Below are positions 1 through 56,751 of a stretch of 56,751 nucleotides of DNA, piece by piece (positions within the stretch are counted from its first letter, which is position 1; every line of letters starts with the position of its first letter). The notes beneath the pieces were generated by a model, which saw only the letters and a list, made by a program, of their open reading frames with translations, had not been told where the DNA came from and searched no databases. The stretch comes from a virus (taxonomy: Duplodnaviria > Heunggongvirae > Uroviricota > Caudoviricetes), in IMG/VR virus record IMGVR_UViG_2778261162_000006, positions 1 to 56,751 of that record; one strand, 5' to 3'. The position numbers and the translations under genes were made by a program.

Positions 1-1254
1 ATGCTGGAACAAATGGGCATTGCCGCGAAGCAAGCCTCGTATAAATTAGCGCAACTCTCCAGCCGCGAAAAAAATCGCGTGCTGGAAAAAATCGCCGATG
101 AACTGGAAGCACAAAGCGAAATCATCCTCAACGCTAACGCCCAGGATGTTGCTGACGCGCGTGCCAATGGCCTTGGCGAAGCGATGCTTGACCGTCTGGC
201 ACTGACGCCCGCACGGCTGAAAGGCATTGCCGATGATGTGCGCCAGGTGTGTAACCTCGCCGATCCGGTGGGGCAGGTAATCGATGGCAGCGTACTGGAC
301 AGCGGCCTGCGTCTTGAGCGTCGTCGCGTACCGCTGGGGGTTATTGGCGTGATTTATGAAGCGCGCCCGAACGTGACGGTTGATGTCGCTTCGCTGTGCC
401 TGAAAACCGGTAATGCGGTGATCCTGCGCGGTGGCAAAGAAACGTGTCGCACTAACGCTGCAACGGTGGCGGTGATTCAGGACGCCCTGAAATCCTGCGG
501 CTTACCGGCGGGTGCCGTGCAGGCGATTGATAATCCTGACCGTGCGCTGGTCAGTGAAATGCTGCGTATGGATAAATACATCGACATGCTGATCCCGCGT
601 GGTGGCGCTGGTTTGCATAAACTGTGCCGTGAACAGTCGACAATCCCGGTGATCACAGGTGGTATAGGCGTATGCCATATTTACGTTGATGAAAGTGTAG
701 AGATCGCTGAAGCATTAAAAGTGATCGTCAACGCGAAAACTCAGCGTCCGAGCACATGTAATACGGTTGAAACGTTGCTGGTGAATAAAAACATCGCCGA
801 TAGCTTCCTGCCCGCATTAAGCAAACAAATGGCGGAAAGCGGCGTGACATTACACGCAGATGCAGCTGCACTGGCGCAGTTGCAGGCAGGCCCTGCGAAG
901 GTGGTTGCTGTTAAAGCCGAAGAGTATGACGATGAGTTTCTGTCATTAGATTTGAACGTCAAAATCGTCAGCGATCTTGACGATGCCATCGCCCATATTC
1001 GTGAACACGGCACACAACACTCCGATGCGATCCTGACCCGCGATATGCGCAACGCCCAGCGTTTTGTTAACGAAGTGGATTCGTCCGCTGTTTACGTTAA
1101 CGCCTCTACGCGTTTTACCGACGGCGGCCAGTTTGGTCTGGGTGCGGAAGTGGCGGTAAGCACACAAAAACTCCACGCGCGTGGCCCAATGGGGCTGGAA
1201 GCACTGACCACTTACAAGTGGATCGGCATTGGTGATTACACCATTCGTGCGTAA
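1..1254 (+). CDS. proA: gamma-glutamyl phosphate reductase, full length 417 aa
   Basis: Translation recognised as E. coli ProA over its whole length; ATG at 1, stop at 1252-1254. Confidence 0.95.
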
Positions 1255-1368
1255 ATAAAACCGGGTGATGCAAAAGTAGCCATTTGATTCACAAGGCCAT
1301 TGACGCATCGCCCGGTTAGTTTTAACCTTGTCCACCGTGATTCACGTTCGTGAACATGTCCTTTCAGG

Positions 1369-1444
1369 GCCGATATAGCTCAGTTGGTAGAGCAGCGCAT
1401 TCGTAATGCGAAGGTCGTAGGTTCGACTCCTATTATCGGCACCA
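1369..1444 (+). tRNA. thrW: tRNA-Thr (anticodon CGU)
   Basis: 76-nt sequence GCCGATATAGCTCAGTTGGTAGAGCAGCGCATTCGTAATGCGAAGGTCGTAGGTTCGACTCCTATTATCGGCACCA with GGTTCGA T-loop and 3' CCA; anticodon CGT by position. Confidence 0.9.
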
Positions 1445-1446
1445 TT
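1399..1446 (+). repeat. attL core: 48-bp tRNA 3' segment repeated at 42647..42694
   Basis: ATTCGTAATGCG...CGGCACCATT read directly at both positions. Confidence 0.85.
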
Positions 1447-1458
1447 TAAATCAATAAG

Positions 1459-2622
1459 TTACACATCATTAGTACCTTCCTTATTTTTTGACTGGGACAA
1501 ATTTGGGACCGATGGGTTTAGGATCGAGTCTATTTGCCGTGCGTGTTCGGTAAGGTGATTAGGTGCAAGGTGAGCATATCGACGAACCATTTCGATAGAC
1601 TCCCAGCCTCCCATTTCCTGTAACACTGACAACGGGACTCCGGCTTGAACCAGCCAACTTGCCCAGGTGTGTCTCAAGTCGTGAAATCTGAAATCATCAA
1701 TACCAGCCCGTCTCAGCGCCGCTTTCCAGGCTGTGTTTGCGTCATACCGCATCTTCCTGACTGTTGGCGCTTTCGTTCCGTCTGGTTTGGTACAGCTTTC
1801 CTTGTACACAAATACCCAACGGTGATGATTCCCGATTTGTTTTTTCAATACGCGACATGCAGTATCATTCAGCGCAACGCCAATTGCGCGGTTTGATTTA
1901 CTCTCTTCCGGGTTTATCCATGCCACCCGGCGCTGCATATCTATTTGTTGCCATTCAAGGTTGATGATGTTCGAGCGTCTTAGGCCTGTTGCCAGTGCAA
2001 ATTCAACAACAGACTTTAATGGCTCCGGACATTCATCAATCAGCCTTTGTGCTTCATGGGGCTCCAGCCAGCGGATCCGTTTATTCTTTGGTTGAGGCAC
2101 TTTAATAATTGGTGCCTTATCCAGCATTTTCCATTCACGCTCTGCGGCTCTTAGTAGGGCCTTTATAAATGAAAGATGCGTAGCCTTCGTTGCAACGGAC
2201 GCTGGTTTTGGCGTGTATTCTGGAACAGGTTTCCCTTTTTTTCTGCATGCTTCTGCCCTGAGTTTCCAGTTTTCCTCATGACGCCGGTTCGTCATTTTCT
2301 GCATTGCTGAATAAATTTTTGATTCAGTAATGTCTCTTAGTTGCATTCCTGCGAAATGTTGAAGCCAGAATCCGATCCGGCTTTTGTCATCGTCCAGTGA
2401 TTTTTTATGTGCTTTCTCTTCAAGCCACCTGACACATGCTTCCTCGAACGTTATATCAGGTATTTCACCAAGTTTGCTGACCCGCCATGCTTCAGCCTTT
2501 AGCTTGTCATGGAGTTCTGTCGCCTGCCTTTTGTCCTTTGTTCCAAGAGACTGTTTAAATCTTTTACCGTTCGGCAATGTGAAACTGGCGTACCATATTT
2601 CACCTCTGCGGAAGAGTGACAT
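1459..2622 (-). CDS. Tyrosine-type phage integrase (Rac IntR-like)
   Basis: 387 aa; C-terminal HDLRHTWAS...RRYAH catalytic motifs; N-terminus [14 protein letters not shown] recalled from Rac-type integrases; adjacent to tRNA. Confidence 0.9.
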
Positions 2623-2849
2623 TTTCTTTCCTCTGTTATGCCATCACCCGCGCTCACCTGGACAGTATGCAGCGGAGACTGAAGAGCCGCAATGCAGGCT
2701 TGTCGTGTTGTGAGGTAAGGAGATTTATTCTTAGTGGGATCTTTGCGTGTTGCCTGAAGACGCCCTGTGCGTATCCAGTTAATGGCAGTCGGTCTGGATA
2801 TCTTGAGAAAATGACAGGCCTCATCGAGTGTGAGGCTGTATGGCTCCAT
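2499..2849 (-). CDS. Excisionase (Xis-like)
   Basis: Internal ATG of the 2499..2933 ORF gives 116 aa starting [29 protein letters not shown] (HTH-like); TAATG overlap with upstream gene; overlaps int 5' end as is common for xis-int. Confidence 0.7.
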
Positions 2850-3154
2850 TATTTCACCTCTTGCTGTGACATTGTTGAAAAATGGATACCAGCTCGTTGC
2901 TGCCAGACGATCCAACCGAGAGTCATATCCCATGCCATGTATTCGTTATCGCCGTTTTTTGCTCTCCGACGATCTACTAAGTCACCGAAACGCTTTTCCA
3001 TGAATAATTCATAAGCTTCGCGTTCATCTGGTTCTACTTCCAGAGATAGGAGTGCGATTTCATAAGCACGGCGCTCAATATCGTCTCGCACGTCAAGGCT
3101 GCTGATACGCTCTTTAATTTCTTTAATCAGTTCTTTGTCGGTAAAAGTGGTCAT
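2849..3154 (-). CDS. Hypothetical phage protein (101 aa)
   Basis: ORF in early-left operon, acidic composition, overlapping junctions with neighbours. Confidence 0.6.
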   Translation of the reverse strand: MTTFTDKELIKEIKERISSLDVRDDIERRAYEIALLSLEVEPDEREAYELFMEKRFGDLVDRRRAKNGDNEYMAWDMTLGWIVWQQRAGIHFSTMSQQEVK

Positions 3155-3516
3155 TATGCTCCAGCCTCCGGTGCTTTTGGCATTACTGCCCAGTGAGTGA
3201 TATTGACGTTTTCAAGGTCCCCGACCTGAAATGTCCACTGCCATTCTCCGGTTTCTTTTTGTCCCCAGGTGTACCAGAGAGAACGCCAGCCAATTAGCCA
3301 GCCTTCTCCGTTAGCATCGAATAACAAAACACTTTCATTTGCTGGTGGCAGTTCAGTTGACACTGGTATTACTTTGTTTTCCTGTGCTGCACATTTAGCT
3401 TCAAGCGCATCGAATTTACGCACCAGGTATTCAGCATCTGTTTCATTTACTTTCAGATCTCGCGGTACACATCTCCCACGAAGAAACCCTTCCATTTCGA
3501 AAACATTCATGCGCAT
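3154..3516 (-). CDS. DUF551-like phage protein
   Basis: 120 aa; Trp-rich C-terminal region typical of DUF551 proteins; recollection-based. Confidence 0.6.
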   Translation of the reverse strand: MRMNVFEMEGFLRGRCVPRDLKVNETDAEYLVRKFDALEAKCAAQENKVIPVSTELPPANESVLLFDANGEGWLIGWRSLWYTWGQKETGEWQWTFQVGDLENVNITHWAVMPKAPEAGA

Positions 3517-4043
3517 TTGCGTAACTCCGATAACTCGTTAAAGCGTTCCATAAACATCCCGTAGGCATGGCCCGGTGCCAGTGGAATCACGTTGAACATC
3601 TCTGTTGCCGGGATACCTTCCAGTACAGGCCAGAAAGAGCCATCATCAAGCCCGAGATCGCGGCGTTCGGTTGCCAGCATGATGAGATCGGCATATTTCA
3701 CGGGCGTACTCATAACTGGGGGTAACCCGTATTTCTCACGGATTACGGCGTCTATTTTTTCTTCCATTTGTTTATAGTCAGGAAGAAGGCGTTTCAGTGG
3801 TGCGGGAATGTCCTGGCAATACGCTTCTGTTGCATCATGCATTAACGCTTCAAAAGCAAATTCCTGCGGCACCAACTGGCTGCAAAGAACCGCATGTTGG
3901 GCGACGCTGTAGAAGTGCGAAAGATGACCGGCAAAGCGACAGATATTTGAAAGGGAAACCGCGATATCGTTAATATCGATGTCGTCTTTATTTATCCTGT
4001 CATAATAAAAATGCTTCCCGGAAAAAGTTTTAATAAATGACAT
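3507..4043 (-). CDS. HD-domain phosphohydrolase (YfdR-like 5'-deoxynucleotidase)
   Basis: HxxxxxxHD-like motifs (HFYSVAQHA...HDATEAY); start placed at internal Met MSFIKTFSGKH. Confidence 0.75.
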   Translation of the reverse strand: MSFIKTFSGKHFYYDRINKDDIDINDIAVSLSNICRFAGHLSHFYSVAQHAVLCSQLVPQEFAFEALMHDATEAYCQDIPAPLKRLLPDYKQMEEKIDAVIREKYGLPPVMSTPVKYADLIMLATERRDLGLDDGSFWPVLEGIPATEMFNVIPLAPGHAYGMFMERFNELSELRKCA

Positions 4044-4170
4044 TTTGTTCTCCACGTATATGCGCTGCACCGCGCTGAATTCTGGTAAAAAGAATCCCTC
4101 ACCATCCGGCGATTATTGAGTAAATTACGTTTCCATAAATGCCCCCGCAGGGGCATTTGCAGTAATGAAA

Positions 4171-4995
4171 TCAGGCGGTGAAAGTACCAATAAAGGTTTC
4201 TACTTTGCTGTCCTTGAATTTCTCAACAAGCAGATCACGAAATTCGTTAGCCATTTCTTCCTGCACCGCCTCCAGCTGAATAATGCGCAGAACCAGTACA
4301 GGACGATCGCCAGTGATAATACTGAGGCGTAATTTAAACGGACGTTCTTTCAGACCTTCAAACGGAACGCATTTAAATTCAAATGCCACTGGCATAATGT
4401 CTTTGGTCTTCGCTTCGACAGACTCCATCAGGGAGCGTTTGCCGCTGAAGTCATTATCTTCAAAATCAGCGGTCTGGTTTGCTTCAATCGTGATTTTACG
4501 GACAGCCGCAGCCGCTTTTGTTGCCTGAATAGCGTCACCATTAGCATCAAAGCCCACAAGATAGTCGGCCCAGTCTTCAATCCATTCTGCCAGTGACTTC
4601 TGGGAGTTACGCTCGCCGTTAACAGACAACAGAGCAGAGAACGGTGCTGTCTTTTTCAGTTTGAGTGTGGCGGTGTTATCTGCGTGACCTGGTTCATCAA
4701 TAGTACCCAGGTTAAGCACACTGACGGCACGCATATTATCAGCATCGATAAAGCAGCGGGTGCCTTCATCTGCAAGATCTTTAGAATAACGGGTAAAGTC
4801 ATCGATGCTGGCAGTGGAAAGCGCACCACGGAAACGGAAGCGATTTAAATTAAATTTTTCCAGATCATGAATGCGGAAATTCTCAGGCAATGCCACAGCA
4901 TCGGCACCAATCTTACTGATAATTTCATTAACACCCTGAGCAGAAATAAGGGCATGGATTTGATTAATTGCGGTTGCGTCTAAGTTCTGAGACAT
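4171..4995 (-). CDS. DUF2303 family protein (YfdQ-like)
   Basis: 274 aa, colinear with the yfdP/Q/R-like block of CPS-53-type prophages; recollection-based. Confidence 0.65.
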
Positions 4996-5060
4996 AATAA
5001 GTCCTCACTATATAAAGATATTCAGTGATGAGATAAATAATCAGTTAATTAAAAACGATA

Positions 5061-5423
5061 TTAACGACCTGCTGCGCGGAGTTTTCCGTCAGGTTCACCG
5101 GCAAGAGTCAGTAACTGTCCCTGGTCTTCCTGCAGAATAGTCAGGCGACCACCGCGATTGACATACATCGGCGTTTCGGTGGTGTCTTCTTCGGAAATTT
5201 TCCCGCGGTTAGTCGGGCGAACATATGAGAGTTTGTGTTTGATTTTCACACGGTTCTCATCAAATGGTTCGATTTCCAGGTTGAGTGAGACCTTACCTTT
5301 GGTTTTCGTGTTCATCACACCGGAAGCGACTTCACTGAGAACTGCGCCGATTTTGGTTTCAAATACGCCGCCGTCCAGCTCCCCGATAAATGCCTGCACA
5401 TCAGTACTGCGTTCGCTAGCCAT
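5061..5423 (-). CDS. YfdP-like hypothetical protein (120 aa)
   Basis: Start at internal ATG (5423) preceded by GAGGAG; the longer 226-aa reading extends into a GC-rich structured region with implausible composition. Confidence 0.65.
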   Translation of the reverse strand: MASERSTDVQAFIGELDGGVFETKIGAVLSEVASGVMNTKTKGKVSLNLEIEPFDENRVKIKHKLSYVRPTNRGKISEEDTTETPMYVNRGGRLTILQEDQGQLLTLAGEPDGKLRAAGR

Positions 5424-5891
5424 TTTGCTGCTCCTCATCATATCGACCCTGCAAGGCCGATTAGTTTCTCCACAAAACAGAGAAGAACACCTGCGGTGGC
5501 AGCCGCCCGGATGGATTGGGTTATGAGCCCGTCGTCCGGTGATGCTCTTCTCTGTTTTGTAAAAAGGACGGTACCAGCCGGAAGCAAGGGTACAAACTGG
5601 TACCTCCAGGACTACACACAGCATAAAGTTGTGGTGCCGGGTGCCTCCCGGTGCCTGGCGAAGGTTGCACACCAGACGGGTGGGTATCCACAGAAGGTCG
5701 ACTGTCAGCCTCAACCTTAACCCGCGTGCGCTGAGCCGCATTCACCACAACGCTAAGGATTCTCTCTGGTTAAAAATACTTAGCTGTTATGTGCCTGCTT
5801 TTAGCCACATCAGGCGAGGTGGACCTGGTTATTCCCCAACAACAAGGATTCGGTTAATCTGGTTATCCCCAACAACGCAAAAGGAAAAGAA

Positions 5892-6326
5892 ATGTCCGGT
5901 AATATCTACACGCTGTACAAATCCCACTGTGAAAATGTTGGAAAGTATCGGGGCATTGAAATCAGTGGGGTAGTGTCATCAGTCGAAATAAGCAAAGTGG
6001 AATCAAGGGCAACATTACTTACTCTTCTGGACCTTGTCTTACATGAGCACCGGAAGAAATTCGGCACTCCCTATAATCAGTTGAATGGGAAAAAGGCTCT
6101 GGTTCACCTTATTCTGATGAAGCATCACTGGATGCCAAAACAGATTAATGAGATGAAATTTGATGAACTTCTTCTTTCAATTCAGGATGAACTCACACTT
6201 GATAAAATAAGCGTAACCGCCCAGAAATTTTTAGATTATCGAGACTGGAGATCACAAATTCATCATTTTGATGATTTTGACGAAAATGAATGGGATCCTA
6301 ATTTGTCTGCACAATATCTAAAGTAA
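5892..6326 (+). CDS. Hypothetical protein (144 aa), AT-rich moron opposite to the early-left operon
   Basis: ATG with AAGGAAAAG RBS; low GC versus flanks; preceded by a 34-nt tandem repeat. Confidence 0.65.
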   Translation: MSGNIYTLYKSHCENVGKYRGIEISGVVSSVEISKVESRATLLTLLDLVLHEHRKKFGTPYNQLNGKKALVHLILMKHHWMPKQINEMKFDELLLSIQDELTLDKISVTAQKFLDYRDWRSQIHHFDDFDENEWDPNLSAQYLK

Positions 6327-6519
6327 CATCCTGTGATAAAACCGTGATTTCCTGATCCAGTTTTTTTAAGGAGTCTATTGTTTCCTGTCGATAAGACAGC
6401 ACTTCACGAAGCTGGTTTATAGCTGCCAGCTTCTTTGTCATCCACTCATAAATTTCCTCATCTGTGTAGCCAGGCGCGACGATTTTGGGTTCTGTTTTGT
6501 GCATTTCACATCTCCTCAA
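6298..6519 (-). CDS. Hypothetical protein (73 aa), first ORF downstream of OL-like operators
   Basis: ORF only; 3' end overlaps the convergent 5892..6326 gene by 29 nt; not Arg-rich like lambda N. Confidence 0.45.
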   Translation of the reverse strand: MRRCEMHKTEPKIVAPGYTDEEIYEWMTKKLAAINQLREVLSYRQETIDSLKKLDQEITVLSQDVTLDIVQTN

Positions 6520-6564
6520 GTTATCAGTTACTTGTTGATGGGGACCAGATTGTTAAAGAGCTAA

Positions 6565-6586
6565 GCGTCCTGTAGGGCGCTTTTTT
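6565..6586 (+). terminator. Rho-independent terminator (plus-strand orientation)
   Basis: GCGTCC-TGTA-GGGCGC hairpin followed by TTTTTT. Confidence 0.55.
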
Positions 6587-6665
6587 GTTGCTAACGAATC
6601 ATCCTGGACTTCATATGCCCCAGGCGGCTACTTCGTGGGCGTCCTGCCTGTTCGTTGTTTCGCTT

Positions 6666-6702
6666 GGGTACATTATGTATCTCAAAGGTACATTGTCAAG
6701 TA
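6666..6702. promoter_or_regulatory. OL-like operator sites
   Basis: GGTACATTATGTA and GGTACATTGTCAAGTA; same GGTACA/TGTACC half-sites as the cI-cro intergenic region. Confidence 0.55.
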
Positions 6703-6738
6703 TAAAAAAACCTGCCGAAGCAGGTTCATAAACATTGA

Positions 6739-7413
6739 TTAGGCTTTGATTTTGTATCTTCTTGGTTTTCCTGAGAAAATCACTGTACCAATTATAGAGC
6801 AATTACCGTTGATCTTAATGTAAGGCTCAGGCCAGTTTGGGTTTAACGCTTTGAGATAACGCTGTGTCCCATCTTCTATCAACCTTTTGAAGGTGGTTTC
6901 GCCTGTATCGTGCATCAATGCAATAACGTCGTCACCGTGGCAGGCAGGTACTTCAGGATCGACAAAAATCATGTCTCCCGGGCGGTACTCATCAATCATT
7001 GAATCACCTATCACCCGCAAGATATAAGTCATTTCCCCACAGGGTACAGGGCAGGGATACGTTTCTGCTGTGCTCAAATCAACCTCAGAATATCCAACTT
7101 CTTTCCATGCTCCGGCCTGTACCCATGATATGACAGGGACTAATGTGATTTGTTTATTAGTGATTGAAACATCAGGTTTTTTTGTGATGTTCGTTGTCTG
7201 GTGTTCTTGATCGAGCCATCCGACAGGCAGGTCGAAACATTTTTCGATGTGTCGTGCCATGCTGTCACCGATATTTTTAGTAGCACCATCTCCCATAAAC
7301 CTGCTGGTCTGGGTTGGCTCGCGATCAATCATAGTGGCAAAGGAAGAATTCCCGCCAACACCATCTCTCAGTTTTCTGGCGTTAGACCGCCGGATGTCAT
7401 GGATTGTTTTCAT
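6739..7413 (-). CDS. CI-like repressor (HTH plus S24 LexA-like peptidase domain)
   Basis: 224 aa; C-terminal VIGDSM and later Lys-containing motif typical of S24 autopeptidases; divergent from cro-like gene. Confidence 0.85.
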   Translation of the reverse strand: MKTIHDIRRSNARKLRDGVGGNSSFATMIDREPTQTSRFMGDGATKNIGDSMARHIEKCFDLPVGWLDQEHQTTNITKKPDVSITNKQITLVPVISWVQAGAWKEVGYSEVDLSTAETYPCPVPCGEMTYILRVIGDSMIDEYRPGDMIFVDPEVPACHGDDVIALMHDTGETTFKRLIEDGTQRYLKALNPNWPEPYIKINGNCSIIGTVIFSGKPRRYKIKA

Positions 7414-7503
7414 AACGAAATTAAAACCCTTGTACCGTTAAGGTACAAGTATCTTGAAGGTTCATTTCAATCATGTAATATGTACATCGGAGGTACATAT
7501 TGT
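7414..7503. promoter_or_regulatory. OR-like operator/promoter region between cI and cro
   Basis: Palindrome CTTGTACCGTTAAGGTACAAG (7429..7449) and ATGTACATCGGAGGTACAT (7473..7494). Confidence 0.7.
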
Positions 7504-7704
7504 ATGAAAGCGTATTGGGACTCTTTAACCAAAGAACAGCAGGGCGAGTTGGCCGGAAAAGTTGGCTCAACACCTGGCTACTTACGGCTGGTTTTCAATG
7601 GCTATAAAAAAGCCAGTTTTGTGCTGGCTAAAAAACTTGAGCAATGCACGTCAGGTGCAATTACGAAATCTGACTTAAGACCGGATATCTATCCGAAAGA
7701 TTAG
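7504..7704 (+). CDS. Cro-like HTH regulator (66 aa)
   Basis: ATG at 7504 after GGAGGT; HTH-like LAGKVGSTPGYLRLVFNG; the longer 7201..7704 ORF is antisense to cI. Confidence 0.7.
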   Translation: MKAYWDSLTKEQQGELAGKVGSTPGYLRLVFNGYKKASFVLAKKLEQCTSGAITKSDLRPDIYPKD

Positions 7705-7735
7705 CAGAACACTTTCAATTTTTAACCACAGAACG

Positions 7736-8299
7736 ATGAGGCTAACCGTGGGTAAGCATCACTGGAAAATAGAAAAACAGCCTGAGTGGTACGTGAAAGC
7801 TGTCAGAAAAACTATCGCGGCGTTGCCGGGTGGTTACGCTGAAGCGGCTGACTGGCTCGATGTAACAGAAAACGCTTTATTCAACCGCCTTCGTGCAGAT
7901 GGCGATCAGATTTTCCCGCTGGGATGGGCAATGGTTTTACAGCGTGCTGGTGGCACTCACTTCATTGCTGATGCTGTGGCGCAGTCTGCAAATGGCGTCT
8001 TTGTGTCTCTTCCTGACGTCGAGGATGTGGACAACGCCGATATCAACCAACGCCTGCTGGAAGTCATTGAACAGATCGGCAGTTATTCAAAACAGATTCG
8101 TTCAGCAATTGAAGACGGTGTAGTGGAACCGCATGAGAAGACAGCAATTAACGATGAGCTGTACCTCTCAATTTCGAAGCTGCAGGAGCATGCAGCACTG
8201 GTCTACAAAATCTTTTGCGTTTCAGAAAGTAGTGACGCCCGCGAGTGTGCAGCTCCGGGCGCCGTGGCGTGTCGTGACTGTGGAGAAACTAACGCATGA
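7736..8299 (+). CDS. CII-position regulator (YdaT-like), 187 aa
   Basis: Position immediately downstream of cro; family assignment by recollection only. Confidence 0.5.
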
Positions 8300-8634
8300 A
8301 CAGTTTAACAACACACTACCGTCGCTCGCAACTGATTGCGCTTCCTGTACCGGGTGGAAAAGCGAAGGTGGAGTATTGCTATGCAGTAAATGTACCAGGT
8401 GACAGGGAAATTGTAACCCACAGCTTTGCAGAGTGGGCTGTGGGTGATTTCAACCGGCAGAAGGAGACAGTCCTTTGCGACAAGTTAACCGCTGGTTCAA
8501 AGATCACTACGGAGTGCCCGTCAGAGTCATTCGTTGGGAGCCGGAAACACAACGGGTTATCTACCTCCGTGAAGGCTATGAGCATGAGTGCTTCAGCCCG
8601 CTCGAACAGTTTCGTCGTAAATTCAGGGAAATAG
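8296..8634 (+). CDS. Hypothetical protein (112 aa); C-terminal half may be out of frame
   Basis: ATGA overlap with upstream stop; a second frame (TTG at 8475 with AAGGAG SD, to 8654) encodes a more protein-like 59 aa. Confidence 0.45.
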
Positions 8635-8643
8635 AGGTCGGTC

Positions 8644-9585
8644 ATGAGCACTAAATTAACCGGCTATGTATGGGATGGTTGCGCTGCGTCAGGCATGAAA
8701 TTATCCAGCGTGGCAATTATGGCCCGCCTGGCTGATTTCAGTAATGACGAAGGTGTGTGCTGGCCATCAATTGAAACCATTGCCCGTCAGATTGGCGCGG
8801 GGATGAGTACCGTCAGAACGGCTATCGCACGGCTGGAAGCAGAAGGCTGGTTAACGCGTAAGGCGCGTCGCCAGGGTAACCGCAATGCGTCGAATGTTTA
8901 TCAGCTTAACGTTGCGAAGCTTCAGGCAGCGGCATTTTCTCAACTGTCAGATTCTGACCCGTCAAAATCTGACGCATCAAAATCTGACCCGTCAAAATTT
9001 GATGCGTCGAAATCTGGCAAAAAAGCGGGTTTTCACCCGTCAGAATCTGGCGGGGATCCGTCAGTAAAATCAAAACATGATCCGTCAGATAAAAAAACTT
9101 CTCGTCCGGACGCTTCGCAACCGGACACGCAGACGGCTGAACAGGAGTTTTTAACTCGCCATCCTGATGCGGTTGTATTCAGCCCTAAAAAGCGCCAGTG
9201 GGGAACGCAGGATGATTTGACCTGCGCACAGTGGCTCTGGAAAAAAATCATCGCCCTGTACGAGCAGGCCGCCGAATGTGACGGCGAGGTGGTTCGTCCC
9301 AAAGAACCGAACTGGACAGCCTGGGCAAACGAAATTCGCCTGATGTGTGTGCAGGATGGTCGTACTCACAAACAAATCTGCGAGATGTACAGCCGCGTCA
9401 GCCGCGATCCGTTCTGGTGCCGTAACGTGCTCAGCCCGTCGAAGCTGCGGGAAAAATGGGATGAGCTTTCCCTGCGCTTATCGCCGTCCGTCAGCACGTA
9501 CACAGAAAAACGCGAAGACCCGTACTTCAAAGCCAGTTACGACAACGTGGACTACAGCCAGATCCCGGCAGGATTCAGGGGGTGA
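8644..9585 (+). CDS. Replication initiator (lambda O-like, N-terminal winged-helix)
   Basis: 313 aa; N-terminal HTH region; internal iteron array as in lambda ori. Confidence 0.8.
   Translation: MSTKLTGYVWDGCAASGMKLSSVAIMARLADFSNDEGVCWPSIETIARQIGAGMSTVRTAIARLEAEGWLTRKARRQGNRNASNVYQLNVAKLQAAAFSQLSDSDPSKSDASKSDPSKFDASKSGKKAGFHPSESGGDPSVKSKHDPSDKKTSRPDASQPDTQTAEQEFLTRHPDAVVFSPKKRQWGTQDDLTCAQWLWKKIIALYEQAAECDGEVVRPKEPNWTAWANEIRLMCVQDGRTHKQICEMYSRVSRDPFWCRNVLSPSKLREKWDELSLRLSPSVSTYTEKREDPYFKASYDNVDYSQIPAGFRG
8945..9100. repeat. Origin-like iteron array inside the O-like gene
   Basis: Repeated ~15-bp units TGACCCGTCAAAATC / TGACGCATCAAAATC / CCGTCAGAATCTG / CCGTCAGATAAAAAAA. Confidence 0.7.
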
Positions 9586-9587
9586 TC

Positions 9588-10076
9588 ATGAGTCTTTTGA
9601 ATGAAGTTCAGAAATACATTGAAGCCCATCCGGGGTGTACTTCCGGAGACATTGCGGATGCTTTTGCAGGTTACTCACGGCAGCGCGTTCTGCAGTCAGC
9701 AAGCAAGTTACGTCAGAGTGGGCGTGTGGCTCACCGTTGTGAAGGGGATACACGCAGACATTTCCCGCGCCTGACTGAGAGAGCGCAGGAGGCGGAACCG
9801 CAACCAGTTCGTGAAACCAGACCTGTGCGCAATTTCTATGTCGGCACTAACGACCCGCGGGAGATTTTGTGCCTGACCCGCCAGGCTGAAGAACTGGAGT
9901 CCAGGGGCTTATACCGTCGTGCTGCAACGGTGTGGATGGCGGCATTCCGTGAAAGCCACTCCCAGCCAGAACGAAACAATTTTCTGGCGCGTCGTGAGCA
10001 GTGTTTACGGAAAAGCAGCAAGCGCGCTGTATCGAGTGATGAGTGGTATCTGTCAGGGAATTACGTGGGGGCGTAA
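9588..10076 (+). CDS. PerC-family-like regulator (C-terminal domain)
   Basis: C-terminal AEELESRGLYRRAATVWMAAF matches the E-x-RGLYRRAA-x-W signature also present in the satellite gene at 52101..52388. Confidence 0.55.
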   Translation: MSLLNEVQKYIEAHPGCTSGDIADAFAGYSRQRVLQSASKLRQSGRVAHRCEGDTRRHFPRLTERAQEAEPQPVRETRPVRNFYVGTNDPREILCLTRQAEELESRGLYRRAATVWMAAFRESHSQPERNNFLARREQCLRKSSKRAVSSDEWYLSGNYVGA

Positions 10077-10402
10077 TGACGACGTTAACTCAATGCCAGC
10101 AGCAGGTGCTGGATATGCTGATTTCTTATCAGAAAGAGCGTGGTTTTCCGCCAACCAATCAGGAGGTGGCAACCATGCTGGGATACCGTTCAGTGAATGC
10201 AGCGGTAGAGCATCTTCGCGCACTGGAGAAAAAAGGCGTCATCACGATAAAGCGTGGCGTGGCCCGGGGGATAACGCTTCATACCGCGGTGAAGGACGAC
10301 GACAGCGAGGCGGTCGGGATTATCCGCGCACTGCTTGCCGGTGAGGAAAACGCAAGGCTGCGTGCAACCCACTGGTTACATGAGAGGGGCCTGAAAGTAT
10401 GA
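10076..10402 (+). CDS. LexA N-terminal DNA-binding domain protein (no peptidase domain)
   Basis: TAATG overlap start; QQQVLDMLISYQKERGFPPTNQEVATMLGYRSVNAAVEHLRALEKKGVI resembles the LexA winged helix. Confidence 0.65.
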   Translation: MTTLTQCQQQVLDMLISYQKERGFPPTNQEVATMLGYRSVNAAVEHLRALEKKGVITIKRGVARGITLHTAVKDDDSEAVGIIRALLAGEENARLRATHWLHERGLKV

Positions 10403-10788
10403 AGCTGATCCTGCCTTTTCCGCCCAGCGTGAACACGTACTGGCGACACCCCAACAAAGGGGCGTTTGCAGGTAAGAGCCTGATAAGCGCGGCGGGGCGC
10501 AAATTCCAGAGCGCGGCGTGTGCAGCAATAGTTGAGCAGTTACGTCGTCTGCCAAAACCAACGTCGGCACCTGCTTCAGTGGAGATCGTGTTGTTTCCTC
10601 CGGATAACCGGATCCGCGATCTGGACAACTATAACAAGGCGCTGTTTGACGCCCTGACCCACGCGGGTGTGTGGGAAGACGACAGCCAGGTGAAAAGAAT
10701 GCTGGTGGAGTGGGGACCGGTTATCCCGGAAGGGAAGGTCGAGATCACTATCAGTAAGTACGAGAAAACGGCGGGTGCAGCCGCCTGA
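10399..10788 (+). CDS. rusA: RusA Holliday-junction resolvase
   Basis: 129 aa; DLDNYNKALFDAL acidic motif typical of RusA. Confidence 0.85.
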   Translation: MKLILPFPPSVNTYWRHPNKGAFAGKSLISAAGRKFQSAACAAIVEQLRRLPKPTSAPASVEIVLFPPDNRIRDLDNYNKALFDALTHAGVWEDDSQVKRMLVEWGPVIPEGKVEITISKYEKTAGAAA

Positions 10789-10807
10789 TCAAGAGGAGAA
10801 ACGAAGT

Positions 10808-11617
10808 ATGAATAATCTGATGGTCATTGATGGTATTGAAGTTCGTCGTGATGCTTATGGGCGTTACAGCCTGAACGATCTGCACAGGGCAGCCGGGGGA
10901 GAACAAAAAAAACGCCCGAAATACTGGCTCTCCAATAAGCAAACCTGTGAATTGATTGAACAAATTTTCACCGAGGGTGGAATTCCGCCTCTGGAAAAGA
11001 ATCAACCAGTTAGCGTTATTAATGGCGGAAATAACCAGGGGACGTATGTCTGCAAAGAACTGGTGTATGCCTATGCAATGTGGATCAGCCCGTCATTCCA
11101 TCTGAAGGTGATCCGTACTTTCGATATGGTAACCAGCGCACCGGAAAAATTATCCGGACAGGCTGCTGACAAGATGCAGGCTGGCGTGATCCTGCTGGAC
11201 TTTATGCGCCGGGAGTTAAACCTGTCTAACTCTTCAGTGCTTGGTGCCTGTCAGAAACTCCAGGAGGCTGTTGGCTTACCGAATCTGGCACCGCGCTATG
11301 CCATTGATGCTCCTGCTGACGCGCCTGATGGCTCAAGCCGCCCCACGCTATCATTGAGTGCACTGCTGAAGCAGTATGGTATCCGCCTGACAGCTAATCA
11401 GGCATATCACCAGATGGCGAAGCTGGGGATCGTTGAACAACGTGAACGATACAGCCGCACTGCGATTAACAACATCAAAAAATTCTGGTCGCTGACGGCG
11501 AAAGGCTGCATGTTCGGCAAGAACATCACCAGTCCCGCAAATCCGCGCGAGACGCAGCCGCATTTCTTCGAATCCCGATTCCCTGAGCTGTTAAAGCTGC
11601 TCAATACCGTTCATTGA
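10808..11617 (+). CDS. KilA-N domain protein
   Basis: Internal ATG after AGGAG; N-terminal MNNLMVIDGIEVRRDAYGRYSLNDLHRAAG resembles KilA-N/APSES domain. Confidence 0.6.
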   Translation: MNNLMVIDGIEVRRDAYGRYSLNDLHRAAGGEQKKRPKYWLSNKQTCELIEQIFTEGGIPPLEKNQPVSVINGGNNQGTYVCKELVYAYAMWISPSFHLKVIRTFDMVTSAPEKLSGQAADKMQAGVILLDFMRRELNLSNSSVLGACQKLQEAVGLPNLAPRYAIDAPADAPDGSSRPTLSLSALLKQYGIRLTANQAYHQMAKLGIVEQRERYSRTAINNIKKFWSLTAKGCMFGKNITSPANPRETQPHFFESRFPELLKLLNTVH

Positions 11618-11618
11618 G

Positions 11619-12614
11619 GTGACCGTGAGAGCACTACTGACCCCTGAAATTGCCCCGCGTATGGGGATCGTATTGTTCAGACCAGGTTCAGAGCTGATGC
11701 CCTTGTTTATGCAGGGGCGTGTCTTGCTGGAGCCTGAGCCGGAGCATTATTCATCTTTCGCCAGTGGTGCCGTTCCCGCGGCGTCACAACCGCTGGCGGA
11801 TGATCCTGCCGTTCGGGCCGTGTTCCGCAATGAGGCAGTGATCCGTCGTGCTGGTGGCGTGGAATGTCTTGAAAGCTGGTTACTTCGTGAAAAAGGCTGC
11901 CAGTGGCCTCATTCCGACTGGCACAGCGAGAACATGACCACAATGCGACACGCTCCGGGTGCAATCCGTCTGTGCTGGCACTGCGATAACCAGCTGCGCG
12001 ATCAGTTCACGGAACGGCTGGAATCAATGGCAACGGATAACTGTGCCCGCTGGGTGTTGTCTGTTGTGCGTCGGGATCTCGGTTTTGATGACAGTCACGT
12101 TGTGACAATGCCGGAACTGTGCTGGTGGCTGATTCGTAATGACCTGGCGGATGCCTTACCGGAAAGTGCAGCCCGTAAGGCACTGAGATTACCGAAGCCT
12201 GTTGTGCCGTCTGTCACCCGGGAAAGTGACCTTGTGCCTTCGGTTCCTGCCACCAGCATCATCCAGGATAAGGCGAAAAAGGTGCTGGCGCTGAAAGTGG
12301 ATCCGGAGTCGCCGGAGTCTTTTATGTTACGCCCAAAACGTCGCCGCTGGGTTAATGAAAAGTACACGCGCTGGGTTAAGACACAGCCGTGTGCATGTTG
12401 TGGAAAGCCCGCTGATGATCCCCACCACCTGATAGGTTACGGTCAGGGTGGAATGGGAACAAAAGCGCATGACCTTTTTGTGTTGCCTTTGTGCAGAAAG
12501 CATCACGACGAGCTGCATGCGGATACCGTGGCATTTGAAGAAAAGTATGGCTCCCAGCTGGAGCTGATATTTCGTTTTATCGATCGCGCGCTGGCAATTG
12601 GCGTGCTGGCCTGA
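11619..12614 (+). CDS. DUF968-like protein with HNH-like Cys/His C-terminus
   Basis: GTG start overlapping upstream stop; C-terminal CACCGKPADDPHHL...CRKHHDELH motif. Confidence 0.6.
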   Translation: MTVRALLTPEIAPRMGIVLFRPGSELMPLFMQGRVLLEPEPEHYSSFASGAVPAASQPLADDPAVRAVFRNEAVIRRAGGVECLESWLLREKGCQWPHSDWHSENMTTMRHAPGAIRLCWHCDNQLRDQFTERLESMATDNCARWVLSVVRRDLGFDDSHVVTMPELCWWLIRNDLADALPESAARKALRLPKPVVPSVTRESDLVPSVPATSIIQDKAKKVLALKVDPESPESFMLRPKRRRWVNEKYTRWVKTQPCACCGKPADDPHHLIGYGQGGMGTKAHDLFVLPLCRKHHDELHADTVAFEEKYGSQLELIFRFIDRALAIGVLA

Positions 12615-12632
12615 TTTTTTCGGAGAAAGGTG

Positions 12633-12995
12633 ATGCGTGATATTCAGATGGTTCTGGATCGTTGGGGAGCATGGGCGGCGAGTGATAGTTCAGGAGTAGA
12701 TTATTCTCCTATAGCTGCTGGGTTTAAAGGGCTTCTTCCCTATACAAGCAAAACACGTCAGGCTTGTTCAGATAGTGATGCATTAATTATTGAAGGTTGT
12801 CTTGCACGTCTAAAGCAAAAAAGACCTGATGAGCATTCGCTTCTTGTGGCACATTATTTATACAGAATATCCAAGCGTAAGATTGCAAAGGCGCGTGGAA
12901 AGGATGAGAAACTAATACGCATTGAGATACAGATGGCTGAGGGGTTTATTGATGGATGCCTTTCAATTCTGGATGTTAAACTTGAAATGGATTAG
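12633..12995 (+). CDS. Late-gene antiterminator Q
   Basis: ~120 aa; position upstream of late region; ATG after GGAGAAAGG. Confidence 0.7.
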   Translation: MRDIQMVLDRWGAWAASDSSGVDYSPIAAGFKGLLPYTSKTRQACSDSDALIIEGCLARLKQKRPDEHSLLVAHYLYRISKRKIAKARGKDEKLIRIEIQMAEGFIDGCLSILDVKLEMD

Positions 12996-13007
12996 TGAAA
13001 CCCCGGC

Positions 13008-13883
13008 TTAAGCCGGGGATGTTTCAGATTGAAGTGTTTTTTTCTTGGGCTCGTTCTTAGATGATTTTGTTTTCTTTTGACGATTGAGTTTTTTCTCTTT
13101 GCGTCTGTCAATATAATCGTCCCACCAATCAGGTTTTACTGTTGGGACGATTCTGCAAATATCAGCAATTGCAACAACAATGTTGCTCGATTGCACTCCA
13201 TCGACGTGCTCTGCCAGTGAGGGAGGAACTTGTTGGTTCATTGGATCGAGGATAAAATCCACACCCTTTATACGGGCATGTTTAGCGGCAGGAACGAAAT
13301 CAGCATCGCCAGCAATCAGGACGATCACATCAACTAGTTTCTCATGAGCAAGGATAGTTATATCCATACCAAGCTTAATATCGACGGCTTTTTGTTTATA
13401 TTCGTAGTAGAAATCGTCGTTAGTTAACTCAGACCATTGAATTTCATTACGTAATAGTTTCTTAAGAGTATGTTCTTTTATTTGCCAGTTACCGACGTTT
13501 GAAAGAATACCCATACGAAGTGCCGTTTTACGATTCTTCCTTAGCTCCTCATGAAGCTTGTTTCGTAAAACATTCGGAGCATGTGTCTTGAAGTTTTTAG
13601 TTGATGGGGTTTTGTTGTCTCCATCAGGCAAAGGATACTTAATCTGTTTATCAAGCGGCGGGCAGTCGTAATAGTAAATACGGTAAAGCTCAAGTGGTTC
13701 ACGGTCAGCGTGAGCACCATGTGGAACCTCTACATGAAATTTAACAATTCGCCAGATTATTTTAACAAGTTGTTGGCTGTCTAACTCATGCCCAGGGAAA
13801 TGTTTTCGTAGAAAGTAATCAATCCGACGGATGAAGTAGCCGCCGTCAATCAAGACTGCTGTTTTCTTCATTGAAAAACTCAC
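13008..13883 (-). CDS. NYN/PIN-like domain protein with Lys-rich C-terminal tail
   Basis: VIVLIAGDADFVPAAKHARIKG acidic motif typical of NYN/LabA-like nucleases; opposite orientation to flanking late genes. Confidence 0.65.
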   Translation of the reverse strand: MSFSMKKTAVLIDGGYFIRRIDYFLRKHFPGHELDSQQLVKIIWRIVKFHVEVPHGAHADREPLELYRIYYYDCPPLDKQIKYPLPDGDNKTPSTKNFKTHAPNVLRNKLHEELRKNRKTALRMGILSNVGNWQIKEHTLKKLLRNEIQWSELTNDDFYYEYKQKAVDIKLGMDITILAHEKLVDVIVLIAGDADFVPAAKHARIKGVDFILDPMNQQVPPSLAEHVDGVQSSNIVVAIADICRIVPTVKPDWWDDYIDRRKEKKLNRQKKTKSSKNEPKKKTLQSETSPA

Positions 13884-13962
13884 AAAAAAAGCTCAGAACC
13901 GTTGAGTAGACCCTAAATATTATCTACGAACAGTGCTGAGCTGGTGACGCAATAATTAACTA

Positions 13963-14060
13963 TTGACATTTGCGTTGTCAACAAATTTTGCACTGTTTAA
14001 ATGTAAATTTTTTCTGCTGTCAACATATAGTGTCATCTTTGGCATGTTGACACTATATAA
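13963..14060. promoter_or_regulatory. Dyad-symmetry elements with TTGACA motifs (divergent promoter/operator region)
   Basis: TTGACAtttgcgtTGTCAA; TGTCAACAtatagtgtca ... TGTTGACActatata. Confidence 0.5.
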
Positions 14061-14247
14061 ACGCTTACGCGGTCCGCAAAAATAATTGTATCATGTTAAG
14101 AGTGGTTACTTCGACTCCTTCCTTAAAACCGCAGTTGAGCGGTTTTTTTGTACCTGTAAACCTGGTGCAGTACAGTAAACACGCTGGTGGTCGTGAATAC
14201 TGGCTTTTTATCTTGCTGGCTTTTTAGACAAGAGTTATTGGTATGTC

Positions 14248-14475
14248 ATGTTAACCAGAAGGGAAAAAGACATGCTAAAACAGCAAGATATGACAGAAAC
14301 CGCCGCCGTAGTCCTTCATTTCCTACCTGCTGACAAGTGGGTAACGCCACGCATGATGACGAGAACTACCGGAGTAAGCGAAGCCCGGTGCCAGTTAATA
14401 CTGACTCAGTTAGTTCTGGCGGGTCTGGCGAAGGATAACGGCGGGTACGGGAATAAATTCAGACGCTGCCAGTAA
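14248..14475 (+). CDS. Small hypothetical protein (possible DNA-binding regulator)
   Basis: ORF; alternative ATG at 14272 has AAGGGA RBS; helix-like segment TPRMMTRTTGVSEARCQLILTQL. Confidence 0.5.
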   Translation: MLTRREKDMLKQQDMTETAAVVLHFLPADKWVTPRMMTRTTGVSEARCQLILTQLVLAGLAKDNGGYGNKFRRCQ

Positions 14476-14625
14476 TGGCGGTTTCCTGCTGTGAAAATGG
14501 GCGGCTGGTGGGTGTTGGTAGCACCTGCCAGCCATTCGCTCATGCTTACTGGTCACAAGCGAACCACGGCCCACTGCTTTAGCGCAAAAGCAGAGTGAGC
14601 CTACCAGAGTTACGCTTACTGATCC

Positions 14626-15678
14626 ATGAAAAATACTGTAAAAATAAACAGTGTTGATTTAATCAACGCTGATTGCCTGCATTTTATTCAGTCCCTGCCT
14701 GATGATTCCATTGACCTGATTGTTACCGATCCGCCGTACTTCAAGGTGAAACCCAACGGCTGGGACAATCAGTGGAAAGGGGACGAAGATTACCTTAAGT
14801 GGCTGGACCACTGTCTGGCCCAGTTCTGGCGGGTGTTAAAACCTGCCGGAAGCCTTTACCTGTTCTGTGGGCATCGCCTGGCATCTGATATTGAGATCAT
14901 GATGCGTGAACGTTTCAACGTGCTTAACCATATCATCTGGGCGAAGCCGTCCGGACGTTGGAATGGGTGTAATAAAGAAAGTCTGCGCGCATATTTTCCT
15001 GCCACAGAGCGCGTTCTGTTTGCTGAACATTACCAGGGGCCATATCGCGGCAAAAGTGACGGCTATGCGGCAAAAGAAAGGGAACTCAAACAGCACATAA
15101 TGGCACCGCTGATATCGTATTTCAGGGATGCTCGTGCCGAACTGGGTATAACGGCAAAACAAATTGCCGAAGCCACAGGTAAGAAAAATATGGTTTCCCA
15201 CTGGTTTGGTGCCAGTCAGTGGCAGTTGCCGAATGAGGCTGACTATCGGAAGTTACAGGCACTGTTTTCCCGTATAGCGGCAGAGAAGTTTCAGGAACAA
15301 CAACTGGAACAACCACACCACCAGCTGGTGGCATCTTATGATTCACTGAATCGCAAATATTCTGAATTGCTGGATGAGTTTAAATCTCTCCGGCGCTATT
15401 TCTCCGTATCAGTCTCCGTGCCTTATACCGATGTCTGGACGCATAAGCCCGTTCAGTTCTACCCGGGTAAACATCCGTGCGAGAAACCGGCGGATATGCT
15501 CCGGCAAATAATCAATGCCAGTAGTCGACCTGGTGATCTGGTTGCTGATTTCTTTATGGGATCCGGTTCCACAATAAAAGCAGCAATGGCGCTGGGGCGT
15601 CGGGCGTTAGGTGTTGAACTTGAGTCAGAGCGGTTTAATCAGACGGTGAAAGAGGTAAGTGAACTGGTGGGGAAATAA
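14626..15678 (+). CDS. DNA methyltransferase, beta-class amino-MTase (likely N6-adenine)
   Basis: Motif IV DPPY (TDPPYF) near N-terminus and motif I FFMGSGST near C-terminus. Confidence 0.85.
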   Translation: MKNTVKINSVDLINADCLHFIQSLPDDSIDLIVTDPPYFKVKPNGWDNQWKGDEDYLKWLDHCLAQFWRVLKPAGSLYLFCGHRLASDIEIMMRERFNVLNHIIWAKPSGRWNGCNKESLRAYFPATERVLFAEHYQGPYRGKSDGYAAKERELKQHIMAPLISYFRDARAELGITAKQIAEATGKKNMVSHWFGASQWQLPNEADYRKLQALFSRIAAEKFQEQQLEQPHHQLVASYDSLNRKYSELLDEFKSLRRYFSVSVSVPYTDVWTHKPVQFYPGKHPCEKPADMLRQIINASSRPGDLVADFFMGSGSTIKAAMALGRRALGVELESERFNQTVKEVSELVGK

Positions 15679-15754
15679 TTCTGGTGGCCACGTTGCGTGG
15701 CCTTTTTATTTCCAACACAGCACCCGCAAATATCGCGAGGTGAGAGATGACGAA

Positions 15755-16081
15755 ATGCCTCATAACCCAAATACCTGGCTGGACTTGGTCCAGAGCTGGT
15801 GGCGTGGAGACACACCGCTGGGTGCAGTGATTATGTCGATCGTTATGGCTGGTTTGCGCATCGCCTATTTTGGCGGTGGTGGTGGCTGGAAGCGAAAAAC
15901 GCTCGAAATTCTACTCTGTGGCGCTCTGACGCTGACTTTTGCATCCGCTCTTGAGTATGTCGGATGGCCTAAATCACTTTCTGTTGCCATTGGTGGTGGG
16001 GTGGGGCTGATCGGTGTCGATGCTATTCGTGGGGCTGCAATGCGAGTAATCGGTAACAAATTTGGTGGCTCTAAGGAGTAA
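15755..16081 (+). CDS. Holin
   Basis: ~108 aa from internal ATG; hydrophobic TM segments; directly upstream of endolysin. Confidence 0.7.
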   Translation: MPHNPNTWLDLVQSWWRGDTPLGAVIMSIVMAGLRIAYFGGGGGWKRKTLEILLCGALTLTFASALEYVGWPKSLSVAIGGGVGLIGVDAIRGAAMRVIGNKFGGSKE

Positions 16082-16084
16082 TTT

Positions 16085-16561
16085 ATGCAGGTACTAAATT
16101 CCCAGCGTAAAGCTTTCCTTGATATGGTGGCTTGGTCAGAAGGAACGGATAACGGACGACAACCGACACGTAACCACGGTTATGACGTTATTGTCGGTGG
16201 TGAACTCTTCACTGATTACTCCGATCACCCTCGCAAACTTGTCACGCTAAACCCGAAACTCAAGTCAACAGCCGCCGGACGTTACCAGCTTCTTTCACGC
16301 TGGTGGGATGCTTACCGTAAACAGCTTGGCCTGAAAGATTTTTCTCCAGAAAGCCAGGACGCTGTAGCTCTGCAGCAGATTAAAGAGCGTGGCGCTTTAC
16401 CGATGATTGACCGTGGCAATATTCGTCAGGCAATCGACCGTTGCAGCAATATTTGGGCTTCATTGCCCGGTGCTGGCTACGGTCAGTATGAACACAAGAT
16501 CGATAGTCTGATTGCCAAATTCAAAGAAGCTGGCGGGGTGGTTAATGAAACTTCGCTATAA
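16085..16561 (+). CDS. Endolysin, lambda R-like lytic transglycosylase
   Basis: Near-identity over most of its length to recalled lambda R sequence (QRKAFLDM...AWSEGTDNGRQ...YDVIVGGELFTDYSDHPRK). Confidence 0.9.
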   Translation: MQVLNSQRKAFLDMVAWSEGTDNGRQPTRNHGYDVIVGGELFTDYSDHPRKLVTLNPKLKSTAAGRYQLLSRWWDAYRKQLGLKDFSPESQDAVALQQIKERGALPMIDRGNIRQAIDRCSNIWASLPGAGYGQYEHKIDSLIAKFKEAGGVVNETSL

Positions 16562-16937
16562 GCTGGTTATTTCTGCTTTCCTCCTGACTTTATTCGGTTC
16601 TCTCGTCTGGTCAGCTAACCACTACCACAGCAAATACCAGCGCGAAAAGAAACGTGCTGATGAGGCTGTACAAAATGCCGAATCGGCAACCGCTATTACC
16701 AATAACGTCCTGCAATCACTGCAAATCGTCAATACAGTTCTGGAGGCTAACCAGCATGCAAAACAGCAGATCGCACTGGAGTCACAGAGAACCCAGGCTG
16801 ATATCAAAGTGGCTGTTGCGGATGATGATTGTGCTGTACGCCCTGTGCCTGCTGCCGCTGCTGACCGGTTGCGGAAGTACGCGAACAGTTTACGTGAGCA
16901 TTCCGAAGACTCCACTACCAGTCAGCTTGACTTCTGA
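16545..16937 (+). CDS. Rz-like i-spanin
   Basis: N-terminal TM helix then coiled-coil-like periplasmic domain; overlaps endolysin 3' end. Confidence 0.7.
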   Translation: MKLRYKLVISAFLLTLFGSLVWSANHYHSKYQREKKRADEAVQNAESATAITNNVLQSLQIVNTVLEANQHAKQQIALESQRTQADIKVAVADDDCAVRPVPAAAADRLRKYANSLREHSEDSTTSQLDF

Positions 16938-17070
16938 TACACCTGTACCGTTTATACCCAACCCACTGACGTATGGTGCAAGTCTTGATTTGAATGTAAG
17001 TTTGTTATCCGCGTTGGCTCAATGTAATAGGGATAAGTCAGATATCAGAATCATTGATAATCAAAATTGA
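16822..17070 (+). CDS. Rz1-like o-spanin lipoprotein
   Basis: Alternate frame within and extending beyond Rz; lipobox LLTGC; Pro-rich mature part. Confidence 0.7.
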   Translation: MMIVLYALCLLPLLTGCGSTRTVYVSIPKTPLPVSLTSDTPVPFIPNPLTYGASLDLNVSLLSALAQCNRDKSDIRIIDNQN

Positions 17071-17274
17071 TGTATATTTTTATCGTCATGTAGATAACGA
17101 ACAAGGTATTCCTCTGATACGTATTCGTTGAATACAGGTCATGGGTAGGCATTGCAATATCGCTTCGAAATTATCTGTGATAATGCTCTTAATTTTGAAT
17201 GTATGTATTTGGGAAAAGAGATAAAGTAATAGTCTAATTAATGGAGATATCCACAAAACACAAAAGGGACTATT

Positions 17275-17781
17275 ATGAGACCAGATCAATTTTTCTATCC
17301 AGATACTTTTACCTTTAATTCATCCACCTATTATGGTCAACGTGACTCATCTAAAGGCCGATTGTATATTCCTATTGAAAGTGACTTATGCCCATTTAAT
17401 ATCGGCGATATCATTGTGCAAAAAATGGTCGACAGGGAAAGACTATTTGAAGTGCTTGATTACGAGGTGCAAATTAGTCTCGAGGTTGGTTGCCCTGGCT
17501 ACTCACATTTGGCGGTATTGATAGTGAAGGCATTGGATGTAAAAGAGAAGCCGAAGCAGATTACGACCCATTTGACGTTTAACGGTGCTATTAATGCTGG
17601 TGGTGATTTTCAAGCCGGTAATGATAATTCGATCACAAAGAATATAACCATTCAACAACTACATGATGCTATAGAGCATTGCAATGATCCAGAGGTTAAA
17701 AGCCTTTGGCAAAAGCTATTGGAAAATCCGACGTTTGCTTCAATTGCTTCAATATTGGCAAAAAGTGCTTTAGGACAGTAA
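17275..17781 (+). CDS. Hypothetical protein (168 aa), AT-rich moron between lysis and packaging genes
   Basis: ORF in AT-rich segment 17040..17800; no recognisable motifs. Confidence 0.55.
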   Translation: MRPDQFFYPDTFTFNSSTYYGQRDSSKGRLYIPIESDLCPFNIGDIIVQKMVDRERLFEVLDYEVQISLEVGCPGYSHLAVLIVKALDVKEKPKQITTHLTFNGAINAGGDFQAGNDNSITKNITIQQLHDAIEHCNDPEVKSLWQKLLENPTFASIASILAKSALGQ

Positions 17782-17838
17782 TTCATCAAGCCCCATTCAA
17801 TATGGGGTTTTTATGCTTATTACAAAGAGTTTTCTTCA

Positions 17839-18189
17839 ATGCCACCACGAATCCCAAAATCCTGCCGCGTTCGCGGCTGCCGCCATACCACTACTGACCC
17901 GTCAGGCTACTGCGAAAGCCACAAAAGCGAAGGCTGGAAGCAATACAAGCCAGGACAATCCCGTCATCAGCGCGGCTACGGTTCGAAATGGGATGCTATC
18001 CGTGAACGTGTACTGAAACGTGACAAAGGTTTATGTCAGTTATGTCTGCGTGCCGGTGTGGTGCGTGAAGCGAAAACCGTTGACCACATCATCCCTAAAG
18101 CGCATGGCGGCACTGATGCCGACTGTAATCTGCAGAGTCTGTGCTGGCCGTGTCATAAGGCGAAGACGGCCCGTGAACGGTTGAAGTGA
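17839..18189 (+). CDS. HNH endonuclease
   Basis: Cys pairs and DHIIPKAHGG...CHKAK motif; immediately upstream of terminase. Confidence 0.85.
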   Translation: MPPRIPKSCRVRGCRHTTTDPSGYCESHKSEGWKQYKPGQSRHQRGYGSKWDAIRERVLKRDKGLCQLCLRAGVVREAKTVDHIIPKAHGGTDADCNLQSLCWPCHKAKTARERLK

Positions 18190-18314
18190 TAATGATTCTC
18201 AACTTCCTGAGGGGAGGGGCGGGTCAAATCCCTGCGGCCTGACGTCTTCCGGACTGCCCGCCCCATCGTTTTTTTATACCCGCGAAAAATGAAATTTAAC
18301 CAGGAGTGCCGCAT

Positions 18315-18809
18315 ATGGCTGGAACGGCGGGGCGTTCCGGGCGTCGCCCCAAGCCAACGGCGCGCAAGGCGCTGGCCGGAAACCCCGGCAAGCGAGCCCT
18401 GAATAAAGATGAACCTGTTTTTACGCCCATCAAAGGTGTTGAGCCACCGGAGTGGTTCGCAGAAGAAGATCTCCCTCTCGCCACGATCATGTGGCAACTG
18501 ACAACCAAAGAACTCTGCGGTCAGGGCCTGCTGTGCGTGACTGACCTGGCGGTACTTGAGCGGTGGTGCGTGGCCTATGAGTTCTGGCGACGTGCCGTGA
18601 AAAATATTGCCAGACAGGGCAACACCATCACCGGTGCAATGGGCGGTATGGTCAAAAATCCTGAGCTGACCGCCAAAAAAGAACAGGAGTCCGAGATGAG
18701 CAGTACGGGGGCAATGCTCGGACTCGACCCCAGCAGCCGCCAGCGTCTGATTGGCCTGGCGGGGCAGAAGAAAGCCACTAACCCGTTTCTGAAAATTATC
18801 GAATCATGA
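18315..18809 (+). CDS. Terminase small subunit
   Basis: Position upstream of the large terminase; ATG after CAGGAG. Confidence 0.7.
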
Positions 18810-20539
18810 GCCGGAAATCTTACCCCAACGTAAATGCTGCCAATCAGTATGCCCGGGATGTCGTTCGCGGAAAGATTGTGGCCTGCCAGTTTGTGATTCA
18901 GGCCTGCCAGCGCCATCTTGATGACCTGATGGCGGAAAAAAGTAAGTCGTTTCGTTACCGCTTCGACAAGGACCTGGCTGAACGGGCCGCGAAATTTATT
19001 CAGCTGTTGCCGCACACCAAGGGGGAGTGGGCATTCAAACGGATGCCCATCACGCTGGAGCCGTGGCAGCTATTTGTGATCTGCTGTGCGTTTGGCTGGG
19101 TCAATAAAGGCACCCGGTTGCGCCGCTTCCGGGAGGTGTATACCGAAATTCCCCGTAAGAACGGCAAATCGGCAATCTCTGCCGGTGTTGCCCTGTATTG
19201 TTTTGCCTGTGATAACGAGTTTGGCGCGGAAGTGTATTCCGGTGCCACGACAGAGAAACAGGCATGGGAAGTCTTTCGTCCGGCACGATTGATGTGTAAA
19301 CGCACACCCATGCTGACGGAAGCGTTCGGGATTGAGGTTAACGCCTCAAACATGAACCGTCCGGAGGATGGTGCGCGGTTTGAACCGCTGATCGGTAACC
19401 CCGGTGATGGTTCATCACCCCACTGTGCCGTGGTGGATGAATATCACGAGCACGCCACCGATGCGCTTTATACCACGATGCTTACCGGGATGGGGGCGCG
19501 ACGTCAGCCACTGATGTGGGCCATTACCACCGCCGGGTACAACATTGAGGGGCCGTGCTACGACAAGCGGCGGGAAGTCATCGAGATGCTCAACGGCTCG
19601 GTGCCTAACGATGAACTGTTCGGGATCATCTATACCGTTGACGAAGGCGATGACTGGACCGACCCGCAGGTGCTGGAAAAAGCTAACCCGAATATTGGCG
19701 TGTCGGTTTATCGCGAATTTTTGTTAAGTCAGCAGCAGCGTGCGAAAAATAACGCCCGTCTGGCAAACGTCTTTAAAACAAAACACCTCAATATCTGGGT
19801 GTCGGCGCGTTCGGCGTATTTCAACCTGGTGAGCTGGCAGAGCTGCGAGGATAAATCACTGACCCTTGAGCAGTTCGAGGGGCAGCCGTGCATTCTGGCC
19901 TTTGACCTGGCGCGTAAACTAGATATGAACAGCATGGCGCGACTTTATACCCGCGAGATTGACGGTAAAACGCATTACTACAGTGTGGCCCCGCGTTTCT
20001 GGGTACCGTATGACACGGTGTACAGCGTCGAGAAAAATGAAGATCGACGGACAGCCGAACGCTTTCAGAAATGGGTGGAAATGGGCGTTCTGACCGTTAC
20101 CGATGGTGCGGAGGTGGATTATCGCTACATCCTCGAGGAGGCCAAAGCGGCGAACAAAATCAGCCCGGTCAGTGAGTCACCCATCGACCCTTTCGGGGCG
20201 ACCGGGTTGTCACATGACCTTGCTGATGAAGACCTGAACCCCATCACTATCATTCAGAACTACACCAACATGTCCGACCCGATGAAAGAGCTGGAAGCGG
20301 CAATTGAATCGGGGCGCTTTCATCATGATGGCAATCCCATCATGACCTGGTGTATCGGCAACGTGGTCGGCAAAACCATTCCGGGTAACGATGATGTGGT
20401 GAAGCCCGTCAAAGAGCAGGCGGAAAACAAAATCGATGGTGCAGTTGCGCTGATTATGGCGGTTGGCAGAGCCATGCTGTACGAGAAAGAAGACACGCTG
20501 TCTGACCACATTGAGTCCTATGGGATCCGCTCGCTTTAA
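18806..20539 (+). CDS. Terminase large subunit
   Basis: 577 aa; ATPase and nuclease segments; ATGA overlap with small subunit. Confidence 0.85.
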
Positions 20540-20550
20540 CTGAGGTAATT

Positions 20551-20733
20551 ATGATCATGCTGATTCTCGCGCCGCTGGTGGGCGTGCTGGGGGCGCTTTT
20601 GCTGGCGTATGGTGCCTGGCTGATTTATCCCCCGGCGGGGTTTGTTGTTGCCGGGGCGTTGTGCCTGTTCTGGTCGTGGCTGGTGGCGCGATATCTCGAC
20701 CGTACACAGTCGTCTGTCGGCGGAGGTAAATAG
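20551..20733 (+). CDS. Small membrane protein (60 aa)
   Basis: Two hydrophobic helices; GAGGT RBS. Confidence 0.5.
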
Positions 20734-21974
20734 TGTTCTTTTCGGGATTATTTCAACGAAAAAGTGACGCACCGGTGACCACGCCAGCAGAGCTGGCGGA
20801 TGCTATCGGGTTGTCCTACGACACCTATACCGGAAAGCAGATCAGCAGCCAGCGGGCCATGCGACTGACGGCGGTTTTTTCCTGTGTCAGGGTGCTGGCG
20901 GAGTCGGTCGGGATGTTGCCCTGCAACCTGTATCACCTGAACGGCAGCCTGAAGCAGAGAGCCACTGGCGAACGTCTGCATAAGCTGATCTCCACGCATC
21001 CCAATGGCTATATGACGCCGCAGGAGTTCTGGGAGCTGGTGGTCACCTGTCTGTGCCTGCGGGGAAACTTTTACGCCTACAAAGTGAAAGCATTTGGCGA
21101 AGTGGCTGAACTGCTGCCCGTCGATCCCGGTTGTGTGGTACCGAAGCTTAACAGTAGCTGGGAGCCGGTCTATCAGGTCACATTCCCGGATGGCTCCACG
21201 GATGTACTGAGCCAGGAGGATATCTGGCATGTGCGCACGCTGACGCTGGACGGACTGGTGGGGCTGAATCCCATCGCCTATGCCCGCGAGGCAATATCGC
21301 TGGCGGCAGCGACCGAAGAGCACGGGGCCAGACTGTTTAGCAATGGCGCGGTGACGTCGGGTGTGTTGCGTACAGAGCAGACGCTGTCAGATCAGGCTTA
21401 TGAGCGCCTGAAGAAAGATTTTGAGGAGCGTCACACCGGGCTTGGCAATGCTCACCGCCCGATGATCCTTGAGATGGGGCTGGACTGGAAGTCGATGGCG
21501 CTGAACGCCGAGGACAGCCAGTTCCTGGAAACCCGCAAGTTTCAGCTTGAAGAAATCTGTCGTCTGTTCCGGGTGCCGTTGCACATGGTGCAGAACACCG
21601 ATCGCGCCACCTTCAATAATATCGAAGAGCTGGGGCTGGGATTTATCAACTATTCACTGGTGCCGTATCTGACCCGCATCGAACAGCGGATCAACACCGG
21701 ACTGGTACGAAAAAGTAAGCAGGGCGTTTATTACGCCAAATTTAACGCCGGGGCGTTACTGCGCGGGGATATGAAGTCCCGTTTTGAAGCCTACGCCACC
21801 GGGATCAACTGGGGAATTTACTCTCCCAATGACTGCCGCGACCTGGAAGATATGAATCCGCGTCCCGGTGGTGATGTCTATCTCACACCGATGAACATGA
21901 CCACGAAACCCTCCGATGGCAGTAAAGCCGGTAAGCAGAAGGATAACGCCAATGCAGACGAAACAACGTCTTGA
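20733..21974 (+). CDS. Portal protein (HK97-family-like)
   Basis: 413 aa; GTG start after GGAGGT; position after terminase. Confidence 0.8.
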   Translation: MFFSGLFQRKSDAPVTTPAELADAIGLSYDTYTGKQISSQRAMRLTAVFSCVRVLAESVGMLPCNLYHLNGSLKQRATGERLHKLISTHPNGYMTPQEFWELVVTCLCLRGNFYAYKVKAFGEVAELLPVDPGCVVPKLNSSWEPVYQVTFPDGSTDVLSQEDIWHVRTLTLDGLVGLNPIAYAREAISLAAATEEHGARLFSNGAVTSGVLRTEQTLSDQAYERLKKDFEERHTGLGNAHRPMILEMGLDWKSMALNAEDSQFLETRKFQLEEICRLFRVPLHMVQNTDRATFNNIEELGLGFINYSLVPYLTRIEQRINTGLVRKSKQGVYYAKFNAGALLRGDMKSRFEAYATGINWGIYSPNDCRDLEDMNPRPGGDVYLTPMNMTTKPSDGSKAGKQKDNANADETTS

Positions 21975-22602
21975 TGTACCGCTGAGTCTGAAATCTGTCA
22001 GTGACTCCGGTGAGTTTGAAGGGTATGGCTCCGTCTTTGGTGTAAAGGACAGCCACGATGATGTGGTGATGTCCGGGGCATTTGCTGCTTCCCTGCGGGC
22101 GTGGAGTGACAGAAAAGCGTTACCTGCGCTGCTCTGGCAGCACCGCATGGATGAACCCATCGGTGTTTACACCGAAATGAAGGAAGACGATGTCGGGCTT
22201 TACGTCAGGGGACGGTTGCTTATTGATGATGATCCCCTCGCAAAACGCGCACATGCACACATGAAGGCCGGTTCGTTAACCGGCCTTTCTATTGGGTACG
22301 TCCTGAAAGACTGGGAATACGACCGGAGCAAAGAAGCCTTTCTGCTGAAAGAAATCGACCTCTGGGAAGTCAGCCTGGTGACGTTCCCGTCTAACGACGA
22401 GGCGCGGATCAGCGACGTCAAGAACGCACTGGCCCGCGGGGAAATCCCCGAACAGAAAAAAATCGAAAGAGTCCTGCGTGATGTCGGACTCTCCCGTACC
22501 CAGGCCAAAGCATTCATGGCCGGGGGCTATGGCGCACTGTCCCTGCGCGACGCTGAGGATGTGGGCTCTGCACTGAATGCACTGAAAAATCTGAACTTCT
22601 AA
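21952..22602 (+). CDS. Prohead protease (HK97-family-like)
   Basis: Position between portal and capsid; start at internal ATG overlapping portal end. Confidence 0.7.
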   Translation: MQTKQRLDVPLSLKSVSDSGEFEGYGSVFGVKDSHDDVVMSGAFAASLRAWSDRKALPALLWQHRMDEPIGVYTEMKEDDVGLYVRGRLLIDDDPLAKRAHAHMKAGSLTGLSIGYVLKDWEYDRSKEAFLLKEIDLWEVSLVTFPSNDEARISDVKNALARGEIPEQKKIERVLRDVGLSRTQAKAFMAGGYGALSLRDAEDVGSALNALKNLNF

Positions 22603-22616
22603 TCAGGAGAAATACG

Positions 22617-23822
22617 ATGGCGGTTGATATTAAAGATGTCGAACAGGTCGCGCAGGAGCTGCAGCAGAAGTTTGACGACTTCAAAGCAAAGAACGACAAG
22701 CGCGTGGATGCGATTGAGCAGGAAAAAGGCAAGCTTGCCGGGCAGGTGGAAACCCTGAACGGGAAACTCAGCGAGCTGGAAAACCTCAAAAGCGACCTTG
22801 AAAAAGAGCTGCTTGAGCTGAAACGTCCGGCAGGTGGAGCGCAAAATAAACTGGCCACCGAGCATAAAGAGGCGTTTGTGGGCTTCCTGCGTAAAGGCCG
22901 TGAAGATGGTCTGCGCGATCTGGAGCGCAAGGCATTACAGGTGGGCACCGATGAAGACGGCGGCTATGCCGTGCCGGAAGCACTGGATCGCAACATTCTT
23001 AACCTGCTGAAAGATGAAGTGGTGATGCGCCAGGAAGCCACGGTGATCACCGTTGGTGGTTCCGACTACAAAAAACTGGTGAATCTGGGCGGCACGGCTT
23101 CCGGATGGGTTGGCGAGACTGACGCGCGCTCCCAGACTGCCACCTCAAAACTGGGCCTGATTGAACCTTTCATGGGGGAAATCTACGGTAACCCGCAGGC
23201 CACCCAGAAAATGCTGGATGATGCCTTTTTCAACGTGGAAGCATGGATCAACAGCGAGCTGGCAACCGAATTTGCCGAACAGGAAGAAATTGCCTTTACT
23301 ACCGGCGATGGTACCAAGAAGCCGAAAGGGTTCCTGGCGTATGAATCCACTGATGAAACCGATAAGGTCCGGGCGTTCGGCAAACTTCAGCATATTGTAT
23401 CCGGCGAAGCGACGGCGGTGACCGCAGACGCCATTATCAAACTGATTTACACGCTGCGTAAGGCACACCGCACTGGCGCGAAGTTCATGATGAACAACAA
23501 CAGCCTGTTTGCCATCCGTCTGCTGAAAGACAGCGAGGGTAACTATCTGTGGCGTCCGGGGCTGGAACTGGGGCAGCCGTCCTCTCTGGCGGGTTACGGT
23601 ATCGCTGAAAACGAACAGATGCCGGATATCGCCGCTGATGCGAAAGCCATTGCATTTGGTAACTTCAAACGGGGTTACACCATCGTTGACCGTATCGGCA
23701 CCCGCATTCTGCGTGACCCGTATACCAATAAACCGTTTGTCGGTTTTTATACCACCAAGCGCACCGGCGGGATGCTGGTCGATTCGCAGGCCATCAAACT
23801 GCTGAAGATTGCAGCGGCGTAA
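22617..23822 (+). CDS. Major capsid protein (HK97 fold family)
   Basis: 401 aa; N-terminal coiled-coil delta-like region then capsid domain; followed by a hairpin at 23828..23852. Confidence 0.8.
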   Translation: MAVDIKDVEQVAQELQQKFDDFKAKNDKRVDAIEQEKGKLAGQVETLNGKLSELENLKSDLEKELLELKRPAGGAQNKLATEHKEAFVGFLRKGREDGLRDLERKALQVGTDEDGGYAVPEALDRNILNLLKDEVVMRQEATVITVGGSDYKKLVNLGGTASGWVGETDARSQTATSKLGLIEPFMGEIYGNPQATQKMLDDAFFNVEAWINSELATEFAEQEEIAFTTGDGTKKPKGFLAYESTDETDKVRAFGKLQHIVSGEATAVTADAIIKLIYTLRKAHRTGAKFMMNNNSLFAIRLLKDSEGNYLWRPGLELGQPSSLAGYGIAENEQMPDIAADAKAIAFGNFKRGYTIVDRIGTRILRDPYTNKPFVGFYTTKRTGGMLVDSQAIKLLKIAAA

Positions 23823-23871
23823 TCACTCAGGGGCGTGGAACCGCGCCCCCTGTTCTGACGGGTGAAGAATC

Positions 23872-24072
23872 ATGATCCTGAAACAAGATCTGAAATGGTC
23901 ACCGGACGGTATGCGTGTTGAGGTCATTCGGGCCGGTGAGTATGACGACGGGGCGCTTCCTGCCCGTGTGCAGGAGATTGCACTTCAGGCCGGGTTAGCA
24001 GAGCGCGGAATCAGTGCAAAAAGCAGTAAAGCGGCAAAAGAGAAAAAAGCCACGACCAGTAAAGAGGGCTGA
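23872..24072 (+). CDS. Small hypothetical head-region protein
   Basis: ORF, Lys-rich C-terminus. Confidence 0.45.
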   Translation: MILKQDLKWSPDGMRVEVIRAGEYDDGALPARVQEIALQAGLAERGISAKSSKAAKEKKATTSKEG

Positions 24073-24074
24073 GT

Positions 24075-24398
24075 ATGCTTCTGACAATGGAAGAGATTAA
24101 AGCCCAACTCCGGCTGGATGAGGATTTCGATGCTGATGACCGCCATCTGCAACTGCTGGCCTGTGCGGCACAAAAGCGGACGGAAACGTATCTGAACCGG
24201 AAGCTCTATGCTCCGGATGAAACCATTCCGGACAGCGATCCGGACGGGCTGCACCTGCCGGATGATATTCGTCTGGGGATGCTGATGCTTATCAGCCATT
24301 TTTACGAAAACCGCTCGTCGGTTACGGAAGTGGAGAAACTCGACATGCCGCAGAGTTTTGGCTGGCTTGTCGGCCCGTACAGGTACTTTCCGCAATGA
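24075..24398 (+). CDS. Head-tail connector (gp6-like)
   Basis: Position and size; overlapping stop/start. Confidence 0.65.
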   Translation: MLLTMEEIKAQLRLDEDFDADDRHLQLLACAAQKRTETYLNRKLYAPDETIPDSDPDGLHLPDDIRLGMLMLISHFYENRSSVTEVEKLDMPQSFGWLVGPYRYFPQ

Positions 24399-24805
24399 AA
24401 ATTCGTCAGGCGCAGACCAGCGCAACCTACATTCTGCCGGACCCCGGTGAACTGAATAAACGCGTCCTGATCCGCCAGCGGGTGGATATGCCCGCGGATA
24501 ACTTTGGCGTGGATCCTCAATACCCGGTTGCGTTCCGGACATGGGCGAAGGTTGTCCAGACCAGTGCCACCACCTGGCAGGAAACCGCGCAGACCGGGGA
24601 CGCCATCACCCATTACATCACCATTCGTTACCGCCGGGGGATCACCGCTGATTATGAGGTGGTCTGCGGTGACAGTGTGTACCGGGTGAAACGTCAGCGC
24701 GATCTGAACGGGGCGCGGCGCTTTCTGCTGCTGGAGTGTACGGAACTGGGCGAATTTACGCAGAGTCACGGAGGCAGCAATGGCGACTCCCTTTTTTCAC
24801 GTTGA
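24395..24805 (+). CDS. Head closure / head-tail adaptor protein
   Basis: Position and size. Confidence 0.6.
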   Translation: MKIRQAQTSATYILPDPGELNKRVLIRQRVDMPADNFGVDPQYPVAFRTWAKVVQTSATTWQETAQTGDAITHYITIRYRRGITADYEVVCGDSVYRVKRQRDLNGARRFLLLECTELGEFTQSHGGSNGDSLFSR

Positions 24806-25286
24806 TGTTCAGCAGCCCGCGGAGATGCGCTTTAACCGTGCCCGTGTCCGGCGGGCGTTTGTCACGATTGGGCAGCGTCATATGCGTGATGCCCGTCGGC
24901 TGGTGATGCGCCGTGCGCGGTCGGCACCGGGTGAAAACCCCGGTTATCAGACCGGACGCCTGGCTCGTTCGATTGGTTACATGGTGCCGAGAGCCAGTAA
25001 AAAGCGAGCCGGTTTTATGACACGCATTGCCCCTAACCAGCGCAACGGGAAGGGGAACCGGATGATCTCTGGTGACTTCTATCCGGCGTTTCTGTTTTTT
25101 GGTGTCCGGGGAGGAGCAAAGCGTCGTCGCAGCCATCATCGTGGTGCATCCGGTGGCAGCGGCTGGCGACTGGCTCCACGTAATAACTTTATGGTGGAAA
25201 CGCTTGAAAAGAACCGCAGCTGGACACGCTATTTTCTGGCGCGGGAATTACGTAAATCACTGAAGCCGGAGCGACGACACAGATGA
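24780..25286 (+). CDS. Head-tail joining protein (basic)
   Basis: Position; highly basic composition. Confidence 0.55.
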   Translation: MATPFFHVDVQQPAEMRFNRARVRRAFVTIGQRHMRDARRLVMRRARSAPGENPGYQTGRLARSIGYMVPRASKKRAGFMTRIAPNQRNGKGNRMISGDFYPAFLFFGVRGGAKRRRSHHRGASGGSGWRLAPRNNFMVETLEKNRSWTRYFLARELRKSLKPERRHR

Positions 25287-25843
25287 AACTGACGCCTGTT
25301 ATTGCTGCGCTGCGTGCCCGCTGCCCGTATTTTGAAAACCGGGTGGCAGGCGCGGCACAGTTCAAAAATCTGCCGGAGGTCGGAAAGCTGAGACTCCCGG
25401 CGGCGTATGTGGTACCGGGTGATGACTCTCCGGGAGAAAACAAAAGCCAGACCGACTACTGGCAGGAGCTGAAAGAGGGCTTCTCCGTGGTTGTCATACT
25501 GAGTAACGGGCGTGATGAGCGCGGTCAGTTTGCTTCGTATGATGTGGTGGACGATGTCCGGCAGATGCTCTTTAAGGCCCTGCTGGGCTGGAACCCGGAA
25601 GCGTGCGGTAACCCGATTACCTATGACGGCGGCACGCTGCTGGATCTGAATCGTCATGAGCTGATTTATCAGTTCGATTTTTCGGTCATCAGCGAGCTGA
25701 CCGAAGACGATACCCGCCAGCAGGATGACCTGAACAGTCTGGATGAACTGCGAACGCTGGCGATTGATGTTGATTATCTCGATCCCGGTAACGGGCCTGA
25801 CGGCGATATCGAACATCACACCGAAATAACCCTTCCTTCCTGA
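25283..25843 (+). CDS. Tail completion/terminator-like protein
   Basis: Position immediately upstream of the sheath gene. Confidence 0.5.
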   Translation: MKLTPVIAALRARCPYFENRVAGAAQFKNLPEVGKLRLPAAYVVPGDDSPGENKSQTDYWQELKEGFSVVVILSNGRDERGQFASYDVVDDVRQMLFKALLGWNPEACGNPITYDGGTLLDLNRHELIYQFDFSVISELTEDDTRQQDDLNSLDELRTLAIDVDYLDPGNGPDGDIEHHTEITLPS

Positions 25844-25851
25844 GAATCTTC

Positions 25852-26022
25852 ATGTTTGTGAAACCTGTTAAAGGGCGGTCAGTTCCTGACCCTGCCCGTG
25901 GCGACCTTTTGCCCGCCGAGGGGCGAAATGTTGACGAGAACAACTACTGGCTGCGCCGTGAAGCAGCGGGTGATATCCGGCGCGTGAATAAAAAGGTGAA
26001 TACCGATGACGATAAGCTTTAA
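25852..26022 (+). CDS. Small protein (56 aa) preceding the tail sheath (DUF2635-like position)
   Basis: ATG ORF below the 60-aa track cutoff; overlaps sheath start by 17 nt. Confidence 0.4.
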   Translation: MFVKPVKGRSVPDPARGDLLPAEGRNVDENNYWLRREAAGDIRRVNKKVNTDDDKL

Positions 26023-27502
26023 CACCATTCCGTCGAATACGCTGGTTCCGTTGTTTTATGCGGAAATGGATAACCAGGCGGCGAATACTGCACAGGACAG
26101 CGGAGCATCACTGCTGATTGGTCATGCCAATAACGGTGCAGAGATTGTTGCCAACAGTCTGGTGCTGATGCCGTCGGCAGACTATGCACGCCAGATTTGT
26201 GGTGCGGGAAGTCAGCTGGCGCGTATGGTCGAGGCTTATCGCCAGACCGACCCGTTTGGTGAGCTGTATGTGATTGCCGTTCCTGAATCCACGGGCGCGG
26301 CGGCAATGGTTACGCTGACGGTGACCGGGGCGGCAACCGAAACCGGCACGGTGAATGTGTATGTGGGACGTACCCGCGTGCAGGCTCCGGTGACCAACGG
26401 CGATAACGTCACGACGATTGCCAGCAGTATCAAAGATGCCATCAATGCCGTTCCGACTCTGCCGTTTACAGCTTCATCTTCGGCTGGTGTTGTCACGCTG
26501 ACCGCGCGTCATAAGGGGCTTTGCGGGAATGAAATTCCTGTCAGCCTCAATTACTACGGCTTCGGTGGGGGCGAAGTACTGCCAGCGGGCGTACAGATTG
26601 CCGTGGCGACGGGGACCGCCGGAACGGGCGCTCCGGTTCTCACCGGCGCGGTGGCTGCAATGGCGGATGAGCCGTTTGATTATATCGGTCTGCCGTTCAA
26701 CGACACGGCCTCCGTTAACACGCTGGTGACCGAAATGAACGATACCAGCGGTCGCTGGAGCTATGCGCGTCAGCTGTATGGTCATGTGTATACGGCAAAG
26801 ATCGGCACGTTGTCAGAACTGGTGACCGCAGGTGACCAGTTTAACCAGCAGCACATTACCCTGGCGGGGTACGAAAAAGAGACCCAGACGCCTGCCGACG
26901 AGCTGGCGGCAAGCCGTACCGCCCGCGCAGCGGTGTTTATTCGCAACGATCCGGCACGTCCCACGCAGACCGGTGAGCTGGTGGGTATGCTGCCTGCGCC
27001 GAAGGGGAAACGGTTCACGATGACCGAGCAACAGACCCTGCTGTCTCATGGCGTGGCAACGGCGTATGTCGAAAGTGGGGTACTACGCATTCAGCGTGAT
27101 GTCACCACGTACAGGAAAAACGCTTACGGGGTTGCGGATAACAGCTACCTCGACAGTGAGACGCTGCATACCAGCGCGTATGTACTGCGCAAACTGAAAT
27201 CCGTTATTACCAGTAAGTACGGGCGTCACAAGCTTGCCAGTGACGGTACCCGCTTTGGTCCCGGTCAGGCGATTGTCACCCCGGCGGTGATCAAAGGGGA
27301 ACTGCTGGCAACCTACCGTCAGCTCGAGCGTGCGGGGATCGTGGAAAACTACGAACTGTTTAAGCAGTACCTGGTTGTGGAGCGTGATGCCAGCGATCCG
27401 AACCGCCTGAACACGCTGTTCCCGCCTGACTATGTTAACCAGTTGCGTGTTTTTGCCGTGGTTAACCAGTTCCGTCTTCAGTATTCAGAGGAGTCTGCAT
27501 AA
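26006..27502 (+). CDS. Contractile tail sheath protein (Mu gpL-like)
   Basis: 498 aa; followed by tube, chaperone and tape measure in canonical order. Confidence 0.8.
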   Translation: MTISFNTIPSNTLVPLFYAEMDNQAANTAQDSGASLLIGHANNGAEIVANSLVLMPSADYARQICGAGSQLARMVEAYRQTDPFGELYVIAVPESTGAAAMVTLTVTGAATETGTVNVYVGRTRVQAPVTNGDNVTTIASSIKDAINAVPTLPFTASSSAGVVTLTARHKGLCGNEIPVSLNYYGFGGGEVLPAGVQIAVATGTAGTGAPVLTGAVAAMADEPFDYIGLPFNDTASVNTLVTEMNDTSGRWSYARQLYGHVYTAKIGTLSELVTAGDQFNQQHITLAGYEKETQTPADELAASRTARAAVFIRNDPARPTQTGELVGMLPAPKGKRFTMTEQQTLLSHGVATAYVESGVLRIQRDVTTYRKNAYGVADNSYLDSETLHTSAYVLRKLKSVITSKYGRHKLASDGTRFGPGQAIVTPAVIKGELLATYRQLERAGIVENYELFKQYLVVERDASDPNRLNTLFPPDYVNQLRVFAVVNQFRLQYSEESA

Positions 27503-27858
27503 TGGCCCGTATCGGGGGAACCTGTTATTTCAAAATTGACGGTCAGCAGCTATCGCTGACCGGCGGCATTGAGGTGCCCATGAACAGGACGGTCAATGAT
27601 GACATCATCGGCCTGGACGGCTCAGTGGACCGCAAGGAAACTCACCGTGCGCCTTATGTCAAAGGGACCTTCAAGGTGCCGAAGAATTTTCCGGTGAACA
27701 AAATCACCTCGTCTGATGAGATGACCATCACTGCCGAGCTGGCGAACGGTCAGGTCTATGTACTGTCGTCTGCCTGGCTGCACGGCGAAGCGAACCATAA
27801 TGCCGAAGAAGGCACGGTTGATCTTGAGTTCCACGGTGAAGAAGGGGATTACCAGTAA
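27502..27858 (+). CDS. Tail tube protein (Mu gpM-like)
   Basis: 118 aa; TAATG overlap with sheath. Confidence 0.75.
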   Translation: MARIGGTCYFKIDGQQLSLTGGIEVPMNRTVNDDIIGLDGSVDRKETHRAPYVKGTFKVPKNFPVNKITSSDEMTITAELANGQVYVLSSAWLHGEANHNAEEGTVDLEFHGEEGDYQ

Positions 27859-28127
27859 TGAAAGAGCTTGAGTTAAAGAAACCGATTACCGCTCATGGCG
27901 AGACACTCTCCGTACTGGAGTTTGATGAGCCCACCGGGAAGGATGTCCGCGAGCTGGGGTATCCCTACCAGATGAATCAGGATGAGTCCGTCAGACTTCT
28001 GGCGCATGTGGTGTCGAAATACATTGTGCGGCTGGCGAAAGTGCCGCAAAGCTCTGTTGACCAGATGTCTCCGGCAGACCTGAATGCAGCGGCGTGGCTT
28101 GTGGCTGGTTTTTTCCTCCAGGCCTGA
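27858..28127 (+). CDS. Tail assembly chaperone (short form)
   Basis: Position between tube and tape measure; slippery heptamer near 3' end. Confidence 0.7.
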   Translation: MKELELKKPITAHGETLSVLEFDEPTGKDVRELGYPYQMNQDESVRLLAHVVSKYIVRLAKVPQSSVDQMSPADLNAAAWLVAGFFLQA

Positions 28128-28276
28128 CGGCTGAATACCTCACTGATCGCTTCTTTGACTGCGCCAGCTACTGGCGCATTAATCCTTTCGAATTGCTGAA
28201 TATGCCGATCAGTGAAATTCCCTTACTGGTCAGTCAGGCAAACAGGATAGAGCAGGAGAAACGCACACATGGCTGA
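28094..28276 (+). CDS. -1 frame extension of the tail assembly chaperone (long form)
   Basis: Open -1 frame continues from slippery T-TTT-TTC (28109..28115) to 28276, overlapping tape measure start. Confidence 0.55.
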   Translation: MACGWFFPPGLTAEYLTDRFFDCASYWRINPFELLNMPISEIPLLVSQANRIEQEKRTHG

Positions 28277-30104
28277 ATTTGAGCTTAAGGCGTTGATCAC
28301 CGGTATCGACAGGCTTTCTCCCGCGCTGTCGAAAATGCAAAAGAAAATCCGGGGATTTAAACGCCAGGCGGAAGAAGCGTCACAGGGTGGGCTGGCGCTT
28401 GGTGGCGGACTGGCAGCGGGTCTGACGCTTTCCCTGAAATCTTATGCCGATCAGGAAAACGCCGCCACCGGGCTGAAAGTCGCCATGATGGATGCGAACG
28501 GCGAGGTTGGAAAGAGCTTTCAGGACATCAATAAACTGGCTATTGGCCTGGGTAACCAGCTACCCGGTACAACGGCTGATTTCCAGAACATGATGCAGAT
28601 GCTGGTGCGTCAGGGGATCCCGGCAGAAAACATTCTGGGTGGTGTGGGTAAAGCGACAGCTTATCTTGCGGTACAACTGAAAAAAACACCGGAAGCGGCT
28701 GCTGAGTTTGCCGCAAAGATGCAGGATGCTACCGGAACGGCGTCAGAAGACATGATGGGGCTGTTCGACACTATCCAGAAGGCGTTTTATCTGGGCGTTG
28801 ACGATACCAACATGTTGTCCTTCTTCACTAAAACCAGTTCTGTTCTGAAGATGGTGAACAAGGACGGTCTTCAGGCTGCACAGAGCCTTGCCCCCATCAG
28901 CGTCATGATGGATCAGATGGGGATGAACGGGGAGTCGGCAGGTAATGCCCTGCGAAAAGTTATCCAGTCCGGATTAAGCGTTAAGAAAATCAGGGACGTC
29001 AATAAAGTCATGGCCCGCCAGAGACTCGGGGTACAGCTCGATTTTACTGACGGCAAAGGAAGTTTTGGCGGTCTTGATAACATGTTCAGGCAACTGGCAA
29101 AGCTGCGAAAACTGACCGACGTTAAGCGAACAGGTGTACTTAAGGCAATATTTGGTGATGATGCCGAAACCCTTCAGGTGGTCAATGCACTAATCGATAA
29201 AGGAAAGGATGGCTACGATCAGATCCAGCAGAAGATGAATAAACAGGCCAGCCTGAATAAACGTGTTCAGGCACAGCTTGGTACGCTGTCCAACCTGTGG
29301 GAGGCAATGACGGGGACCGCAACTAACGGCCTTGCGGCTATTGGCGGCGCATTTTCTGGTGACGCCAAAAATATCACGCAATGGCTGGGGGAGTTGGGGG
29401 AAAAATTCACGAAGTTTGCGGATGAAAATCCCCGGGTTATTCGCGGCGTCGTCGGGCTTGCTGCCGGTCTTGCGATTCTGAAACTGGGATTGATGGGCGT
29501 GGGCAGTGCCATCAGTATCGTCAGCAGGATCATGTCGATGACGCCGATTGGCATGATTGCGACGGCGATTGCCTTGGCTGCGGGATTAATTATCACTAAC
29601 TGGGATGTTGTTGGACCTTATTTCAAGAAGCTCTGGGAAACCATTGGTCCTTATTTTGAGGCTGGCTGGGAACTTCTGAAGAAGGTTTTTGCCTGGTCGC
29701 CGCTGGGGATGGTAATCAATAACTGGGGACCGGTTGTTAAGTGGTTTCAGGATATGTGGGACAAGCTGAAGCCAATTATTGAGTGGTTTACCGACAGTTC
29801 CGGTGACACGGTCGATGCCATTAACTCGGCGCAGTGGGGCGCGGGTGCTTATGATGCTTATGGGACGGGAATACCGGCGCGGGGATACACACCTTATCCG
29901 GCGGTAGATCCGGCTCAGTCAAACAACGCCTCCGATGCTACAGGCCCGAATCCCTTCATGATTAACAAAGCTTCTGCGCCAAAAGTTGACGGTGAGATCA
30001 AGGTCTCTTTTGTGAATTCGCCTCCGGGTATGCGGGTTATGGAAACGCGATCCAGCGGTTTTGATATAAATCACGATGTTGGCTATACGCATATTGGCAG
30101 ATGA
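28269..30104 (+). CDS. Tail tape measure protein
   Basis: 611 aa; Ala/Gly-rich helical and hydrophobic segments. Confidence 0.8.
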   Translation: MAEFELKALITGIDRLSPALSKMQKKIRGFKRQAEEASQGGLALGGGLAAGLTLSLKSYADQENAATGLKVAMMDANGEVGKSFQDINKLAIGLGNQLPGTTADFQNMMQMLVRQGIPAENILGGVGKATAYLAVQLKKTPEAAAEFAAKMQDATGTASEDMMGLFDTIQKAFYLGVDDTNMLSFFTKTSSVLKMVNKDGLQAAQSLAPISVMMDQMGMNGESAGNALRKVIQSGLSVKKIRDVNKVMARQRLGVQLDFTDGKGSFGGLDNMFRQLAKLRKLTDVKRTGVLKAIFGDDAETLQVVNALIDKGKDGYDQIQQKMNKQASLNKRVQAQLGTLSNLWEAMTGTATNGLAAIGGAFSGDAKNITQWLGELGEKFTKFADENPRVIRGVVGLAAGLAILKLGLMGVGSAISIVSRIMSMTPIGMIATAIALAAGLIITNWDVVGPYFKKLWETIGPYFEAGWELLKKVFAWSPLGMVINNWGPVVKWFQDMWDKLKPIIEWFTDSSGDTVDAINSAQWGAGAYDAYGTGIPARGYTPYPAVDPAQSNNASDATGPNPFMINKASAPKVDGEIKVSFVNSPPGMRVMETRSSGFDINHDVGYTHIGR

Positions 30105-30156
30105 CGGAACCAGATATAATTTGTCTTTAAGTTTGTTATCAACTGAAGGGAAATCT

Positions 30157-30534
30157 ATGGGTCTGTTACATGCCATTATAGGTAATGCCGGTGAAATTAA
30201 TGCATCAGATGCACAACAGGAATTAGGGGCTGTTTTAGGTGAGGGAGAAAATGTCGAACTTGCCTATAAACTCATTCGTGACCAAATTATTCTGACTAAC
30301 AGAAGGTTAATTTTTATTGATAAGCAGGGTGTCACAGGGAAAAAAGTAGAGTATCGTTCGATTCCTTATAAATCTGTGACAAACTTTTCTATTGAAACCG
30401 CCGGGCATCTTGATCTTGATGCTGAAATGAAGATATGGATTTCTGGTATTGCAGAACCGATAAAAAAACAGTTCAGTAAAGGAGCAAACATTTATAAATT
30501 GCAGGCTCATCTGGCTCAAAAAATAGCAGGGTAA
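30157..30534 (+). CDS. Bacterial PH-domain-like protein (moron in tail cluster)
   Basis: AT-rich insert; internal ATG after GAAGGGA; own terminator; sequence pattern recalled as bPH/DUF1696-like. Confidence 0.55.
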   Translation: MGLLHAIIGNAGEINASDAQQELGAVLGEGENVELAYKLIRDQIILTNRRLIFIDKQGVTGKKVEYRSIPYKSVTNFSIETAGHLDLDAEMKIWISGIAEPIKKQFSKGANIYKLQAHLAQKIAG

Positions 30535-30560
30535 ACCTTACATTAATTTATGTCTTTCAT

Positions 30561-30582
30561 GCCCACTTCGGTGGGCTTTTTT
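30561..30582 (+). terminator. Rho-independent terminator
   Basis: GCCCAC-TTCG-GTGGGC hairpin followed by TTTTTT. Confidence 0.75.
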
Positions 30583-30597
30583 ATATCCGGAGTTTAT

Positions 30598-31926
30598 ATG
30601 ACGTGGAAAGACAGGCTTCAGGACGCGTCATTTCGCGGTGTGCCGTTTAAGGTTGAAGAAGAAAGTGCGGGAACCGGTCGTCGTGTGGAAACGCACGAAT
30701 ACCCGAACCGCGACAAACCCTATACCGAAGACCTGGGGAAAATCACTTTCCGCCCGTCCATCACGGCTTATGTGGTGGGAGATGACTGCTTTGACCAGCG
30801 CGATCGCCTGATTGACGCGCTGAATAAACCCGGTCCTGGCACGCTTGTCCATCCGACTTACGGTGAGCTGAAAGTCTGTGTTGACGGAGAGGTTCGGGTC
30901 AGCACATCGAAGAGTGAAGGGCGTATTGTCCGCTTTGACCTGAAGTTTGTCGAAGCGGGAGAACTCTCTTACCCCACATCAGGTGCGGCGACGGCGCAGA
31001 CGCTGATGTCATCCTGTTCTGCACTGGATGACTGCATCAGTGACAGTTTCAGTAGTTTCAGTATCGATGGCGTGGCAGATTTTGTGCAGAACGACGTCGT
31101 CGGTAATGCCGGCACAATGCTTGGGTATGTTTCTGATGCGATGAAAGTGGTGGATTCTGCCGTATCGGATGCCGCCAGGCTGTTGCAGGGGGATATCTCG
31201 GTACTTCTGCCGCCGCCATCGTCAGGCAAAAATTTCGTTGAGCAGGTGCAGAAAATGTGGCGTACCGGGAAACGCCTTTATGGTAACGCCAGCGACCTGG
31301 TCACCATGATCAAAACGCTTTCCGGTGTCAGCCTCGGCAGCGATCTGCAACCGCGCGGCGTCTGGAAAACGGACAGTAAAACCACCGCCACGGCGACGCA
31401 GCAGCGTAATGTGGTTGCCAGCACCCTTCGTACGACCGCAATCAGCGAAGCGGCGTATGCCGTCACCCGATTGCCTGCGCCAACAACTTCCGCGGTGATG
31501 CAGAATTCCGCAGTGGGGCAGTCAACAACTTCCGCGCAGAGCACCGGCTGGCCTTCCGTCACGCATCCGGCACTGAACAATGCACCGGCGGTGAAAAACA
31601 CGGTTGACCTGCCAACGTGGGAAGAACTGACTGACATTCGCGACACACTGAATACGGCAATTGATAAGGAGTTGTCCCGTACAACCAGTGATGCGCTGTT
31701 TCTGGCGCTGCGCCGGGTGAAAGCAGATCTGAATGCGGATATCAACACGCGCCTTGAACAGTCTGCTCGGATCATTCAGCGCACGCCGGATGAGGTCTTA
31801 CCCGCGCTGGTGCTGGCGGCGACCTGGTTTGATAACGCGGCGCGTGACGCGGACATTATCCGGCGTAATGCCATTACGCATCCCGGCTTTGTGCCGGTGA
31901 TCCCTCTGAAGGTGCCAGTGCAATGA
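30598..31926 (+). CDS. DNA circularisation protein (Mu N-like)
   Basis: Position after tape measure; ATG after GGAG and downstream of the terminator. Confidence 0.65.
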   Translation: MTWKDRLQDASFRGVPFKVEEESAGTGRRVETHEYPNRDKPYTEDLGKITFRPSITAYVVGDDCFDQRDRLIDALNKPGPGTLVHPTYGELKVCVDGEVRVSTSKSEGRIVRFDLKFVEAGELSYPTSGAATAQTLMSSCSALDDCISDSFSSFSIDGVADFVQNDVVGNAGTMLGYVSDAMKVVDSAVSDAARLLQGDISVLLPPPSSGKNFVEQVQKMWRTGKRLYGNASDLVTMIKTLSGVSLGSDLQPRGVWKTDSKTTATATQQRNVVASTLRTTAISEAAYAVTRLPAPTTSAVMQNSAVGQSTTSAQSTGWPSVTHPALNNAPAVKNTVDLPTWEELTDIRDTLNTAIDKELSRTTSDALFLALRRVKADLNADINTRLEQSARIIQRTPDEVLPALVLAATWFDNAARDADIIRRNAITHPGFVPVIPLKVPVQ

Positions 31927-33002
31927 ACGATAACGTCACGCTACGGGTAAATGGCCGGGAGTGGAATGGCTGGACATCGGTGCGCATCGGTGCCGGTATT
32001 GAACGGCTGGCGCGGGATTTCAGCGTGGAGATCACCCGCCAGTGGCCGGGAGATGAGGGTATCACCACGCTTCAGCCGCGCATTAAAAATGGTTCAAAAG
32101 TGGAAGTGCTGATTGGTGATGAGCTGGTGATCACCGGCTGGGTGGAGGCGACCCCCGTTCGTTACGATGCCCGTTCGGTCAGCACCGGTATTGCCGGACG
32201 TAGTCTGACGGCTGACCTGATTGACTGTGCAGCCGAACCGACACAGTTTAACGGACGATCGCTGGTACAGATTGCGCAGGCGCTTGCTGCGCCTTTCGGC
32301 ATTGAGGTGGTGAACAACGGTGCGCCGTCGGGTGTTATTCCTGATGTCCAGCCTGATCACGGTGAAACGGTGATTGAGGTAATCAACAAAATACTCGGTC
32401 AGCAGCAGGCACTGGCTTACGACGACCCGCACGGCAGGCTGGTGATTGGCGGTATTGGCTCAACGCGGGCACATACTGCGCTGGTACTCGGGGAAAACAT
32501 CCTTTCCTGCGATACGGAGAAGAGTATCCGGGAGCGGTTTTCTGTTTACCAGGTGGCGGGGCAGCGTGCCGGAAACGACGATGATTTCGGTGAGGCCACC
32601 ACCACCGCGCTGCGGGCCCGCACAGAGGACGCATTTATTGCCCGTTACCGTCCGATGTATATCAGGCAGACAGGGCAGGCTACGGGGGCAGGCTGTATTG
32701 CCCGTTCGGACTTTGAAGCCCGACAACGGGCGGCGCGGACGGATGAAACCACCTATGTGGTGCAGGGCTGGCGACAGGGTAACGGTACGCTGTGGCAGCC
32801 CAACCAGCGGGTGATTGTCTTTGATCCGGTCTGTGGTTTCGACAATACCGAACTGCTTGTTTCGGAAGTCACGTTTACTCAGGACCAGAACGGCACCCTG
32901 ACGGAAATCCGTGTCGGCCCACCTGATGCTTATCTGCCTGAACCCGAAGCCCCCGGCGCGCGGAAAAAGAAAAAAGCCAGAGTACAGGAGGACCCGTTCT
33001 GA
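31923..33002 (+). CDS. Baseplate hub/tail protein (Mu P-like)
   Basis: Position and size. Confidence 0.65.
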   Translation: MNDNVTLRVNGREWNGWTSVRIGAGIERLARDFSVEITRQWPGDEGITTLQPRIKNGSKVEVLIGDELVITGWVEATPVRYDARSVSTGIAGRSLTADLIDCAAEPTQFNGRSLVQIAQALAAPFGIEVVNNGAPSGVIPDVQPDHGETVIEVINKILGQQQALAYDDPHGRLVIGGIGSTRAHTALVLGENILSCDTEKSIRERFSVYQVAGQRAGNDDDFGEATTTALRARTEDAFIARYRPMYIRQTGQATGAGCIARSDFEARQRAARTDETTYVVQGWRQGNGTLWQPNQRVIVFDPVCGFDNTELLVSEVTFTQDQNGTLTEIRVGPPDAYLPEPEAPGARKKKKARVQEDPF

Positions 33003-33550
33003 TGAGGACGATTGAAGCCATGCAGCGACAACTCCTCGGCCTGATTGGGCGGGCCGTGGTGAAAAGCATCAGTGCCGCCACGAAATGTCAGACCGTGGAT
33101 GTGTCCCTGATTGCCGGTGAACCCAAAGCCGGGGTTGAACATCTTGAACCCTACGGTTTTACCGCAAGGGCAAACAGCGGTGCGGAAGCGGTGGTGTTGT
33201 TTCCGGATGGCGACCGTTCTCATGCGGTGGTTGTTACGGTGTCGGACCGTCGCTACCGCCTGAAAGGGCTGCAAACGGGGGAGGTGGCTGTCTATGACGA
33301 TCAGGGGCAGTCCGTGACGCTGACCCGGGAGGGGATCGTGGTGGACGGTGCAGGTAAAACGATCACGTTTCGCAATGCGCCTAAGGCACGTTTTGAAATG
33401 GACCTGGAAGTGACAGGACAGGTGAAAGACCTGTGCGACTCCGGCGGCACCACCATGTCAGCGATGCGGCTTGCCTATAACGGGCATCGTCACAGAGAGA
33501 ACGGTCAGGGAAGTAACACCGACAAACCTGATAAAGCGATGGAGGCATGA
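33002..33550 (+). CDS. Baseplate assembly protein V-like (spike)
   Basis: Position and size. Confidence 0.6.
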   Translation: MRTIEAMQRQLLGLIGRAVVKSISAATKCQTVDVSLIAGEPKAGVEHLEPYGFTARANSGAEAVVLFPDGDRSHAVVVTVSDRRYRLKGLQTGEVAVYDDQGQSVTLTREGIVVDGAGKTITFRNAPKARFEMDLEVTGQVKDLCDSGGTTMSAMRLAYNGHRHRENGQGSNTDKPDKAMEA

Positions 33551-33975
33551 TGGAACTGTGGCTGACGGTGAACGGTAAACGCACCTGCGCCAGCGCACCG
33601 CTGGATCCGCTGACCCGCGCCGTGGTGATTTCCCTGTTCACCTGGCGGCGGGCGGAGCCTGATGACAACGCCGACGTCCCGATGGGATGGTGGGGGGATA
33701 CCTGGCCTGCGGTACAGAATGACCGTTACGGCTCCCGACTGTGGCTGCTTCAGCGCAGCAAACTGACCAATCAGCTGGTGCAGACGGTAAGGGGGTATAT
33801 CCGCGAATGCCTGCAATGGATGATTGATGACGGCGTGGTGTCCCGTATTGATCTGGATATCCGCCGCACCGGGATTAATGAGCTGGGTAACAGTATCACT
33901 CTCTGGCGTCGTGACGGACCGGTAATGATTTCTTTTGATGATCTGTGGAGTGCGATAACGCATGGCGGACAGTGA
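33547..33975 (+). CDS. Baseplate protein (gp46/GPW-like)
   Basis: Position and size. Confidence 0.6.
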   Translation: MMELWLTVNGKRTCASAPLDPLTRAVVISLFTWRRAEPDDNADVPMGWWGDTWPAVQNDRYGSRLWLLQRSKLTNQLVQTVRGYIRECLQWMIDDGVVSRIDLDIRRTGINELGNSITLWRRDGPVMISFDDLWSAITHGGQ

Positions 33976-35020
33976 ATTTCAGCGCCCGACGCTGGCAGAA
34001 AATATCAGTATGCTCCGTAACGATTTATTCGCCAGGCTGGACGTCAGCGACACGCTCCGGCGCATGGATGAAGACGTGCGGGCAAAGGTGTATGCGGCGG
34101 CGCTGCATACGGTTTACGGGTACATCGATTATCTGGCAATGAATATGCTGCCTGACCTGTGCGATGAGTCCTGGCTGGCGCGACATGCTGCGATGAAACG
34201 GTGTCCGCGCAAGGGGGCCACGGCTGCCAGCGGGTATATGCGCTGGGAAGGTGTCAGCGATGGCCTGAAGGTGACCGCCGGGAGTGTTATTCAGCGCGAT
34301 GACCTGGTGCAGTACACGGCAACTGCCGATGCAACCAGCTCCGGTGGTGTCCTGCGCGTGCCGATCGCCTGCTCAAGTGCAGGCGCGGTCGGTAACGCTG
34401 ACGACGGTACGTCATTAATCCTGGTCACGCCGGTGAATGGTCTGCCGTCTTCCGGCGTGGCAGATACACTGACAGGTGGATTTGATACTGAAGAGCTGGA
34501 AACGTGGCGCGCCCGCGTCATTGAGCGGTATTACTGGACGCCTCAGGGCGGGGCTGACGGGGACTATGTCGTCTGGGCTAAAGAAGTTCCCGGCATTACC
34601 CGCGCATGGACATACCGACACTGGATGGGAACGGGGACTGTCGGTGTGATGATTGCCAGCAGCGACCTGATTAATCCCATTCCGGAAGAATCAACGGAAA
34701 CGGCGGCAAGGCTGCATATCGAGCCACTGGCCCCGGTGGCAGGCTCTGATTTGTATGTGTTCAGGCCGGTGGCGCATACGGTGGATTTTCATATCCGTGT
34801 GACGCCGGATACACCAGAAATACGGGCTGCCATCACCGCCGAGTTGCGTTCGTTCCTGCTGCGTGATGGTTATCCGCAGGGAGAACTGAAGGTGTCGCGT
34901 ATCAGTGAAGCGATTTCCGGTGCGAACGGGGAATACAGCCATCAGTTGCTTGCACCGGCAGACAATATCTCCATTGCAAAAAATGAACTGGCGGTACTGG
35001 GGACGATTTCATGGACGTGA
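33962..35020 (+). CDS. Baseplate J-like protein
   Basis: Position and size. Confidence 0.65.
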
Positions 35021-35595
35021 CAAACGATGATTACATCCGTCTGTTGTCGGCACTGTTGCCCCCCGGTCCGGCGTGGTCAGCCAGCGATCCGGCGATTGCC
35101 GGTGCGGCACCGTCATTAACCCGCGTTCATCAGCGTGCGGATGCCCTGATGCGGGAGCTGGATCCGCGCACCACCACCGAACTGATAAATCGCTGGGAGC
35201 GTCTGTGCGGCCTGCCGGATGAATGTATTCCCGCAGGGACACAGACCCTTCGCCAGCGTCAGCAACGACTGGATGCGAAGGTTAACCTGGCGGGCGGCAT
35301 CAATGAGGATTTTTACCTTGCACAGCTTGCTGCCCTGGGCAGACCAGACGCCACCATCACGCGATACGACAAAAGCACGTTCACCTGCTCATCGGCCTGT
35401 ACTGACGCGGTGAATGCGCCGGAATGGCGGTATTACTGGCAGGTCAACATGCCAGCCGCCACCAACACCACCTGGATGACATGTGGCGATCCCTGTGATT
35501 CCGCACTGCGTATCTGGGGCGACACCGTTGTCGAGTGTGTGCTTAACAAACTCTGCCCGTCGCATACCTACGTAATTTTTAAATATCCGGAGTAA
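35011..35595 (+). CDS. Tail protein (Mu gp48-like)
   Basis: Position between baseplate J and tail fibre. Confidence 0.55.
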
Positions 35596-35598
35596 TCC

Positions 35599-36255
35599 AT
35601 GCATCGTATAGACACGAAAACCGCGCAGAAGGATAAGTTCGGCGCGGGTAAGAACGGTTTTACCCGTGGTAATCCCCAGACTGGTACGCCTGCCACCGAT
35701 CTGGATGATGACTACTTTGACATGTTGCAGGAGGAGCTTTGCAGCGTGGTGGAGGCATCCGGTGCCAGCCTGGAGAAGGAGAGGCACGACCAGCTGCTTA
35801 CTGCGCTTCGTGCGCTGCTGTTAAGCCGCAAGAATCCGTTTAGTGATATCAAATCGGATGGCACGGTGAAAACAGCTCTCGAAAACCTTGGTTTGGGAGA
35901 AGCGGCAAAACGGAATGTAGGTAGCGGGCAAAACCAAATTCCGGATATGGCGGCGTTTGCCAGTTCACTTTCATCAACGGGTTTTCAAAAACTCCCTTCA
36001 GGTCTGATTATTCAGTGGGGTATTGTCAGTGGAGCATCAAACTATACGGTGACTTACCCGGTAACATTCCCAAATCGTTCACTTGCGCTGTTGGCTGTGC
36101 CACATACAACGTCGGTGGCTGGTATATCTGCAATGGGCATAGCGAACTGTTCTGATATCAGCAAATCACAGTTCTATATAATTGTTGGCGGTATATCTCA
36201 GGGAGAAATTGTCAAACATGAAAGGTCCTGTTTTTGGGTAGCAATCGGTGTATAG
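35599..36255 (+). CDS. Tail fibre protein (constant N-terminus plus variable C-terminus in current orientation)
   Basis: Segment [10 protein letters not shown] at the constant/variable junction coincides with the inversion crossover repeat. Confidence 0.75.
35876..35921. repeat. Inversion crossover site, left
   Basis: TCTCGAAAACCTTGGTTTGGGAGAAGCGGCAAAACGGAATGTAGG; inverted copy at 37429..37479. Confidence 0.7.
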
Positions 36256-36263
36256 GTATATCT

Positions 36264-36659
36264 ATGATTTATTTCTCAAAATCGACTAATGGTTTTTTCT
36301 TTGATGGTATAAACAGCGACATGCCTGCTGACATTGTTGAGATAAGTACAGACTTATACAATGAATTAATTGCCGGACAGCAGGAAGGGGGTAAATTAAT
36401 CACGTCAGATGAAAATGGTTTACCGGTACTGAAATCTCCGGCGATTGATTATGTCGCACGTGCTGAAAATCAGCGAATGCAGTTACTTGCTCATGCCGAT
36501 AATGTCACAGCTGACTGGCGGGTGGAATTAATGCTTGGTGATATCAGCAGTACAGATAAAGAAAAACTATCTGCCTGGATGGACTACAAAAAAGAAGTAA
36601 AAGCCGTCGACACTTCGACGGCTCCTGAGATTAGCTGGCCTGAACTGCCGGAGGCGTAG
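36264..36659 (+). CDS. Tail fibre assembly protein
   Basis: C-terminal ...DTSTAPEISWPELP motif; paralog encoded on the opposite strand. Confidence 0.75.
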   Translation: MIYFSKSTNGFFFDGINSDMPADIVEISTDLYNELIAGQQEGGKLITSDENGLPVLKSPAIDYVARAENQRMQLLAHADNVTADWRVELMLGDISSTDKEKLSAWMDYKKEVKAVDTSTAPEISWPELPEA

Positions 36660-37074
36660 GCCATTCAATATCTGGCGCACCGGAAGTATCGACCAGCTCC
36701 AGTGCGTCCAGATAATCCAGCCACAAATTATATTGCGCCAGTTCGTCACCTTTCAGACGACCAATAGCGGCTTTACCGGGCCATTGCTTACTGTTCATGT
36801 ATTCGTTGGCCAGGTTAATTAGTAGCTGTCTTTCTGATTCAGTAATTTCAATAAGCTCTTCGTGAGTAGGTGGAGGAATATCTGCCCACGCAGGTAGTCC
36901 ATCCTCTCCCGCAATACGGACTTTTCCTTGTGGCGGTTCAGCCATAAACTCACTGACAATATTTTGATTCACCTCCTTAGCATCTGATAAATCCCATCCC
37001 TCTGATTTATATTTATCAATCATATCCACAGGGAAAAAAGCATTATGCCTTGCGCTATAAACATATTCGTTCAT
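36631..37074 (-). CDS. Alternative tail fibre assembly protein (inverted orientation)
   Basis: Shares C-terminal motif ...DTSGAPDIEWPTPP with the plus-strand paralog. Confidence 0.75.
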   Translation of the reverse strand: MNEYVYSARHNAFFPVDMIDKYKSEGWDLSDAKEVNQNIVSEFMAEPPQGKVRIAGEDGLPAWADIPPPTHEELIEITESERQLLINLANEYMNSKQWPGKAAIGRLKGDELAQYNLWLDYLDALELVDTSGAPDIEWPTPPAVQAS

Positions 37075-37095
37075 ATTAAATCACCCTGAATAAAA

Positions 37096-37509
37096 TTACT
37101 CGCCAACAGCCCACCAACAGTAATTCATGGTAACAGTTGGACTTGTCGAGGTTGTTCTAAAGGCAGAATAAAACCCTGTTAACCCTGGCTCTTCAGTTGT
37201 CATCATAAAACCACGACCACTCCCGGCAGTTGAACCACCATCACCAGAATGTGAAAGCAAGGCAATATCAGCTTTTTTAGGGAAAGGTATATTAAATTCT
37301 ACCCGTAGTGTCTGACTCGCAAGCGTAGGAGACACACGCCCACGACCATATTGCAGGATTTTCCCGTTGGGTAATTTCATCCATCCATCACCACTGGCAA
37401 AAGAGGCCATGTCCGGTATCTGATTCGCCCCTGTCCCTACATTCCTTTTAGCCGCTTCTCCCAAACCAACGTTTATGAAAATGCAGAAATAACGAGCAAA
37501 TGGCATCAT
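37096..37509 (-). CDS. Alternative tail fibre C-terminal segment (silent until inversion)
   Basis: Encodes [24 protein letters not shown], homologous to the junction of the expressed fibre; the N-terminal residues of the ORF lie beyond the crossover and are not part of it. Confidence 0.7.
37429..37479. repeat. Inversion crossover site, right
   Basis: Reverse complement contains GGTTTGGGAGAAGCGGCTAAAAGGAATGTAGG. Confidence 0.7.
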
Positions 37510-37535
37510 TCCTGCTTTTGTCAGGGGGATCTACC

Positions 37536-38090
37536 ATGCTTATTGGCTATGTACGTGTGTCAACAAATGACCAGAACACAGATCTACAGCGTAATGCGCT
37601 GAACTGTGCAGGATGCGAGCTGATTTTTGAAGACAAGATAAGCGGTACAAAGTCCGAAAGGCCGGGACTGAAAAAACTGCTCAGGACATTATCGGCAGGT
37701 GACACTCTGGTTGTCTGGAAGCTGGATCGGCTGGGACGTAGTATGCGGCATCTGGTCATTCTGGTTGAGGAGTTGCGCGAACGTGGCGTTAATTTTCGCA
37801 GCCTGACGGATGCTATTGATACCAGCACACCGATGGGGCGTTTTTTCTTTCATGTGATGGGTGCCCTGGCTGAAATGGAACGAGAACTGATTGTTGAACG
37901 AACAAAAGCTGGACTGGAAGCTGCTCGCGCACAGGGACGAATTGGTGGACGTCGTCCCAAACTTACACCAGAACAATGGGCGCAGGCCGGGCGATTAATT
38001 GCATCAGGCGTTCCTCGCCAGAAGGTGGCTATTATCTATGATGTTGGTGTGTCAACTTTGTATAAGAGGTTTCCAGCCAGGGTTATATAA
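37536..38090 (+). CDS. Serine DNA invertase (Hin/Gin/Pin/Cin family)
   Basis: MLIGYVRVSTNDQ with catalytic Ser; resolvase domain plus C-terminal HTH; adjacent to invertible segment. Confidence 0.9.
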   Translation: MLIGYVRVSTNDQNTDLQRNALNCAGCELIFEDKISGTKSERPGLKKLLRTLSAGDTLVVWKLDRLGRSMRHLVILVEELRERGVNFRSLTDAIDTSTPMGRFFFHVMGALAEMERELIVERTKAGLEAARAQGRIGGRRPKLTPEQWAQAGRLIASGVPRQKVAIIYDVGVSTLYKRFPARVI

Positions 38091-38433
38091 AACCGCAGAC
38101 ATGTCGTATGCAGGAGGTGTCGCGGTTGGCTGGTGAACTTTTGATAGTGCGAGTATTGAATGATTTCCAGCCGTTACTGATTTTACGCATTTTTGTATGA
38201 GAGGGTTTGCACCTCCTTCCACCGATTCTCCATGACTTTACGCCACTGTCTCTAGAACTGCTATGTGCCAACAGCAGACATTCATAGCACACAGTTTTGT
38301 TAACAACTAGAAATAAGTTTAGGAATAGTCGCGATATATCTATTAAAGATACAATCATTCAAATAAATGAGACATTTTCGGCATGCTGGGAAAAGTAATT
38401 AAAAATGGTGAAAGCCAATTTTTTTTTTATTAA

Positions 38434-38970
38434 TCAACTTTTAAACCATAAGTCATCTCGATAGAGTAGACTAATTTTCGTTGCATCTTTTGATGCTAGA
38501 GTCGTACACTCTCCTTTATCAAACTCATCTAGACTCACAAATGTAAATTCGTCACCATTTTTTTCTTTCGGAAACACCATAAAGACTACTTCGAAAGTAC
38601 AATCACTATACACATTTTTTAAGAATTGCTGAAGTGCTCTATACTTTCCTATTTCACAATCAGTAAGTGTAAAGGAGGTACACCCATCTGTTGAGTGATA
38701 CTTCGCATCTAAAAGAATATAAGAGGATTCGTCAGCGTCAATAATGAAATCGGGGCGTTTCCCCCCATATGATTTCAAGTTTGCAGATAAGGTATTTATT
38801 CCTTGCTCAACATGTTCAAATTTCCACTTGGATTTTTCCAGCCATCTACTAGCATATTTCTCACCATCTTGACCAGCCGTTATAGAGTATTGTTTTCTTA
38901 ATGCGCTGCACATTTCGTCTAAATTTAACATAAATTCCATGTTCCTTTTTTTTAGTATAATTATTAACAT
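38434..38970 (-). CDS. Small PD-(D/E)xK nuclease-like protein
   Basis: AT-rich; motif RPDFIIDADESSYILLDAKYH (PD ... D-A-K, 14-residue spacing). Confidence 0.6.
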   Translation of the reverse strand: MLIIILKKRNMEFMLNLDEMCSALRKQYSITAGQDGEKYASRWLEKSKWKFEHVEQGINTLSANLKSYGGKRPDFIIDADESSYILLDAKYHSTDGCTSFTLTDCEIGKYRALQQFLKNVYSDCTFEVVFMVFPKEKNGDEFTFVSLDEFDKGECTTLASKDATKISLLYRDDLWFKS

Positions 38971-39208
38971 CGGCAGTATTTAATAATTCTTTAAAAATAA
39001 ATTTTCAGGCTCATACCAATTATATCTTCAAGCATTATTATCAAGCATATTCGAGACCTCTGCAATTCGCTCACAGCGGATCTCGCCTAGCGAGCAGGTC
39101 TGCTCAGTGCCATAATTAGTCTCATCAGCAGACTATAGTTGTGCTCAATCGGAGACATGTGGCAAACATGAGGAACATTATGTCCGTCAAAGAGTTTTCG
39201 TAGCTTAG

Positions 39209-39424
39209 GCATTTCGATGCTGGCAACGGGTCAGTGTAACGCTTACTATATCGGTCCACTTTAGTCTTAAGGGTTCAATATGGCGTTGCACCTATTGTCC
39301 GCTGACCAAGAATCTTCGGGTGATTCAACTTCTGTTGGGTCATAAGAAACTGGAAAGCACATTCCGTTATCTGGGCATTGAAGTCGATGATGCGTTAGAG
39401 ATCTCTGAATCGATTGAAGTCTAA
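39209..39424 (+). pseudogene. C-terminal remnant of a tyrosine recombinase
   Basis: Frame encodes ...RVIQLLLGHKKLESTFRYLGIEVDDALEIS* (LLGH and catalytic Tyr box) with no upstream catalytic domains or start. Confidence 0.45.
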
Positions 39425-39530
39425 GGTTGTCAGGGCTGCAACAGCAGCCCTGTGCCAGGAGCAGACGTTAACGACCAAGCATTGGCGGCAATTGAGCTCA
39501 GCGCAATTGCCGTTCAAGTGCAACTCCGTT

Positions 39531-42284
39531 CTATTTGATTGCTGCATTGATTCGTTTATATCTTTGGGTAAAGGCCTCTTTGCCACCTTCCATCACTCGG
39601 CATATCTCATCGCGTATGGAAGGTTCTTGAAGACCCCCTTGCGCCACAATTCTGGTTTGACCAGACCGAATATCAAGGGCAATGACGTTTTCCGCGTCAC
39701 CATTCACGACGATGTTAGCGTTGTGCGTGACTACTAAAACCTGCCGTTTTTGTTTGATCTCACGCAATTGCGTCACGATAAGATCATAGATTAAGTGGTT
39801 ATCAAGATCATCCTCAGGCTGATCAAGTATAAGAGGCTCATTGCCATATGAAAGGATAAATGCAAGGAGAGCCGCCGTTTTTTGCCCCGGAGATCCTTGC
39901 TCTACGGGTTTGAAACTCTCGCCGTTCTTGAGGCTATATCTGATATCCAGAGAATCGCCTGGAAACCAGCACTGAATTCGATCTATCTGTTCCGGAGTTA
40001 GCCCCTGAATGAGGGATACAAAACGTCGATCTTTGCAGGATTCCACCGCCATAGTATCGTTTTCATGGATTGCAAGTAGCGATGATTTTATTTTCTCAAT
40101 TTTATCATCCATAGTATTGGATTGGTCTTGCGTTAAATAAGCCAGCAAGCCCTCATCCCCGTCAACAACTCCAATGTCGCGGTCAAATCCGCCACCACTG
40201 CGGCCGATCAGGTTACGGAATTCTTCCTCAACCGTAATCTTGTTTCCAAACGGAATGACATTGATCTGTACATATGAATTGCCGACGAGAGTATCCTTGA
40301 GAAAGTCCTCACGAAGTTTGGTTATCAATGCTCGATGCTCATGGAGTTTGACCAAGTATTCTTCCGCGCTCTTCTGATGCTGCGCAAGAGTTTCTCTCTT
40401 TTTGTCGAATCCCTTGAGCTTATCTTCGAAATCTTGTCGCTGCTTAACCAGAACACCATATGCAGATGGATCACCTGCGTCTGCTGCGCTGAGTTGACCG
40501 AGGAGGGCGTTGTATTCATGGCTCGCCGCTGTAATTCTTTTCGATATTCCCAAGTCTGATCGAGTTTGATTCCATGAGTTCTTCACATCATCAATCCGCT
40601 GCGCGATCGAGTTCATCTCTGTCTGAAGCTTCTCAAACGTCGCACGGATGTCCTTGATGGTATCGAAGAGTTCTTTGTCATCCGCATTCCCAATGTCGAA
40701 ATATTGTAAATCCAATTCTGCTGGCAGTAGGCTTCCAGAAATATCTCGGACCTGTTCGGCGGAATCCTCCCAAGTCGTTACCCAGGAGTCCATAGCCTTA
40801 CTCTGGTTCTGTCTGAGTTGGTAAGCCTTAAGGACATCCGCGTGGCCCGCCTTTTCAAAAACATCGAGTTTGCGTTTGACGTCTTCAAGCTGACCTTTGG
40901 TTACCGATTCTTCCTGAAGCCCAGCCTGAACTTCACGCTCTTGGGCGCGAAGCGAGAGATATTTGGAAACCAGTTCATCCCACTTAAGCTGCCAATCACG
41001 ATGATTGACCTCCGGGGCATCATCGACAACCTGCAAGAGTGCTTGGGGATGCTTTGCCAATTCGAATATCTGTTTCTGGCTGTAAATCCTGACAGGAAAT
41101 CGTTGTGCTATGTCTCCCTCGGAATCACACCAGACTCCGGGAGCGGTCTCTTCCTCGATGCTGTATATGTCGTCGGTATTAGACCAGGTGATTCGGAAAC
41201 GGCCACCGTCTTTTCGAAAGCCTACAGTTATTTTCGTGGAATCTTTTAACAGCCCTTCATCTTGGCGGTCTTTCGAAGTTTGACTGTATTTGGTAAATTC
41301 CTTTTCAAGGCTCTTGGGGATTTCTCCCTTTCGTTTAAGAGCAATCCGCAGGAATTCCAACGAAGTCGATTTCCCAGTGCCTCGTCCACCAATGATAGTG
41401 TTGAGCCAGGGGTTCAGTTGACAAGTTAAAGATTGCCCTCGTCCTAAGTACTTCGCATCATCAACCACGATACTTTCGATGGCAAGTTGTCCATGGATAT
41501 TTGGGTCACCAGTGAAGTTGTCCGACCGCTTCAGTGAAAGAGCCCCATCAACGAGCGCCAGCCGTAATCCGTCATAAGATGGCTCCGACATTTTTACCCA
41601 AGTGAAATGGCTACCCGGGTAGCGTTGATTTCCGGTACCGGACGGATGATGGGAATCGGTTCCAAGAATCTCTGCCCAATTCAAATTCTTGCCAATATAG
41701 AGCTGCGGTTTTGCTTTAGCAAGGTCCGTTACCTCCATAGCAAAAACACATTTGTTGTCAAGCACCTGCTCTAGTGTGTTGCCCGTACAGACCGTAAAAA
41801 GTCCGCTAGCCTGATCTACATGAGCAGGTATTGCAAGTCCTCCTGACCTAGCAATTTCGTCGATCACCTCAACTGCTGAGCATTCAGAGCAGCCGTCGCT
41901 CTTTCCTTTGGTGCCGCGATACCTGACCGCACCAAGCAGTGAGTCGATATCAGAGGTTGTCTTGTCTTCGCCGAAAATGGCCAGAATATGGATATTCCCC
42001 TGAACAGTAAGCTCAACACCTGGGAATAAGTAGAGTGGTCGATAATCTTCATGACTCTCAGATGCCAGTTCCTTGAGTGCCTGCTTGAGCGGATCAATCC
42101 AAGCGCCTGAATTATGGTCCGTGACAGCGACACAATCGATGCCTTGTCGCATGTAGTTGAGCAGCCAATCTTTATGAGTGATCTGCATATACTGGGCCTG
42201 ATTAGGGCCTTTTCCATAATCGTCCGATGCCGGAGTGTGATTATGGAAGTCGAATTTCCACCACCGAGAACCAATCCAGTTCAT
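39531..42284 (-). CDS. PHP phosphoesterase fused to SMC/Rad50-like ABC ATPase with coiled-coil (Ppl-like defence protein candidate)
   Basis: N-terminal FDFHNHTPASDDYG, VAVTDHN, IPAHV, GTDSHH PHP motifs; Walker A GGRGTGKST; signature-like SPGQKTAALLA; Walker B LILDQPEDDLD; H-loop VLVVTHN; long E/K/Q-rich insert between Walker A and B. Confidence 0.75.
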   Translation of the reverse strand: MNWIGSRWWKFDFHNHTPASDDYGKGPNQAQYMQITHKDWLLNYMRQGIDCVAVTDHNSGAWIDPLKQALKELASESHEDYRPLYLFPGVELTVQGNIHILAIFGEDKTTSDIDSLLGAVRYRGTKGKSDGCSECSAVEVIDEIARSGGLAIPAHVDQASGLFTVCTGNTLEQVLDNKCVFAMEVTDLAKAKPQLYIGKNLNWAEILGTDSHHPSGTGNQRYPGSHFTWVKMSEPSYDGLRLALVDGALSLKRSDNFTGDPNIHGQLAIESIVVDDAKYLGRGQSLTCQLNPWLNTIIGGRGTGKSTSLEFLRIALKRKGEIPKSLEKEFTKYSQTSKDRQDEGLLKDSTKITVGFRKDGGRFRITWSNTDDIYSIEEETAPGVWCDSEGDIAQRFPVRIYSQKQIFELAKHPQALLQVVDDAPEVNHRDWQLKWDELVSKYLSLRAQEREVQAGLQEESVTKGQLEDVKRKLDVFEKAGHADVLKAYQLRQNQSKAMDSWVTTWEDSAEQVRDISGSLLPAELDLQYFDIGNADDKELFDTIKDIRATFEKLQTEMNSIAQRIDDVKNSWNQTRSDLGISKRITAASHEYNALLGQLSAADAGDPSAYGVLVKQRQDFEDKLKGFDKKRETLAQHQKSAEEYLVKLHEHRALITKLREDFLKDTLVGNSYVQINVIPFGNKITVEEEFRNLIGRSGGGFDRDIGVVDGDEGLLAYLTQDQSNTMDDKIEKIKSSLLAIHENDTMAVESCKDRRFVSLIQGLTPEQIDRIQCWFPGDSLDIRYSLKNGESFKPVEQGSPGQKTAALLAFILSYGNEPLILDQPEDDLDNHLIYDLIVTQLREIKQKRQVLVVTHNANIVVNGDAENVIALDIRSGQTRIVAQGGLQEPSIRDEICRVMEGGKEAFTQRYKRINAAIK

Positions 42285-42646
42285 TTGTACCGTTCCTATT
42301 CTTTTTATTAGTGCGTCTGCGCGAGGTCGCTAACTTTGCAAACTAGATTACCTTGTAAGGTTGGAAAGTCCAACGTCCGCTGTTCGTCATAGCAGACATT
42401 CACTACAGTTATGGCAGAAAGGTATGCATGTTGAGGTGGGAAAGTCGTGAAAGAAAAGAAAACTGCTGCGCTGTTTGTCGTCACGTTTATCTTCATTGGC
42501 TATGCAAGTCATAATACAAGGTGGGACAAAACTGAGACACATAAGGCCTCACAATGGCTTGCAAGGCTTTACATGTTTTGATGTGGTGGGACGTGTGAGC
42601 GCAGTGTTGATGGGGTAATGCTTTGAATTAGAAGCGGATTCTTATA

Positions 42647-42694
42647 ATTCGTAATGCGAAGGTCGTAGGTTCGACTCCTATTATCGGCACCATT
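42647..42694 (+). repeat. attR core (copy of tRNA-Thr 3' end); also the tRNA-proximal att of the downstream satellite
   Basis: Identical 48 bp to 1399..1446. Confidence 0.85.
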
Positions 42695-42858
42695 CTAATG
42701 TCTCCCCAAGTCTACTCAAGTATTTAAAAACCTCTTATAATCCGCATGTTAGCGCCCCTTTTAGTCTTTTGACGTCTACTTAAGTACTCCAAAATCTACA
42801 GTCAATTGGGGGTACTTTTGGGGGTATTTGCTGTTCGGTTTAGTGGAGGTACCCCCAA

Positions 42859-44073
42859 GTGAAACTCAATGCCCGTCAAATAGACACTGCCAAGCCAAAA
42901 GAGAAGGCTTACAAGCTGGCTGATGGTGGTGGTCTGTATCTCTTGGTAAAACCTAGTGGAGGAAAATATTGGCGCTTCAAGTATCGTGTAGCTGGTAAAG
43001 AGAAGCTGTTAGCACTAGGTGTGTATCCTGAAGTTACCTTGGCTGATGCTCGTGCAAAACGTGAAGAAGCTAAAAGGGGTATCGCTGGGGGTATCGATCC
43101 GATGGAAGCGAAACGAGAGGAAAAGATTGCCCGGGAAACGCAGTTAAACAACACCTTCAAAGATATTGCCCTTGAGTGGCACAGCAGCAAATTAAAAAAA
43201 TGGTCTGCTGGTTATGCTTCAGACATCCTCGAAGCCTTTAACAAAGATGTGTTCCCTTACATTGGCAAAAAACCAATCGCCGAAATCAAACCACTTGAAC
43301 TGCTGAATGTGCTGCGGCGCATCGAGGGGCGCGGTGCTACCGAAAAAGCCAAAAAAGTGAGGCAGCGATGTGGGGAAGTTTTCCGCTATGCAATTGTCAC
43401 TGGACGTGCTGAGTATAACCCTGCACCGGATCTCACCAGCGCGATGCAAGGTCATGAATCTAATCATTATCCTTTCCTCACAGCCAAAGAATTACCTGAT
43501 TTTTTCAAGGCATTGTCCAGTTACTCAGGAAGTGCATTGGTTGTTATGGCGGCTCGTTTACTGATTATCACCGGTTTGCGGACTGGCGAACTGCGCGGTG
43601 CATTATGGGATGAAATCGATCTCAACAAGGCTATCTGGGAGATACCTGCTTCACGGATGAAAATGCGTCGCCCTCATGTAGTGCCTTTGTCTGAGCAGGC
43701 TCTTTCGCTTATTGGGCAGATTAAAGAACTAACTGGCAATTATCCGCTTATGTTTCCCGGCCGTAATGATCCAAGGAAAACAATGAGCGAGGCTAGCATA
43801 AACCAAGTATTTAAACGCATCGGCTATAACGGAAAGGTTACTGGTCATGGCTTCCGGCACACTATGAGCACCATTTTGCATGAGCAGGGCTATAACACCG
43901 CGTGGATAGAGACACAGCTTGCGCACGTCGATAAAAACTCAATTCGTGGCACATACAACCATGCGCAATATCTGGATGGGCGGCGGGAAATGCTTCAGTG
44001 GTACGCTGATTATATGGATTCGCTCGAGCATGGCGGAAATGTGGTGCATGGTGAGTTCGGAAAATGCGGGTGA
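42859..44073 (+). CDS. P4-type tyrosine integrase
   Basis: 404 aa; GTG start after GGAGG; GHGFRHT and catalytic Tyr region; N-terminal arm-binding domain. Confidence 0.9.
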   Translation: MKLNARQIDTAKPKEKAYKLADGGGLYLLVKPSGGKYWRFKYRVAGKEKLLALGVYPEVTLADARAKREEAKRGIAGGIDPMEAKREEKIARETQLNNTFKDIALEWHSSKLKKWSAGYASDILEAFNKDVFPYIGKKPIAEIKPLELLNVLRRIEGRGATEKAKKVRQRCGEVFRYAIVTGRAEYNPAPDLTSAMQGHESNHYPFLTAKELPDFFKALSSYSGSALVVMAARLLIITGLRTGELRGALWDEIDLNKAIWEIPASRMKMRRPHVVPLSEQALSLIGQIKELTGNYPLMFPGRNDPRKTMSEASINQVFKRIGYNGKVTGHGFRHTMSTILHEQGYNTAWIETQLAHVDKNSIRGTYNHAQYLDGRREMLQWYADYMDSLEHGGNVVHGEFGKCG

Positions 44074-44201
44074 CTGGTTGAGTATACAGTAGTAGACTTT
44101 GAGCGACGAAAGAAAAGGCTGTGTCTAGGGTCGCTCCCGAAAATCCGTACACCTCGACGGACTGGTACAGCCACTACAGTAGAGGACGCTGAGGTGTGCG
44201 T

Positions 44202-44999
44202 ATGATTGATATTCATGCCGAATTAAACGAATACAAAAAAGATTTTATTTCTTTACGTGAATTTCTTGAGGTCGTGCTTAAGGTCGCTGGTGATGATTAT
44301 GATGTTTCAGATGTCATAACTTGGATACTCAGGAGAATAAGCGGAGAACATATCCGCCTGTACACAGTAAATGAATTTAAGCTGTTGGAATCTTTTTGTA
44401 ACCCGTATCGGGATGAATTTGATAATGATGTTCTTTATAGAAATCTGAATGCGGTTCGGAAACGTGGTTGTTTACCTGGTGAGAGGGATGAAAATGGTTT
44501 TCTGGTGTCCGGTTATTGGGAAGATCCCGAATTTGAGAACATTGGATTTATAAGGGGTGAAATTTTCGCAATTTTTCCCGATGTCCTTGACGCGTTAACG
44601 AAGCTGGAAGGCGCTAACTCTTCTGAAAATGACGAGGCACAAGGACGCGATATTGAAAAGAAAGAGTTGCGTACAGAGGATGATTTATTATCCCAAATCG
44701 CAATGCTGGAAAAAGAAAACGCAGAGTTAAGGGCAAGGATAGAGCAGTTAGAGCAAGAGCGCCCGATACACTTATATAAATACTGGGATAAAGACCCATT
44801 AGCTAAGGCTATTGAGATTAGAAACAGAGAGTGGGCCAATTACGATCCAGAAAATGATTTTGCCACCAGGGGAAATCAAGAAGCGATAACCAGGGAGCTT
44901 AAGCAGTGGGGGGCAAGTAATGCACTTGCAACGCTCATAGAGAGGACTGCCTGCCCTATTAACCGAGACAACAGCCAAAAGAACGCAAAGCCGGATTAA
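44202..44999 (+). CDS. Hypothetical protein with central coiled-coil
   Basis: ORF; segment LLSQIAMLEKENAELRARIEQLEQE. Confidence 0.55.
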   Translation: MIDIHAELNEYKKDFISLREFLEVVLKVAGDDYDVSDVITWILRRISGEHIRLYTVNEFKLLESFCNPYRDEFDNDVLYRNLNAVRKRGCLPGERDENGFLVSGYWEDPEFENIGFIRGEIFAIFPDVLDALTKLEGANSSENDEAQGRDIEKKELRTEDDLLSQIAMLEKENAELRARIEQLEQERPIHLYKYWDKDPLAKAIEIRNREWANYDPENDFATRGNQEAITRELKQWGASNALATLIERTACPINRDNSQKNAKPD

Positions 45000-45013
45000 C
45001 GCACCATACCGCA

Positions 45014-45160
45014 TACCCTGAGGGTGATTTACTGTTACCCTGAGGGTATTTTTTTATCTTCCCCGTCAATTTTACCATCACCCTTAGGGTAGATTTCCTC
45101 CCGATTACCATCACCCTTAGGGTAGATTTCCTTCCGGTAACCATTAGGCCTGAGGGTATG
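45014..45160. repeat. Direct repeat array with CCCT(G/T)AGGG cores upstream of alpA
   Basis: TACCCTGAGGGT x2, TACCATCACCCTTAGGGTAGATTTCCT x2, CCTGAGGGTATG. Confidence 0.7.
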
Positions 45161-45226
45161 AAAATATTCGTTATTTCTGTGCCATGATTACCTCGTCAAA
45201 TTGAGTAGACGTTATGAGGTAAATAT

Positions 45227-45424
45227 ATGTCAAATACGCTTATTCGTTTAACAGAAGTTCAGCGTAGAACTGGATATAGCAAGGCATGGATTTATCGCCT
45301 TATGGGGCAAGGTAAATTTCCTGCATCAGTTAAAATTGGCTCGCGAGCTATTGCTTTCGTTGAGAGTGAAATTGACGAGTGGATTAATCAGCGTATTGCG
45401 GAATCACGCGGAACAGCTACCTGA
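45227..45424 (+). CDS. alpA: AlpA-family transcriptional regulator/excisionase
   Basis: 65 aa; LTEVQRRTGYSKAWIYRLMGQGKFP HTH typical of AlpA. Confidence 0.85.
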   Translation: MSNTLIRLTEVQRRTGYSKAWIYRLMGQGKFPASVKIGSRAIAFVESEIDEWINQRIAESRGTAT

Positions 45425-45501
45425 TTAAATGGCTACGGGGCTATTGCCCCCAGCTATCCACCAGCAAATAAAAGTAACTTAATTCGATAGCAGGAGTTTT
45501 T

Positions 45502-46302
45502 ATGAAATTTCCAAAAACGCCCGTACAGGGGCGGGGCTTCGTTCGGCCTGAAAACCAGAATCTGCAAAATTTCGGCGAAATTATCCCGGTTATTTCCGGC
45601 ATTATTGGCGGGTGTGAAACCAATATTGTTAGCGCCAGAGCGTTGCATAAGGCGTTAGGTGTAGGTCGCGTTTTCCGTTCGTGGATCAAGGGGCGCATTG
45701 AAGAATACGGCTTCACGGAAGGCGTGGATTATGAGGTTGTTGAATATTTGAGCCGACCCGATCCGGTGAGCGCAAAATCTCGCCAGCAAACAGCTCTTGA
45801 GTACATCATTACCGTGAACATGGCAAAAGAACTGGCGATGGTCGAACGCACCGAACAGGGCCGCGCCGTTCGCCAGTACTTCATCAAATGCGAGGAGGAG
45901 CTACACAAGGTAGCGCCAGTGCGTTCCGCAGCTTTACGCCGGGAACTGAAAGCCCGTATCACCGTTGCCAGCTACTTTAAGCCAATGTGTGCCGCGCTGG
46001 AGGCGTACCGGGCTGAACTGGGTAAAAACACGCTCCAGCACCATTACACCACGGAAGCCAATATGCTGGCGCGTATCGTGCTGGGTGGCATGACTGCAAA
46101 ACAGTGGGCGCAGGCGAACGGCATCACAGGCGAACCACGCGACCACATGAGCACATTGCAGCTTGAGCACCTTTCTTACCTTGAGCAGAGCAATATCACG
46201 CTGATTGAGTTAGGCCAGGACTACCACCAGCGGAAAGCTGAATTAATTCGTCTTTCGCAGCGTTGGTTAGCCCGTCGCATGGAGGAAAACAGCCATGTGT
46301 AA
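45502..46302 (+). CDS. Phage antirepressor (AntA/KilAC-like)
   Basis: 266 aa; recollection-based family match. Confidence 0.6.
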   Translation: MKFPKTPVQGRGFVRPENQNLQNFGEIIPVISGIIGGCETNIVSARALHKALGVGRVFRSWIKGRIEEYGFTEGVDYEVVEYLSRPDPVSAKSRQQTALEYIITVNMAKELAMVERTEQGRAVRQYFIKCEEELHKVAPVRSAALRRELKARITVASYFKPMCAALEAYRAELGKNTLQHHYTTEANMLARIVLGGMTAKQWAQANGITGEPRDHMSTLQLEHLSYLEQSNITLIELGQDYHQRKAELIRLSQRWLARRMEENSHV

Positions 46303-46968
46303 CGCTCTGACCGTTACAAAAAGAGAAAGCGCCCCGTTGCCGGAGCGCCTTTGTGAACAAATCGCTTACTGCGCCATATTGTTTACTGCCTTTCGGGCAG
46401 ATTATAGCGTTGTGGTCGCACAGAGTGAAGGCGCTGATCACTGTTACTACAGTACGCCAGAAATGCAGAATATTTTGCTGCAAAATGCCGTTAGCCACGC
46501 TGTCCGGAAAGCAAAAAATTTTGCTGGTGGCGCGACTGATGCGATTTTGTCAGGTCACCAGGTGCTGATCAATCTGATGTCTGATTTCGTTCTGGATAAA
46601 ACAAAGGCGACTGCAGAGGGCCACCAGTGGGAAAGCTACACACTTGAACACATTGCCAACAATGCCAGATTTGCGGCTGGTGGGCAATGTGATCAGTGTG
46701 CTGGCTTGCTGGTGGGCTATTCATGCTCTTTAACATTGCCATGCCGCGATGTTTTCCAGGTATGCGATCCCATTTTTGTGCGCCTGTACTCTTTAAGGAA
46801 TTGCTCAAGGGCAAAAGCACATGGCGCGAATCTTTCTGATTCATGCTCTATCTTTCTGCGCCGTCTTTTCCGTGCCGGTGATGGTGTATTGGTTGATTCT
46901 TTGTTGGTCATTCTGTGTACCTGTAAAGCAATGCGCCGGAGTTCCTCACACCACGGCGATGATAGTTA

Positions 46969-47274
46969 TTATTCTGATTCTTTGGCCTTGCGGCGCTGGA
47001 GTTCTTCACGTGCGACGGTGACGAGCTGCCCGATCTCCTCGGCAGCTTTGACTCCGATTTTTTCCACCTGCGCCAGCGCATCGAGCGAAGAAACTAGGGG
47101 ATTTTCTCCGCTTCCTTCTGCCTGGCGGCGGGCGATCTCACCGCGCATGGCGGTTACTATGAATCCGGCGTTGCTTTCACCGTCCAGTTTTACGGATTCC
47201 ATGCCTTCAAAAGCATCATGTGGGATACGAATTGAAATCTGTTTTGATTTGTCGTTGATAGTGTTTTTTGCCAT
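46969..47274 (-). CDS. Hypothetical regulator-like protein (101 aa)
   Basis: ATG after GGAG; divergent from 47462 gene across operator-bearing intergenic region. Confidence 0.55.
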   Translation of the reverse strand: MAKNTINDKSKQISIRIPHDAFEGMESVKLDGESNAGFIVTAMRGEIARRQAEGSGENPLVSSLDALAQVEKIGVKAAEEIGQLVTVAREELQRRKAKESE

Positions 47275-47294
47275 GTGCATTCTCCTAAACAAAA

Positions 47295-47375
47295 GATGTG
47301 ATTCAGTATACACAAAAAAGAATCACAAAAAATACTTGACCTGTGATTCAGTTAAATTTAATTTAAATCACACCT
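47295..47375. promoter_or_regulatory. Operator-like sites in divergent promoter region
   Basis: TGTGATTCAG x2 direct, GAATCACA and AAATCACAC inverted. Confidence 0.55.
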
Positions 47376-47461
47376 CAGTAAGAGGATGTAAACGACAACG
47401 CCCCGAACTGTTTGCGGCAGTAGCGGGGCGTCTAACCAAACCGTTAAATGAGGTAACGATT

Positions 47462-47827
47462 ATGGCTGGAACACAGCATACCCAAACTCACCCTAAATTT
47501 ATATACACCTTCCTGGCGGTGCACCGTGATTGCATAGCTGACGGTAAAAACACTGTACACGTAGCTGCTGATACGCTGGTTGATGCCTGCGAGATGCTCA
47601 ATGACATGGGCTATATCTCGGCAACATGGAAAGGGCGCGAAGAAAACACGCTGTTTATTCAGAAATGCGAGAACAATTTTATCTGGCGTTTTATCGCCCT
47701 GAGCACAGCACAACCGCGCGTAATTCACATCGAGGCCACCAGCGAACAGGAAGCACGCCAGCAATCCCCTGATGGCTGCGTGATGGTATTCGCTGCCCGT
47801 ATTCGCCAGGAGGTGGAGCATGTGTAA
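47462..47827 (+). CDS. Hypothetical protein (121 aa)
   Basis: ATG after GAGGTAACG; part of the long composite ORF 46295..47827. Confidence 0.55.
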   Translation: MAGTQHTQTHPKFIYTFLAVHRDCIADGKNTVHVAADTLVDACEMLNDMGYISATWKGREENTLFIQKCENNFIWRFIALSTAQPRVIHIEATSEQEARQQSPDGCVMVFAARIRQEVEHV

Positions 47828-48044
47828 TGTAACATGGCCTGATGCAGCGGTAGACGCTATCAAAACGCTGATGGATTCACTTATTGAGATTTCAGCTATC
47901 GCTGGTGTGGCGCATAAACACGCAGTCAGAGAATCAGAATGCATCTCCCATTATTTAGCATTTGTGCAGCTAAAAGCCGATCAGGCACTGGATAAGGCCG
48001 GAAAAATTATCATGGCTGATGTGCAGGAGGTGCACCATGCATAA
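47820..48044 (+). CDS. Small hypothetical protein (74 aa)
   Basis: ORF, overlapping junctions in an operon of small genes. Confidence 0.4.
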   Translation: MCNVTWPDAAVDAIKTLMDSLIEISAIAGVAHKHAVRESECISHYLAFVQLKADQALDKAGKIIMADVQEVHHA

Positions 48045-48402
48045 TTCGGCTATTTCTGAACTTAACAGCATTCAGTTTGATGAGAAATTTACCGGGCAGC
48101 TACTGGTCAATGTAGAGAATGGACGCGTAGTAAGTAATTATCACCTGCCGGATGGTGCAATTGCCGGAAGCGTTGAAGCATTCCTGGCACTGGCGGAGCG
48201 TGCGCGACTGATTAAGCCGTCAACGTGCCATCACGATGATGATCTGCGTTTTACCGGGTGTATGGTGAGTCACTACGAAAACGGCGTTGAAGTATCCCGC
48301 GAACGTCTGTGTGATGATTACTGTTTCGGCACATTGCCGGAATTTATCGAATTGCTGACCAGTTGCGGTTATCAGGTCATTCAGGGGGGGAAACATGCGT
48401 GA
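48037..48402 (+). CDS. Hypothetical protein
   Basis: ORF; N-terminus paralogous to 48621..48821. Confidence 0.5.
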   Translation: MHNSAISELNSIQFDEKFTGQLLVNVENGRVVSNYHLPDGAIAGSVEAFLALAERARLIKPSTCHHDDDLRFTGCMVSHYENGVEVSRERLCDDYCFGTLPEFIELLTSCGYQVIQGGKHA

Positions 48403-48628
48403 TGATCGTTTTAATTCCCTGAAACGGGAATTTGATGGCGCACCGGAAGATGCAGCGGGCGCATTGTTGAGCGTTGCTGACATGATGAAAGCTGCATATT
48501 TTCTTATCAATACCAGTGGCTACAAGTCAGAGGGTGAAATGATTCTTAGTATTGCGTCGGACTATGCGGAATATGTGGCAGAGACGCGTTACAGAAGAAA
48601 ATTCACGGAGGATGTAAGCCATGCATAA
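48395..48628 (+). CDS. Small hypothetical protein (77 aa)
   Basis: ORF with overlapping junctions. Confidence 0.45.
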   Translation: MRDDRFNSLKREFDGAPEDAAGALLSVADMMKAAYFLINTSGYKSEGEMILSIASDYAEYVAETRYRRKFTEDVSHA

Positions 48629-48821
48629 TCATGAAGCGCATGTACCCGTAGTGCTTAATGTGCCAGATGATTTCACCGGACGCGTACTGGTTTACCTGGA
48701 TAAAGGGAAAGTGAAATCACAATGCCGATTGAAAAGTAATGAGATTGTTGGTTCTCCTGAATTTTTTTCTGAACTTTGTATTCGTGCGGAAATAAAACCG
48801 GAACTGCTGACAGGAAAATAA
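48621..48821 (+). CDS. Small hypothetical protein (66 aa), paralog of 48037 N-terminus
   Basis: MHNHEAHVPVVLNVPDDFTGRVLVYLDKGKV vs MHNSAISELNSIQFDEKFTGQLLVNVENGRV. Confidence 0.45.
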   Translation: MHNHEAHVPVVLNVPDDFTGRVLVYLDKGKVKSQCRLKSNEIVGSPEFFSELCIRAEIKPELLTGK

Positions 48822-48825
48822 AACC

Positions 48826-49116
48826 ATGAAAAAGAAAAATTCTGGCTTTACTGCCAGCGGCCTCTCTCGGCCTGAAATCCGCCCCGGTGATATTTTCCGG
48901 GACACCAGACGCGGGGGACGGGTGGTTATTCGTCACGTTATGCCAGGCAATATCACCTACCGCCGTGAGGCTTACGAATATGACTGCGTAATGCCGCGCC
49001 GTCAGTTTGAGCGTGATTTTATTCTGGTTGAAAACAAACAACAGGCGGTGGCGAGACGTGCAGCCACGAATATTAAAAAAATCCGGGCAATGTTGGTTGC
49101 GGGAGGTAAGAAGTGA
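48826..49116 (+). CDS. Hypothetical basic protein (96 aa)
   Basis: ORF upstream of primase. Confidence 0.5.
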   Translation: MKKKNSGFTASGLSRPEIRPGDIFRDTRRGGRVVIRHVMPGNITYRREAYEYDCVMPRRQFERDFILVENKQQAVARRAATNIKKIRAMLVAGGKK

Positions 49117-50885
49117 AAAACGCACCGAATTTAAAATATCAGCCGAAGGATAAATTCACCGAGGTAATCATTTTTGCCGGGACGGACGCTTACTCCCATG
49201 CTCAACACTGGATTGAAAGCGAAGGACGAAAACACGGCGATAACGTACCACCTGTTTACCTGGGGCCAAAGCAACTGGCAGACCTGGTGAATATCCGCAT
49301 TGTCGACGATGAACGCCGCTTTGCGCGTGTCTATCTCGCGGGGGAGATCGAACCAATCCAGATCAATGCTATCGCTGAAAAACTGGCGCTGGCTGGCGTA
49401 CAGGAGGCGAAATTATACAAAGGCATCACCGACCGGGAACCGGAGAACTGGCGCGATTACCTGCAACGGATCCGCGAACAGGCAGAGCGCGGGGATATTC
49501 TGTCAGGAAGGACTGAGAAAAAACACAAAATCTCTCTTTCCAGAATGGCGGATAACGAGCGAGCTTCACTTTTGGCTGAATGCTTTGAGGAAATAGCTGT
49601 TCACCCTGGTAACAATTTTGCTTATGCATACTGTTCTGGAGTGTGGGAAAAAATATCTGATATGGAGTTGAGTCGTAAAATGGTATCAATTTACGAAAAA
49701 AACAAGACAAATTTCAGTAAGCGGGCAATTAGTAATGCGGTTGATGCTTTAAAAATATCTGTACCCGTAATGAGAGAACAGAGTGACACCATAATACCTT
49801 TTGAAAATGGAGTTTATGACATAACAAGTGGTAGATTTTTACCTCATTCACCAGAGCACTGGATCACTTCGCATAATGGAATTTATTATACGCCACCTGC
49901 GCCTGGTGAAAATATTCATGACCATGCGCCCCATTTTCATCGTTGGCTGTCACATGCAGCAGGATACGATTCATCAAAGATGAAGCGGATATGTGCTGCT
50001 CTGTTTATGGTTTTGGCTAATCGCTACGACTGGCAATTATTCATTGAAGCAACTGGCGAAGGTGGAAGTGGTAAAAGTATGTTTACTCAAATTGCCAGAA
50101 TGTTGGCGGGTGAGCAGAACACCGCAGGCAGTGATATGAAAGCGTTAGATGATGCTGGTGGACGTGAGCAACTAGTTGGTAAAAGTCTGATTATTTTACC
50201 GGACCAACCTAAATATTTTGGTGAAGGTAATGGTATTAAAGCTATAACAGGTGGGGATCCTCTGCAAATCAACCCGAAATATGAAAAAAGATACACCACT
50301 GTCTTACGCTCAGTTGTTTTGATAACAAATAATAAACCGATGGTTTTTACAGAAAGAGCGGGAGGTATTTCACGCCGTAGGGTTATTTTTCAGTTCAATA
50401 ATCCGATAGCGGAAGAAAACAAGGACACATGTTTACCCAAAAAAATTGCAGCGGAAATTCCGGTAATAGTCCGTAGGCTGTTGGTAAATTTTTCAGATCC
50501 CGAAAAAGCAAGAACATTACTGCTCGAACAACGTGATGGTGAAGAAGCAATGGAAGTAAAACGCCATACTGATCCGCTATATGCTTTTTGTAACCATATT
50601 GTCGAACTTGGTGAAGCTGTAGGAATGTTCATGGGAAACCTGAATATATATCCAAGAGCCCCTCGAATTTATCTTTACCATGCATATCTTGCATATATGG
50701 ATGCTTATGGTTTCGATAAGCCATTAAATCTAACTAATTTTGGCAAAGATTTCCCAAAAGTGATGAAAGAATATGGGGCTGAGTATAAGAAGGCAAAGAC
50801 CAATGTCGGAATGCGCTACAACATGGAGCTGGCTGACAGTGCTAATGAATGGTTACCCGCTGTGCCAAAAATCCATGAAAAGTGA
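49113..50885 (+). CDS. P4 alpha-like primase/helicase
   Basis: 590 aa; GTG start after GGGAGGT; Walker A EATGEGGSGKSM; followed by iteron-rich origin. Confidence 0.75.
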   Translation: MKNAPNLKYQPKDKFTEVIIFAGTDAYSHAQHWIESEGRKHGDNVPPVYLGPKQLADLVNIRIVDDERRFARVYLAGEIEPIQINAIAEKLALAGVQEAKLYKGITDREPENWRDYLQRIREQAERGDILSGRTEKKHKISLSRMADNERASLLAECFEEIAVHPGNNFAYAYCSGVWEKISDMELSRKMVSIYEKNKTNFSKRAISNAVDALKISVPVMREQSDTIIPFENGVYDITSGRFLPHSPEHWITSHNGIYYTPPAPGENIHDHAPHFHRWLSHAAGYDSSKMKRICAALFMVLANRYDWQLFIEATGEGGSGKSMFTQIARMLAGEQNTAGSDMKALDDAGGREQLVGKSLIILPDQPKYFGEGNGIKAITGGDPLQINPKYEKRYTTVLRSVVLITNNKPMVFTERAGGISRRRVIFQFNNPIAEENKDTCLPKKIAAEIPVIVRRLLVNFSDPEKARTLLLEQRDGEEAMEVKRHTDPLYAFCNHIVELGEAVGMFMGNLNIYPRAPRIYLYHAYLAYMDAYGFDKPLNLTNFGKDFPKVMKEYGAEYKKAKTNVGMRYNMELADSANEWLPAVPKIHEK

Positions 50886-51165
50886 ACAGTGGTGAACAGT
50901 GGTGAACAGTAGTGTTCACCTCTAAAAGCTGCGTCATTACTGGATTCATCGACGAAATGAACGCCGTGAACAGTTTCGGCTAAAACTTTTAAAACGCATT
51001 GTAACTTGTAACAGTGAATCATTTTCACTGCAAATTAAATTCTATAGGGGGTAACTGTTCAACTGTTCACTGAAACAAAATAACCATATGATTTTAAACT
51101 AAAAAACATAGTGAACAGTTATTAAAAAACTGTTCACTAACTATTCACGACTGTTCACAATCAAA
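50881..51165. repeat. Origin-like iteron cluster (P4 ori/crr-like)
   Basis: GTGAACAGT x3 tandem, GTGTTCACC, and many further TGAACAGT/ACTGTTCA copies. Confidence 0.7.
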
Positions 51166-51233
51166 ATGGAATAGTGTGAATAATTGGAATTTTTATCACG
51201 AAATTATAGAAATAGAGTTGCAAAGGGGGGGGT

Positions 51234-51581
51234 ATGTTTCTTGAAGCTATACCCAAAAATATTTCGCCAGCGGTTCAGGGTTGGTGGGCAAAATTCAGGA
51301 ATGATAATGGCAACGACTGGTATAGTCCGATTGCAGCATGGGCGATTTGTGATGTGTTTTATTCTGGTGATTCAGAAATTTATTCTGAAATATTACCGAT
51401 TCTTACTGGTGAGTATGGAATGGCACCGTATCATCAGGAAGATGGTTTTTACGAATGCATGTATTTGCCAAACACAAAATTCATTCTTTCTGATGAACCT
51501 GGATCATTTGCGTGGTATCCGGTAGATGAAAGTGCCGGGCATGAAACAATCAGTAAAAACGATGGGGCAAAGCATGACTAA
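51234..51581 (+). CDS. Hypothetical protein (115 aa)
   Basis: ORF with ATG after G-rich RBS. Confidence 0.5.
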   Translation: MFLEAIPKNISPAVQGWWAKFRNDNGNDWYSPIAAWAICDVFYSGDSEIYSEILPILTGEYGMAPYHQEDGFYECMYLPNTKFILSDEPGSFAWYPVDESAGHETISKNDGAKHD

Positions 51582-52104
51582 GCTGACCATTAACAGAAAA
51601 CCGAAAGGCATTTACGGCACGCCGCAGAAAACGACGCAGGCGGCACAGGAGCAGGATAAAACCACGTCGGCGCATAAAGTGATGCCCGGTAACCAGAAAG
51701 CGCAGCAGAAGCCCACAGGGGCGACACCGTGGCGGCATATGACCAAGCGCCAGCGCAAAAACCGCAGGCGCATTAACCGCCTCACTGAGTTGTGGCCTGA
51801 ATTATTCAGCCGGGAAGCACCGAAGCCGCTTAAGGTGGGGATATTCGACGACCTGATGCAGGATCTCGCCGTCAGGGGGCTGGCATTCGGTCCAGGGGCA
51901 TTGCGTGCGACGCTGGCATCTTATGCACAGTGTCCGCGCTATTACCGCGCCTTAATGGCTGGTGGGGTACGCTACGACCTGAAAGGCCAGCCGTGCGGCG
52001 AGGTGACACCACAGGAACAACAGGACGCAGAAACGCGGCTGGTGGCGCTGAATGAGAAGCGCAAACGTCAGCGCCGGGTAGCAAAGGAGAAAACAGGCGC
52101 ATGA
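51574..52104 (+). CDS. ProQ/FinO-family RNA-binding protein
   Basis: RRRINRLTELWPELF...PKPLKVGIFDDL...ALRATLASYAQCPRYYRAL matches the FinO-domain pattern. Confidence 0.7.
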   Translation: MTKLTINRKPKGIYGTPQKTTQAAQEQDKTTSAHKVMPGNQKAQQKPTGATPWRHMTKRQRKNRRRINRLTELWPELFSREAPKPLKVGIFDDLMQDLAVRGLAFGPGALRATLASYAQCPRYYRALMAGGVRYDLKGQPCGEVTPQEQQDAETRLVALNEKRKRQRRVAKEKTGA

Positions 52105-52388
52105 TTCACGACAGCAAAGCGGAAGCACTGGAAGCGCGTGGCCTGTACCGGAGAGCGGCGGCGCGGTGGGCTGAGGTCATCATGCTGGCGAATGATGACA
52201 AGGCACGGGAACAGGCGGCAAAACGTCGCGCGGAATGTATCCGCAAGGCAGCACGCCCACCAGCACGGCAGGATAATTTCGGGGAGATGCGCGAAACCAT
52301 CAGCCGGGCACATGCCGGGATGGGATTACATCAGCCCAATGGTAAGGCATTCAGGAAATACCCTGGATCGAAAAATTGCAGTCAGTGA
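52101..52388 (+). CDS. PerC-family transcriptional regulator
   Basis: EALEARGLYRRAAARWAEV signature. Confidence 0.7.
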   Translation: MIHDSKAEALEARGLYRRAAARWAEVIMLANDDKAREQAAKRRAECIRKAARPPARQDNFGEMRETISRAHAGMGLHQPNGKAFRKYPGSKNCSQ

Positions 52389-52802
52389 CGGAGGCCGGGA
52401 TTTTTCCCGGCTTTTTTGTGCCAGTAAAAAGCCCGCAGCCAGAAGTGTTGCGGGCTTTGTTTTTCAGGTGATTGAAGTCAATGGGAAGAACGCGATCATC
52501 ATGCGTTATCGTTTCATAAATTGCAATGATGTAGATCGTCATTTCAGTTTATGCAATCATAACCATTGTTTTGTTCAGGAGATATGACTATGAGAAAAGC
52601 CAGCGTGAAACCCGTTTTACTCGCTCGTGATCAGATTGAAGCATTACAGCGCATCCAGGACGAGGAACGCCGCAATTCTCCGCTGGGGATTGCTCCGAGC
52701 ATTCATGAGGTCGCCCGGCGTTTAATGCAGCGGGCGCTTTATCCCGTAGAACGTCCGGCCTGATGGTCGTGATTTTTTGGTGAAAAAAGAGAGGTGGTAA
52801 AA

Positions 52803-53381
52803 ATGCCAGCAAGCAAAGAAGATTTGCGATTAAAACTGATGGAGGTGGTTAACGCTCTGTCAGAGTCGCAGGGAAGCACTCCGCAGGAGATTATCGAAAT
52901 TCTGAATGCGATCCCCGCACAGGATTTCATAAAAGAGGATAACGCGAATCAAAACATCGTCGCGTCAGTCGAAGATGAATCCTCACTGGCAGAAGCCCAG
53001 GCTAAAGCGGATTCCGCATACAGCAATATGGGCCGTCGCGCTCCGGCCCCGTTTGCTGGTGAAAAGTCGATGGATTACCGCAAACGTGCATTAATTGGCG
53101 CACAGAAGCTGGCTAAAAAATTCAGTGATGTGGATATTCGTTCCGTTTCAGATTCTGCAACGCTGGCGGTGCTGGAAGATCAGATTTACAAGGCTGCTCA
53201 GGAAAGTGCTCAGTGGGCCGTGGAAAACACGCCGGGCCATTTGGGTAAAACCGTAAGAATGGATGAAGCCGGTCGTCGTATTACTGAATATCAAGGAGAT
53301 CCGAACGTCTGGCTGAACGCCTTCAAAATCCCTCCCCGTCGCCTGGTCAAAATTAACGTTGCAAGCCTCGCGGGGGCATGA
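52803..53381 (+). CDS. Hypothetical protein (possible capsid-remodelling/late protein)
   Basis: ATG after GAGGTGG; position in distal late-like region. Confidence 0.5.
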   Translation: MPASKEDLRLKLMEVVNALSESQGSTPQEIIEILNAIPAQDFIKEDNANQNIVASVEDESSLAEAQAKADSAYSNMGRRAPAPFAGEKSMDYRKRALIGAQKLAKKFSDVDIRSVSDSATLAVLEDQIYKAAQESAQWAVENTPGHLGKTVRMDEAGRRITEYQGDPNVWLNAFKIPPRRLVKINVASLAGA

Positions 53382-53445
53382 AAAACGTGCTGAGTTCAGC
53401 CCTGCCGGATTTGGCGGGGCTTATTGCTTATAACCGGATAACATT

Positions 53446-54117
53446 ATGCTTTTAACAGAAATTGAGGCGGCGAAGCAGGTTCGGGACGGACAGCTACCGT
53501 CGCCTTATCAGTTTTCCAACATGTGGCTGGTTAACCTGCGTATCACAGGAACCGGAATGGCCTACCGCGCCGAAGAAAAAGAATTTGTCTGGCGTTCACC
53601 GCAAACTTATCTCAATCCGCAGTTCCTGGAACGTTGCGCCGGAGTACCCGTCATTATCGACCATCCCGAAAGCAAAACCCTTGAAGACGTGGGCGAACGG
53701 TCGCGCATTATTGGCACCGTCATGTTGCCGTATATTCGCGGTGACGAGGTGTGGGGCGTATGCCGGATTTACGGGCAGGAAATCATCGATTACATCCAGA
53801 AAGCACGGGGGGAGGTATCCACCAGCCCGTCGGTTGTGTTTTGTGGTGCGTCCGGTGGGGCTGAAGTTCCTGATGTAATGGGCGAGGACAATTTTTTTAT
53901 TGAGGGTACGCCATTTCTTATCGATCACGTTGCGCTCGTGCCGCTTGGTGTTTGGGATAAGGGCGGGAAACCATCGGGCGTGGAAGTAACAACGCCGACA
54001 GCAGAAGAACAGCTTGCCGGAATGGTCCGGGACGTTATTGATGCGGCCTGCAAGCCAGCCCTGGAAAAACTGGAAGAAATATCCGGGCGGCTGGCTCAAC
54101 TGGAAAAAGAAGGGTGA
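53446..54117 (+). CDS. Hypothetical protein (223 aa)
   Basis: ORF. Confidence 0.5.
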   Translation: MLLTEIEAAKQVRDGQLPSPYQFSNMWLVNLRITGTGMAYRAEEKEFVWRSPQTYLNPQFLERCAGVPVIIDHPESKTLEDVGERSRIIGTVMLPYIRGDEVWGVCRIYGQEIIDYIQKARGEVSTSPSVVFCGASGGAEVPDVMGEDNFFIEGTPFLIDHVALVPLGVWDKGGKPSGVEVTTPTAEEQLAGMVRDVIDAACKPALEKLEEISGRLAQLEKEG

Positions 54118-54123
54118 GTCATA

Positions 54124-54651
54124 ATGCTGATGAGTAAGGCAGAATATGCCAAACACAAAGGCGTAAGCCGCCAGACAGTTTACGACTGGATCGATAAAGG
54201 CGAAGTGGTCATGTCCGGTAAAAAAATCGATGTGGAAGCGACAGAGCAGCGGAACAGCCCACCTGCACAGGGAAAAGACACAGTTTCTGAAATGTGGCCA
54301 GAGAGAACGCTGGAAATGACGTGGGGCGAGTTCTGGAAAGCAGTTAAGGCCAGAGGCGGTAAAATTCCTGCGCCAGCAACGGACGAGGGCATACAGCAGC
54401 GTGTGCTGGATGCAGCCGGGGAATTAGGCTGGGAAGTGCACTTTCTTGATGATGGTGCTATCTGCCTTGAGGATTGCGACGGGCAGCATTACTTTGAACA
54501 ATACAATTTGCGAGGTAATGCCAGGCTGGCAATTCGTATGCTGCGTTGCGAACTCTGCTATGTTGCAGGTGATTATCCCGATGAACTGGAATCATGGAGT
54601 GAAGCCGGGCTAAACGCCCTGGCTGAATGGGAAAAATCAGACCATCAATGA
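54124..54651 (+). CDS. HTH DNA-binding protein
   Basis: N-terminal SKAEYAKHKGVSRQTVYDWIDKGEV helix-turn-helix. Confidence 0.55.
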   Translation: MLMSKAEYAKHKGVSRQTVYDWIDKGEVVMSGKKIDVEATEQRNSPPAQGKDTVSEMWPERTLEMTWGEFWKAVKARGGKIPAPATDEGIQQRVLDAAGELGWEVHFLDDGAICLEDCDGQHYFEQYNLRGNARLAIRMLRCELCYVAGDYPDELESWSEAGLNALAEWEKSDHQ

Positions 54652-54655
54652 CATC

Positions 54656-54870
54656 AAAAAGTGTCAAGTTGAGCAGCTTGCCAGGTTGACACTTTACACT
54701 CTGAACGCGAAAAAGTGTCAACCTCGCTGTAAGCCCCGCCATTACTGGGTTTGTGCCAGATTTACCACGTCAAAAAGCCGAAAAAATCGCGAAAAGTGTC
54801 AAGTTGCTATGCTTAGAAATGCTAAGGTTTGATAAGGTTTTTCGCGAAAAAGTGTCAAGTGTGTCAACCG
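54656..54870. repeat. Array of AAAAGTGTCAA repeats with inverted TTGACACTT partner
   Basis: At least four direct copies at ~50-80 bp spacing and one perfect 10-bp inverted pair separated by 20 bp. Confidence 0.7.
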
Positions 54871-55143
54871 CGCCGCTTTAGAAAACTTTATGTGCAGATC
54901 GTTGGATGCATCTGTCAAAACTTGCCACCCACCAGCACCGCCAGCGGGGATTTTTGGCTACACGCGCTCTAAGTAACAGTTGCTTCAGTGCGTTACATAC
55001 GTTGGAAGTGTTATAACTCAAGTTTTTGAGACAAAGTCAGAATTGTATGAATTTGTCTATAGCCGTCTACTCAAGTTTTCTACATAATATAAGGAAATAG
55101 CATGTTGTTTAATTAATGTACGATAATTCTGAAAGAGTAACAT

Positions 55144-55971
55144 ATGATAAACTTAGATATGGATGTTGTGGTTGGACATGGGCAGAACGATTTTGAAGAA
55201 TTAGAAATGAATTCCGGCATAAAGGTTTTTGCTGGAGCTTCTGACATCACCCAAATTACAACAAGCACTATTTTAGATGATTCAGTCCCCAAAAAATCAA
55301 CCTCTATACATGGGCTTAGGAATATGTTCAAACATACATTTGATGGATCGTTTGGACAAAATTTTGAACTTAGAATTGATGATCCTGAAAAGATAAAAAG
55401 ATTTAATGAAATTGGCAGGGGTGTTTTTTTTGATGTTATGTCATATTACATCTCTAAAGGAATGGGAATAGCTCACCATCTTAAGAGCCAGAAAGCAATC
55501 GACTTAGTAGAGCGTCTTAAACCGCTTGAAAAACAACTTTTGATAAGAATTCAGGAACCTATACAGAATTTACATAAAACAGTTGAGAAACAAAAATATA
55601 ATGTACTTCTGAGAAGAAGAACACCAACTAAAAAATTAGTTGTTGCTAAAATGGATACGCAGACGCTCTTCAATATCAATGTAGAGCATGAATCTGCTCA
55701 ACCAGTAGAAGAAAATGTTATTATAACTAGGTTTAATATGTTAACAGGAACTGGTCGATTGTTATTAGATAGACAGTCAGATTCAATTGCCTTTAGACAC
55801 CATCTTAATTGGGAACATGTATTGCAGTCTCAGAAAAATAAGTTTTCAAGGAATCTTGATAGGAATAACAGAGGTGGTAAAGACGCTTTTATACCTATAA
55901 CCATTTCTGCTTATGAGTTGCGCGATCATATTGGAGAGCTAAAGGCTTATATAATTAGAGAAATATTGTAA
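55144..55971 (+). CDS. Hypothetical protein A (275 aa), first gene of AT-rich cargo operon
   Basis: ATG; strongly AT-rich; no recognised motifs. Confidence 0.65.
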   Translation: MINLDMDVVVGHGQNDFEELEMNSGIKVFAGASDITQITTSTILDDSVPKKSTSIHGLRNMFKHTFDGSFGQNFELRIDDPEKIKRFNEIGRGVFFDVMSYYISKGMGIAHHLKSQKAIDLVERLKPLEKQLLIRIQEPIQNLHKTVEKQKYNVLLRRRTPTKKLVVAKMDTQTLFNINVEHESAQPVEENVIITRFNMLTGTGRLLLDRQSDSIAFRHHLNWEHVLQSQKNKFSRNLDRNNRGGKDAFIPITISAYELRDHIGELKAYIIREIL

Positions 55972-56751
55972 ATGAAGATGCCCTCAATCAAAGTTATTTC
56001 ACTTATATTAATAGCTATTGTATGGTATTTTTACTTTTCTCATTTCAATCATTGGGATAGCCCGTTAGATATCTTTAATGCTAGCAAATGGATGGGTTTT
56101 TCCAATGATAAAGGTGATTGGGGCACTTTCGGGGATTTTGTAGGAGGTGTGCTTAATCCTATCTTGACCTTCATTACAATTGTTATGCTCATTAATTCCT
56201 TGAAACTTCAACGAGAAGCAAACGAGCAACTAATTAAAGACGAAAGAAGACAAGAGAAAGACGTTCTTCTAAAACGGTTTGAAGACGGTTTTTATAACCT
56301 TATCTCTTCAGAAAGAGAGGAGTTTAGTTGTTTTACTATTAACATTAACGGAAAAGAATACCGCTCATCTGCTGCTGTTAGTGAATTGGAAGAGGCAATA
56401 TGGGCTTTTATTGAGAAACAAATAGATGAAAAAGGAGCTTGCGAAATTGAGGATGTTAAAAATTACATAAATAAAATTGATGAGGATTCATCTATGGCAA
56501 TATTTTCCATGGTGCGATGTGTATATGTTGTTTTTAAGGTTGTTAAGGATAAATGCCCTGAAGAACATCAAGATTACTACTTAGATATTTTTATGAATAT
56601 GTTACCAGTTAAACTGGTAAATTTAGTTGCTATTGTGTCTGTGTATATGGACTGGAAAAACGTAAAATATATTATTGATGGTGGAAAAGGATTTTCGGAT
56701 AATGAAGCAGTTAAAGAATATATTAATACTTGGAAGGAGTTTCATGAATAA
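55972..56751 (+). CDS. Hypothetical membrane protein B (259 aa, two N-terminal TM helices)
   Basis: ATG immediately after the stop of gene A; hydrophobic helices VISLILIAIVWYFYF and FVGGVLNPILTFITIVMLI; a further ATG begins 11 nt before window end. Confidence 0.65.
   Translation: MKMPSIKVISLILIAIVWYFYFSHFNHWDSPLDIFNASKWMGFSNDKGDWGTFGDFVGGVLNPILTFITIVMLINSLKLQREANEQLIKDERRQEKDVLLKRFEDGFYNLISSEREEFSCFTININGKEYRSSAAVSELEEAIWAFIEKQIDEKGACEIEDVKNYINKIDEDSSMAIFSMVRCVYVVFKVVKDKCPEEHQDYYLDIFMNMLPVKLVNLVAIVSVYMDWKNVKYIIDGGKGFSDNEAVKEYINTWKEFHE

Follow-up and report, generated by a model that had tools for sequence, protein, structure and literature searches.

A conserved structured leader RNA accompanies a predicted NYN-family ribonuclease gene in a phage cargo cassette

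INTRODUCTION

Type III toxin-antitoxin systems (ToxIN, CptIN, and TenpIN) consist of a promoter, a structured RNA, a terminator controlling the ratio of RNA to toxin, and an endoribonuclease gene. Mobile elements carry these systems, which serve in abortive infection. Lambdoid phages carry exclusion genes that are expressed from the lysogen, namely, rexAB of lambda, stk of 933W, and sieB of P22. To our knowledge, no exclusion phenotype is known for NYN proteins, and we know of no characterized member of the NYN family described here.

Toxin genes can also be controlled by a single RNA. In AbiF-RCd22, a single conserved nonrepeat RNA restrains the toxin in cis as well as in trans (PMC12373285). 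In AvcID, transcription shutoff leads to loss of the labile RNA, which frees the toxin (PMC10511110). RNA motifs of the DUF3800 type, described in 2017, end in Rho-independent terminators, are tied to one protein family, and occur in several phyla (PMC5737381). The only tested NYN defense candidate, HEC-09, gave no protection (bioRxiv 10.1101/2024.01.29.577857).

Here, we analyze an NYN gene in a 56,751-nucleotide stretch of caudoviral DNA (IMG/VR record IMGVR_UViG_2778261162_000006; "the window"). We found that the gene is preceded by a structured leader RNA that is apparently undescribed so far; our literature search for the RNA-NYN pair found nothing specific.

RESULTS

The gene encodes a predicted NYN-family ribonuclease

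A sequence-only reading of the window had proposed a minus-strand gene for an NYN-type nuclease with an acidic motif. We found that the ATG of this gene (Table 1) is the start in both the family alignment and RefSeq; an alternative GTG at 13883 would give a minus-strand open reading frame of 291 aa (13008..13883). A profile search, set beforehand as a possible refutation of the nuclease claim, found a match to PF01936 (NYN) with an E value of 1.4e-9 and 39 bits against the Pfam cutoff of 24.2, the alignment being confined to residues 109 to 212. PF01936 is present in all but two fragments among the 120 homologues listed. The acidic motifs IDGG, QKxVDxKLGxD, and GDxDF do not vary among 55 homologues, and neither do D9, D164, D170, D189, and D191 (55 sequences, 41 to 86% identity), whose catalytic positions we assigned by motif, not by superposition. 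A PDB search with the family profile gave nothing meaningful (best E value, 0.51, a nucleoporin). Only fold comparison worked, and it revealed a PIN-like alpha/beta/alpha fold that superposes on solved NYN domains. The NCBIfam equivalog TIGR00288 scored 30 bits, far under its cutoff of 178, and the protein is therefore not a member of that subfamily. The lysine-rich tail that had also been pointed out is present in the window protein (residues ~255 to 287) but is not conserved in the family. The best reading of the product is a predicted metal-dependent ribonuclease of the NYN family.

The gene lies in an exchangeable cassette between Q and pR'

The gene had been placed in a cargo slot between Q and the late operon, and the open reading frame and its Q and pR'/lysis neighbors bore this out. 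Farther to the right are a small open reading frame, a DNA methylase, a holin, and a lysozyme. Phage cdtI and Escherichia coli S163-2 share Q and pR' with the window but carry other antisense cargo in the slot. The homology breaks against both are sharp, and homology to cdtI stops just past the Q stop codon. We found at least three alternative antisense cassettes in the Q/pR' slot. The GC-rich hairpin between Q and the NYN gene, which has the NYN stop codon in its loop and folds with -17.3 kcal/mol on one strand and -17.2 kcal/mol on the other (z = -4.1 and -4.4, respectively), is likely a two-way terminator. The region is a self-contained lambdoid cargo ("moron") cassette, with its own predicted promoter and end hairpin, in a polymorphic slot.

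In Edwardsiella, the cassette is again antisense, there following an unrelated Q of the lambda type. BLASTP of the Edwardsiella Q against the window Q found nothing, and Q-linked vertical descent of the shared cassette was rejected. Approximately 44 of the 78 viral loci have the cassette immediately behind a cI-type repressor and ahead of N, in the slot occupied by rexAB in lambda. Many phages share this placement, 48 Stx2a phages among them. Some family members reside in ordinary-looking chromosomal contexts.

Table 1. Coordinates of the cassette, its signals, and its neighbors in the window
Feature	Position	Strand	Remarks
Q antiterminator	12630-12995	+	Phage_antitermQ (Pfam), E = 8.9e-52
Exchangeable cassette	12996..14063		Alignments with phage cdtI and E. 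coli S163-2
GC-rich hairpin	13001..13018		CCCCGGC-TTAA-GCCGGGG; between convergent Q and NYN genes
NYN-domain nuclease gene	13008..13871	-	287 aa; ATG at 13871
Shine-Dalgarno-like GUGAG	13879..13883	-	Between U-run and ATG; read from sequence
Leader RNA	13884..13946	-	Short 5' tail, 18-bp hairpin, and U7 run; ~65 nt
Leader U7 run	13884-13890	-	
Leader hairpin	13890-13942	-	18 bp
Predicted sigma-70 promoter	13952..13981	-	TTGACA-18-AATTAT; 10/12 matches in promoter scan
-10 AATTAT	13952-13957	-	
-35 TTGACA	13976-13981	-	
Dyad-rich upstream region	13963..14058		
TTGACA-N7-TGTCAA	13963-13981		Overlaps -35
Perfect 11-nt inverted repeat	14025-14035 / 14048-14058		ATATAGTGTCA / TGACACTATAT
pR'-like -10 element	14089-14094		Right of cassette
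Terminator	14125-14151		Right of cassette; common to phage cdtI

A structured leader RNA separates the promoter from the gene

The promoter that the sequence-only reading had ascribed to the gene was recovered by a promoter scan as a predicted sigma-70-type element (Table 1). Across 63 family loci, TTGAC occurs at -41 to -36 and TAnnnT at -17 to -12 relative to a hairpin, with an A at -5 in 44 of them. Because the distance from promoter to hairpin is fixed, we infer that the RNA starts ~5 nt before the hairpin; in the window, transcription would start at ~13946, ~5 nt past the predicted promoter. The leader has a minimum free energy of -22.4 kcal/mol (z = -5.4), and its hairpin and U7 run resemble an intrinsic terminator. 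In the family, the start codon follows the hairpin by a median of 24 nt, and by no more than 45 nt in 66 of 71 loci. This gap is too short for a separate promoter, and NYN would therefore be made only by read-through of the leader.

The hairpin as the terminator of an upstream gene was rejected for the window because there is no minus-strand gene upstream. We found no Rfam 15 match to the leader in permissive E-value scans of the window region, 8 genome loci, and 5 further loci, nor in the whole window at gathering thresholds. Subthreshold matches to STnc130 (14117-14253, minus strand), a snoRNA, mir-3747, and Acido-Lenti-1 were located elsewhere and were taken as chance. Positions 12900 to 14300 contain no ToxI-type tandem repeats.

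The leader RNA is conserved and covaries

The leader of the Edwardsiella prophage is 97% identical to the window copy, whereas third positions of the coding sequence are 47% identical and synonymous sites of the two NYN genes are saturated. A second comparison gave 86% for the RNA and 42% for third codon positions. Conservation of the RNA exceeds even that of nonsynonymous sites. When all 62 leaders were run together through plain MAFFT and RNAalifold, only 4 pairs emerged, as the inner stem and loop differ in length; we worked instead with two homogeneous subsets, R1 and R2, for which structures were written by hand and covariance models were built. The R2 model matched the window at 13882-13944 (minus strand) with 78.2 bits (E = 2.8e-19), its sole strong match there, and the opposite strand scored 22 bits versus 78.

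We found compensatory changes in 12 of 18 pairs of the R2 class, with 93% of cells paired compared to 27 to 42% in slid controls. In the R1 class, which is the commonest, 12 of 15 pairs in the seed alignment and 13 of 15 pairs among 51 hits had compensatory changes, and none of 500 shuffles reached the observed values. The strand of the RNA is fixed by its G-U pairs and one-sided U-run. The best-conserved positions in R1 are unpaired ones, C-A-G-U-A and C-G-A-N-C of the internal loop (38 to 49 of 51 sequences), which is consistent with recognition by a trans-acting factor. The R1 loop GGCAGUA presumably resembles the RfaH ops element, GGCGGTAG. The class of the RNA tracks the NYN clade, with R2 accompanying relatives of at least ~45% identity and R1 those of ~39 to 48%. 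The leader RNA is real and under selection.

RNA and NYN gene occur together

All 78 viral loci have an equivalent RNA upstream of the NYN relative. The same holds for at least 69 of 81 genome loci from several phyla (50 plus 19 by covariance model, with further copies visible by eye). The cassette is carried by 27 of 5,426 E. coli genomes, and the same 27 genomes have both NYN and the RNA (27/27). In the reverse test, NYN followed 55 of 58, 11 of ~20, and 70 of 86 RNA copies, or about 64 to 95% depending on the sample. We clustered all open reading frames within 8 kb in 80 genome loci and found no conserved partner protein; the largest cluster of neighbor proteins covered 9 of the 80.

RNA copies without NYN either stand alone, some with their own promoter, or lie upstream of other defense island genes. 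At a few loci, these are DUF3800, ORF6N, or PRiA4_ORF3 genes, and one such DUF3800 gene (locus L348) is inside a type I restriction-modification locus. Two copies without NYN lie in sense orientation directly after a lambda-type Q (L198 and L248), another lies between a Q-position gene with no Pfam match and a tRNA-Arg gene (L239), and a fourth has a NusG paralogue on one side and terminase genes on the other (L190). The RNA therefore is not strictly NYN specific, and it could respond to a host or phage factor instead of NYN. NYN appears always to come with the RNA, whereas the RNA sometimes comes without NYN, an imbalance that a toxin and its antidote would be expected to show.

DISCUSSION

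We tentatively favor a model in which the cassette makes an RNA-restrained ribonuclease from the lysogen, probably for phage exclusion. According to this model, most transcripts would stop at the terminator and yield a small RNA. The leader would be the cognate RNA partner that holds NYN production down, and it probably would also bind or decoy the NYN enzyme, much as type III RNA antitoxins do and in the manner of RNases that sense the leaders of their own mRNAs. Since the cassette is either outside the lytic units or antisense to them, expression from the resting prophage is expected. Loss of the restraint would lead to RNA cleavage, and the most likely use would be exclusion of other phages. 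Phage exclusion and host takeover had both been suggested from the sequence. Position favors exclusion: the cassette is antisense in the Q slot here, and many relatives have it in the cI-N slot.

A leader that acts purely in cis, as an attenuator or 5' stabilizer of a costly gene kept low and constitutive, seems to us unlikely. NYN would never contact the leader; RNA polymerase or a host factor would read it, and the nuclease would work in other RNA processing. The hairpin and U-run between promoter and start codon agree with this, as do the occasional unrelated genes behind the same RNA and the copies in nonphage chromosomal settings. However, unpaired loop bases would not be preserved across phyla in a generic terminator, nor would such a terminator be conserved above nonsynonymous sites or accompany NYN at every viral locus without another conserved neighbor. 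The stand-alone copies with their own promoter also argue against a role purely in cis.

Less probable still is an antitermination switch, in which an incoming or induced phage modifies polymerase with its antiterminator (Q, N, or a NusG paralogue) and the modified enzyme reads through the leader, so that NYN is on only during infection. The four NYN-less RNAs located after Q, a Q-position gene, or a NusG paralogue are consistent with such a switch, since they occupy the sites of late-leader terminators. Yet Q needs a promoter-specific DNA site and a pause element, and the NYN promoter and initial transcript contain no element of this kind and are unlike the window's own pR'. Conservation of both strands of the internal loop points instead to recognition at the RNA level, and the family spans phyla with very different phages.

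We likewise give only a small chance to the complete antidote model, in which the RNA is a trans-acting antidote of a toxic NYN, stand-alone copies are decoys, and the target is sarcin-ricin-like. By its sequence, the R1 loop (5'-CAGUA / 5'-CGANC) looks like a bulged-G module of the sarcin-ricin type, and the PIN toxin VapC20 targets the sarcin-ricin loop of 23S rRNA. If the model is true, this loop or similar modules would be the real NYN target, and the stand-alone RNAs behind Q- or NusG-like antiterminators, made abundantly, would be counterdefense decoys. The pair would then be a new, nonrepeat kind of RNA-antitoxin system that temperate phages from many phyla carry, Stx2a phages among them.

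The sequence-only reading had taken the TTGACA-containing palindromes for repressor operators giving independent control, with a nuclease that may aid host takeover in the lytic cycle. The palindromes themselves are there. TTGACA or TGTCAA occurs 4 times in 13884-14063, compared to 0.07 expected per 180 nt in the window, a count reached in none of 20,000 shuffles. Both window dyads recur in the Edwardsiella cassette, including the one that overlaps the -35 element, and TTGAC..GTCAA dyads are found in several other promoters. However, the cassette encodes no regulator, and the dyad overlapping the -35 element can be made out by eye in just a minority of the 63 listed promoters. Our alignments indicate that the control element conserved across the family is the structured leader RNA with its terminator, which that reading had missed, and not the palindromes. 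Here, the gene runs antisense to the lytic transcripts, and elsewhere it sits in a lysogeny operon slot; this placement disfavors a lytic role. We therefore consider the operator explanation improbable. That the protein acts on DNA, as a flap nuclease of the FEN/5'-exonuclease type in recombination or replication, is very improbable, as its best matches, like its Pfam assignment, are to NYN/LabA, neither a helix-hairpin-helix nor a helical arch was found, and the gene's partner is an RNA.

The NYN family comprises 3,236 database clusters and is encoded on at least 557 viral contig stretches. Relatives are present in 65 deposited phage genomes, 48 of them Stx2a-converting phages, and the hosts are temperate phages of Proteobacteria, Firmicutes, and Bacteroidota. 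Database labels for the family are only "hypothetical" or "NYN domain-containing." The uncatalogued RNA, whether regulator, antidote, or substrate mimic of the enzyme, is a first concrete experimental handle. With its simple hairpin and a nuclease of known fold, the pair is a tractable case of terminator-ended RNAs tied to defense island genes, such as the DUF3800 motifs. If the defense reading is true, a new RNA-controlled effector would join the prophage exclusion systems, and the Q-pR' gap would be a second cargo hot spot.

The closest protein relatives are the LabA-like/NYN nucleases (PF01936; VPA0982, PDB 2qip; MARF1 NYN, PDB 5yaa). Unlike these, the window family inserts ~100 extra residues between the first strand-helix and the remaining domain, has invariant motifs of its own (LYRxYxYD and RKxALRxG), and pairs its gene with an upstream RNA. 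HEC-09 is also an NYN-type nuclease embedded in defense loci but has an N-terminal HTH-like domain and is only distantly related to the window protein. PADLOC-DB 2.0 gave no significant match (HEC-09, E = 4.6e-4; NYN PDLC01154, E = 5.1e-4; ~47 residues each).

None of the Rfam models DUF3800, drum, and skipping-rope matches the window RNA, and unlike DUF3800-type motifs, this RNA has NYN as its main partner and lies on the coding strand just upstream. AbiF-RCd22 and AvcID resemble the window in that a prophage or defense toxin gene follows a single conserved nonrepeat RNA. Their proteins, in contrast, are Abi_2 and a deaminase, and the RNA structures are unrelated; the Rfam abiF model did not match the window leader. 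Like rexAB, stk, and sieB in the variable cI-N slot, the NYN cassette is self-contained, has its own signals, and is present or absent among related phages, but those proteins are unrelated to NYN and the window cassette occupies another slot, Q-pR', in antisense. With type III systems, the window shares the layout of an upstream RNA under one predicted promoter with a predicted terminator before the gene. It differs from them in having a single hairpin instead of tandem repeats and an NYN fold instead of ToxN/AbiQ.

The reversed gene encodes an NYN nuclease

We found that the minus-strand gene beside Q encodes a real NYN nuclease with intact catalytic residues. The sequence-only reading had proposed an NYN/PIN-like fold, and a profile search bore this out: the protein matched Pfam NYN at 39 bits against a threshold of 24.2 (E=1.4e-9), over residues 109-212 only. 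We aligned 55 family members (41-86% identity) and found that D9 (IDGG), D164 and D170 (QKxVDxKLGxD), and D189 and D191 (GDxDF) were invariant, and that the lysine-rich tail was not conserved. An AlphaFold2 model built from this alignment (pLDDT 92.2, pTM 0.84) matched the MARF1 NYN domain in Foldseek with a probability of 1.00. The Pfam match, the invariant acidic residues, the confident model, and the MARF1 match together uphold the assignment. The protein amounts to an NYN domain elaborated with ~100 inserted residues. Both the alignment of the family and RefSeq place the start codon at the ATG at 13871, which gives 287 aa.

The gene itself is ordinary, being already annotated by domain. 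It matched phrog_5783 (E=7.9e-109), a family annotated as of unknown function, and 3236 related clusters in the protein database; among the matches listed, most are 250-290 aa, from Enterobacterales, Pseudomonas, Halomonas, and others. A PADLOC search of the protein gave only marginal matches, so NYN is not a catalogued defense protein.

The cassette is exchangeable cargo in prophages

The window DNA is from an E. coli-type lambdoid prophage, and the gene lies reversed between Q and the late operon, as first read, with Q on its left and the late promoter on its right. Phage cdtI has a Q 93% identical to that of the window and the same downstream region. Homology between the two breaks just past the Q stop codon and returns near 14064, which delimits an exchangeable unit of ~12996-14063. 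In this gap, cdtI carries two other minus-strand genes (a DUF6731 gene and a 147-aa gene; L001 2889-4277), and E. coli S163-2 has a hypothetical gene encoding 339 aa instead (L087 695-1714). Edwardsiella prophages carry an 86% identical NYN gene between Q and holin in the same orientation as the window, and their Q is lambda-type, unrelated to the window Q. The cargo carried between Q and the late promoter is polymorphic, and each of the three versions (NYN, cdtI, and S163-2) is antisense to the late operon.

Features of the cassette and its surroundings in the window
Feature	Position	Strand or placement	Details
DUF968/HNH gene and KilA-N gene		upstream of Q	Pfam
Q antiterminator	12630-12995	left side, convergent with NYN	Pfam Phage_antitermQ, E=8.9e-52
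GC-rich hairpin	13001-13018	left end of cassette	both strands fold equally well; NYN stop codon in loop
NYN ORF	13008..13883	minus	291 aa, GTG start
Predicted promoter	-35 TTGACA 13981-13976; -10 AATTAT 13957-13952	minus	18-nt spacer
cdtI-shared segment	from near 14064		homology with phage cdtI
Late-promoter-like -10	14089-14094		TATCAT
Terminator hairpin	14125-14151		~35 nt after TATCAT
Small ORF	14248-14475	right of cassette	phrog_331

The cdtI-shared segment contains the TATCAT and the terminator hairpin, and to its right lie the small ORF, a DNA methyltransferase, holin, and lysozyme. The methyltransferase (14626-15678; type II-like, PADLOC MTase_II, E=1.6e-152) directly precedes holin within the late operon and has no neighboring nuclease partner, and it co-occurs with the small ORF in >1400 E. 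coli genomes. The predicted late leader transcript would be ~50 nt, far below the length of lambda 6S RNA. The terminator stem shows compensatory changes relative to cdtI, and the late -10 with its initial transcribed sequence, TATCATGTTAA, is also found in an Edwardsiella prophage with a Q from an unrelated family. One NYN-carrying Edwardsiella prophage (L082) also has, in the early region (11161-11677), the toxin-antitoxin pair BrnT/BrnA. Elsewhere in the window, an int-alpA RNA (44118-44185; Rfam, 45.5 bits, over threshold) and a tRNA (1369-1441) mark integrase-associated or attachment regions.

Among 5426 complete E. coli genomes, 27 carry the 1.1-kb cassette segment at 98-100% identity, with the gene labeled 'NYN domain-containing protein'; in CREC-629 it lies inside a complete prophage adjoining a tRNA-Thr gene. 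IS1 interrupts the coding sequence in 3 of the 27 carriers at two different sites (as in F5505-C1, L167, and 2017.15.02CC, L168), one insertion deleting the N terminus and the other the tail at the C terminus. The gene may be costly, or IS1 may simply favor AT-rich DNA.

A second slot was common among viruses. In ~44 of the 78 viral loci, a cI-type repressor gene (HTH_3 plus Peptidase_S24) precedes the cassette on the same strand, with Cro and CII divergent upstream and N downstream; the deposited phages 2B8 and E212 have the identical gene order. In lambda, the cI-N slot holds rexAB. Relatives of NYN occur in 65 deposited phage genomes, 48 of them Stx2a converting, and further carriers include Proteus Brookers, Burkholderia phiE202, Moraxella Mcat4, and Streptococcus Javan85. 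Whichever of the two slots it occupies, the cassette either lies outside lytic transcription or runs antisense to it. Both slots are known to host genes expressed in the lysogen, and the cassette is exchangeable cargo in them.

A conserved structured RNA separates the predicted NYN promoter from the start codon

When we aligned the upstream regions from E. coli, Edwardsiella, and Ewingella, we found a near-invariant block of ~60 nt by the start codon between unalignable flanks. Its predicted fold is an 18-bp hairpin with U7 after it (-22.4 kcal/mol, z = -5.4), and none of 200 shuffles was as stable. The RNA is 97% identical to that of Edwardsiella and 86% identical to that of Ewingella, compared with 77% and 66% for the coding sequence and 47% and 42% for third codon positions, so selection acts on the RNA sequence itself. 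At 80 genome loci with NYN relatives, most of the 110-nt upstream regions contained an equivalent hairpin and U-run; these loci span Proteobacteria, Acidobacteria, Bacteroidota, Clostridia, and Lentisphaerae.

We built two covariance models. R1 (seed of 24 sequences) has an 8-bp outer stem, an internal loop, a 7-bp inner stem, and a U-run; both-sided changes occurred in 12 of 15 seed pairs (0 of 500 shuffles equaled this). A scan of 1.22 Mb gave 51 matches; in 50 of these, NYN follows immediately on the same strand, and across all 51 the compensatory pairs numbered 13 of 15. R2 (seed of 16 gammaproteobacterial sequences, including the window) is the 18-bp hairpin, with 12 of 18 pairs compensatory and 93% paired, compared with 27-42% for slid controls. 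Its sole match in the window was at 13882-13944 (minus strand, 78 bits), and it matched 18 other genome loci, one of them outside the seed. No Rfam 15 family matched either class.

The R1 positions conserved best are unpaired and belong to the loop: C-A-G-U-A in its 5' strand and C-G-A-N-C in its 3' strand, which at the sequence level carry the signature of a bulged-G (sarcin-ricin/loop E) module. The R2-type RNA of the window has ordinary pairs where R1 has this loop. The R1 internal-loop GGCAGUA (alignment A6, columns 7-15) also resembles the RfaH recruitment element ops (GGCGGTAG); one RNA copy lies beside a NusG paralogue, so the likeness may not be accidental.

Across 63 loci aligned on the hairpin start, we found TTGAC at -41 to -36, TAnnnT at -17 to -12, and a conserved C-A-U-C-C right before the hairpin, with A at -5 in 44 of 63. 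These positions place the probable transcript start ~5 nt ahead of the hairpin. The gap from hairpin to start codon (median, 24 nt; ≤45 nt in 66 of 71 loci) is too short for a second promoter, so NYN should need read-through of the leader terminator.

The promoter palindromes of the sequence-only reading are real and partly conserved, but the family-wide feature is the leader RNA. In the window, the -35 hexamer forms one arm of an inverted repeat, TTGAC(N4-7)GTCAA, that extends into the spacer (13963-13981). By eye, we saw such a repeat in several promoters from Enterobacterales and Pseudomonas (L005, L006, L047, L055, L082, and L086). It may be an operator, and the cassette contains no regulator gene. 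Besides the TTGACA/TGTCAA hexamers of this promoter region, the window has only one other such cluster, a second 180-nt stretch with four to five of them (~54600-54980).

NYN always has the RNA, and the RNA usually has NYN

All 78 viral NYN loci had the RNA (67 by R2 and 11 by R1), and in complete E. coli genomes it occurred, unannotated, in exactly the 27 NYN carriers. We found no protein neighbor conserved alongside NYN. In the reverse direction, an enterobacterial-type pattern had 58 matches in IMG/VR, with NYN next in 55. The R1-type pattern had 25, of which 23 were true by the model; 11 copies had NYN, and ~9 lacked it despite enough room. In metagenomes, this pattern gave at least 120 loci, at least 70 with NYN; among the matches listed, 11 loci were too short, 16 held true-motif copies without NYN, and 23 were false pattern matches.

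Several NYN-less R1-type copies precede other genes: a DUF3800 gene between hsdS and hsdR (L348 3488-4329), an ORF6N gene inside a restriction-modification-like island (L294 4521-5165), and a PRiA4_ORF3 gene (L284, RNA at 7926-7981, minus strand). R1-type RNA is common to several defense-island genes. These occasional other downstream genes keep a generic cis attenuator alive as a rival reading, which we consider unlikely.

Other NYN-less copies adjoin integrases or prophage ends, and one Legionellales genome bin has a second promoter and RNA copy without NYN (L043 1221-1280), 6.7 kb from its NYN-linked copy. Sense copies directly follow lambda-type Q in L198 (~2796-2850) and L248. In L239 (3556-3699), a sense copy follows a gene in the Q position (no Pfam match) and is followed at once by tRNA-Arg(UCU), an arrangement like the tRNA clusters that Stx phages carry. 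In L190 (7788-7841), a sense copy lies between a gene for a NusG paralogue and terminase genes. An antitermination-responsive switch would account for copies behind antiterminators; we hold it slightly less probable than the attenuator.

A tentative model and its precedents

The sequence-only reading's observation was confirmed and its interpretation partly supported. We tentatively favor, at somewhat less than an even chance, an RNA-restrained ribonuclease: the resting prophage would express NYN, the leader RNA would restrain it, and its most likely role would be the exclusion of other phages. Three features favor direct interplay between RNA and NYN: the association is asymmetric, the loop is conserved, and RNA class matches NYN clade. 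HEC-09, a distant NYN defense candidate, gave no protection in tests (bioRxiv 10.1101/2024.01.29.577857).

A literature search found no paper on this leader RNA-NYN pair. Neither the RNA, which is uncatalogued and strongly conserved, nor its near-obligate link to a nuclease widespread in prophages appears to have been described, and both can be tested directly. The closest precedents for an RNA-restrained NYN are ToxIN, AbiF/RCd22 (PMC12373285), and AvcID (PMC10511110). The cassette lacks two defining features of type III systems, RNA repeats and the ToxN fold, so we liken it to them in working and do not count it as a member. Weinberg et al. 2017 (PMC5737381) reported conserved RNAs ending in 3' terminators, DUF3800-associated motifs among them; each is linked to a single protein family and has no assigned function. 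The NYN leader looks like a further, simpler case of these, with NYN as its main partner.

Follow-up and report, generated by a model that had tools for sequence, protein, structure and literature searches.

A conserved structured RNA element of ~100 nt, consisting of a three-way junction and a hairpin, was found in the ~150-nt spacer between a small ORF and a solitary DNA methyltransferase gene of a virus belonging to the Caudoviricetes (the whole analysed stretch of 56,751 nt is called the window below). The family of the methylase is known, and the RNA element located 5' of it appears to be new. This element probably keeps a toxic methylase off until lytic growth. It is rather likely that the locus as a whole provides a solitary non-specific methylase, expressed late under the gate of the antiterminator Q and acting against restriction, with the RNA element as the second control. 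The coordinates of the features considered are given in Table 1.

Table 1. Positions of genes, signals and RNA helices of the late region in the window
Feature	Positions	Strand	Basis or remarks
Late antiterminator Q	12630-12995	+	PF06530 Phage_antitermQ, E=8.9e-52
NYN-domain gene	13008-13883	-	Between Q and terminator
Intrinsic terminator, tR'-like	14125-14149	+	AAAACCGC-AGTTGA-GCGGTTTTTTT; between Q and the module
Small single-domain protein, 67 aa, phrog_331, predicted winged helix	14272-14475	+	Longest ORF reading from 14248
Conserved structured RNA core	14494-14593	.	Covariance model match and covariation
P1	14498-14502 with 14569-14573
P2	14503-14514 with 14522-14533
P3	14536-14544 with 14554-14562
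P4	14574-14580 with 14587-14593
Most conserved unpaired block	14598-14606	-	Plus strand AGCCTACCA; minus strand TGGTAGGCT, i.e., TGnTAnnnT
Pre-AUG stretch of the methylase without Shine–Dalgarno sequence (SD)	14613-14625	+	Complementary to the 3' half of P3
-35-like TGGATC	14621-14626	-	17-nt spacer; overlaps the methylase start codon
Beta-class N6-adenine DNA methyltransferase (MTase), M.EcoGII family, 350 aa	14626-15678	+	PF01555, motif order, identity to M.EcoGII
Terminator-like hairpin	15686-15712	+	GGCCACG-TTG-CGTGGCC, then TTTTTATTTC; between methylase stop and holin start
Holin	15755-16081	+	PF05106, E=4.5e-25
Endolysin	16085-16561	+	RefSeq annotation of a 99.6% identical E. coli locus
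Rz	16512-16937	+	RefSeq annotation of a 99.6% identical E. coli locus
HNH gene	17839-18189		Directly before the small-terminase gene, as SfV orf53

The spacer element is a structured RNA maintained by compensatory substitution above controls. Its covariance model matches the window only once, at 14487-14628, with 143.8 bits. In the raw MAFFT alignment, 73.6% pairing was observed versus 28-44% in slid controls, double changes occurred at 20 pairs, and the score was reached by none of 500 shuffles. Compensatory changes were found at 29 of 38 pairs, in two sequence sets; in the independent set of 61 sequences 29 of 38 pairs were counted as compensatory, with 77% paired versus 27-42% in the controls. 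Covariation supports the helices P1–P4, but not P5, a hairpin formed by 14598-14602 with 14612-14616, which is 55-63% paired, shows no compensatory changes and was dropped from the model. A split Shine–Dalgarno sequence (GGAG ~30 nt upstream, brought near by P5) is unsupported because P5 failed. A pseudoknot between the P2 loop (UUGGU) and J3/1 (ACCAA), which by eye suits the sequences of E. coli and Proteus and does not suit those of PY54, Acerihabitans and Ewingella, is not claimed. A coding role of the spacer was rejected: the ORF that starts from the AUG inside P1 has 3-44 codons, depending on the lineage, and is not conserved.

The element was found only before methylases of the M.EcoGII family, across Enterobacterales, Vibrio and Aeromonas. 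There is one covariance model match per locus, always immediately 5' of the methylase gene or of a Com-like ORF placed before this gene, and the end of the model coincides exactly with the AUG of the first cistron, which is the methylase in 46 loci and the Com-like ORF in 12. A pattern scan of metagenomes, independent of the methylase, gave 31 true matches; in 29 of these, an ORF of the methylase family follows immediately, and the remaining two reach the contig end at once. The M.EcoGII-type genes of phage 1720a-02 and of metagenome contigs carry the same small ORF and RNA element (127.5 bits). No element was detected by the covariance model in the methylase loci of Xenorhabdus and Photorhabdus, several of which keep a truncated remnant of P2.

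Rfam 15 at the gathering threshold recognised tRNA-Thr and int-alpA elsewhere in the whole window and nothing on the element; at E<=1, no plus-strand match was found in 13850-14700, and five diverged loci gave no match on the element at E<=0.1. A weak minus-strand match to STnc130 (E=0.19) at 14117-14253 lies outside the element and was dismissed. The sequence of the element was not found printed in openly accessible literature full texts, and no description of it was found in such texts on RNA motifs near DNA methyltransferases, on AgvB/AsxR and on Pas.

By its sequence, the methylase is an ordinary prophage member of the M.EcoGII family, close to proteins already annotated in phages. The profile PF01555 (N6_N4_Mtase) covers residues 29-341 (E=1.3e-42, 146.6 bits versus a cut-off of 26.7). 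The DPPY motif (residues 35-38, nt 14728-14739) stands before FMGSG, the FxGxG motif (residues 310-314, nt 15553-15567), and the resulting order of motif IV, target recognition domain (TRD) and motif I is that of the beta class, as an earlier sequence-only reading of this DNA had proposed. The nearest solved structures are beta-class enzymes, e.g., M.RsrI, M1.MboII and CcrM. The closest relatives, 99-100% identical, are those of SfV (orf48), cdtI, mEp460 and vB_EcoM-720R4, for which no biochemical characterisation was found in the literature.

Identity to M.EcoGII is 81% over 349 aa, with no internal indels, the reference being machine-read from Suppl. Table S1 of PMC11551740, with visible reading errors. 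The second M.EcoGII-type reference, a 349-aa ORF on metagenome contig L174, is the closest one found to the table sequence (338 of 350 aligned positions match); its identity to the window methylase is 81.4%, also with no internal indels. Phage 1720a-02 and other enterobacterial phages were named as bearing very similar methyltransferases (PMC5778455), and the 1720a-02 enzyme is 81% identical to the window methylase and 93% to M.EcoGII. M.EcoGII and M.EcoGI, from prophages of E. coli O104:H4 C227-11 (PMC5778455), are likewise solitary, prophage-borne beta-class enzymes of 349-350 aa; M.EcoGII differs from the window methylase in 19% of residues (24% in the TRD).

Characterised members of the M.EcoGII family methylate adenine in any sequence context (PMC5778455, PMC11551740), with dsDNA, ssDNA and RNA as substrates, and we infer non-specific adenine activity of this particular protein from its family. 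For this reason no target motif is expected, although the sequence-only reading had looked forward to an identifiable one. It is very unlikely that the enzyme is instead an orphan site-specific methyltransferase, with a short motif visible in the lysogen and, maybe, an effect on host expression and C-protein-like regulation. PF01555 enzymes are mostly site-specific, a small nucleic-acid-binding protein is predicted to be encoded before the methylase gene, and the TRD (aa 160-237; 59 of 78 residues, or 76%, identical to the L174 ORF) is the most diverged folded region of the protein; 81% identity to M.EcoGII does not prove unchanged specificity. This full-length identity is, however, to be compared with ~27% between M.EcoGII and M.PflMI (CCANNNNNTGG), the family's closest site-specific relative among the characterised enzymes (PMC11551740).

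Other details speak for the M.EcoGII family or against site specificity. The helical TRD, the charged linkers and the dimer interface of the family were defined on AF2 models, and the long charged linkers are absent from M.PflMI (PMC11551740). At the sequence level, the two linker segments of the window methylase are identical to those of the L174 ORF in 19 of 25 and 15 of 22 positions, with equal length and similar K+R/D+E counts. The dimer-interface segments (aa 97-110 and 116-140), compared in the same way, are identical in 13 of 14 and 24 of 25 positions, and residue 179 is Q, the same as in M.EcoGII. The window methylase is 89% identical to the reconstructed ancestor Anc291 and 71% identical to SUPREM, both reported to be active on DNA and RNA and largely non-sequence-specific by Nanopore direct RNA sequencing (PMC11551740). 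In Shiga-toxigenic E. coli (STEC), REBASE-based typing labels M.EcoGI/GII homologues as nonspecific, and STEC lysogens with two genes of this type showed no extra methylated motif (PMC6602927).

M.EcoGI and M.EcoGII are silent in lysogens, and their unrestrained activity is toxic (PMC5778455). Hyper-methylation is also costly, since plasmid DNA heavily methylated by M.EcoGII transforms E. coli 10^4-10^5-fold worse (PMC5778455). Because unrestrained non-specific methylation harms the cell, the window methylase should be silent in the lysogen, as the position of its gene and the behaviour of its homologues suggest. A comparison of the methylomes of a lysogen and a cured strain, which had been put forward earlier, would therefore show nothing, and the absence of a new motif in the lysogen would not refute the function; as the family identity is known, virion DNA or the cloned gene is the informative material. 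A change in host gene expression from the prophage state, also suggested by the sequence-only reading, is unlikely because the family is silent in lysogens (PMC5778455, PMC6602927). Its other suggestion, protection from host restriction, agrees with the accepted role of the family.

Since the gene is situated 3' of Q and of an intrinsic terminator, with the holin gene as its next neighbour downstream, the methylase would be transcribed only when RNA polymerase reads through with the permission of Q, late in lytic growth. The progeny phage DNA would then be heavily methylated before packaging and resist m6A-sensitive restriction in the next host. This late timing and anti-restriction role are suggested by gene order and family, and the conserved RNA element of the spacer would add a second layer of control.

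The surroundings of the gene fit a late module well known in phages. Within the Q-dependent late operon, no other enzyme gene precedes that of the methylase. The order of Q, terminator, small ORF, methylase, in some cases another terminator, and holin is seen in the window, SfV, mEp460 and 1720a-02, and also in phiP27, Hafnia, Providencia, PY54 and N15. The placing of the methylase at the head of the late operon was correctly recognised before, as was its orphan state: among the ORFs and in the profile search, no restriction endonuclease was found adjacent to the methylase or within 10 kb of it. The same module includes SfV orf47-orf48, phiP27 L23-L24, mEp460 gp52-gp53 and the corresponding genes of cdtI and of Stx2a/2c/2d phages, while N15 gene 52 (more diverged), PY54 gene 60 and VHML ORF17 belong to the same late-region module. 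In phages it stands after Q, or after a late promoter, and a terminator, and before holin or stx. At the nucleotide level, the module is 98% identical to that of mEp460 and 97% to that of SfV, and it matches 2202 of 5426 complete E. coli genomes (~40%). The Q gene shows 87.5% nucleotide identity to Q of phage cdtI.

The first terminator, a perfect inverted repeat of 8 bp (I10) with a T run behind it, forms in the RNA fold, and the equivalent site was annotated by the depositors as a terminator in SfV and N15. The site matching the hairpin between methylase and holin is an annotated terminator in SfV and a stem-loop terminator in N15. The promoter PR' of this Q type was not located in the window, where the terminator alone is clear. 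The window differs from the module of sequenced phages in that an additional NYN-domain gene, read from the reverse strand, separates Q from the terminator; in the phage collection, nothing matched this gene at the nucleotide level. The HNH gene was taken to be terminase-associated.

The element might instead act on transcription, as a put-like antitermination RNA or an attenuator that aids passage of the hairpin 3' of the methylase gene. In N15, PY54, VHML and Aeromonas phages, the element indeed opens the late operon, immediately following a terminator, and no Q is annotated next to the module in phages of the N15 and VHML types. We consider such a role highly improbable: in every true match the element is tied to the methylase family and not to late operons generally, lambdoid members already possess Q, and the strand statistics given below favour the opposite strand. 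The put RNA of HK022 consists of two simple stem-loops; the element does not resemble put and has no Rfam match.

The strand of the element is of special importance. G.U counts could not serve as proof of the sense strand, as they pointed to the opposite one, and because of this the strand question was reopened. In P3, paired cells amount to 86-92% for the minus strand versus 69-72% for the plus strand, where 106 A.C mismatches were counted versus 10 G.U pairs; these A.C mismatches become G.U on the other strand. RNAalifold energies are -27 to -30 kcal/mol for the minus strand versus -7 to -17 kcal/mol for the plus strand, and the dinucleotide-shuffle z is -4.3 versus -2.5, with the lower value on the minus strand for 39 of 40 sequences. 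For P1 and P2, neither strand is preferred. In the window sequence alone, the junction folds equally well on both strands (z -2.9 vs -3.1), and P2 holds two G.U pairs on the plus strand.

The most conserved unpaired block has the form TGnTAnnnT on the minus strand, a pattern that 88 of 103 distinct family members share at this position of the alignment. The -8, -7, -12 and -11 positions of its hexamer correspond to the invariant columns A113, G114, T117 and A118, and the block may be an extended -10 promoter. Its exact spacing is absent from the Vibrio and N15 subfamilies. A sigma-70 consensus scan, which needs a good -35 and has no extended -10 model, gave no promoter on either strand near the element. 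No canonical terminator was found for the minus-strand RNA, only 2-4 U after P1.

The strand statistics of the family, together with the conserved promoter-like block, favour a cis-antisense sRNA of ~100 nt, and this is the reading that we prefer, estimating its chances as about even. Such an sRNA would be transcribed leftwards from the extended -10 promoter, starting at ~14591 and continuing down to ~14494, and would pair with the 5' UTR of the methylase. It would set a threshold against leaky methylase expression until Q-driven sense transcription swamps it. With its promoter overlapping the methylase start codon, it would make the locus a threshold device similar to type I toxin-antitoxin systems.

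Less probable, although deserving attention, is the reading of the element as the sense 5' leader of the late mRNA, i.e., a translational switch that hides the SD-less start codon of the methylase. The element belongs to the late transcription unit, its model stops exactly at the first AUG, no SD precedes this AUG in most lineages, and the G.U pairs of the window P2 are those of the plus strand. In the window, 14613-14617 and 14620-14624 are complementary to 14557-14561 and 14551-14555, i.e., to the 3' half of P3, and the plus-strand minimum free energy (MFE) structure pairs 14551-14561 with 14613-14624, occluding the start region. Its energy is lower than that of the junction fold by only 1.5 kcal/mol in the window and by 0-12 kcal/mol at other loci. 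The alternative helix is 74.6% paired versus 25-49% in slid controls, and duplex permutation gave p ~0.002 with lineages that are not independent. The complementarity persists with different sequences in Providencia (CGG/CCG), Ewingella (GAG/CUC), Vibrio (GUCAUAAG/CUUAUGAC, including the AUG), Gilliamella (GUAUCAA/UUGAUAC) and N15.

In a leader of this type, the start codon would become free once a metabolite (riboswitch-like, e.g., SAM/SAH), the winged-helix protein or the kinetics of transcription stabilised the junction; in Vibrio and Aeromonas phages, the Com-like protein would be a candidate stabiliser. In a bolder version, the sense leader would sense a ligand or methylation, SAM/SAH for example, or would itself be methylated by the enzyme that it controls. 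However, the alternative helix owes its support to related Enterobacterales sequences, a sense-strand role is not obvious for the conserved block AGCCTAYCA, and P5 is without covariation support. The poor plus-strand pairing of P3, the alifold energies and the shuffle z also speak against the sense leader. Returning to the antisense sRNA, we would put slightly below even the chances of the whole proposal that the element represents an undescribed, widespread class of regulatory RNAs, most likely cis-antisense sRNAs, that hold in check a toxic non-specific DNA/RNA adenine methyltransferase.

Cis-antisense RNA gates of phages and plasmids include hok/sok, P22 sar-ant and lambda OOP-cII. The likeness consists in a small structured RNA apparently located opposite the 5' region of a toxic gene. 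At the late moron site of lambdoid phages, convergent antisense-oriented "anti-sRNAs" were described downstream of PR' (Tree et al. 2014, PMC4104026); these have 51-60 nt and are situated 3' of the moron, whereas the window candidate is 5' of the methylase. No sequence or Rfam relationship connects the element with any of these RNAs, and the minus-strand RNA in the window is a predicted one.

Mu com-mom and the Com-linked methyltransferases provide another parallel to the proposed control, being late, host-harmful, broad anti-restriction modification systems under a post-transcriptional lock. Hin1523, Hia5 and Nma1821 are Com-linked alpha-class non-specific adenine methyltransferases of Mu-like prophages (PMC3299994). 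In contrast, the window enzyme belongs to the beta class and is neither alpha-class nor Mom, the phage type and genome position are different, and the winged-helix ORF and the three-way-junction RNA are present instead of a Com-like ORF. A Mu Com-type activator in the window was rejected, as the small ORF contains only two Cys and has a predicted winged-helix fold. In relatives from Vibrio, Aeromonas and Cellvibrionaceae, a Com-like CxxC...CxxC ORF does occur between the RNA element and the methylase, namely in 12 Vibrio/Aeromonas-type loci and in L036, L038, L007 and L047. The co-linear winged-helix protein may be a partner of the element, a part that may be taken by the Com-like protein in phages of Vibrio and Aeromonas.

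M.EcoGII is widely used as an enzyme for chromatin footprinting and RNA labelling, and its toxicity and silence in the native host were noted but left unexplained. The gene order of Q, terminator and methylase offers a concrete and testable explanation of this silence in the family, and so does the RNA element. If the antisense sRNA or the leader switch is real, a common regulatory RNA class, whose module matches ~40% of complete E. coli genomes, would have been overlooked. It would also be a second independent example, beside Mu com-mom, of a post-transcriptional lock on broad DNA-modification enzymes of phages.

The small ORF starts at 14272 in RefSeq and phage annotations, with a plausible SD, and has no HTH_3 and no other Pfam or NCBIfam match. 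Its AF2 model (pLDDT 88.8) shows the topology H-(bridge)-H-H-E-E, and Foldseek matched this model to Z-alpha (TM 0.84), to the N-terminal winged helices of IclR, Rrf2 and TrmB and to the SelB winged helix, with E ~1e-2. As modelled, the protein is a minimal winged-helix, nucleic-acid-binding fold, which agrees with the sequence-only suggestion that a small, possibly DNA-binding ORF precedes the methylase. Controller (C) proteins of restriction–modification systems are similar in being small nucleic-acid-binding proteins encoded just upstream of a methyltransferase. A C-protein-like regulator was rejected, together with the C-protein-like operator for which the sequence-only reading had proposed a check: C proteins have a five-helix Xre-type HTH, whereas the window protein is a predicted winged helix, there is no restriction endonuclease gene, and ~150 nt of structured RNA separate the small ORF from the methylase. 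No C-box stands directly before an R or M gene; the inverted repeats that were found occur at 13960-14060, in the Q-distal promoter region. The small ORF is kept in two alleles that are 56% identical, and N15 gp51 and PY54 ORF59 are likely to be its distant homologues (hhalign probability 82%).

The window's methylase belongs to a kind already described, and its gene is nearly a described one too. The motif order from which the sequence-only reading had derived a beta-class enzyme held, with DPPY at residues 35-38 and FMGSG at residues 310-314 (PF01555, E=1.3e-42). The DNA segment bearing the gene is 98% identical to mEp460, 97% to SfV (orf47-orf48) and cdtI, and 90% to Stx2c phages, and 2202 of 5426 complete E. 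coli genomes contain matches to it. At the protein level, identity is 100% to the counterpart in phage vB_EcoM-720R4 and 99% to SfV orf48.

M.EcoGII is a non-specific adenine methyltransferase from E. coli O104:H4, and phage 1720a-02 was named as a carrier of a very similar enzyme (Murray et al. 2018, PMC5778455). For comparison, the M.EcoGII sequence was taken from Ochiai et al. 2024 (PMC11551740, Supplementary Table S1), in a machine-read text that visibly contains a few reading errors; over 349 residues, it shares 81% identity with the protein of the window. The closest ORF found to the table sequence (338/350 aligned positions) was that of the metagenome contig L174 (349 aa), to which the window protein is 81.4% identical without internal indels. 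The N-terminal catalytic part reaches 90%, the TRD (aa 160-237) 76%, two dimer-interface segments agree at 13/14 and 24/25 residues, and the charged linkers are of equal length and similar charge. Identity is 89% to the reconstructed ancestor Anc291 and 71% to SUPREM, both reported as active on DNA and RNA substrates and as largely non-sequence-specific by Nanopore direct RNA sequencing (PMC11551740). The enzyme of 1720a-02 shares 93% identity with M.EcoGII and 81% with the protein of the window. M.PflMI, the nearest site-specific relative of the family, has only ~27% identity to M.EcoGII and lacks the charged linker (PMC11551740). From these comparisons, the window gene is placed in the M.EcoGII family, and its product very probably methylates adenine non-specifically.

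The gene sits among the late-regulatory and lysis genes of a lambdoid prophage. Its order, Q, intrinsic terminator, small ORF, methylase and lysis genes, bears out the proposed position at the head of the late operon; the preceding small ORF is present, and the enzyme is an orphan as claimed, with no endonuclease partner in the locus. A second, terminator-like hairpin follows the methylase; depositors annotated terminators at the places corresponding to both in SfV and N15, and the gene order is conserved in SfV, mEp460, 1720a-02, phiP27, Hafnia yong2, a Providencia phage, PY54 and N15. The promoter PR' for the Q type of the window could not be placed.

Features of the window around the methylase and at the prophage borders
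Feature	Position	Strand	Remark
tRNA-Thr (CGU)	1369-1444		strand opposite to integrase
Tyrosine integrase	1459-2622	-	prophage start; adjoins tRNA-Thr
KilA-N	10775-11617	+	
DUF968	11619-12614	+	
Antiterminator Q	12630-12995	+	PF06530, E=9e-52
NYN-domain gene	13008-13883	-	291 aa
Canonical intrinsic terminator	14125-14149		between Q and small ORF
Small ORF	14248/14272-14475	+	
Covariance model match	14487-14628		143.8 bits
P1	14498-14502 with 14569-14573		
P2	14503-14514 with 14522-14533		
P3	14536-14544 with 14554-14562		
P4	14574-14580 with 14587-14593		
Methylase ORF	14626-15678	+	350 aa
Second terminator-like hairpin	15686-15712		between methylase and holin
Holin	15755-16081	+	
Endolysin	16085-16561	+	
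Rz	16512-16937	+	
168-aa ORF	17275-17781	+	between Rz and HNH/terminase
HNH	17839-18189	+	
Terminase	from 18306	+	
int-alpA RNA (Rfam)	44118-44185	+	45.5 bits, above gathering score

The small ORF is a real gene: its frame is kept in two alleles that are only 56% identical, with the N-terminus and the segment RCQLILTQL invariant. It matches phrog_331 (E=2e-26) and no family in Pfam or NCBIfam, and some members carry the NCBI name 'TrmB family transcriptional regulator'. A confident AlphaFold model built with 21 homologues (pLDDT 88.8) is a single winged-helix domain, and Foldseek returned stand-alone winged helices, namely Z-alpha (TM 0.84), the N-terminal domains of IclR, Rrf2 and TrmB, and the mRNA-binding winged helix of SelB. 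Since the Foldseek E-values are weak (about 1e-2), the model allows the fold class alone to be claimed; DNA, RNA and methylated DNA are candidate ligands. N15 gp51 and PY54 ORF59, in the equivalent upstream position, are probable distant homologues by profile comparison (hhalign probability about 82%). The suggestion of a C-protein-like control did not survive: the protein has a predicted winged helix and no Xre-type HTH, the REase is absent, and no C-protein-like operator precedes any R or M gene.

Several repeats were seen nearby. Repeats containing TTGACA/TGTCAA cluster at 13960-14060, in a divergent region flanked by the NYN gene and the late terminator; among them are an 11-nt perfect inverted repeat (ATATAGTGTCA / TGACACTATAT, 14025-14035 and 14048-14058) and an 18-nt direct repeat (at 13969 and 14011), and the cluster looks like an operator or promoter region. 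A tandem CTGGCTTTTTA x2 stands at 14200-14226, immediately 5' of the small ORF. On the minus strand, Rfam gives a weak hit for STnc130, a Salmonella sRNA (14117-14253, 25.5 bits vs a gathering score of 55, E=0.19), which is probably due to chance.

In our opinion, it is the RNA element between the two genes, and not the methylase alone, that gives the locus its interest; the strand and function assigned to the element are proposals. The spacer between small ORF and methylase stays within 138-153 nt across E. coli, Hafnia and Providencia, and blocks of its sequence are still shared by PY54; no Shine-Dalgarno precedes the methylase AUG. Twenty-five sequences from more than a dozen genera (E. coli phages, N15, PY54, VHML, Kosakonia, Citrobacter, Rosenbergiella, Ewingella, Proteus, Providencia, Tatumella, Acerihabitans, Vibrio, Aeromonas) were aligned, and the alignment contains a three-way junction (P1-P3) followed by a hairpin (P4). 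In the raw MAFFT alignment, fitted to no structure, 73.6% of cells pair vs 28-44% with the partners slid, both sides change at 20 pairs, and the covariation score was reached by 0/500 shuffles. The covariance model derived from this alignment gave exactly one match per locus, the window included, always in the orientation of the methylase and immediately upstream of it. Of 99 more IMG/VR loci, found by way of VHML-type and Aeromonas-type methylases, 66 have the element; their 61 distinct sequences show compensatory changes at 29/38 pairs, and 77% of cells pair vs 27-42% in controls. P1-P4 are supported. A fifth hairpin drawn beside them was not.

Another hairpin, ACUGU-AAAAAUAA-ACAGU, lies at 14635-14652 within methylase codons 4-9. 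Its nucleotides are conserved from E. coli to PY54, Hafnia and Providencia, which cannot be told apart from conservation of the N-terminal peptide (NTVKINS); on the minus strand AUUUUUCAU comes after it.

When metagenome contigs were searched by pattern, with the methylase not used as a criterion, 29 of 31 true matches led directly into an ORF of the M.EcoGII family, with its AUG forming the end of the model, and in the other two the contig ends at once. The first ORF past the element in the IMG/VR set is the methylase in 46 cases; in 12, of Vibrio/Aeromonas type, a Com-like zinc-finger ORF of 36-72 aa comes before it, an arrangement reminiscent of com-mom in Mu and of the non-specific alpha-class methylases linked to Com in Mu-like prophages (PMC3299994). 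Most Xenorhabdus/Photorhabdus loci (L020-L030, L045, L053) retain the winged-helix ORF (MLKHEDMTT...) and a truncated leader of about 85 nt with P2 alone left; several methylase frames look disrupted at the start, and the module may be decaying there. In no lineage does the element match an Rfam 15 family, and the searchable literature neither prints its sequence nor describes an RNA motif at this place. As far as these sources show, the element and its exclusive tie to the M.EcoGII family in Enterobacterales, Vibrionales and Aeromonadales are undescribed. In phage N15 (L006, NC_001901; 3001-4089), the start of gene 52, annotated at locus position 3235, is probably set too far downstream, since protein alignment and RNA element both indicate the ATG at 3001, which adds 78 residues including DPPY.

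Two proposals can be made about the action of the element. It stands about an even chance of being a cis-antisense sRNA, some 100 nt long and encoded opposite the 5' UTR of the methylase; more tentatively, it may be a sense-strand 5' leader serving as a translational switch, and other roles take up the rest. The leader proposal draws on a sense-strand complementarity: the 3' half of P3 (14551-14561) can pair with the bases just ahead of the AUG (14613-14624). This helix is part of the lowest-energy fold computed for the window, which lies only 1.5 kcal/mol below the junction fold. Other sequences keep the complementarity in Vibrio (8 bp including the AUG), Gilliamella, Ewingella, Providencia and N15, and it pairs in 74.6% of cells vs 25-49% in slid controls (permutation p about 0.002, with non-independent lineages), which is moderate support. 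The wobble pairs, however, went against the sense strand: P3 has 106 A.C/C.A cells vs only 10 G.U cells, so that 86-92% of its cells pair on the minus strand vs 69-72% on the plus; P4 leans the same way, and P1 and P2 are neutral. RNAalifold gives -27 to -30 kcal/mol for the minus strand vs -7 to -17 for the plus, and dinucleotide-shuffle z averages -4.3 vs -2.5, the minus strand being lower in 39/40 sequences.

A candidate promoter is also predicted for the antisense transcript, which would start at the base of P4, near 14591. Among the unpaired blocks, the one conserved most strongly is AGCCTAYCA on the plus strand (14598-14606); it reads TGnTARRCT on the minus strand and fits the extended -10 consensus TGnTAnnnT in 88/103 distinct sequences; a -35-like TGGATC (14621-14626) lies 17 nt upstream, overlapping the methylase start codon. 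Against an antisense RNA, no good minus-strand terminator was seen (2-4 U only after P1), the exact TG spacing is missing in the Vibrio and N15 subfamilies, and both strands of the window's own sequence fold equally well. Both strands may be functional, by analogy with other antisense pairs. On either strand, the element would likely hold a harmful non-specific methylase off until late transcription is fully on.

The native lysogen does not express M.EcoGI or M.EcoGII, and their expression from plasmids slowed growth (PMC5778455). SMRT sequencing of two O111:H- STEC strains found no methylation attributable to two homologues typed as 'nonspecific' (PMC6602927). The proposed methylome comparison of lysogen and cured strain would therefore be expected, by analogy, to show nothing, and such a null would not refute function; virion DNA or the cloned gene is the informative material. 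Judging from the conserved gene order, the simplest reason for the silence is that the gene, placed downstream of Q and of a terminator, is a late one. Mu com-mom already provides a known case of the module's logic, in which a late and broad anti-restriction modification enzyme is kept under a post-transcriptional lock. In Stx2 phages, 1720a-02 (L004) and phiP27 (L005), the module of small ORF, RNA element and methylase immediately precedes the ileZ/argO tRNA genes and stx2, so in Stx2 phages the methylase and Shiga toxin would share one Q-dependent late transcript.

Other features of the window were noted. The NYN-domain gene, a predicted RNase inserted between Q and the late terminator, matches phrog_5783 and weakly PADLOC HEC-09 and NYN (E about 5e-4); its stretch has no nucleotide match in a 50,697-record phage collection, but a small number of E. 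coli genomes contain it at >98% identity. The gene is possibly a moron or serves in defence. The 168-aa ORF, without Pfam or PADLOC matches and in a low-GC island (about 40% vs 55% in the flanks), is likely a moron. The prophage's left attachment site is probably the tRNA-Thr/integrase junction. The int-alpA match and the fall of GC content to 33-48% after about 36 kb suggest a second mobile element, P4-like or an integrase-alpA island, after the prophage.

Follow-up and report, generated by a model that had tools for sequence, protein, structure and literature searches.

An AT-rich cargo gene downstream of Rz1 in an E. coli prophage belongs to a modular protein family whose canonical motif resembles RHIM

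RESULTS

An AT-rich gene lies between the lysis genes and the terminase genes

The window analyzed here, by which we mean the whole stretch of 56,751 nucleotides, belongs to an E. coli myovirus prophage that is HK97-like, with a P27-type terminase. A gene for a protein of 168 residues sits between its lysis and terminase genes, in the following order of features.

15659-16081: holin, lambda-S-type (Pfam Phage_holin_3_1)
16085-16561: endolysin ORF, without a Pfam match and annotated in RefSeq genomes as glycoside hydrolase family 24
16512-16937: Rz, with Rz1 embedded
16822-17070, + strand: Rz1, an o-spanin lipoprotein (lipobox LLTGC; PHROG Rz-like spanin; RefSeq annotation LysC/Rz1)
17071-17274, + strand: AT-rich leader of the cassette, GC 0.32
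17176-17184, + strand: possible extended -10 element, TGTGATAAT, read from the sequence
17264-17269, + strand: Shine-Dalgarno-like AAGGGA, read from the sequence
17275-17781, + strand: cargo coding sequence, ATG start, 168 residues, PHROG 5789
17788-17817, + strand: intrinsic-terminator-like element inside the cassette, a hairpin (17788-17810) with a 9-bp stem followed by a U-tract
17839-18189, + strand: HNH endonuclease, the right-hand boundary of the cargo slot
18306-18809: TerS (Terminase_4)
18806-20539: TerL

The coding sequence has a GC content of 0.389 and a GC3 of 0.349, compared with 0.484-0.581 and 0.45-0.65 for the neighboring MTase, holin, endolysin, Rz, HNH, TerS, and TerL genes, and 6.7% of all 507-nt windows across the 56.7 kb are as GC-poor. 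The 204-nt intergenic stretch upstream has a GC content of 0.324. These values confirm the first-pass annotation, which had described an AT-rich 168-residue gene with a GC content below that of its flanks, and Pfam, PHROG, and translation of the flanking ORFs likewise place it where that annotation did, between the lysis cassette and HNH/terminase. All 22 homologues of the window protein (49-99% identity) keep the reading frame intact, an exhaustive profile search gave a family of 80 cluster representatives, and the distinct codon variants among near-identical copies of the gene comprise 8 synonymous and 4 non-synonymous changes. Because the homologues are unbroken, the family is of this size, and the variants are mostly synonymous, the coding sequence at 17275-17781 is, as judged from these comparisons, a real gene and not a chance ORF. 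An antisense ORF of 67 residues at 17086-17289 is without a PHROG match and was taken as spurious.

A consensus scan of the + strand between 17071 and 17274 gave no σ70 site with 9 or more of 12 matches, and scans at four homologue loci likewise yielded no clear promoter. Some homologues lie on the strand opposite to all of their neighbors and must therefore have their own promoter. Downstream of the gene, the terminator hairpin has a predicted folding energy of -12.4 kcal/mol (z = -2.68), and comparable hairpins follow the homologues at three other loci (L008, L011, and L002). A search of Rfam over positions 16900-17900 returned no match.

The gene occupies a variable cargo slot

To the left, the slot is bounded by Rz1. 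Sister E. coli prophages share the left flank (endolysin/Rz) and the right flank (HNH/TerS) at ~87-95% identity, and the same slot in these prophages holds unrelated cargo, namely an Iss/Bor lipoprotein gene, a DUF2441 gene, a GrlR-family gene, or two hypothetical genes on the minus strand. Homology to the sister prophages ends on the left at 17036, 16931, or 16536 and resumes sharply on the right at 17825-17839. The gene itself was found in 29 of 5426 E. coli genomes.

In the usage of Hendrix and colleagues, a moron is an additional gene cassette within the genome of a tailed phage. Three properties expected of one are seen here: the slot varies between related phages, the base composition deviates, and the gene has its own terminator as far as sequence pattern and energy prediction can tell. 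Together with the lone homologues on the opposite strand, these properties bear out the earlier suggestion that this is a canonical moron position, and they support the view that the gene is a self-contained, swappable cargo cassette made up of AT-rich leader, coding sequence, and terminator in the slot between Rz1 and HNH. The lambda-type Bor/Iss morons are similar in using the same slot downstream of Rz/Rz1 and in being exchangeable, with deviant composition and their own terminator, but they encode an unrelated outer-membrane lipoprotein on the opposite strand, whereas the window protein has neither signal peptide nor lipobox in its sequence.

The position of the gene directly after Rz/Rz1, seen here and in no fewer than three further phages whose lysis gene types differ (L008 with a GH19 endolysin, L009 with holin_2_1 and Phage_lysozyme, and L086), would also suit a lysis accessory or timing protein, such as an antiholin-like or spanin-associated membrane factor functionally belonging to the lysis cassette, and the C-terminal helix of the protein looks membrane-active. 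We nevertheless consider such a role improbable. In sister prophages whose lysis genes are the same, the slot holds unrelated cargo; the cassette is foreign in base composition and ends in a terminator of its own; and homologues turn up at chromosomal sites, in satellite-like elements that have no lysis genes next to them, and on the opposite strand at a distance from lysis genes. Because so few E. coli genomes carry the gene and the phage has a head-completion protein of its own, this gene does not count among the fixed lysis or structural genes; the first-pass annotation had named a conserved protein of either kind as the finding that would speak against a moron, and neither was encountered.

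The protein is a member of an unnamed modular family

The window protein gave no match to Pfam or NCBIfam, none to the PADLOC-DB v2.0.0 defense models at E ≤ 10, and none to sequences in the PDB. The family has no counterpart among the PADLOC (2023) models, and this model set gave three stray weak matches when searched with 65 relatives. We found no description of the family in the published literature. Full-length similarity was found to PHROG 5789, a group listed with unknown function, where residues 1-168 aligned with positions 1-167 of the 168 in the profile (E = 1.2e-79). Profile and structure searches, which had been among the checks proposed for the gene, thus gave this one full-length match and no significant Foldseek match to a known fold. 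The accompanying statement that the gene has no recognizable motif holds for Pfam, NCBIfam, and PADLOC; it did not survive alignment of the family, in which a conserved motif is apparent.

The family is found mainly in Gammaproteobacteria. Its layout comprises an N-terminal β-barrel of ~90 residues, a conserved stretch predicted to be disordered, and two short helices followed by a hydrophobic or amphipathic C-terminal helix rich in Gly, Ala, and Ser. Many of the 80 representatives share just the C-terminal ~72 residues, and their N termini differ (zinc ribbon, wHTH-like, and others). Every match of a degenerate DNA pattern was verified as a family member, 48 of them in GTDB genomes and 40 in metagenomes. 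The clade that contains the window protein is drawn from E. coli, Serratia, and lambdoid phages; it has the N-terminal barrel in common with the canonical clade and differs from it systematically at the motif core and the tail. The window protein is thus, on alignment evidence, a derived member of this modular family, with an FQAG core and a weaker tail. Within the window protein, the modules are located as follows.

17275-17547, + strand: N-terminal small β-barrel, residues 1-91
17572-17646, + strand: conserved, predicted-disordered motif region, LTFNGAINAGGDFQAGNDNSITKNI, residues 100-124
17608-17628, + strand: motif core F112-Q-A-G-N-D-N118
17647-17778, + strand: C-terminal helical module, residues 125-168, with helices at 126-134 and 139-150
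Residues 152-165: tail helix, TFASIASILAKSAL, assigned from the secondary structure of the model

An AlphaFold2 monomer model has pLDDT values below 50 over residues 92-122, and Phe-102, Gln-113, Ala-114, Gly-115, and Asn-118 are invariant within the clade of the window protein. In most relatives, hydrophobicity is highest in the C-terminal 17-mer, with an Eisenberg <H> for the tail of 0.65-0.70 in canonical members compared with 0.38 in the window protein, in which it includes a lysine. Both key features are therefore degraded in the window clade, the core being FQAG and not (I/V)Q(I/V)G and the tail being weakly hydrophobic.

For the β-barrel fold, Foldseek searches of the PDB (E ≤ 0.001) and of BFVD returned nothing significant. 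Positions 4-62 of the family profile gave a multi-repeat match to giant cadherin/Big_9 proteins, which we did not use as evidence. The c-di-GMP-binding motifs of PilZ domains are RxxxR and (D/N)xSxxG. From its fold, the barrel could be taken for that of a virion or assembly protein (a neck-like head-tail stopper) or of a PilZ-type c-di-GMP receptor, and we regard either identity as very unlikely. When the barrel profile was aligned by HHalign with the Phage_HCP proteins encoded at the L011 locus and by the window phage, the probabilities were below 1%; the phage already has Phage_connect_1 and Phage_HCP proteins of its own; and the gene, which sister prophages can do without, is not part of the morphogenesis module. 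No Pfam match to PilZ or HCP was obtained, and both PilZ motifs are absent from the domain alignment. Because the Foldseek and HHalign searches were negative, the two candidates were set aside, the domesticated stopper (PF05521 and relatives) also on account of its location outside the head-tail joining module and the PilZ receptor also for want of a Pfam match and the binding motifs.

The canonical motif resembles RHIM-type amyloid motifs

The canonical family motif reads NIGSxSGxQVQVGNxNxQ, and its counterpart in the window protein is GGDFQAGNDN. One relative, P0098, matches the Pfam RHIM family (PF12721) with 24.9 bits (E = 1.4e-5), above the gathering cut-off of 20 bits, and five others (P0067, P0056, P0094, P0091, and P0088) give sub-threshold RHIM matches of 10-16 bits at the homologous position. 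The window protein itself gives no RHIM match at E ≤ 1. The sequence G-Φ-Q-Φ-G is the core common to RHIM, PP, and BASS3 (Dyrka et al., bioRxiv 10.1101/2020.01.06.895854). Most relatives have Φ-Q-Φ-G-N-x-N with the upstream glycine shifted by 1-3 residues, a few have the exact core (GIQ(I/V)G in P0043 and P0044), and the window sequence G110-D-F-Q-A-G115 departs from it by one extra residue and by an alanine at the second Φ. On this comparison of sequences, the canonical family motif resembles RHIM/BASS3-type amyloid-signaling motifs. The likeness to RHIM of RIPK1/RIPK3, fungal PP, and bacterial BASS3 lies in the canonical core (V/I)Q(V/I)G-N/D-x-N, which matches the RHIM core; the window protein differs in having F-Q-A-G. 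A profile of the motif module searched against the PDB gave no RIPK1 or RIPK3 chain and no other meaningful match.

BASS3 motifs are known from filamentous Actinobacteria and Cyanobacteria, with the motif at the C terminus of Bell-domain proteins and the N terminus of NLR proteins (bioRxiv 10.1101/2020.01.06.895854), whereas the present family is found mostly in unicellular Gammaproteobacteria, their phages, and satellites, and its motif is internal (residues 100-124 of 168 in the window protein). More generally, BASS and FASS systems have a terminal motif, placed C-terminally in the effector and N-terminally in the receptor, and a Bell/HeLo-type helical effector whose hydrophobic helix is N-terminal. 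The window protein, with its internal motif, N-terminal β-barrel, and C-terminal hydrophobic helix, does not conform to that arrangement. With a strict motif-only DNA pattern in metagenomes, each of the 40 matches came from a family member that has the full module, so the motif is not seen as a portable element in other architectures. A pattern for BASS11, built from the residues cited for Bab/Agp, gave a single match, in a phage structural gene, that we judged to be due to chance.

Relatives occur in satellite-like elements, in tandem pairs, and beside AbiTii

Canonical members occur as a lone opposite-strand gene between the capsid module and primase of satellite-like elements in Kluyvera, Proteus, Pluralibacter, Enterobacter, Winslowiella, and Klebsiella. 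Neighbors of relatives include a KAP NTPase at 7 loci and HEPN_AbiV at 1 locus, and many relatives sit in ordinary or housekeeping chromosomal neighborhoods. Tandem pairs of two different family members occur at L052, L070, L106, L110, L112, and L115, and L068 also holds a tandem paralogue pair. At a further locus, L017, which is a single 3.2-kb contig, a protein with an AbiTii domain carries the motif alone and ends in ...NIGSITGHQVQLGNNNTQ, 25 nt upstream of a family member. This layout of an AbiTii protein followed by a small family member recalls the two-gene abortive-infection system AbiT of Lactococcus (AbiTi/AbiTii); the window differs in lacking an AbiTii gene, the PADLOC models give no match, and the link is drawn from that one contig. 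Neither the window nor loci L001-L011 contain a second copy of the motif, and the window contains no motif-bearing, AbiTii-like, or tandem-partner-like ORF. The same motif in adjacent gene products, as in an amyloid-signaling gene pair, is accordingly seen at L017 and in the tandem pairs and not in the window.

DISCUSSION

A possible membrane-acting effector

The E. coli Abi system Bab/Agp uses amyloid signaling (BASS11) to a membrane-targeting effector (bioRxiv 10.1101/2024.11.07.622273). Bab and the window protein are both small, both are encoded on mobile elements of E. coli, and both combine a short conserved motif rich in Gly, Asn, and Gln with a helical membrane-targeting part that has a hydrophobic helix, which in our case is predicted; as with Bab/Agp, the products of adjacent genes share the motif in some relatives (L017). 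The architecture is different. Bab, compared here by its description, has an N-terminal hydrophobic helix, a helical Babybell domain, and a C-terminal motif, and it requires the 1094-residue partner Agp, whereas the order in the present family is β-barrel, internal motif, short helices, and C-terminal hydrophobic helix, and the window holds no partner.

We tentatively favor, as an explanation with a somewhat less than even chance of being right, an effector of abortive infection or exclusion that is carried by the prophage, assembles through its motif, and acts on the membrane. The protein would be made in the lysogen, and additionally late in lytic growth through read-through, and the β-barrel would either hold it soluble and inactive or sense a component of an infecting phage. 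Once triggered, the motif would drive cooperative self-assembly, with paralogous or AbiTii-type partners taking part in some relatives. Assembly might then gather or free the C-terminal helices, which would insert into and damage the inner membrane, and the outcome would be abortive infection or exclusion of competing phages.

In weighing this effector reading, we counted in its favor the cassette and its variable slot, the module shared behind different N termini, a motif that is conserved yet modeled with pLDDT below 50, the RHIM matches of relatives, the partnering with an AbiTii protein at L017 or in tandem, the accessory positions in satellites, the KAP NTPase and HEPN_AbiV neighbors, the hydrophobic tail of most members, and the Bab/Agp precedent. 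On the other side we counted the absence of a Pfam RHIM match in the window protein, its weak tail and internal motif, the lack of a motif-bearing partner in the window, and the many relatives at ordinary chromosomal sites, as well as a motif that is not portable, a module profile that finds neither RIPK1 nor RIPK3, and the lack of a PADLOC model and of a σ70 match.

Several of the same observations would suit a lysogenic-conversion or accessory protein with some other function, such as a host regulator, a toxin-like protein, or a stress factor, in which the RHIM-like stretch is a conserved linker or interaction peptide and the tail an ordinary amphipathic helix. Pfam, PHROG, NCBIfam, and PADLOC offer no functional annotation, Foldseek no significant fold, and in the window clade neither the motif nor the tail is strong; many relatives have housekeeping neighbors, and the slot also carries non-defense cargo (Iss/Bor and the GrlR-family gene). 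We hold this to be a doubtful but real possibility, which leaves unexplained why the motif, helices, and tail are kept as a unit behind varied N termini, why an AbiTii protein with the motif alone adjoins a family member, and why the family recurs in the accessory positions of phage satellites.

The window clade departs from the canonical clade exactly at the motif core and tail, the two clades have the barrel in common, and the satellite-like elements that carry canonical members come from the same order of hosts. These three facts could point to a phage decoy or inhibitor with an anti-defense role, in which an FQAG copy with a weakened tail co-assembles with the canonical members of satellites or hosts and poisons them. 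We give little credence to such a decoy, the gene lying in the late region or as a lone opposite-strand moron and not among early genes; invariance of the motif core within the clade would fit a functional effector equally well.

A broader generalization of the effector reading appears rather unlikely to us. Single-polypeptide cell-death effectors built as sensor, RHIM-like switch, and membrane helix would be carried by prophages of unicellular Gammaproteobacteria, E. coli among them, and by their capsid-encoding satellite-like elements; some of these effectors would be paired or served by a motif-bearing AbiTii-type sensor, and the lambdoid clade would be a diverged effector or a phage decoy. 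If so, RHIM/BASS3-type amyloid signaling would extend from animals, fungi, and filamentous bacteria to conflict between phages in enterobacteria, and a decoy role for the lambdoid clade would parallel, among bacterial viruses, the RHIM inhibitors of herpesviruses.

Should the effector reading of the window gene hold, it would add an undescribed and readily testable anti-phage (or anti-defense) module of 168 residues that joins three so far separate subjects, namely the lambdoid post-lysis moron slot, the satellite accessory slot, and RHIM-type amyloid switches. It would also stand beside Bab/Agp as a second, architecturally inverted example of amyloid-type signaling in E. coli immunity and would offer a minimal system for the gating of a membrane-inserting helix by a short motif. 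Should it fail, the gene would be an ordinary moron, and a conserved, well-delimited family (PHROG 5789 and ~80 cluster representatives) would still merit definition as a domain.

A conceptual parallel to the proposed switch is found in the amyloid-controlled, pore-forming HET-S/HELLP effectors of fungi, in which an amyloid-type switch motif is likewise combined with a membrane helix that is masked until assembly. The arrangement there is mirrored, with the HeLo domain and membrane helix at the N terminus and the prion motif at the C terminus, and the likeness involves no relationship in sequence or fold. One relative in the family gave a weak match to the Pfam HET-S (N-terminal small S) entry, with an E value of 0.009, below the cut-off.

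Setting, composition and reality of the gene

The window protein is encoded in an E. coli prophage in the gene order lambda-S-type holin, endolysin ORF, Rz with an embedded Rz1 lipoprotein gene, the 17275-17781 ORF, HNH, P27-family small terminase and large terminase.

1369-1444: tRNA-Thr(CGT)
1459-2622, minus strand: 387-aa ORF adjoining the tRNA gene, which we assume is probably the integrase
14626-15678: 350-aa N6/N4 methylase ORF, overlapping the holin start
17275-17781, plus strand: window protein gene, 168-aa ORF
17788-17810: hairpin, then a U-tract, inside the cassette (-12.4 kcal/mol, z -2.7)

The endolysin ORF has no Pfam match and is assigned to glycoside hydrolase family 24 by RefSeq genome annotation. 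In the GenBank record of phage vB_EcoM-689R6 (L001, ON470584.1), the ORF at the endolysin position (5086-5562), identical to window ORF 16085-16561 over the part compared, is labelled 'terminase small subunit', and just a 291-nt 'DNA adenine methylase' is annotated at 4329-4619.

The first-pass annotation described an AT-rich gene with lower GC than its flanks, and this was borne out: the gene has a GC content of 0.389 (GC3 0.349) as against 0.48-0.58 for its neighbours, and the 204-nt spacer upstream has 0.324. Only 6.7% of windows of the same length in the 56.7 kb are equally GC-poor. The ORF is genuine: a hypothetical protein of vB_EcoM-689R6 is 100% identical to its product, 22 homologues extend down to 49% identity, and codon variants among near-identical copies comprise 8 distinct synonymous and 4 non-synonymous changes, with none in the C-terminal 70 residues. 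It is present in 29 of 5426 complete E. coli genomes, chromosomally in every case. Eight sequences are annotated with an N-terminally truncated E. coli copy (P0003, 118 aa) that is 100% identical across 70% of the length, and genome H30 (NZ_CM166353.1) carries the cassette at two sites, at one of which about 100 nt are missing from the start of the query.

A variable cargo slot

Of the 5426 genomes, 2827 matched some part of a 2.3-kb query laid across the slot, and only 27 covered at least 80% of it. In sister prophages the flanks are 87-95% identical and enclose different cargo: an Iss/Bor lipoprotein, a GrlR-family gene, a DUF2441 gene or two minus-strand hypotheticals. The right edge of homology is sharp, at 17825-17839, and the left end lies at 17036, 16931 or 16536, varying with Rz type. 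Hairpins comparable to that at 17788-17810 occur 3' of homologues in three other elements. A promoter consensus scan upstream of the gene found none; an extended -10-like TGTGATAAT can be read at 17176-17184, which is not evidence of function. Ungapped comparison of window positions 17071-17274 with L077-L082 and L084 gave about 43 apparent mismatches in a subset of the otherwise 99%-identical cassettes, likely caused by a 1-nt leader indel, since the genome matches span 850 and not 851 nt. The slot variability, the deviant GC, the rarity of the gene and the hairpin with U-tract inside the cassette therefore support its earlier interpretation as a moron; by anatomy it is a textbook one, and in related phages it was not found to be a conserved structural or lysis protein.

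Family membership and domain layout

Searches with the window protein returned no match in Pfam, NCBIfam or PADLOC and an end-to-end match to PHROG 5789 (function listed as unknown), of which the gene is a member; full-text literature searches found no description of the family. Membership of the window protein in RHIM (Pfam), Bell/HeLo effectors, PilZ, Phage_HCP or any PADLOC system was rejected. An exhaustive profile search gave 80 cluster representatives, many of which have only the C-terminal ~72 residues in common; their N-termini are unrelated and include a zinc ribbon and a wHTH-like domain. In the AlphaFold2 model of the window protein, a confident six-stranded barrel (residues 1-91) is followed by a stretch with pLDDT below 50 (92-122) and three short helices (126-134, 139-150 and 152-165); the low-confidence stretch contains residues invariant in the homologue alignment (Phe-102, Gln-113, Ala-114, Gly-115 and Asn-118). 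Across the family the C-terminal module reads NIGSxSGxQVQVGNxNxQxxNITIxELVEKVAxSxDxEAKSLLKxLLENxTVASIxGAGASALLGLL. In most members hydrophobicity peaks over the final 17 residues, with an Eisenberg <H> of 0.65-0.70 in canonical members versus only 0.38 in the window protein.

The family profile also matched two giant Big_9/cadherin-like RTX adhesins, P0025 (4708 aa) and P0096 (1793 aa), its positions about 4-62 aligning with 13 repeats (E 1e-27) and 5 repeats (E 8e-4), respectively; this could be summed weak similarity or real kinship of the barrel with the repeats.

A RHIM-like motif at the family level

The canonical family core, (V/I)Q(V/I)G-N/D-x-N, is the RHIM core. One relative, P0098 (...AIQIGDNNVQ...), scored 24.9 bits (E 1.4e-5) against Pfam RHIM, above the gathering score of 20 bits, and five further relatives scored 10-16 bits at the homologous position. 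A central G-phi-Q-phi-G is common to RHIM, fungal PP and bacterial BASS3 (Dyrka et al., bioRxiv 10.1101/2020.01.06.895854); in the family alignment only a few members have it exactly. In the window protein the core is derived, G-D-F-Q-A-G-N-D-N, and Pfam RHIM gives no hit. Because a single relative passes the RHIM threshold but the window protein does not match, and the module profile found no RIP kinase in the PDB, the motif is RHIM-like at the family level and by sequence; from this resemblance it may form amyloid.

In the phage clade, the motif core and the tail are precisely the parts that diverge systematically, which hints at a phage decoy acting to poison canonical members; nothing supports such a decoy directly, and we consider it very unlikely.

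Distribution, contexts and partners

GTDB species genomes were scanned with a degenerate DNA pattern built on the C-terminal module; HMM search verified all 48 hits, most of them from Gammaproteobacteria (Psychrobacter, Marinomonas, Pseudomonas, Proteus, Photorhabdus, Kluyvera, Enterobacter, Pluralibacter, Shewanella and Vibrio). The barrel of the window protein is shared by about 30, many of which are exactly 168 aa long. All 40 metagenomic matches to a motif-only pattern were family members with the full module.

In other lambdoid phages with differing lysis gene types, the family gene lies 3' of the spanin genes. Elsewhere it is a solitary gene on the opposite strand. In Serratia prophages it is flanked by genes for an SLT-domain injection-type protein and a primase; in satellite-like elements of Klebsiella, Kluyvera, Proteus, Pluralibacter, Enterobacter and Winslowiella it separates a capsid-protease-portal module from a DUF927/D5-type primase. 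A lysis accessory protein, which the gene's position would suit, is hard to reconcile with these contexts away from lysis genes, with the swapping of cargo in the slot, or with a rare gene that has its own predicted terminator, and we think it very unlikely.

Other members occupy ordinary chromosomal neighbourhoods. A Pfam census counted KAP NTPase neighbours at seven loci, individually confirmed for L023 only, and a HEPN_AbiV gene adjoins a family gene at one. At L023, L024, L036, L039, L041, L043 and L044 (from Psychrobacter and a Flavobacteriaceae MAG), the members have another N-terminus and are convergent to a 441-456-aa ORF 3-24 nt away. Two arrangements bear on mechanism.

L017:753-1406, plus strand: AbiTii-domain protein, 217 aa, C-terminal end ...NIGSITGHQVQLGNNNTQ, carrying the family motif
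L017:1431-1889, plus strand: family member with zinc ribbon, motif and tail, 25 nt downstream of the AbiTii gene
L052:3649-4935: tandem pair
L070:3798-5149: tandem pair
L068:1726-2346 with 3891-4397: pair, paralogue 1.5 kb upstream

The AbiTii protein (end ...NIGSITGHQVQLGNNNTQHKKTAKR) is the sole case seen of the motif without the C-terminal helices. In the tandem pairs, which recur in Enterobacterales-type loci (L052, L070, L106, L110, L112 and L115), the first gene encodes a ~250-aa paralogue whose motif and tail are degenerate and whose different N-terminal domain has no Pfam match, and the gene for a canonical barrel-type member follows immediately. Such pairs may be a two-component variant. 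No motif-bearing partner was found in the window or in close relatives' loci.

Proposed function

The best-supported reading of these computational data, which we put forward tentatively, is that the family comprises prophage- or satellite-borne abortive-infection or exclusion effectors. The barrel would serve as sensor or inhibitor, the motif as a cooperative assembly switch and the C-terminal helices as a membrane-active output. The data themselves establish the make-up of the cassette, the variability of its slot, the family and its domain layout, the conserved motif with its likeness to RHIM, and the genomic contexts; we infer that the protein is expressed in the lysogen, that it senses, assembles and damages the membrane, and that a phenotype results. 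Experiments on Bab/Agp of E. coli (bioRxiv 10.1101/2024.11.07.622273) and on fungal HET-S have demonstrated assembly switches that drive membrane effectors. The family would share this logic with a mirrored topology, usually in one polypeptide, and the window protein, for which the case is weakest, is like amyloid-signalling effectors in logic but unlike them in architecture. Some other accessory function, with the motif a mere linker, would accord with the weakness of both motif and tail in the window clade and with the housekeeping neighbourhoods of relatives; it leaves unexplained both the persistence of the module behind varied N-termini and the AbiTii partner, and seems to us rather unlikely.

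Other low-GC regions

Upstream of the lysis region, an NYN-domain ORF (13008-13883, minus strand, GC about 0.39) looks like another cargo gene, and downstream of the head genes a low-GC ORF (30076-30534, plus strand) encodes a bacterial PH domain (bPH_1, E 6e-48). Further AT-rich stretches lie at 5850-6600, 38000-39300 and 54750-56751; ORFs 5892-6326 (plus strand) and 38434-38970 (minus strand) within such islands gave no Pfam match, and the island at 38-39 kb may be the prophage end.

Follow-up and report, generated by a model that had tools for sequence, protein, structure and literature searches.

The locus considered here raises the question of what a small, AT-rich gene of bacterial type is doing in the middle of a phage tail operon: is it a part of the tail, or is it cargo that serves another end? 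The window, i.e., the whole 56.7-kb stretch of DNA that was analysed, carries a lambdoid prophage whose contractile tail is Mu-like and resembles that of SfV and SfII, and by megablast its tail region is 95–97% identical to those of SfII, SfI and SfV, which are serotype-converting phages of Shigella. The genes for the integrase (1459..2622) and the S24 repressor (6739..7413) lie on the minus strand. A Q-type antiterminator is encoded on the plus strand (12630..12995; Pfam Phage_antitermQ, E 8.9e-52), and past it come the holin gene and then the head and tail genes.

Within the tail region, attention is drawn to the junction between the tail tape measure gene (TMP; 28269..30104, plus strand; Pfam PhageMin_Tail, E 1e-26) and a DNA-circularisation or Mu gpN-like tail gene (30598..31926, plus strand; Pfam DNA_circ_N, E 6e-34), whose start codon is identical in the PGAP annotation of related genomes. 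The spacer between both genes measures 493 nt, contains one open reading frame (30157..30534, plus strand), and makes the junction approximately 433 bp longer than that of SfII, SfI and SfV. In 300-nt windows over 30050..30650 the GC content is 0.37–0.40, compared to 0.51–0.61 on either side, and the frame itself has a GC content of 0.38 and a GC3 of 0.29, whereas these values are 0.52–0.57 and 0.57–0.64 for the TMP, DNA-circularisation and sheath genes. A preliminary description had reported an AT-rich insert of about 500 bp at this place, running from 30105 to 30582, and its size, coordinates and composition are all borne out by these figures.

The PH gene and its protein

The frame is a 378-nt CDS on the plus strand, from ATG at 30157 to TAA at 30532..30534, encoding a soluble, single-domain protein of 125 residues of the PHb1 (bPH_1) type. 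A ribosome-binding site, AAGGGA (30146..30151), can be read from the sequence 5 nt before the start, and GAAGGG is invariant across the six cassette copies that were aligned. The same 378-nt CDS is called 'PH domain-containing protein' by PGAP in other genomes. A start further upstream, at 30076 within the TMP gene, was discarded, as both the family alignment and PGAP begin at M(30157). Two minus-strand frames that lie over the gene (30307..30519 and 30366..30491) are considered spurious, since it is the plus-strand frame that has the Pfam match and the purifying selection. An Rfam scan of 29800..30800 gave sub-threshold matches only (isrB, 24 bits where 35 are required), for which the terminator accounts, and no RNA gene is proposed.

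The match to Pfam bPH_1 (PF08000, formerly DUF1696) has an E-value of 3.1e-48 and a score of 163.2 bits, against a cut-off of 27.7, and residues 3–122 of the protein align with profile positions 2–121 of 122. The Pfam search that had been suggested for the presumed PH-like protein of about 125 residues thus turned out positive. The protein is a canonical full-length PF08000 member, with the group-1 stand-alone architecture of about 125 residues. It also matches phrog_7115, a family of unknown function (E 6e-54). It shares all invariant columns with 23–27 homologues from several phyla (Gammaproteobacteria, Clostridia and Bacilli), including Y37, R41, D42, R50, Q57, G58, G61, K63, P70, Y71, D86-L87-D88 and W94. 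No hydrophobic segment, signal peptide or lipobox was detected in the protein, the maximum 19-residue Kyte–Doolittle hydropathy being 0.58.

Sequence comparison with the crystallised PHb1 proteins of Shewanella (PDB 3dcx and 3hsa) gives E-values of about 1e-39 and approximately 60% identity, and the same two structures are the top Foldseek matches of the AF2 monomer model (TM 0.78–0.86, with 0.81–0.86 for 3dcx; probability 1.00). The model has a pLDDT of 82.8, with beta strands in residues 33–107 and a helix in residues 112–124, and is predicted to adopt the PH-like fold, i.e., a seven-stranded beta-sandwich capped by a C-terminal helix. PHb1 proteins were found to assemble into dome-shaped C5 rings, with a conserved electronegative site at the rim whose predicted ligand is a protein and not a lipid (Xu et al., 2010; PMC2817789). 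Given the level of identity to 3dcx and 3hsa, the phage protein probably forms such a dome-shaped pentameric ring as well, binding another protein rather than lipid, and D86-L87-D88 and R50 would be among the conserved residues of its rim. In family, length and single-domain make-up it resembles Shew_0819 of Shewanella loihica (3dcx), the S. amazonensis protein (3hsa) and YvbH, YjqA and YozO of Bacillus subtilis. It differs from these in that their genes are chromosomal while the present copy lies in a prophage tail operon, and in that the ring is here an assumption.

Occupancy and exchange of the tail slot

Whether the gene belongs to the tail can be judged from tails that lack it. The junction is present without the approximately 433 bp in SfI, SfII, SfV and vB_EcoM-689R6. 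A census covered 5426 complete E. coli genomes, 1094 of them with a related tail region. In 532 genomes the junction is empty and measures 60 nt, while the PH gene occurs in 28, always in the slot between the TMP and DNA-circularisation genes; in E. coli G3/10 and G5 the cassette is 100% identical to the present one. In approximately 215 of the 5426 genomes, one of three unrelated envelope-protein genes is found instead: a 170-residue secreted protein with a signal peptide (84 genomes), a membrane-anchored, tRNA_anti-like OB-fold protein encoded on the opposite strand (about 59–74 genomes, 59 of them with at least 80% coverage) and a 225-residue lipoprotein (54 genomes). Because unrelated genes alternate here with the PH gene and with the empty state, the junction is a cargo slot with multiple alleles, found in about 780 of the 5426 genomes. 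At megablast sensitivity, no copy of the cassette DNA was found in the complete E. coli genomes outside this prophage slot.

By this comparison the PH gene is shown to be dispensable for the tail. Far from being universal at this position, it has 28 carriers against 532 empty junctions, about 97% of the related E. coli tails do without it, and it is missing from SfI, SfII and SfV. The idea of an insert, for which comparison with related Mu-like tails had been recommended, therefore stands. Very probably, then, the segment from about 30065 to 30582 is a moron-type accessory cassette in a cargo slot and not a tail part. That the protein would be a structural or assembly component of the tail, such as a chaperone that works between tape measure and baseplate hub, is exceedingly improbable. 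Its position in the tail cluster and its co-transcription with tail genes would fit such a role, and nothing else does. The phages without the gene are viable, other prophages hold unrelated genes in its place, one of these even in the opposite orientation, and IS1 splits the gene in four of its 28 carriers. The nearest non-phage relatives, moreover, are lone chromosomal genes.

The closest of these relatives is a gene of Edaphovirga (72% identity), and stand-alone chromosomal homologues with 60–66% identity are present in Photobacterium and Endozoicomonas and, among the Clostridia and Bacilli, in Clostridium and Bacillus. Because the nearest non-phage relatives are of this kind, the sequence comparison is taken to show that a bacterial chromosome was the source of the gene, which has barely changed since its capture. 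Around six chromosomal homologues (from Edaphovirga, Photobacterium, Endozoicomonas, Clostridium, Bacillus and one metagenomic source), no conserved partner genes were found, and with such varied neighbours gene context yields no clue to function.

The cassette has also moved between phages. Copies occupy the same slot in Edwardsiella phage EPP-1, in an Edwardsiella-type assembly (L013) and in IMG/VR contigs. In these copies the PH protein is 89–91% identical to the present one, whereas the TMP and DNA-circularisation proteins reach only 67–69%; for EPP-1 and two further contigs the respective values are 89% and 67–68%. The native TMP of the Edwardsiella phages ends approximately 90 nt earlier, and the non-coding DNA just 5′ of their PH gene contains an out-of-frame TMP fossil, IDVNHDAEHTSIGR, which is the counterpart of the C-terminus FDINHDVGYTHIGR of E. 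coli-type TMPs. This fossil indicates that the cassette was imported together with a TMP 3′ end. Within E. coli, too, the final 40 or so nucleotides of the TMP gene (about 30065..30104) co-vary with the type of cargo, the 3′ ends differing among the empty, PH and OB-fold states, and on this pattern they are part of the exchanged module. Further combinations are an identical cassette behind a TMP of 62% identity (L016) and the Edwardsiella-type, or second, allele next to an E. coli-type DNA-circularisation gene (L027). Taken over these genomes, the TMP 3′ end, a conserved upstream block, the gene and the terminator are shown to move between phage lineages as a unit.

The E. coli and Edwardsiella alleles of the gene differ at so many synonymous sites that these are saturated (pS 0.75), while pN is 0.06, resulting in a dN/dS of approximately 0.02–0.03. 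On these substitution rates, the protein is shown to be under strong purifying selection. Conservation outside the coding region can be read against a neutral benchmark for the same pair of alleles, i.e., 37% identity at 4-fold degenerate sites and 38–46% in the untranslated regions; the upstream block (30092..30121), at 77% identity to the Edwardsiella cassettes, lies above it, as does the terminator at 96–100%. It is hence hardly credible that the gene would be a neutral hitch-hiker or a decaying remnant without current function. The low frequency of the gene and the persistence of IS1-disrupted copies would agree with decay, but the low dN/dS despite saturated synonymous sites, the intact frame of every copy without IS1 and the conserved flanking signals speak against it.

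Transcription into and out of the cassette

No terminator was found between the TMP stop (30104) and the PH start (30157), and for this reason the PH gene is inferred to be co-transcribed with the late tail operon during lytic growth. The upstream block additionally contains a candidate sigma-70 promoter, TTGGCA (30094..30099) and TATAAT (30115..30120) on the plus strand, separated by a 15-nt spacer. This candidate (30094..30120) came from a relaxed scan, in which no other site on the plus strand of the window agrees with the consensus at 11 or more of 12 positions; the 100 bp preceding the gene would contain one by chance with a probability of about 0.01. A canonical sigma-70 scan with spacers of 16–18 nt returned no plus-strand promoter. 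The candidate's spacer of 15 nt is not optimal, and the −10 element of the second allele is TATAAC, lacking the highly conserved final T. Another pair, TTGATA at 30060 with TATACG, was rejected, as its −10 element is not conserved in that allele.

At the other end of the cassette a hairpin scan detected an intrinsic terminator on the plus strand, with the stem-loop GCCCAC-TTCG-GTGGGC at 30561..30576 and six T residues at 30577..30582 (dG −12.7 kcal/mol, z −3.0). It is the sole terminator-like site within 29500..31200, and directly after its T-run comes the ribosome-binding site of the DNA-circularisation gene, GGAG (30589..30592). The PH-type terminator is 96–100% identical in the Edwardsiella cassettes, the exact hairpin travelling with the cassette. 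However, a hairpin of nearly the same sequence, TCCCACTCCGGTGGGA-T6, is located at this position in the empty junction of SfII and of the 532 E. coli genomes, and it is annotated as a rho-independent terminator in the SfII record. Compared with the PH type, the empty-slot form TCCCAC-TCCG-GTGGGA-T6 has one different loop base and a closing pair altered in a compensatory manner. The two other plus-strand cassettes likewise end in a hairpin and T-run of their own, fused to the same TTTTTTATATCCGGAG, while in the minus-strand OB-fold cassette a hairpin directly follows the TMP stop instead. The claim that the gene has its own terminator therefore holds only in part: the hairpin before the next ribosome-binding site is real and conserved with the cassette, but as the empty slot has a homologue, it is not diagnostic and is no evidence of insertion.

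The lambdoid Q antiterminator lets the late transcript pass terminators, and this is likely the reason why the late transcript passes the mid-operon terminator in this prophage as well. During lytic growth, Q-modified RNA polymerase would pass the hairpin at 30561..30582 and go on to transcribe the baseplate genes (see PMC3851460 on Q in lambdoid and Sf phages). In the lysogen, the candidate promoter, weak as it is, probably drives the PH gene alone, and the terminator would keep the PH transcript out of the baseplate genes. Expression of the PH gene in the lysogen, as the preliminary description had it, is plausible from these signals.

Alternatively, the protein might be a product of lytic growth alone, translated from the Q-antiterminated late transcript, and serve the phage cycle instead of the lysogen, be it in counter-defence, in the control of envelope integrity or lysis timing, or in late exclusion. 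The gene has the orientation of the tail operon, and no terminator cuts it off from the TMP gene; the lack of a promoter in the standard scan and the TATAAC of the second allele point the same way, and EPP-1, one of its carriers, forms plaques and was isolated as a strongly lytic phage. Nevertheless, such late-only expression appears rather unlikely. The relatives in other temperate phages are located in repressor-side lysogeny modules and not in late operons, the upstream block is conserved far beyond neutral expectation and coincides with the best sigma-70 match on the strand, and about 97% of related tails have no need of the gene.

Readings of function

The presence of PHb genes in phage lysogeny modules, with ul36 ORF124 and Min1 ORF77 as examples, was noted by Xu et al. 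(2010; PMC2817789), and phage-borne PHb genes are therefore already known. What is new here is the location in a tail operon, the multi-allelic slot and the fossil-marked transfer between genera. In Lactococcus phage ul36 the gene order is cI, metalloprotease, ORF355, PH and int. In a Vibrio 186-like phage it is cI, PH, a SIR2-like protein and int, and the SIR2 protein matches the PADLOC Aga_SIR2 models (E 3e-64). IMG/VR contigs have PH copies of 57–58% identity, with HTH regulators, an integrase, a Schlafen/AlbA_2 protein and a DUF6414 protein as neighbours. Like ul36 ORF124, the Vibrio and IMG/VR copies belong to lysogeny modules and have the orientation of the repressor. Another relative, ORF2 of Lactococcus phage bIL285, is listed as sie285, a membrane protein with a PHb domain that is expressed in lysogens (PMC6127208). 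Like ul36 ORF124, Microbacterium Min1 ORF77 and bIL285 ORF2, the present gene encodes a member of this domain family as non-essential cargo of a temperate phage. Those genes, however, are placed between the integrase and repressor genes, point in the direction of the latter and are only 33–40% identical. Sie285 moreover has an added membrane segment, while the present protein is soluble and its gene is part of a late tail operon.

Given these lysogeny-module relatives, and given that the genes alternating with it in the slot encode exclusion-like envelope proteins, the reading preferred here, tentatively, is that the PH protein acts at the cytoplasmic side of the envelope to protect the lysogen, with superinfecting phages as the most likely threat. 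Against a role in defence argue the absence of a PADLOC match, of a membrane anchor and of a neofunctionalisation signal: a search of PADLOC-DB v2 with the PH protein gave no family at E ≤ 0.1, and the alternative cargo proteins had no PADLOC match either. The literature on single-domain PHb1 proteins and on YvbH, YjqA and YozO, in which results were partly swamped by 'BPH' (brown planthopper), added nothing on function to the paper of Xu et al. (2010) and the remark on sie285. No paper was found that names the accession of the PH protein or that treats the junction of TMP and DNA-circularisation genes as a hotspot.

Second in rank comes the reading that the gene is cargo for host fitness, i.e., an extra copy of cellular PHb1 that keeps its ancestral role, which in Bacillus is linked to sigma-W and envelope stress. 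In B. subtilis, YozO is under sigma-W envelope-stress control and is stress induced (Xu et al., 2010; PMC2817789). The very high identity to chromosomal proteins across phyla would suit such a role, and the retention of all family-invariant residues argues for an ancestral activity over a new, phage-specific one. In addition, as no E. coli copy of the cassette was detected outside the slot at megablast sensitivity, the prophage may supply a function that the host lacks. This explanation is nonetheless doubtful, because a rare gene, scattered over 28 of 5426 genomes and broken by IS1 in four of them, shows no sign of a strong general benefit, and because both its defence-like neighbours in other phages and the resemblance of the slot's other cargo to exclusion-type envelope proteins point elsewhere.

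Returning to protection of the lysogen, the closest functional analogue of the cassette is, by our comparison, gene 15 of HK97. This moron archetype adjoins the TMP gene and is of bacterial origin (Juhala et al., 2000; Cumby et al., 2012; PMC3594210). Its product is a small inner-membrane protein, diverged from YebO, that has been shown to block DNA injection (PMC3594210). Both are extra genes beside the TMP gene in a tail operon, with a deviant GC content, a bacterial source and promoter and terminator signals, the promoter being a candidate in the present case. Unlike gp15, the PH protein has no membrane segment and has hardly diverged from its cellular relatives. Three of the five properties by which morons are recognised (PMC3594210) are found here, i.e., absence from close relatives, deviant composition and an own terminator. 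The other two are a promoter of its own, for which the site at 30094..30120 is a candidate, and expression from the repressed prophage, which is plausible here. The membrane or envelope anchor that marks the Sie class (HK97 gp15, P22 SieA and the lactococcal Sie2009 type) is missing from the PH protein, while the three other cargo proteins of the slot have such features. Apart from the slot, the PH cassette is an ordinary moron and not a new kind of system.

The slot itself can be compared to the defence hotspots of temperate phages such as P2 and P4 (Rousset et al., 2022, cited in PMC10884400). In both cases a fixed site between core genes holds alternative, unrelated accessory genes in near-identical prophages. 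In contrast to those hotspots, none of the four cargo types matches a PADLOC model, the slot lies inside a structural operon, and the cargo is a single small gene, mostly for an envelope protein. Two more novel readings are linked, namely that the junction is an unrecognised hotspot for exclusion or defence cargo and that the soluble PHb1 ring is a new anti-phage factor acting from the cytoplasmic side. Together they are regarded as improbable. The ring might, for instance, cap or bind an inner-membrane component or a component of the incoming tail or tape measure.

PF08000 is widespread, highly conserved and structurally solved, yet it is without a known function. A phage-borne PHb1 copy that is under selection and sits among exclusion-like cargo offers a simple genetic handle on this family, and if the junction is indeed a hotspot and the ring an anti-phage factor, this would be the first physiological function for PF08000. 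The junction is found in roughly one fifth of E. coli genomes, and as a multi-allelic slot it matters for prophage annotation and is a useful place to mine for small lysogen-conversion genes.

Alternative cargo at the tape-measure junction

The junction between the tape-measure (TMP) and DNA-circularisation genes is occupied in other E. coli prophages by any of three small, unrelated envelope proteins that take the place of the PH protein. The first is a TM-anchored protein with a tRNA_anti-like OB-fold, encoded on the opposite (-) strand (prophage loci L005:834-1280 and L008:834-1220). The second is a lipoprotein of 225 aa with the lipobox LLGGC (+ strand; L006:893-1570 and L007:833-1510), and the third is a secreted protein of 170 aa belonging to phrog_8976 (+ strand; L002:3584-4096). 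PADLOC returned no match for any of these three proteins, all of which are plausible candidates for superinfection exclusion.

Disrupted and transferred copies, and one on a 'plasmid' record

Four genomes, E. coli EC_J_9 among them, have the PH gene interrupted by IS1B (L003:3136-4289), and the split gene in this locus is annotated as two 'PH domain-containing protein' fragments. One entire SfV-like tail cluster, including the PH cassette, is present on pMTY18781-3 (L004; NZ_AP023208.1), a circular 70-kb record labelled 'plasmid', which could be a phage-plasmid or a prophage that was either excised or mis-binned. In Edwardsiella phage EPP-1, and likewise in an assembly related to it, an out-of-frame remnant of an E. 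coli-type tape-measure C-terminus, IDVNHDAEHTSIGR* (L010:3925-3970 and L013:5925-5970), is located in non-coding DNA with the native TMP stop on one side and the PH gene on the other. This remnant is the mark of an old cassette transfer between lineages.

A gene at a moron position and a second promoter match

Apart from the match upstream of the PH gene, the window contains a sole further sigma-70 consensus match of at least 11/12, TTGACA-16-CATAAT (~6699, - strand), which lies a short way downstream of the gene for the S24 repressor and probably serves as a promoter of the early or lysogeny region. An NYN-domain protein of 291 aa is encoded on the opposite strand (13008..13883, -), between the Q antiterminator (12630..12995) on one side and a DNA methylase (14626..15678) with the holin on the other; this location is the classical Q-to-lysis site for morons, as noted for SfIV.

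Associations with defence-like genes

In Vibrio phage 10N.286.45.B12_PE001, a 612-aa SIR2-like protein matching PADLOC Aga_SIR2 (E 3e-64) is encoded directly downstream of a PHb1 homologue. Both genes (L033:3450-5737) are flanked by the CI repressor and integrase, all in the same orientation, and they may form a two-gene unit. At the right end of the prophage in the window, a 917-aa AAA-type ATPase (39531..42284, -) aligns along its entire length with PADLOC's defence model 'Ppl' (E 2e-157); in related genomes, where a pinE invertase and tail-fibre genes adjoin it, PGAP gives it the name 'TrlF family AAA-like ATPase'. This gene, far larger than the PH gene, looks like a second cargo or defence gene of the same prophage.

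Follow-up and report, generated by a model that had tools for sequence, protein, structure and literature searches.

A probable Pin-type tail-fibre inversion switch in an apparently complete SfV-like prophage at thrW

The inversion switches Pin/e14, Gin/Mu and Cin/P1 entered the textbooks in the 1980s. Cin of phage P1 and Min of plasmid p15B are serine invertases of the same family that flip tail-fibre C-termini, and cassettes of this kind are exchanged between elements. Cin is cited in PMC3798978 and PMC12529663. Here we describe a locus in a window of 56,751 nt, the whole stretch of DNA that was analysed. The locus is very probably a site-specific inversion switch with two states, of the same type as Pin and the e14 P segment, and it lies at the tail-module end of an apparently complete SfV-like prophage at thrW. 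By inverting a 1.58-kb segment, a small recombinase would set which of two alternative fibre tips the prophage makes, and this switch is almost certainly active. This type of switch has been known for a long time, and the present copy is intact but ordinary. Because enzyme and sites are the same as in the textbook Pin/e14 switch, its discovery value is small. It has other uses. For annotation, the two segment states give different fibre proteins. For assembly, the repeats at the segment lead to orientation heterogeneity. For phage biology, public data hold this element in both orientations between identical flanks, which makes it a clean example from nature.

The likeness to e14 extends to gene order. 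Both loci read ymfQ, Sc (the constant fibre part), Sv (a variable fibre C-terminus), tfa (an assembly gene), the convergent tfa' and Sv', pin and a defence cargo gene. The e14 P segment is arranged as stfP-tfaP / tfaE-stfE, and the convergent tfa genes overlap by 29 bp both in e14 and here. However, e14 is a 15-kb remnant, whereas the prophage described here is 41 kb long and looks complete. The variable cassettes differ, the e14 segment measures 1827 bp by site centres (it is usually described as 1.8 kb) against 1580 bp here, and the cargo gene after pin is mcrA in e14 and Ppl here.

The G segment of Mu, which is flipped by Gin, follows the same plan: a constant Sc is joined to an alternative Sv or Sv', each of which is followed by an assembly gene (S/U versus S'/U'), and the invertase gene adjoins the segment. 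The Mu segment is about 3 kb with fibres of about 500 aa, whereas the fibre here is 218 or 220 aa and has a Gp53-like tip. Host-range switching has been demonstrated in Mu, whereas here it is a prediction. Min of p15B carries out multiple inversion with many permutations, whereas the present locus has two states. The H segment of Salmonella shares the enzyme family and 26-bp sites with a 2-bp core, and the hin gene carries its Fis enhancer near the 5' end (PMC3798978). However, Hin flips a promoter and sits inside its own segment, while here coding sequence is swapped and pin is outside the segment.

The same Sv/tfa/tfa'/Sv' segment, with the same segment-side half of the site, is found in P2-like Escherichia coli prophages (Combat13F7, O157:H7 AC-3 and AC-5). 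The Combat13F7 segment has 6 mismatches in 1580 nt to the window. The constant fibre part of these P2-like carriers has no relation to Sc and is far longer; the whole fibres have 471/473 and 397/399 aa and are in frame in both states. Their invertase gene is only about 79% identical at the DNA level, and the tail backbone differs. A frameshift in the flipped P2-like fibre, which is annotated as a pseudogene, was ruled out by translation, which gave intact 473- and 399-aa ORFs. Automatic pipelines sometimes call such flipped fibre genes pseudogenes despite the intact frame.

Prophage context and fibre cassettes

The prophage carries genes for terminase, portal, capsid, sheath, tape measure, baseplate, repressor and lysin. 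The baseplate genes upstream of the fibre are Mu-like (Gp45, 46, 47, 48), and the defence cargo gene Ppl adjoins the switch after pin. The attachment sites and the features of the segment are as follows.

1399-1446 and 42647-42694: attL and attR, a 48-bp repeat
35599..35888, + strand: Sc, constant tail-fibre part of about 97 codons, outside the segment (ORF 35599..36255)
35889..37468: invertible segment, 1580 bp, bounded by the two site centres
35889..36255, + strand: Sv, variable fibre C-terminus, now joined to Sc to give a 218-aa fibre (Gp53-like_C, E 7.9e-15)
36264..36659, + strand: tfa, assembly gene cognate to Sv, 131 aa (Caudo_TAP, E 1.8e-24)
36599..36626, - strand: terminator-like hairpin by consensus match only, just downstream of tfa' and inside the tfa coding sequence, with a 12-bp stem and a T run
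36631..37074, - strand: tfa', alternative assembly gene, 147 aa (Caudo_TAP, E 2.1e-29)
37096..37468, - strand: Sv', alternative fibre C-terminus, now unjoined to Sc (Gp53-like_C, E 1.7e-09)

The sequence-only reading of this DNA had described a segment of about 1.6 kb flanked by inverted repeats, in agreement with the 1580 bp measured here. It had further proposed that the segment holds two alternative fibre C-termini with their assembly proteins on opposite strands, and the domain matches bear this out, with two Gp53-like_C and two Caudo_TAP domains in convergent arrangement. The tfa and tfa' products are 27% identical. The G+C content falls from 0.56 to 0.45 on entry into the segment. Outside it, the N-terminal 97 aa encoded by Sc are nearly identical to K-12 e14 StfP, and the DNA is 94% identical to SfV orf21. 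We found that flipping 35889..37468 in silico gives an in-frame 220-aa Sc-Sv' fibre, and the 218-aa Sc-Sv frame is also open. The Sv and Sv' tips have about the first 25 residues in common and diverge thereafter.

Near-identical copies of Sv plus tfa occur in the isolated phages vB_EcoM-613R3 (97.5%) and Cartapus (97.2%). When the whole 2.7-kb region was compared with complete E. coli genomes, no record covered at least 80% of it, and where complete genomes have the same pin and cargo genes, the cassettes are different ones. The present combination of backbone and cassette is absent from the complete E. coli genome collection searched.

Recombination sites, invertase and enhancer

The sites and the invertase gene lie at the following positions.

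35876..35901, + strand: left 26-bp site of the pix/gix/hix type, with the central TT at 35888-35889, identical to the left e14 site of K-12
37456..37481, - strand: right 26-bp site, with the central AA of the + strand at 37468-37469, identical to the pin-proximal e14 site
35883-35964 and 37393-37474: arms of the inverted repeat, 82 nt, 80% complementary, with 1428 nt between them
37536..38090, + strand: pin, serine DNA invertase of the Hin/Gin/Cin/Pin family, 184 aa (Resolvase, E 8.5e-52; HTH_7, E 1.5e-13)
37557..37620, + strand: presumed enhancer of recombination near the start of pin, with two Fis sites

The left site reads CTCTCGAAAACCTTGGTTTGGGAGAA, and the right site, read on the minus strand, is TTTTCATAAACGTTGGTTTGGGAGAA. 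The two are inversely oriented, with the central TT in both when they are read towards the segment. Base for base, they are the sites of the e14 P segment, and they are common to 18 loci. The 14-nt half common to both sites, TTGGTTTGGGAGAA, has exactly two occurrences in the 56.7-kb window, one inverted relative to the other. When up to 2 mismatches were tolerated, the window gave 3 matches against 0.36 expected, and 0 of 100 shuffles reached 3. Thus, the occurrences of this half-site are not due to chance. The third match, a weak one with 2 mismatches at 47280-47293, was rejected as a third site and attributed to chance; it lies outside the prophage, beyond attR. There are exactly two sites in the window and, therefore, two states rather than the many permutations of Min.

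Inverted repeats had been reported from the sequence with coordinates that are nearly right. However, the right arm, which had been placed at 37429..37479, ends 2 nt before the outer end of the site. The two tips begin with some 25 shared residues, and this is why the repeat reaches into the segment. The repeats had also been said to fall exactly at the junction of the constant and variable fibre parts. The left site is inside the fibre gene, and the protein motif quoted for the junction is encoded within the segment, at both ends. The crossover is at the Leu-Gly codons, with ENL on its constant side, between 35888 and 35889. Therefore, the quoted motif is the conserved start of each variable part and not the end of the constant part.

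The proposal that a Hin/Gin-family invertase is encoded at 37536..38090 was confirmed: the gene is full length, with both the Resolvase and HTH_7 domains. The protein is identical to E. coli K-12 PinE, whose activity has been shown experimentally, at 175 of 181 positions (97%) and aligns with the Gin structures 3uj3 and 4m6f across residues 1-182 (E 6e-94). The last residue of its MLIGYVRVS9 start is aligned with Gin Ser9 in 4m6f, and the residues read from the alignment are Ser9, Arg42, Lys46, Lys47, Arg50, Gln150, Arg153 and Leu154, at positions that PMC3798978 gives as conserved among Fis/enhancer-dependent invertases. Contact residues for Fis and the enhancer that separate invertases from resolvases are, in Hin, K47, K/R48, K/R51, Q151, R154 and L155 (PMC3798978). 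Pin has these invertase-specific residues as K46, K47, R50, Q150, R153 and L154, its numbering being that of Hin minus one, as in Gin.

We expect the switch to depend on Fis through an enhancer in the 5' end of pin. The location given above follows Kahmann 1985 and Johnson & Simon 1985, as these are cited in PMC3798978. A weak motif scan gave two candidate G-N13-C 15-mers, at nt 22-36 and 71-85 of pin, that are conserved with Mu gin and the P2-like invertase genes. By this simple scan (G-N13-C, AT-rich, Y-R), 49 bp separate the two centres, against the canonical 48 bp. The first 120 nt of pin are 95-98% identical to e14 pinE.

Segment orientation in public assemblies

The exact 218-aa protein of the as-is state and the exact 220-aa protein of the flipped state are both present in public E. 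coli assemblies. One locus, L026, is 100% identical to the window across 12.4 kb. Flipped contigs were reached via the tfa' protein; L024 and L031 matched the in-silico flipped sequence without a mismatch across the segment and with 5 substitutions in its flanks. L031 (SRR19512684) and L021 (SRR19512847), from two sequencing runs, carry the same prophage and are identical over 7,096 nt save for the precise inversion. The flipped state is also seen in a contig that spans the locus in full, cargo genes included. Across complete E. coli genomes, the cassette pair beside an invertase lies as-is in 14 and flipped in 18. Homologous cassettes behave in the same way: over 8 kb, a precise inversion is all that separates O157:H7 AC-3 from AC-5, and the same holds for the Combat13F7 chromosome and its 45-kb record. 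The breakpoints of the natural inversions fall within the left site and can be placed no more precisely than within an identical stretch of 18-19 nt that includes the core. Such differences in orientation from one assembly to another show that the lineage undergoes inversion. The sequence-only reading had named a single orientation and an inactive or truncated invertase as what would speak against a switch; we found both orientations in public assemblies and a full-length Pin.

Could the locus nevertheless be a static fossil, with tips left from past recombination and no inversion in the strain now, through low pin expression or a lack of enhancer function? The window holds a single orientation, the Fis sites are candidates with centres 49 bp apart rather than positive identifications, and several related loci (L004, L006, L007 and L017) have truncated invertase genes or decayed tips. 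However, the near-identity of an uninterrupted Pin to PinE, the perfect sites, the two intact reading frames and the identical element in both orientations in closely related assemblies with nothing else changed make this very unlikely. We also considered that the inversion is real but is made by RecA through homologous recombination across the 82-nt repeat. The repeat runs about 60 nt past the 26-bp site, and the resolution of the breakpoints is compatible with such an exchange. However, perfect identity runs for only about 20 nt at its longest, a poor RecA substrate, and the near 50:50 orientation across genomes is what is expected of a frequent, enzyme-driven flip. The e14 segment has no homology beyond the site and yet inverts; it does so at TTGGTTTGGGAGAAGG in a Pin-dependent way, with about 30% of a wild-type culture in the inverted state and with the segment locked in pinE and pinE pinQ mutants (PMC12529663). 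An origin by RecA is thus extremely unlikely. Pin, rather than another invertase acting in trans, probably does the flipping in the present strain.

Predicted outputs of the switch

In the mechanism that we propose, Pin dimers would bind the two 26-bp sites, 35876-35901 and 37456-37481, and, as in other members of the family, would synapse on a Fis-bound enhancer within the 5' end of pin. Cleavage at the central TT/AA dinucleotide, rotation and religation would then invert 35889..37468. With the left site inside the fibre gene, the 97-codon N-terminus, the putative baseplate-attachment part, would be joined to Sv or to Sv'. The 218-aa Sc-Sv fibre, followed by the chaperone gene tfa, would come from the orientation in the window, and the 220-aa Sc-Sv' fibre, with tfa' behind it, from the inverted one. 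Virions released by a given lysogen lineage would thus bear one or the other receptor-binding tip, a bet-hedging host-range switch like Mu G and P1 C. The analogy with these two, together with the divergence of the tips after about 25 shared residues, suggests that inversion changes host range, and the two tips probably bind different receptors.

The tip on the pin side may also be translated in its own right, from the following feature.

37469..37509, - strand: short leader outside the segment with the predicted start codon for the pin-side tip (ORF 37096..37509)

An in-frame Met-Met leader was present in 18 of the 18 loci examined, including those in P2-like prophages. This led us to consider that the switch serves the host: started from the leader, the pin-side tip would be a free, truncated, receptor-masking decoy that blocks other phages, as has been claimed of e14 StfE2 and T2, and inversion would alter which decoy is made. 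In favour of this reading, the leader is kept in frame even in P2-like prophages where it differs at several residues, gene callers annotate 134- to 137-aa products in both orientations, and the defence cargo gene Ppl lies beside the switch. In e14, inversion of the P segment is reported to create StfE2, which lowers T2 adsorption; the physiological role of PinE and of this inversion has been called unclear, with an anti-phage role proposed instead (PMC12529663). However, the e14 evidence leans largely on overexpression and docking, and here a tip joined to the leader results from either orientation, whereas e14 was described as switching on and off. The leader overlaps the upstream region of pin, so its conservation could reflect pin regulation. 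Our promoter scan found sites no more numerous than in shuffles and nothing promoter-like upstream of the leader ORF. The prophage looks complete, and therefore a role in the virion is the simpler reading; that the switch exists for the host's defence is unlikely.

Under the virion reading, the leader could still provide a second output, with the pin-side tip made as a free receptor-masking domain for superinfection exclusion, as claimed for e14 StfE2. We regard this addition as unlikely. If it were true, one flip would change both the virion tip and the lysogen decoy. The element could serve to test whether short Gp53-like tips change host range or act as receptor decoys.

The 1.58-kb cassette travels as a unit from one prophage type to the other, SfV-like or P2-like, and its breakpoints are those of the recombination sites. 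If the second output were real, this movement would spread both functions.

Anatomy of the fibre switch

The fibre switch is located at the right-hand end of a 41-kb prophage. The sequence-only reading had described a Hin/Gin-family invertase beside a segment with inverted repeats, and two alternative fibre C-termini whose assembly proteins are encoded on opposite strands. We confirmed both parts of this description through the following features.

35599..36255 (+), fibre gene, 218 aa, with a Gp53-like_C tip
36264..36659 (+), assembly gene following the fibre gene, Caudo_TAP
37074..36631 (-), second assembly gene, Caudo_TAP
from 37509/37468 down to 37096 (-), second Gp53-like_C coding region
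37536..38090, invertase gene (pin), 184 aa, Resolvase and HTH_7
35876-35901, left 26-bp site, CTCTCGAAAACCTTGGTTTGGGAGAA, from the arm alignment
37481-37456 (minus strand), right 26-bp site, TTTTCATAAACGTTGGTTTGGGAGAA, from the arm alignment

A repeat finder delimited inverted arms of 82 nt at 35883-35964 and 37393-37474 that are 80% complementary. Within them, the two 26-bp sites have their segment-side 14 nt and a central TT in common. An exact search of the window finds the shared 14-mer at just these two places; when 2 mismatches are tolerated the number of matches rises to 3, compared with an expectation of 0.36, and no shuffle gave as many. The site alignment and the central TT thus place the crossover points between 35888 and 35889 and between 37468 and 37469, giving a segment of 1580 bp. 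The codons at the crossover read ...E-N-L and are followed by the variable part. Therefore, while the repeats do fall at the constant/variable junction, as had been proposed, the motif quoted with them is where each variable part begins, a conserved stretch found at both segment ends, and not the end of the constant part.

The two tips have about 25 residues in common and then diverge, with a sole alignable stretch of 36/75 identities, and the two chaperones (the Caudo_TAP products) are 27% identical to each other. The two assembly genes converge and share 29 bp (36631-36659), as do tfaP and tfaE in the K-12 cryptic prophage e14. A terminator-like hairpin with a 12-bp stem (36599-36626) is placed for the minus-strand assembly gene, within the coding sequence of the plus-strand gene; no plus-strand counterpart to it was found.

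Both orientations occur in nature

Reverse-complementing 35889..37468 in silico brought the 97 constant codons into frame with the second tip, yielding a 220-aa protein. By exact-sequence look-up, both the 218-aa and the predicted 220-aa proteins are present in public E. coli assemblies. We then compared contigs obtained through the window's own proteins. One (L026) was 100% identical to the window across 12.4 kb. The same prophage is on two others: L024, of 12.4 kb, in which the downstream cargo genes are also the same, and L031, whose contig stops inside pin. The segments of both matched the in-silico flip with 0 mismatches, and their flanks had only five substitutions. Between L031 (SRR19512684) and L021 (SRR19512847), inversion was the sole difference in 7,096 nt, with 0 mismatches once reverse-complemented; the breakpoints fall inside TTGGTTTGGGAGAAGCGGC, a stretch containing the predicted core. 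Homologous cassettes in P2-like prophages gave a similar picture: those of O157:H7 AC-3 and AC-5 were identical over 8 kb except for a precise inversion, and the same was true of the Combat13F7 chromosome and its 45-kb record. Among complete E. coli genomes with the cassette and invertase, 14 had the window orientation and 18 the flipped one. Thus, both states occur naturally with breakpoints at the sites, and the products are in frame in either state. With two orientations found rather than one, and an intact rather than truncated invertase, the original observation holds and its interpretation as an inversion switch is supported.

The Combat13F7 records (NZ_CP019245.1 and NZ_CP019246.1, the latter pCombat13F7-1, a 45,156-bp circular 'plasmid') belong to one assembly that contains the P2-like prophage region twice, with the fibre segment in opposite orientations. 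The duplication could reflect either an excised phage genome or a mixed population that was assembled into two records. RefSeq splits the flipped P2-like fibre (L009 1964-3385, L010 2186-3385) into a pseudogene truncated at the C-terminus and a distinct gp53-like ORF. However, translation gave a single intact frame of 473 aa (L009) or 399 aa (L010), and the pseudogene call is an artefact that arises when phase-variable genes are annotated.

The Pin system and alternative explanations

The window invertase is identical to K-12 PinE, its e14 counterpart, at 175/181 residues, and its alignment with Gin crystal-structure sequences runs over the full length (E 6e-94). Ser9 and Arg42 are present, as are the basic residues of helix B (K46, K47, R50) and Q150, R153 and L154, six positions conserved in Fis/enhancer-dependent invertases, unlike resolvases (PMC3798978). 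The 26-bp sites flanking the e14 P segment (MG1655) are base-for-base identical to the window's two, both of which contain TTGGTTTGGGAGAAGG, the repeat to which e14 inversion was mapped (PMC12529663). In its constant part, the fibre is nearly identical to e14 StfP. The PinE-like enzyme, e14-identical sites and StfP-like constant part therefore make this a member of the Pin/P-segment system. The Pin-type fibre switch is a system already known and has the same logic as Mu G/Gin; whereas e14 is a remnant, the window's system resides in an intact prophage.

The best candidate Fis sites are two G-N13-C 15-mers at pin nt 22-36 and 71-85, with centres 49 bp apart. Both are kept in Mu gin and in P2-like invertase genes, and e14 pinE is 95-98% identical to the window across this candidate enhancer region. 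By analogy with related invertases, Pin dimers seated on both sites would be brought together in a synapse at an enhancer that Fis occupies in the 5' part of pin; after cleavage at the central dinucleotide, strands would be exchanged by subunit rotation (PMC3798978). Near the switch, only four substitutions (37556, 37559, 37589, 37638) separate the window from flipped or as-is siblings. All fall within pin nt 1-103, where the enhancer would be expected; at the first three (pin nt 21, 24, 54) the siblings carry the e14 pinE base and the protein is unchanged.

The intact parts and the flipped siblings contradict the idea of a static segment left from a former switch. Inversion driven by RecA is unlikely: the identical stretch is only ~20 nt, e14 inverts despite having no homology beyond the site, and the e14 segment is locked in pinE and pinE pinQ mutants (PMC12529663). 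We also considered whether the tip parked beside pin could act in host defence as a decoy, like e14 StfE2. A short leader ORF outside the segment (37469-37509, -) does place a Met-Met start before the pin-proximal tip in 18/18 loci, P2-like ones included, and would give that tip its own start codon. However, no promoter-like site was found for this ORF, it overlaps the pin upstream region, and the prophage appears complete, which makes a virion role more parsimonious. We consider the decoy role improbable. As for a virion role, the precedents of Mu and P1 and the divergence of the tips suggest that the two tips would give different host ranges; the role of e14 P inversion has been described as unclear (PMC12529663).

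Cassette exchange and prophage context

The window segment (35889-37468) differs from that of the P2-like Combat13F7 prophage (L003 3013-4592) by 6 mismatches in 1580 nt, but the flanks are unrelated from 4 nt left and 8 nt right of the crossover points, and the adjoining invertase gene has ~79% identity to pin. Conversely, the same pin and cargo genes were present at 99.1-99.8% in 13 complete genomes, and 6/6 loci fetched from these had cassettes differing from the window's. In E. coli WP4-S18-ESBL-08, MINF_2E, APEC O78, TUM9754, CH4790 and 2196 (L014-L019), the same pin, 165-aa and Ppl genes occur at 99.5-99.8% but the invertible segments differ, at 1853-2109 bp; in some of them the tips are decayed or tfa genes are split. 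An identical second assembly protein also lies behind a third fibre backbone (L023, L029). Near-identical cassettes with unrelated flanks, and the same pin with other cassettes, indicate exchange of the cassette as a unit at the recombination sites, in agreement with the long-standing view of tail-fibre mosaicism. In the case of Combat13F7, the transfer was between tail backbones that are unrelated, with its limits precisely at the sites.

The window opens with a 417-aa chromosomal gene that we take, from its context, to be proA. A tRNA gene follows it.

1369-1444, tRNA-Thr
1399-1446 and 42647-42694, 48-bp direct repeat, the first copy in the tRNA-Thr 3' part
1459-2622, prophage integrase

The 48-bp repeats are attL and attR of the 41-kb element. 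Its genes include a CI-like repressor, methylase, lysin, large terminase, portal, major head, sheath, tape measure and baseplate hub, with a Mu-like baseplate set (Gp45, Gp46, Baseplate_J, Gp48) directly 5' of the fibre gene. The baseplate/fibre junction DNA is 94% identical in Shigella phage SfV, which, unlike the window, is without an invertase at the corresponding position. A 291-aa NYN-domain gene (13008-13883, -), possibly a moron, lies on the other strand from its neighbours, in a patch where G+C is low (0.41), at the early/late junction. A second tyrosine integrase gene (404 aa, 42859-44073) starts 165 bp past attR, suggesting that another island follows in tandem at this tRNA site.

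Between pin and attR lies the gene for a 917-aa protein (39531-42284, -) whose match to the PADLOC defence model for Ppl spans the whole length (E 2.3e-157); RefSeq names it a TrlF family AAA-like ATPase. The adjoining 178-aa ORF (38434-38970, -) had no match in Pfam or PADLOC. In e14, mcrA fills the position held here by the Ppl cargo, and other relatives have a GIY-YIG or DUF262 gene after pin. With such differing cargo, the slot looks like a defence-cargo hotspot.
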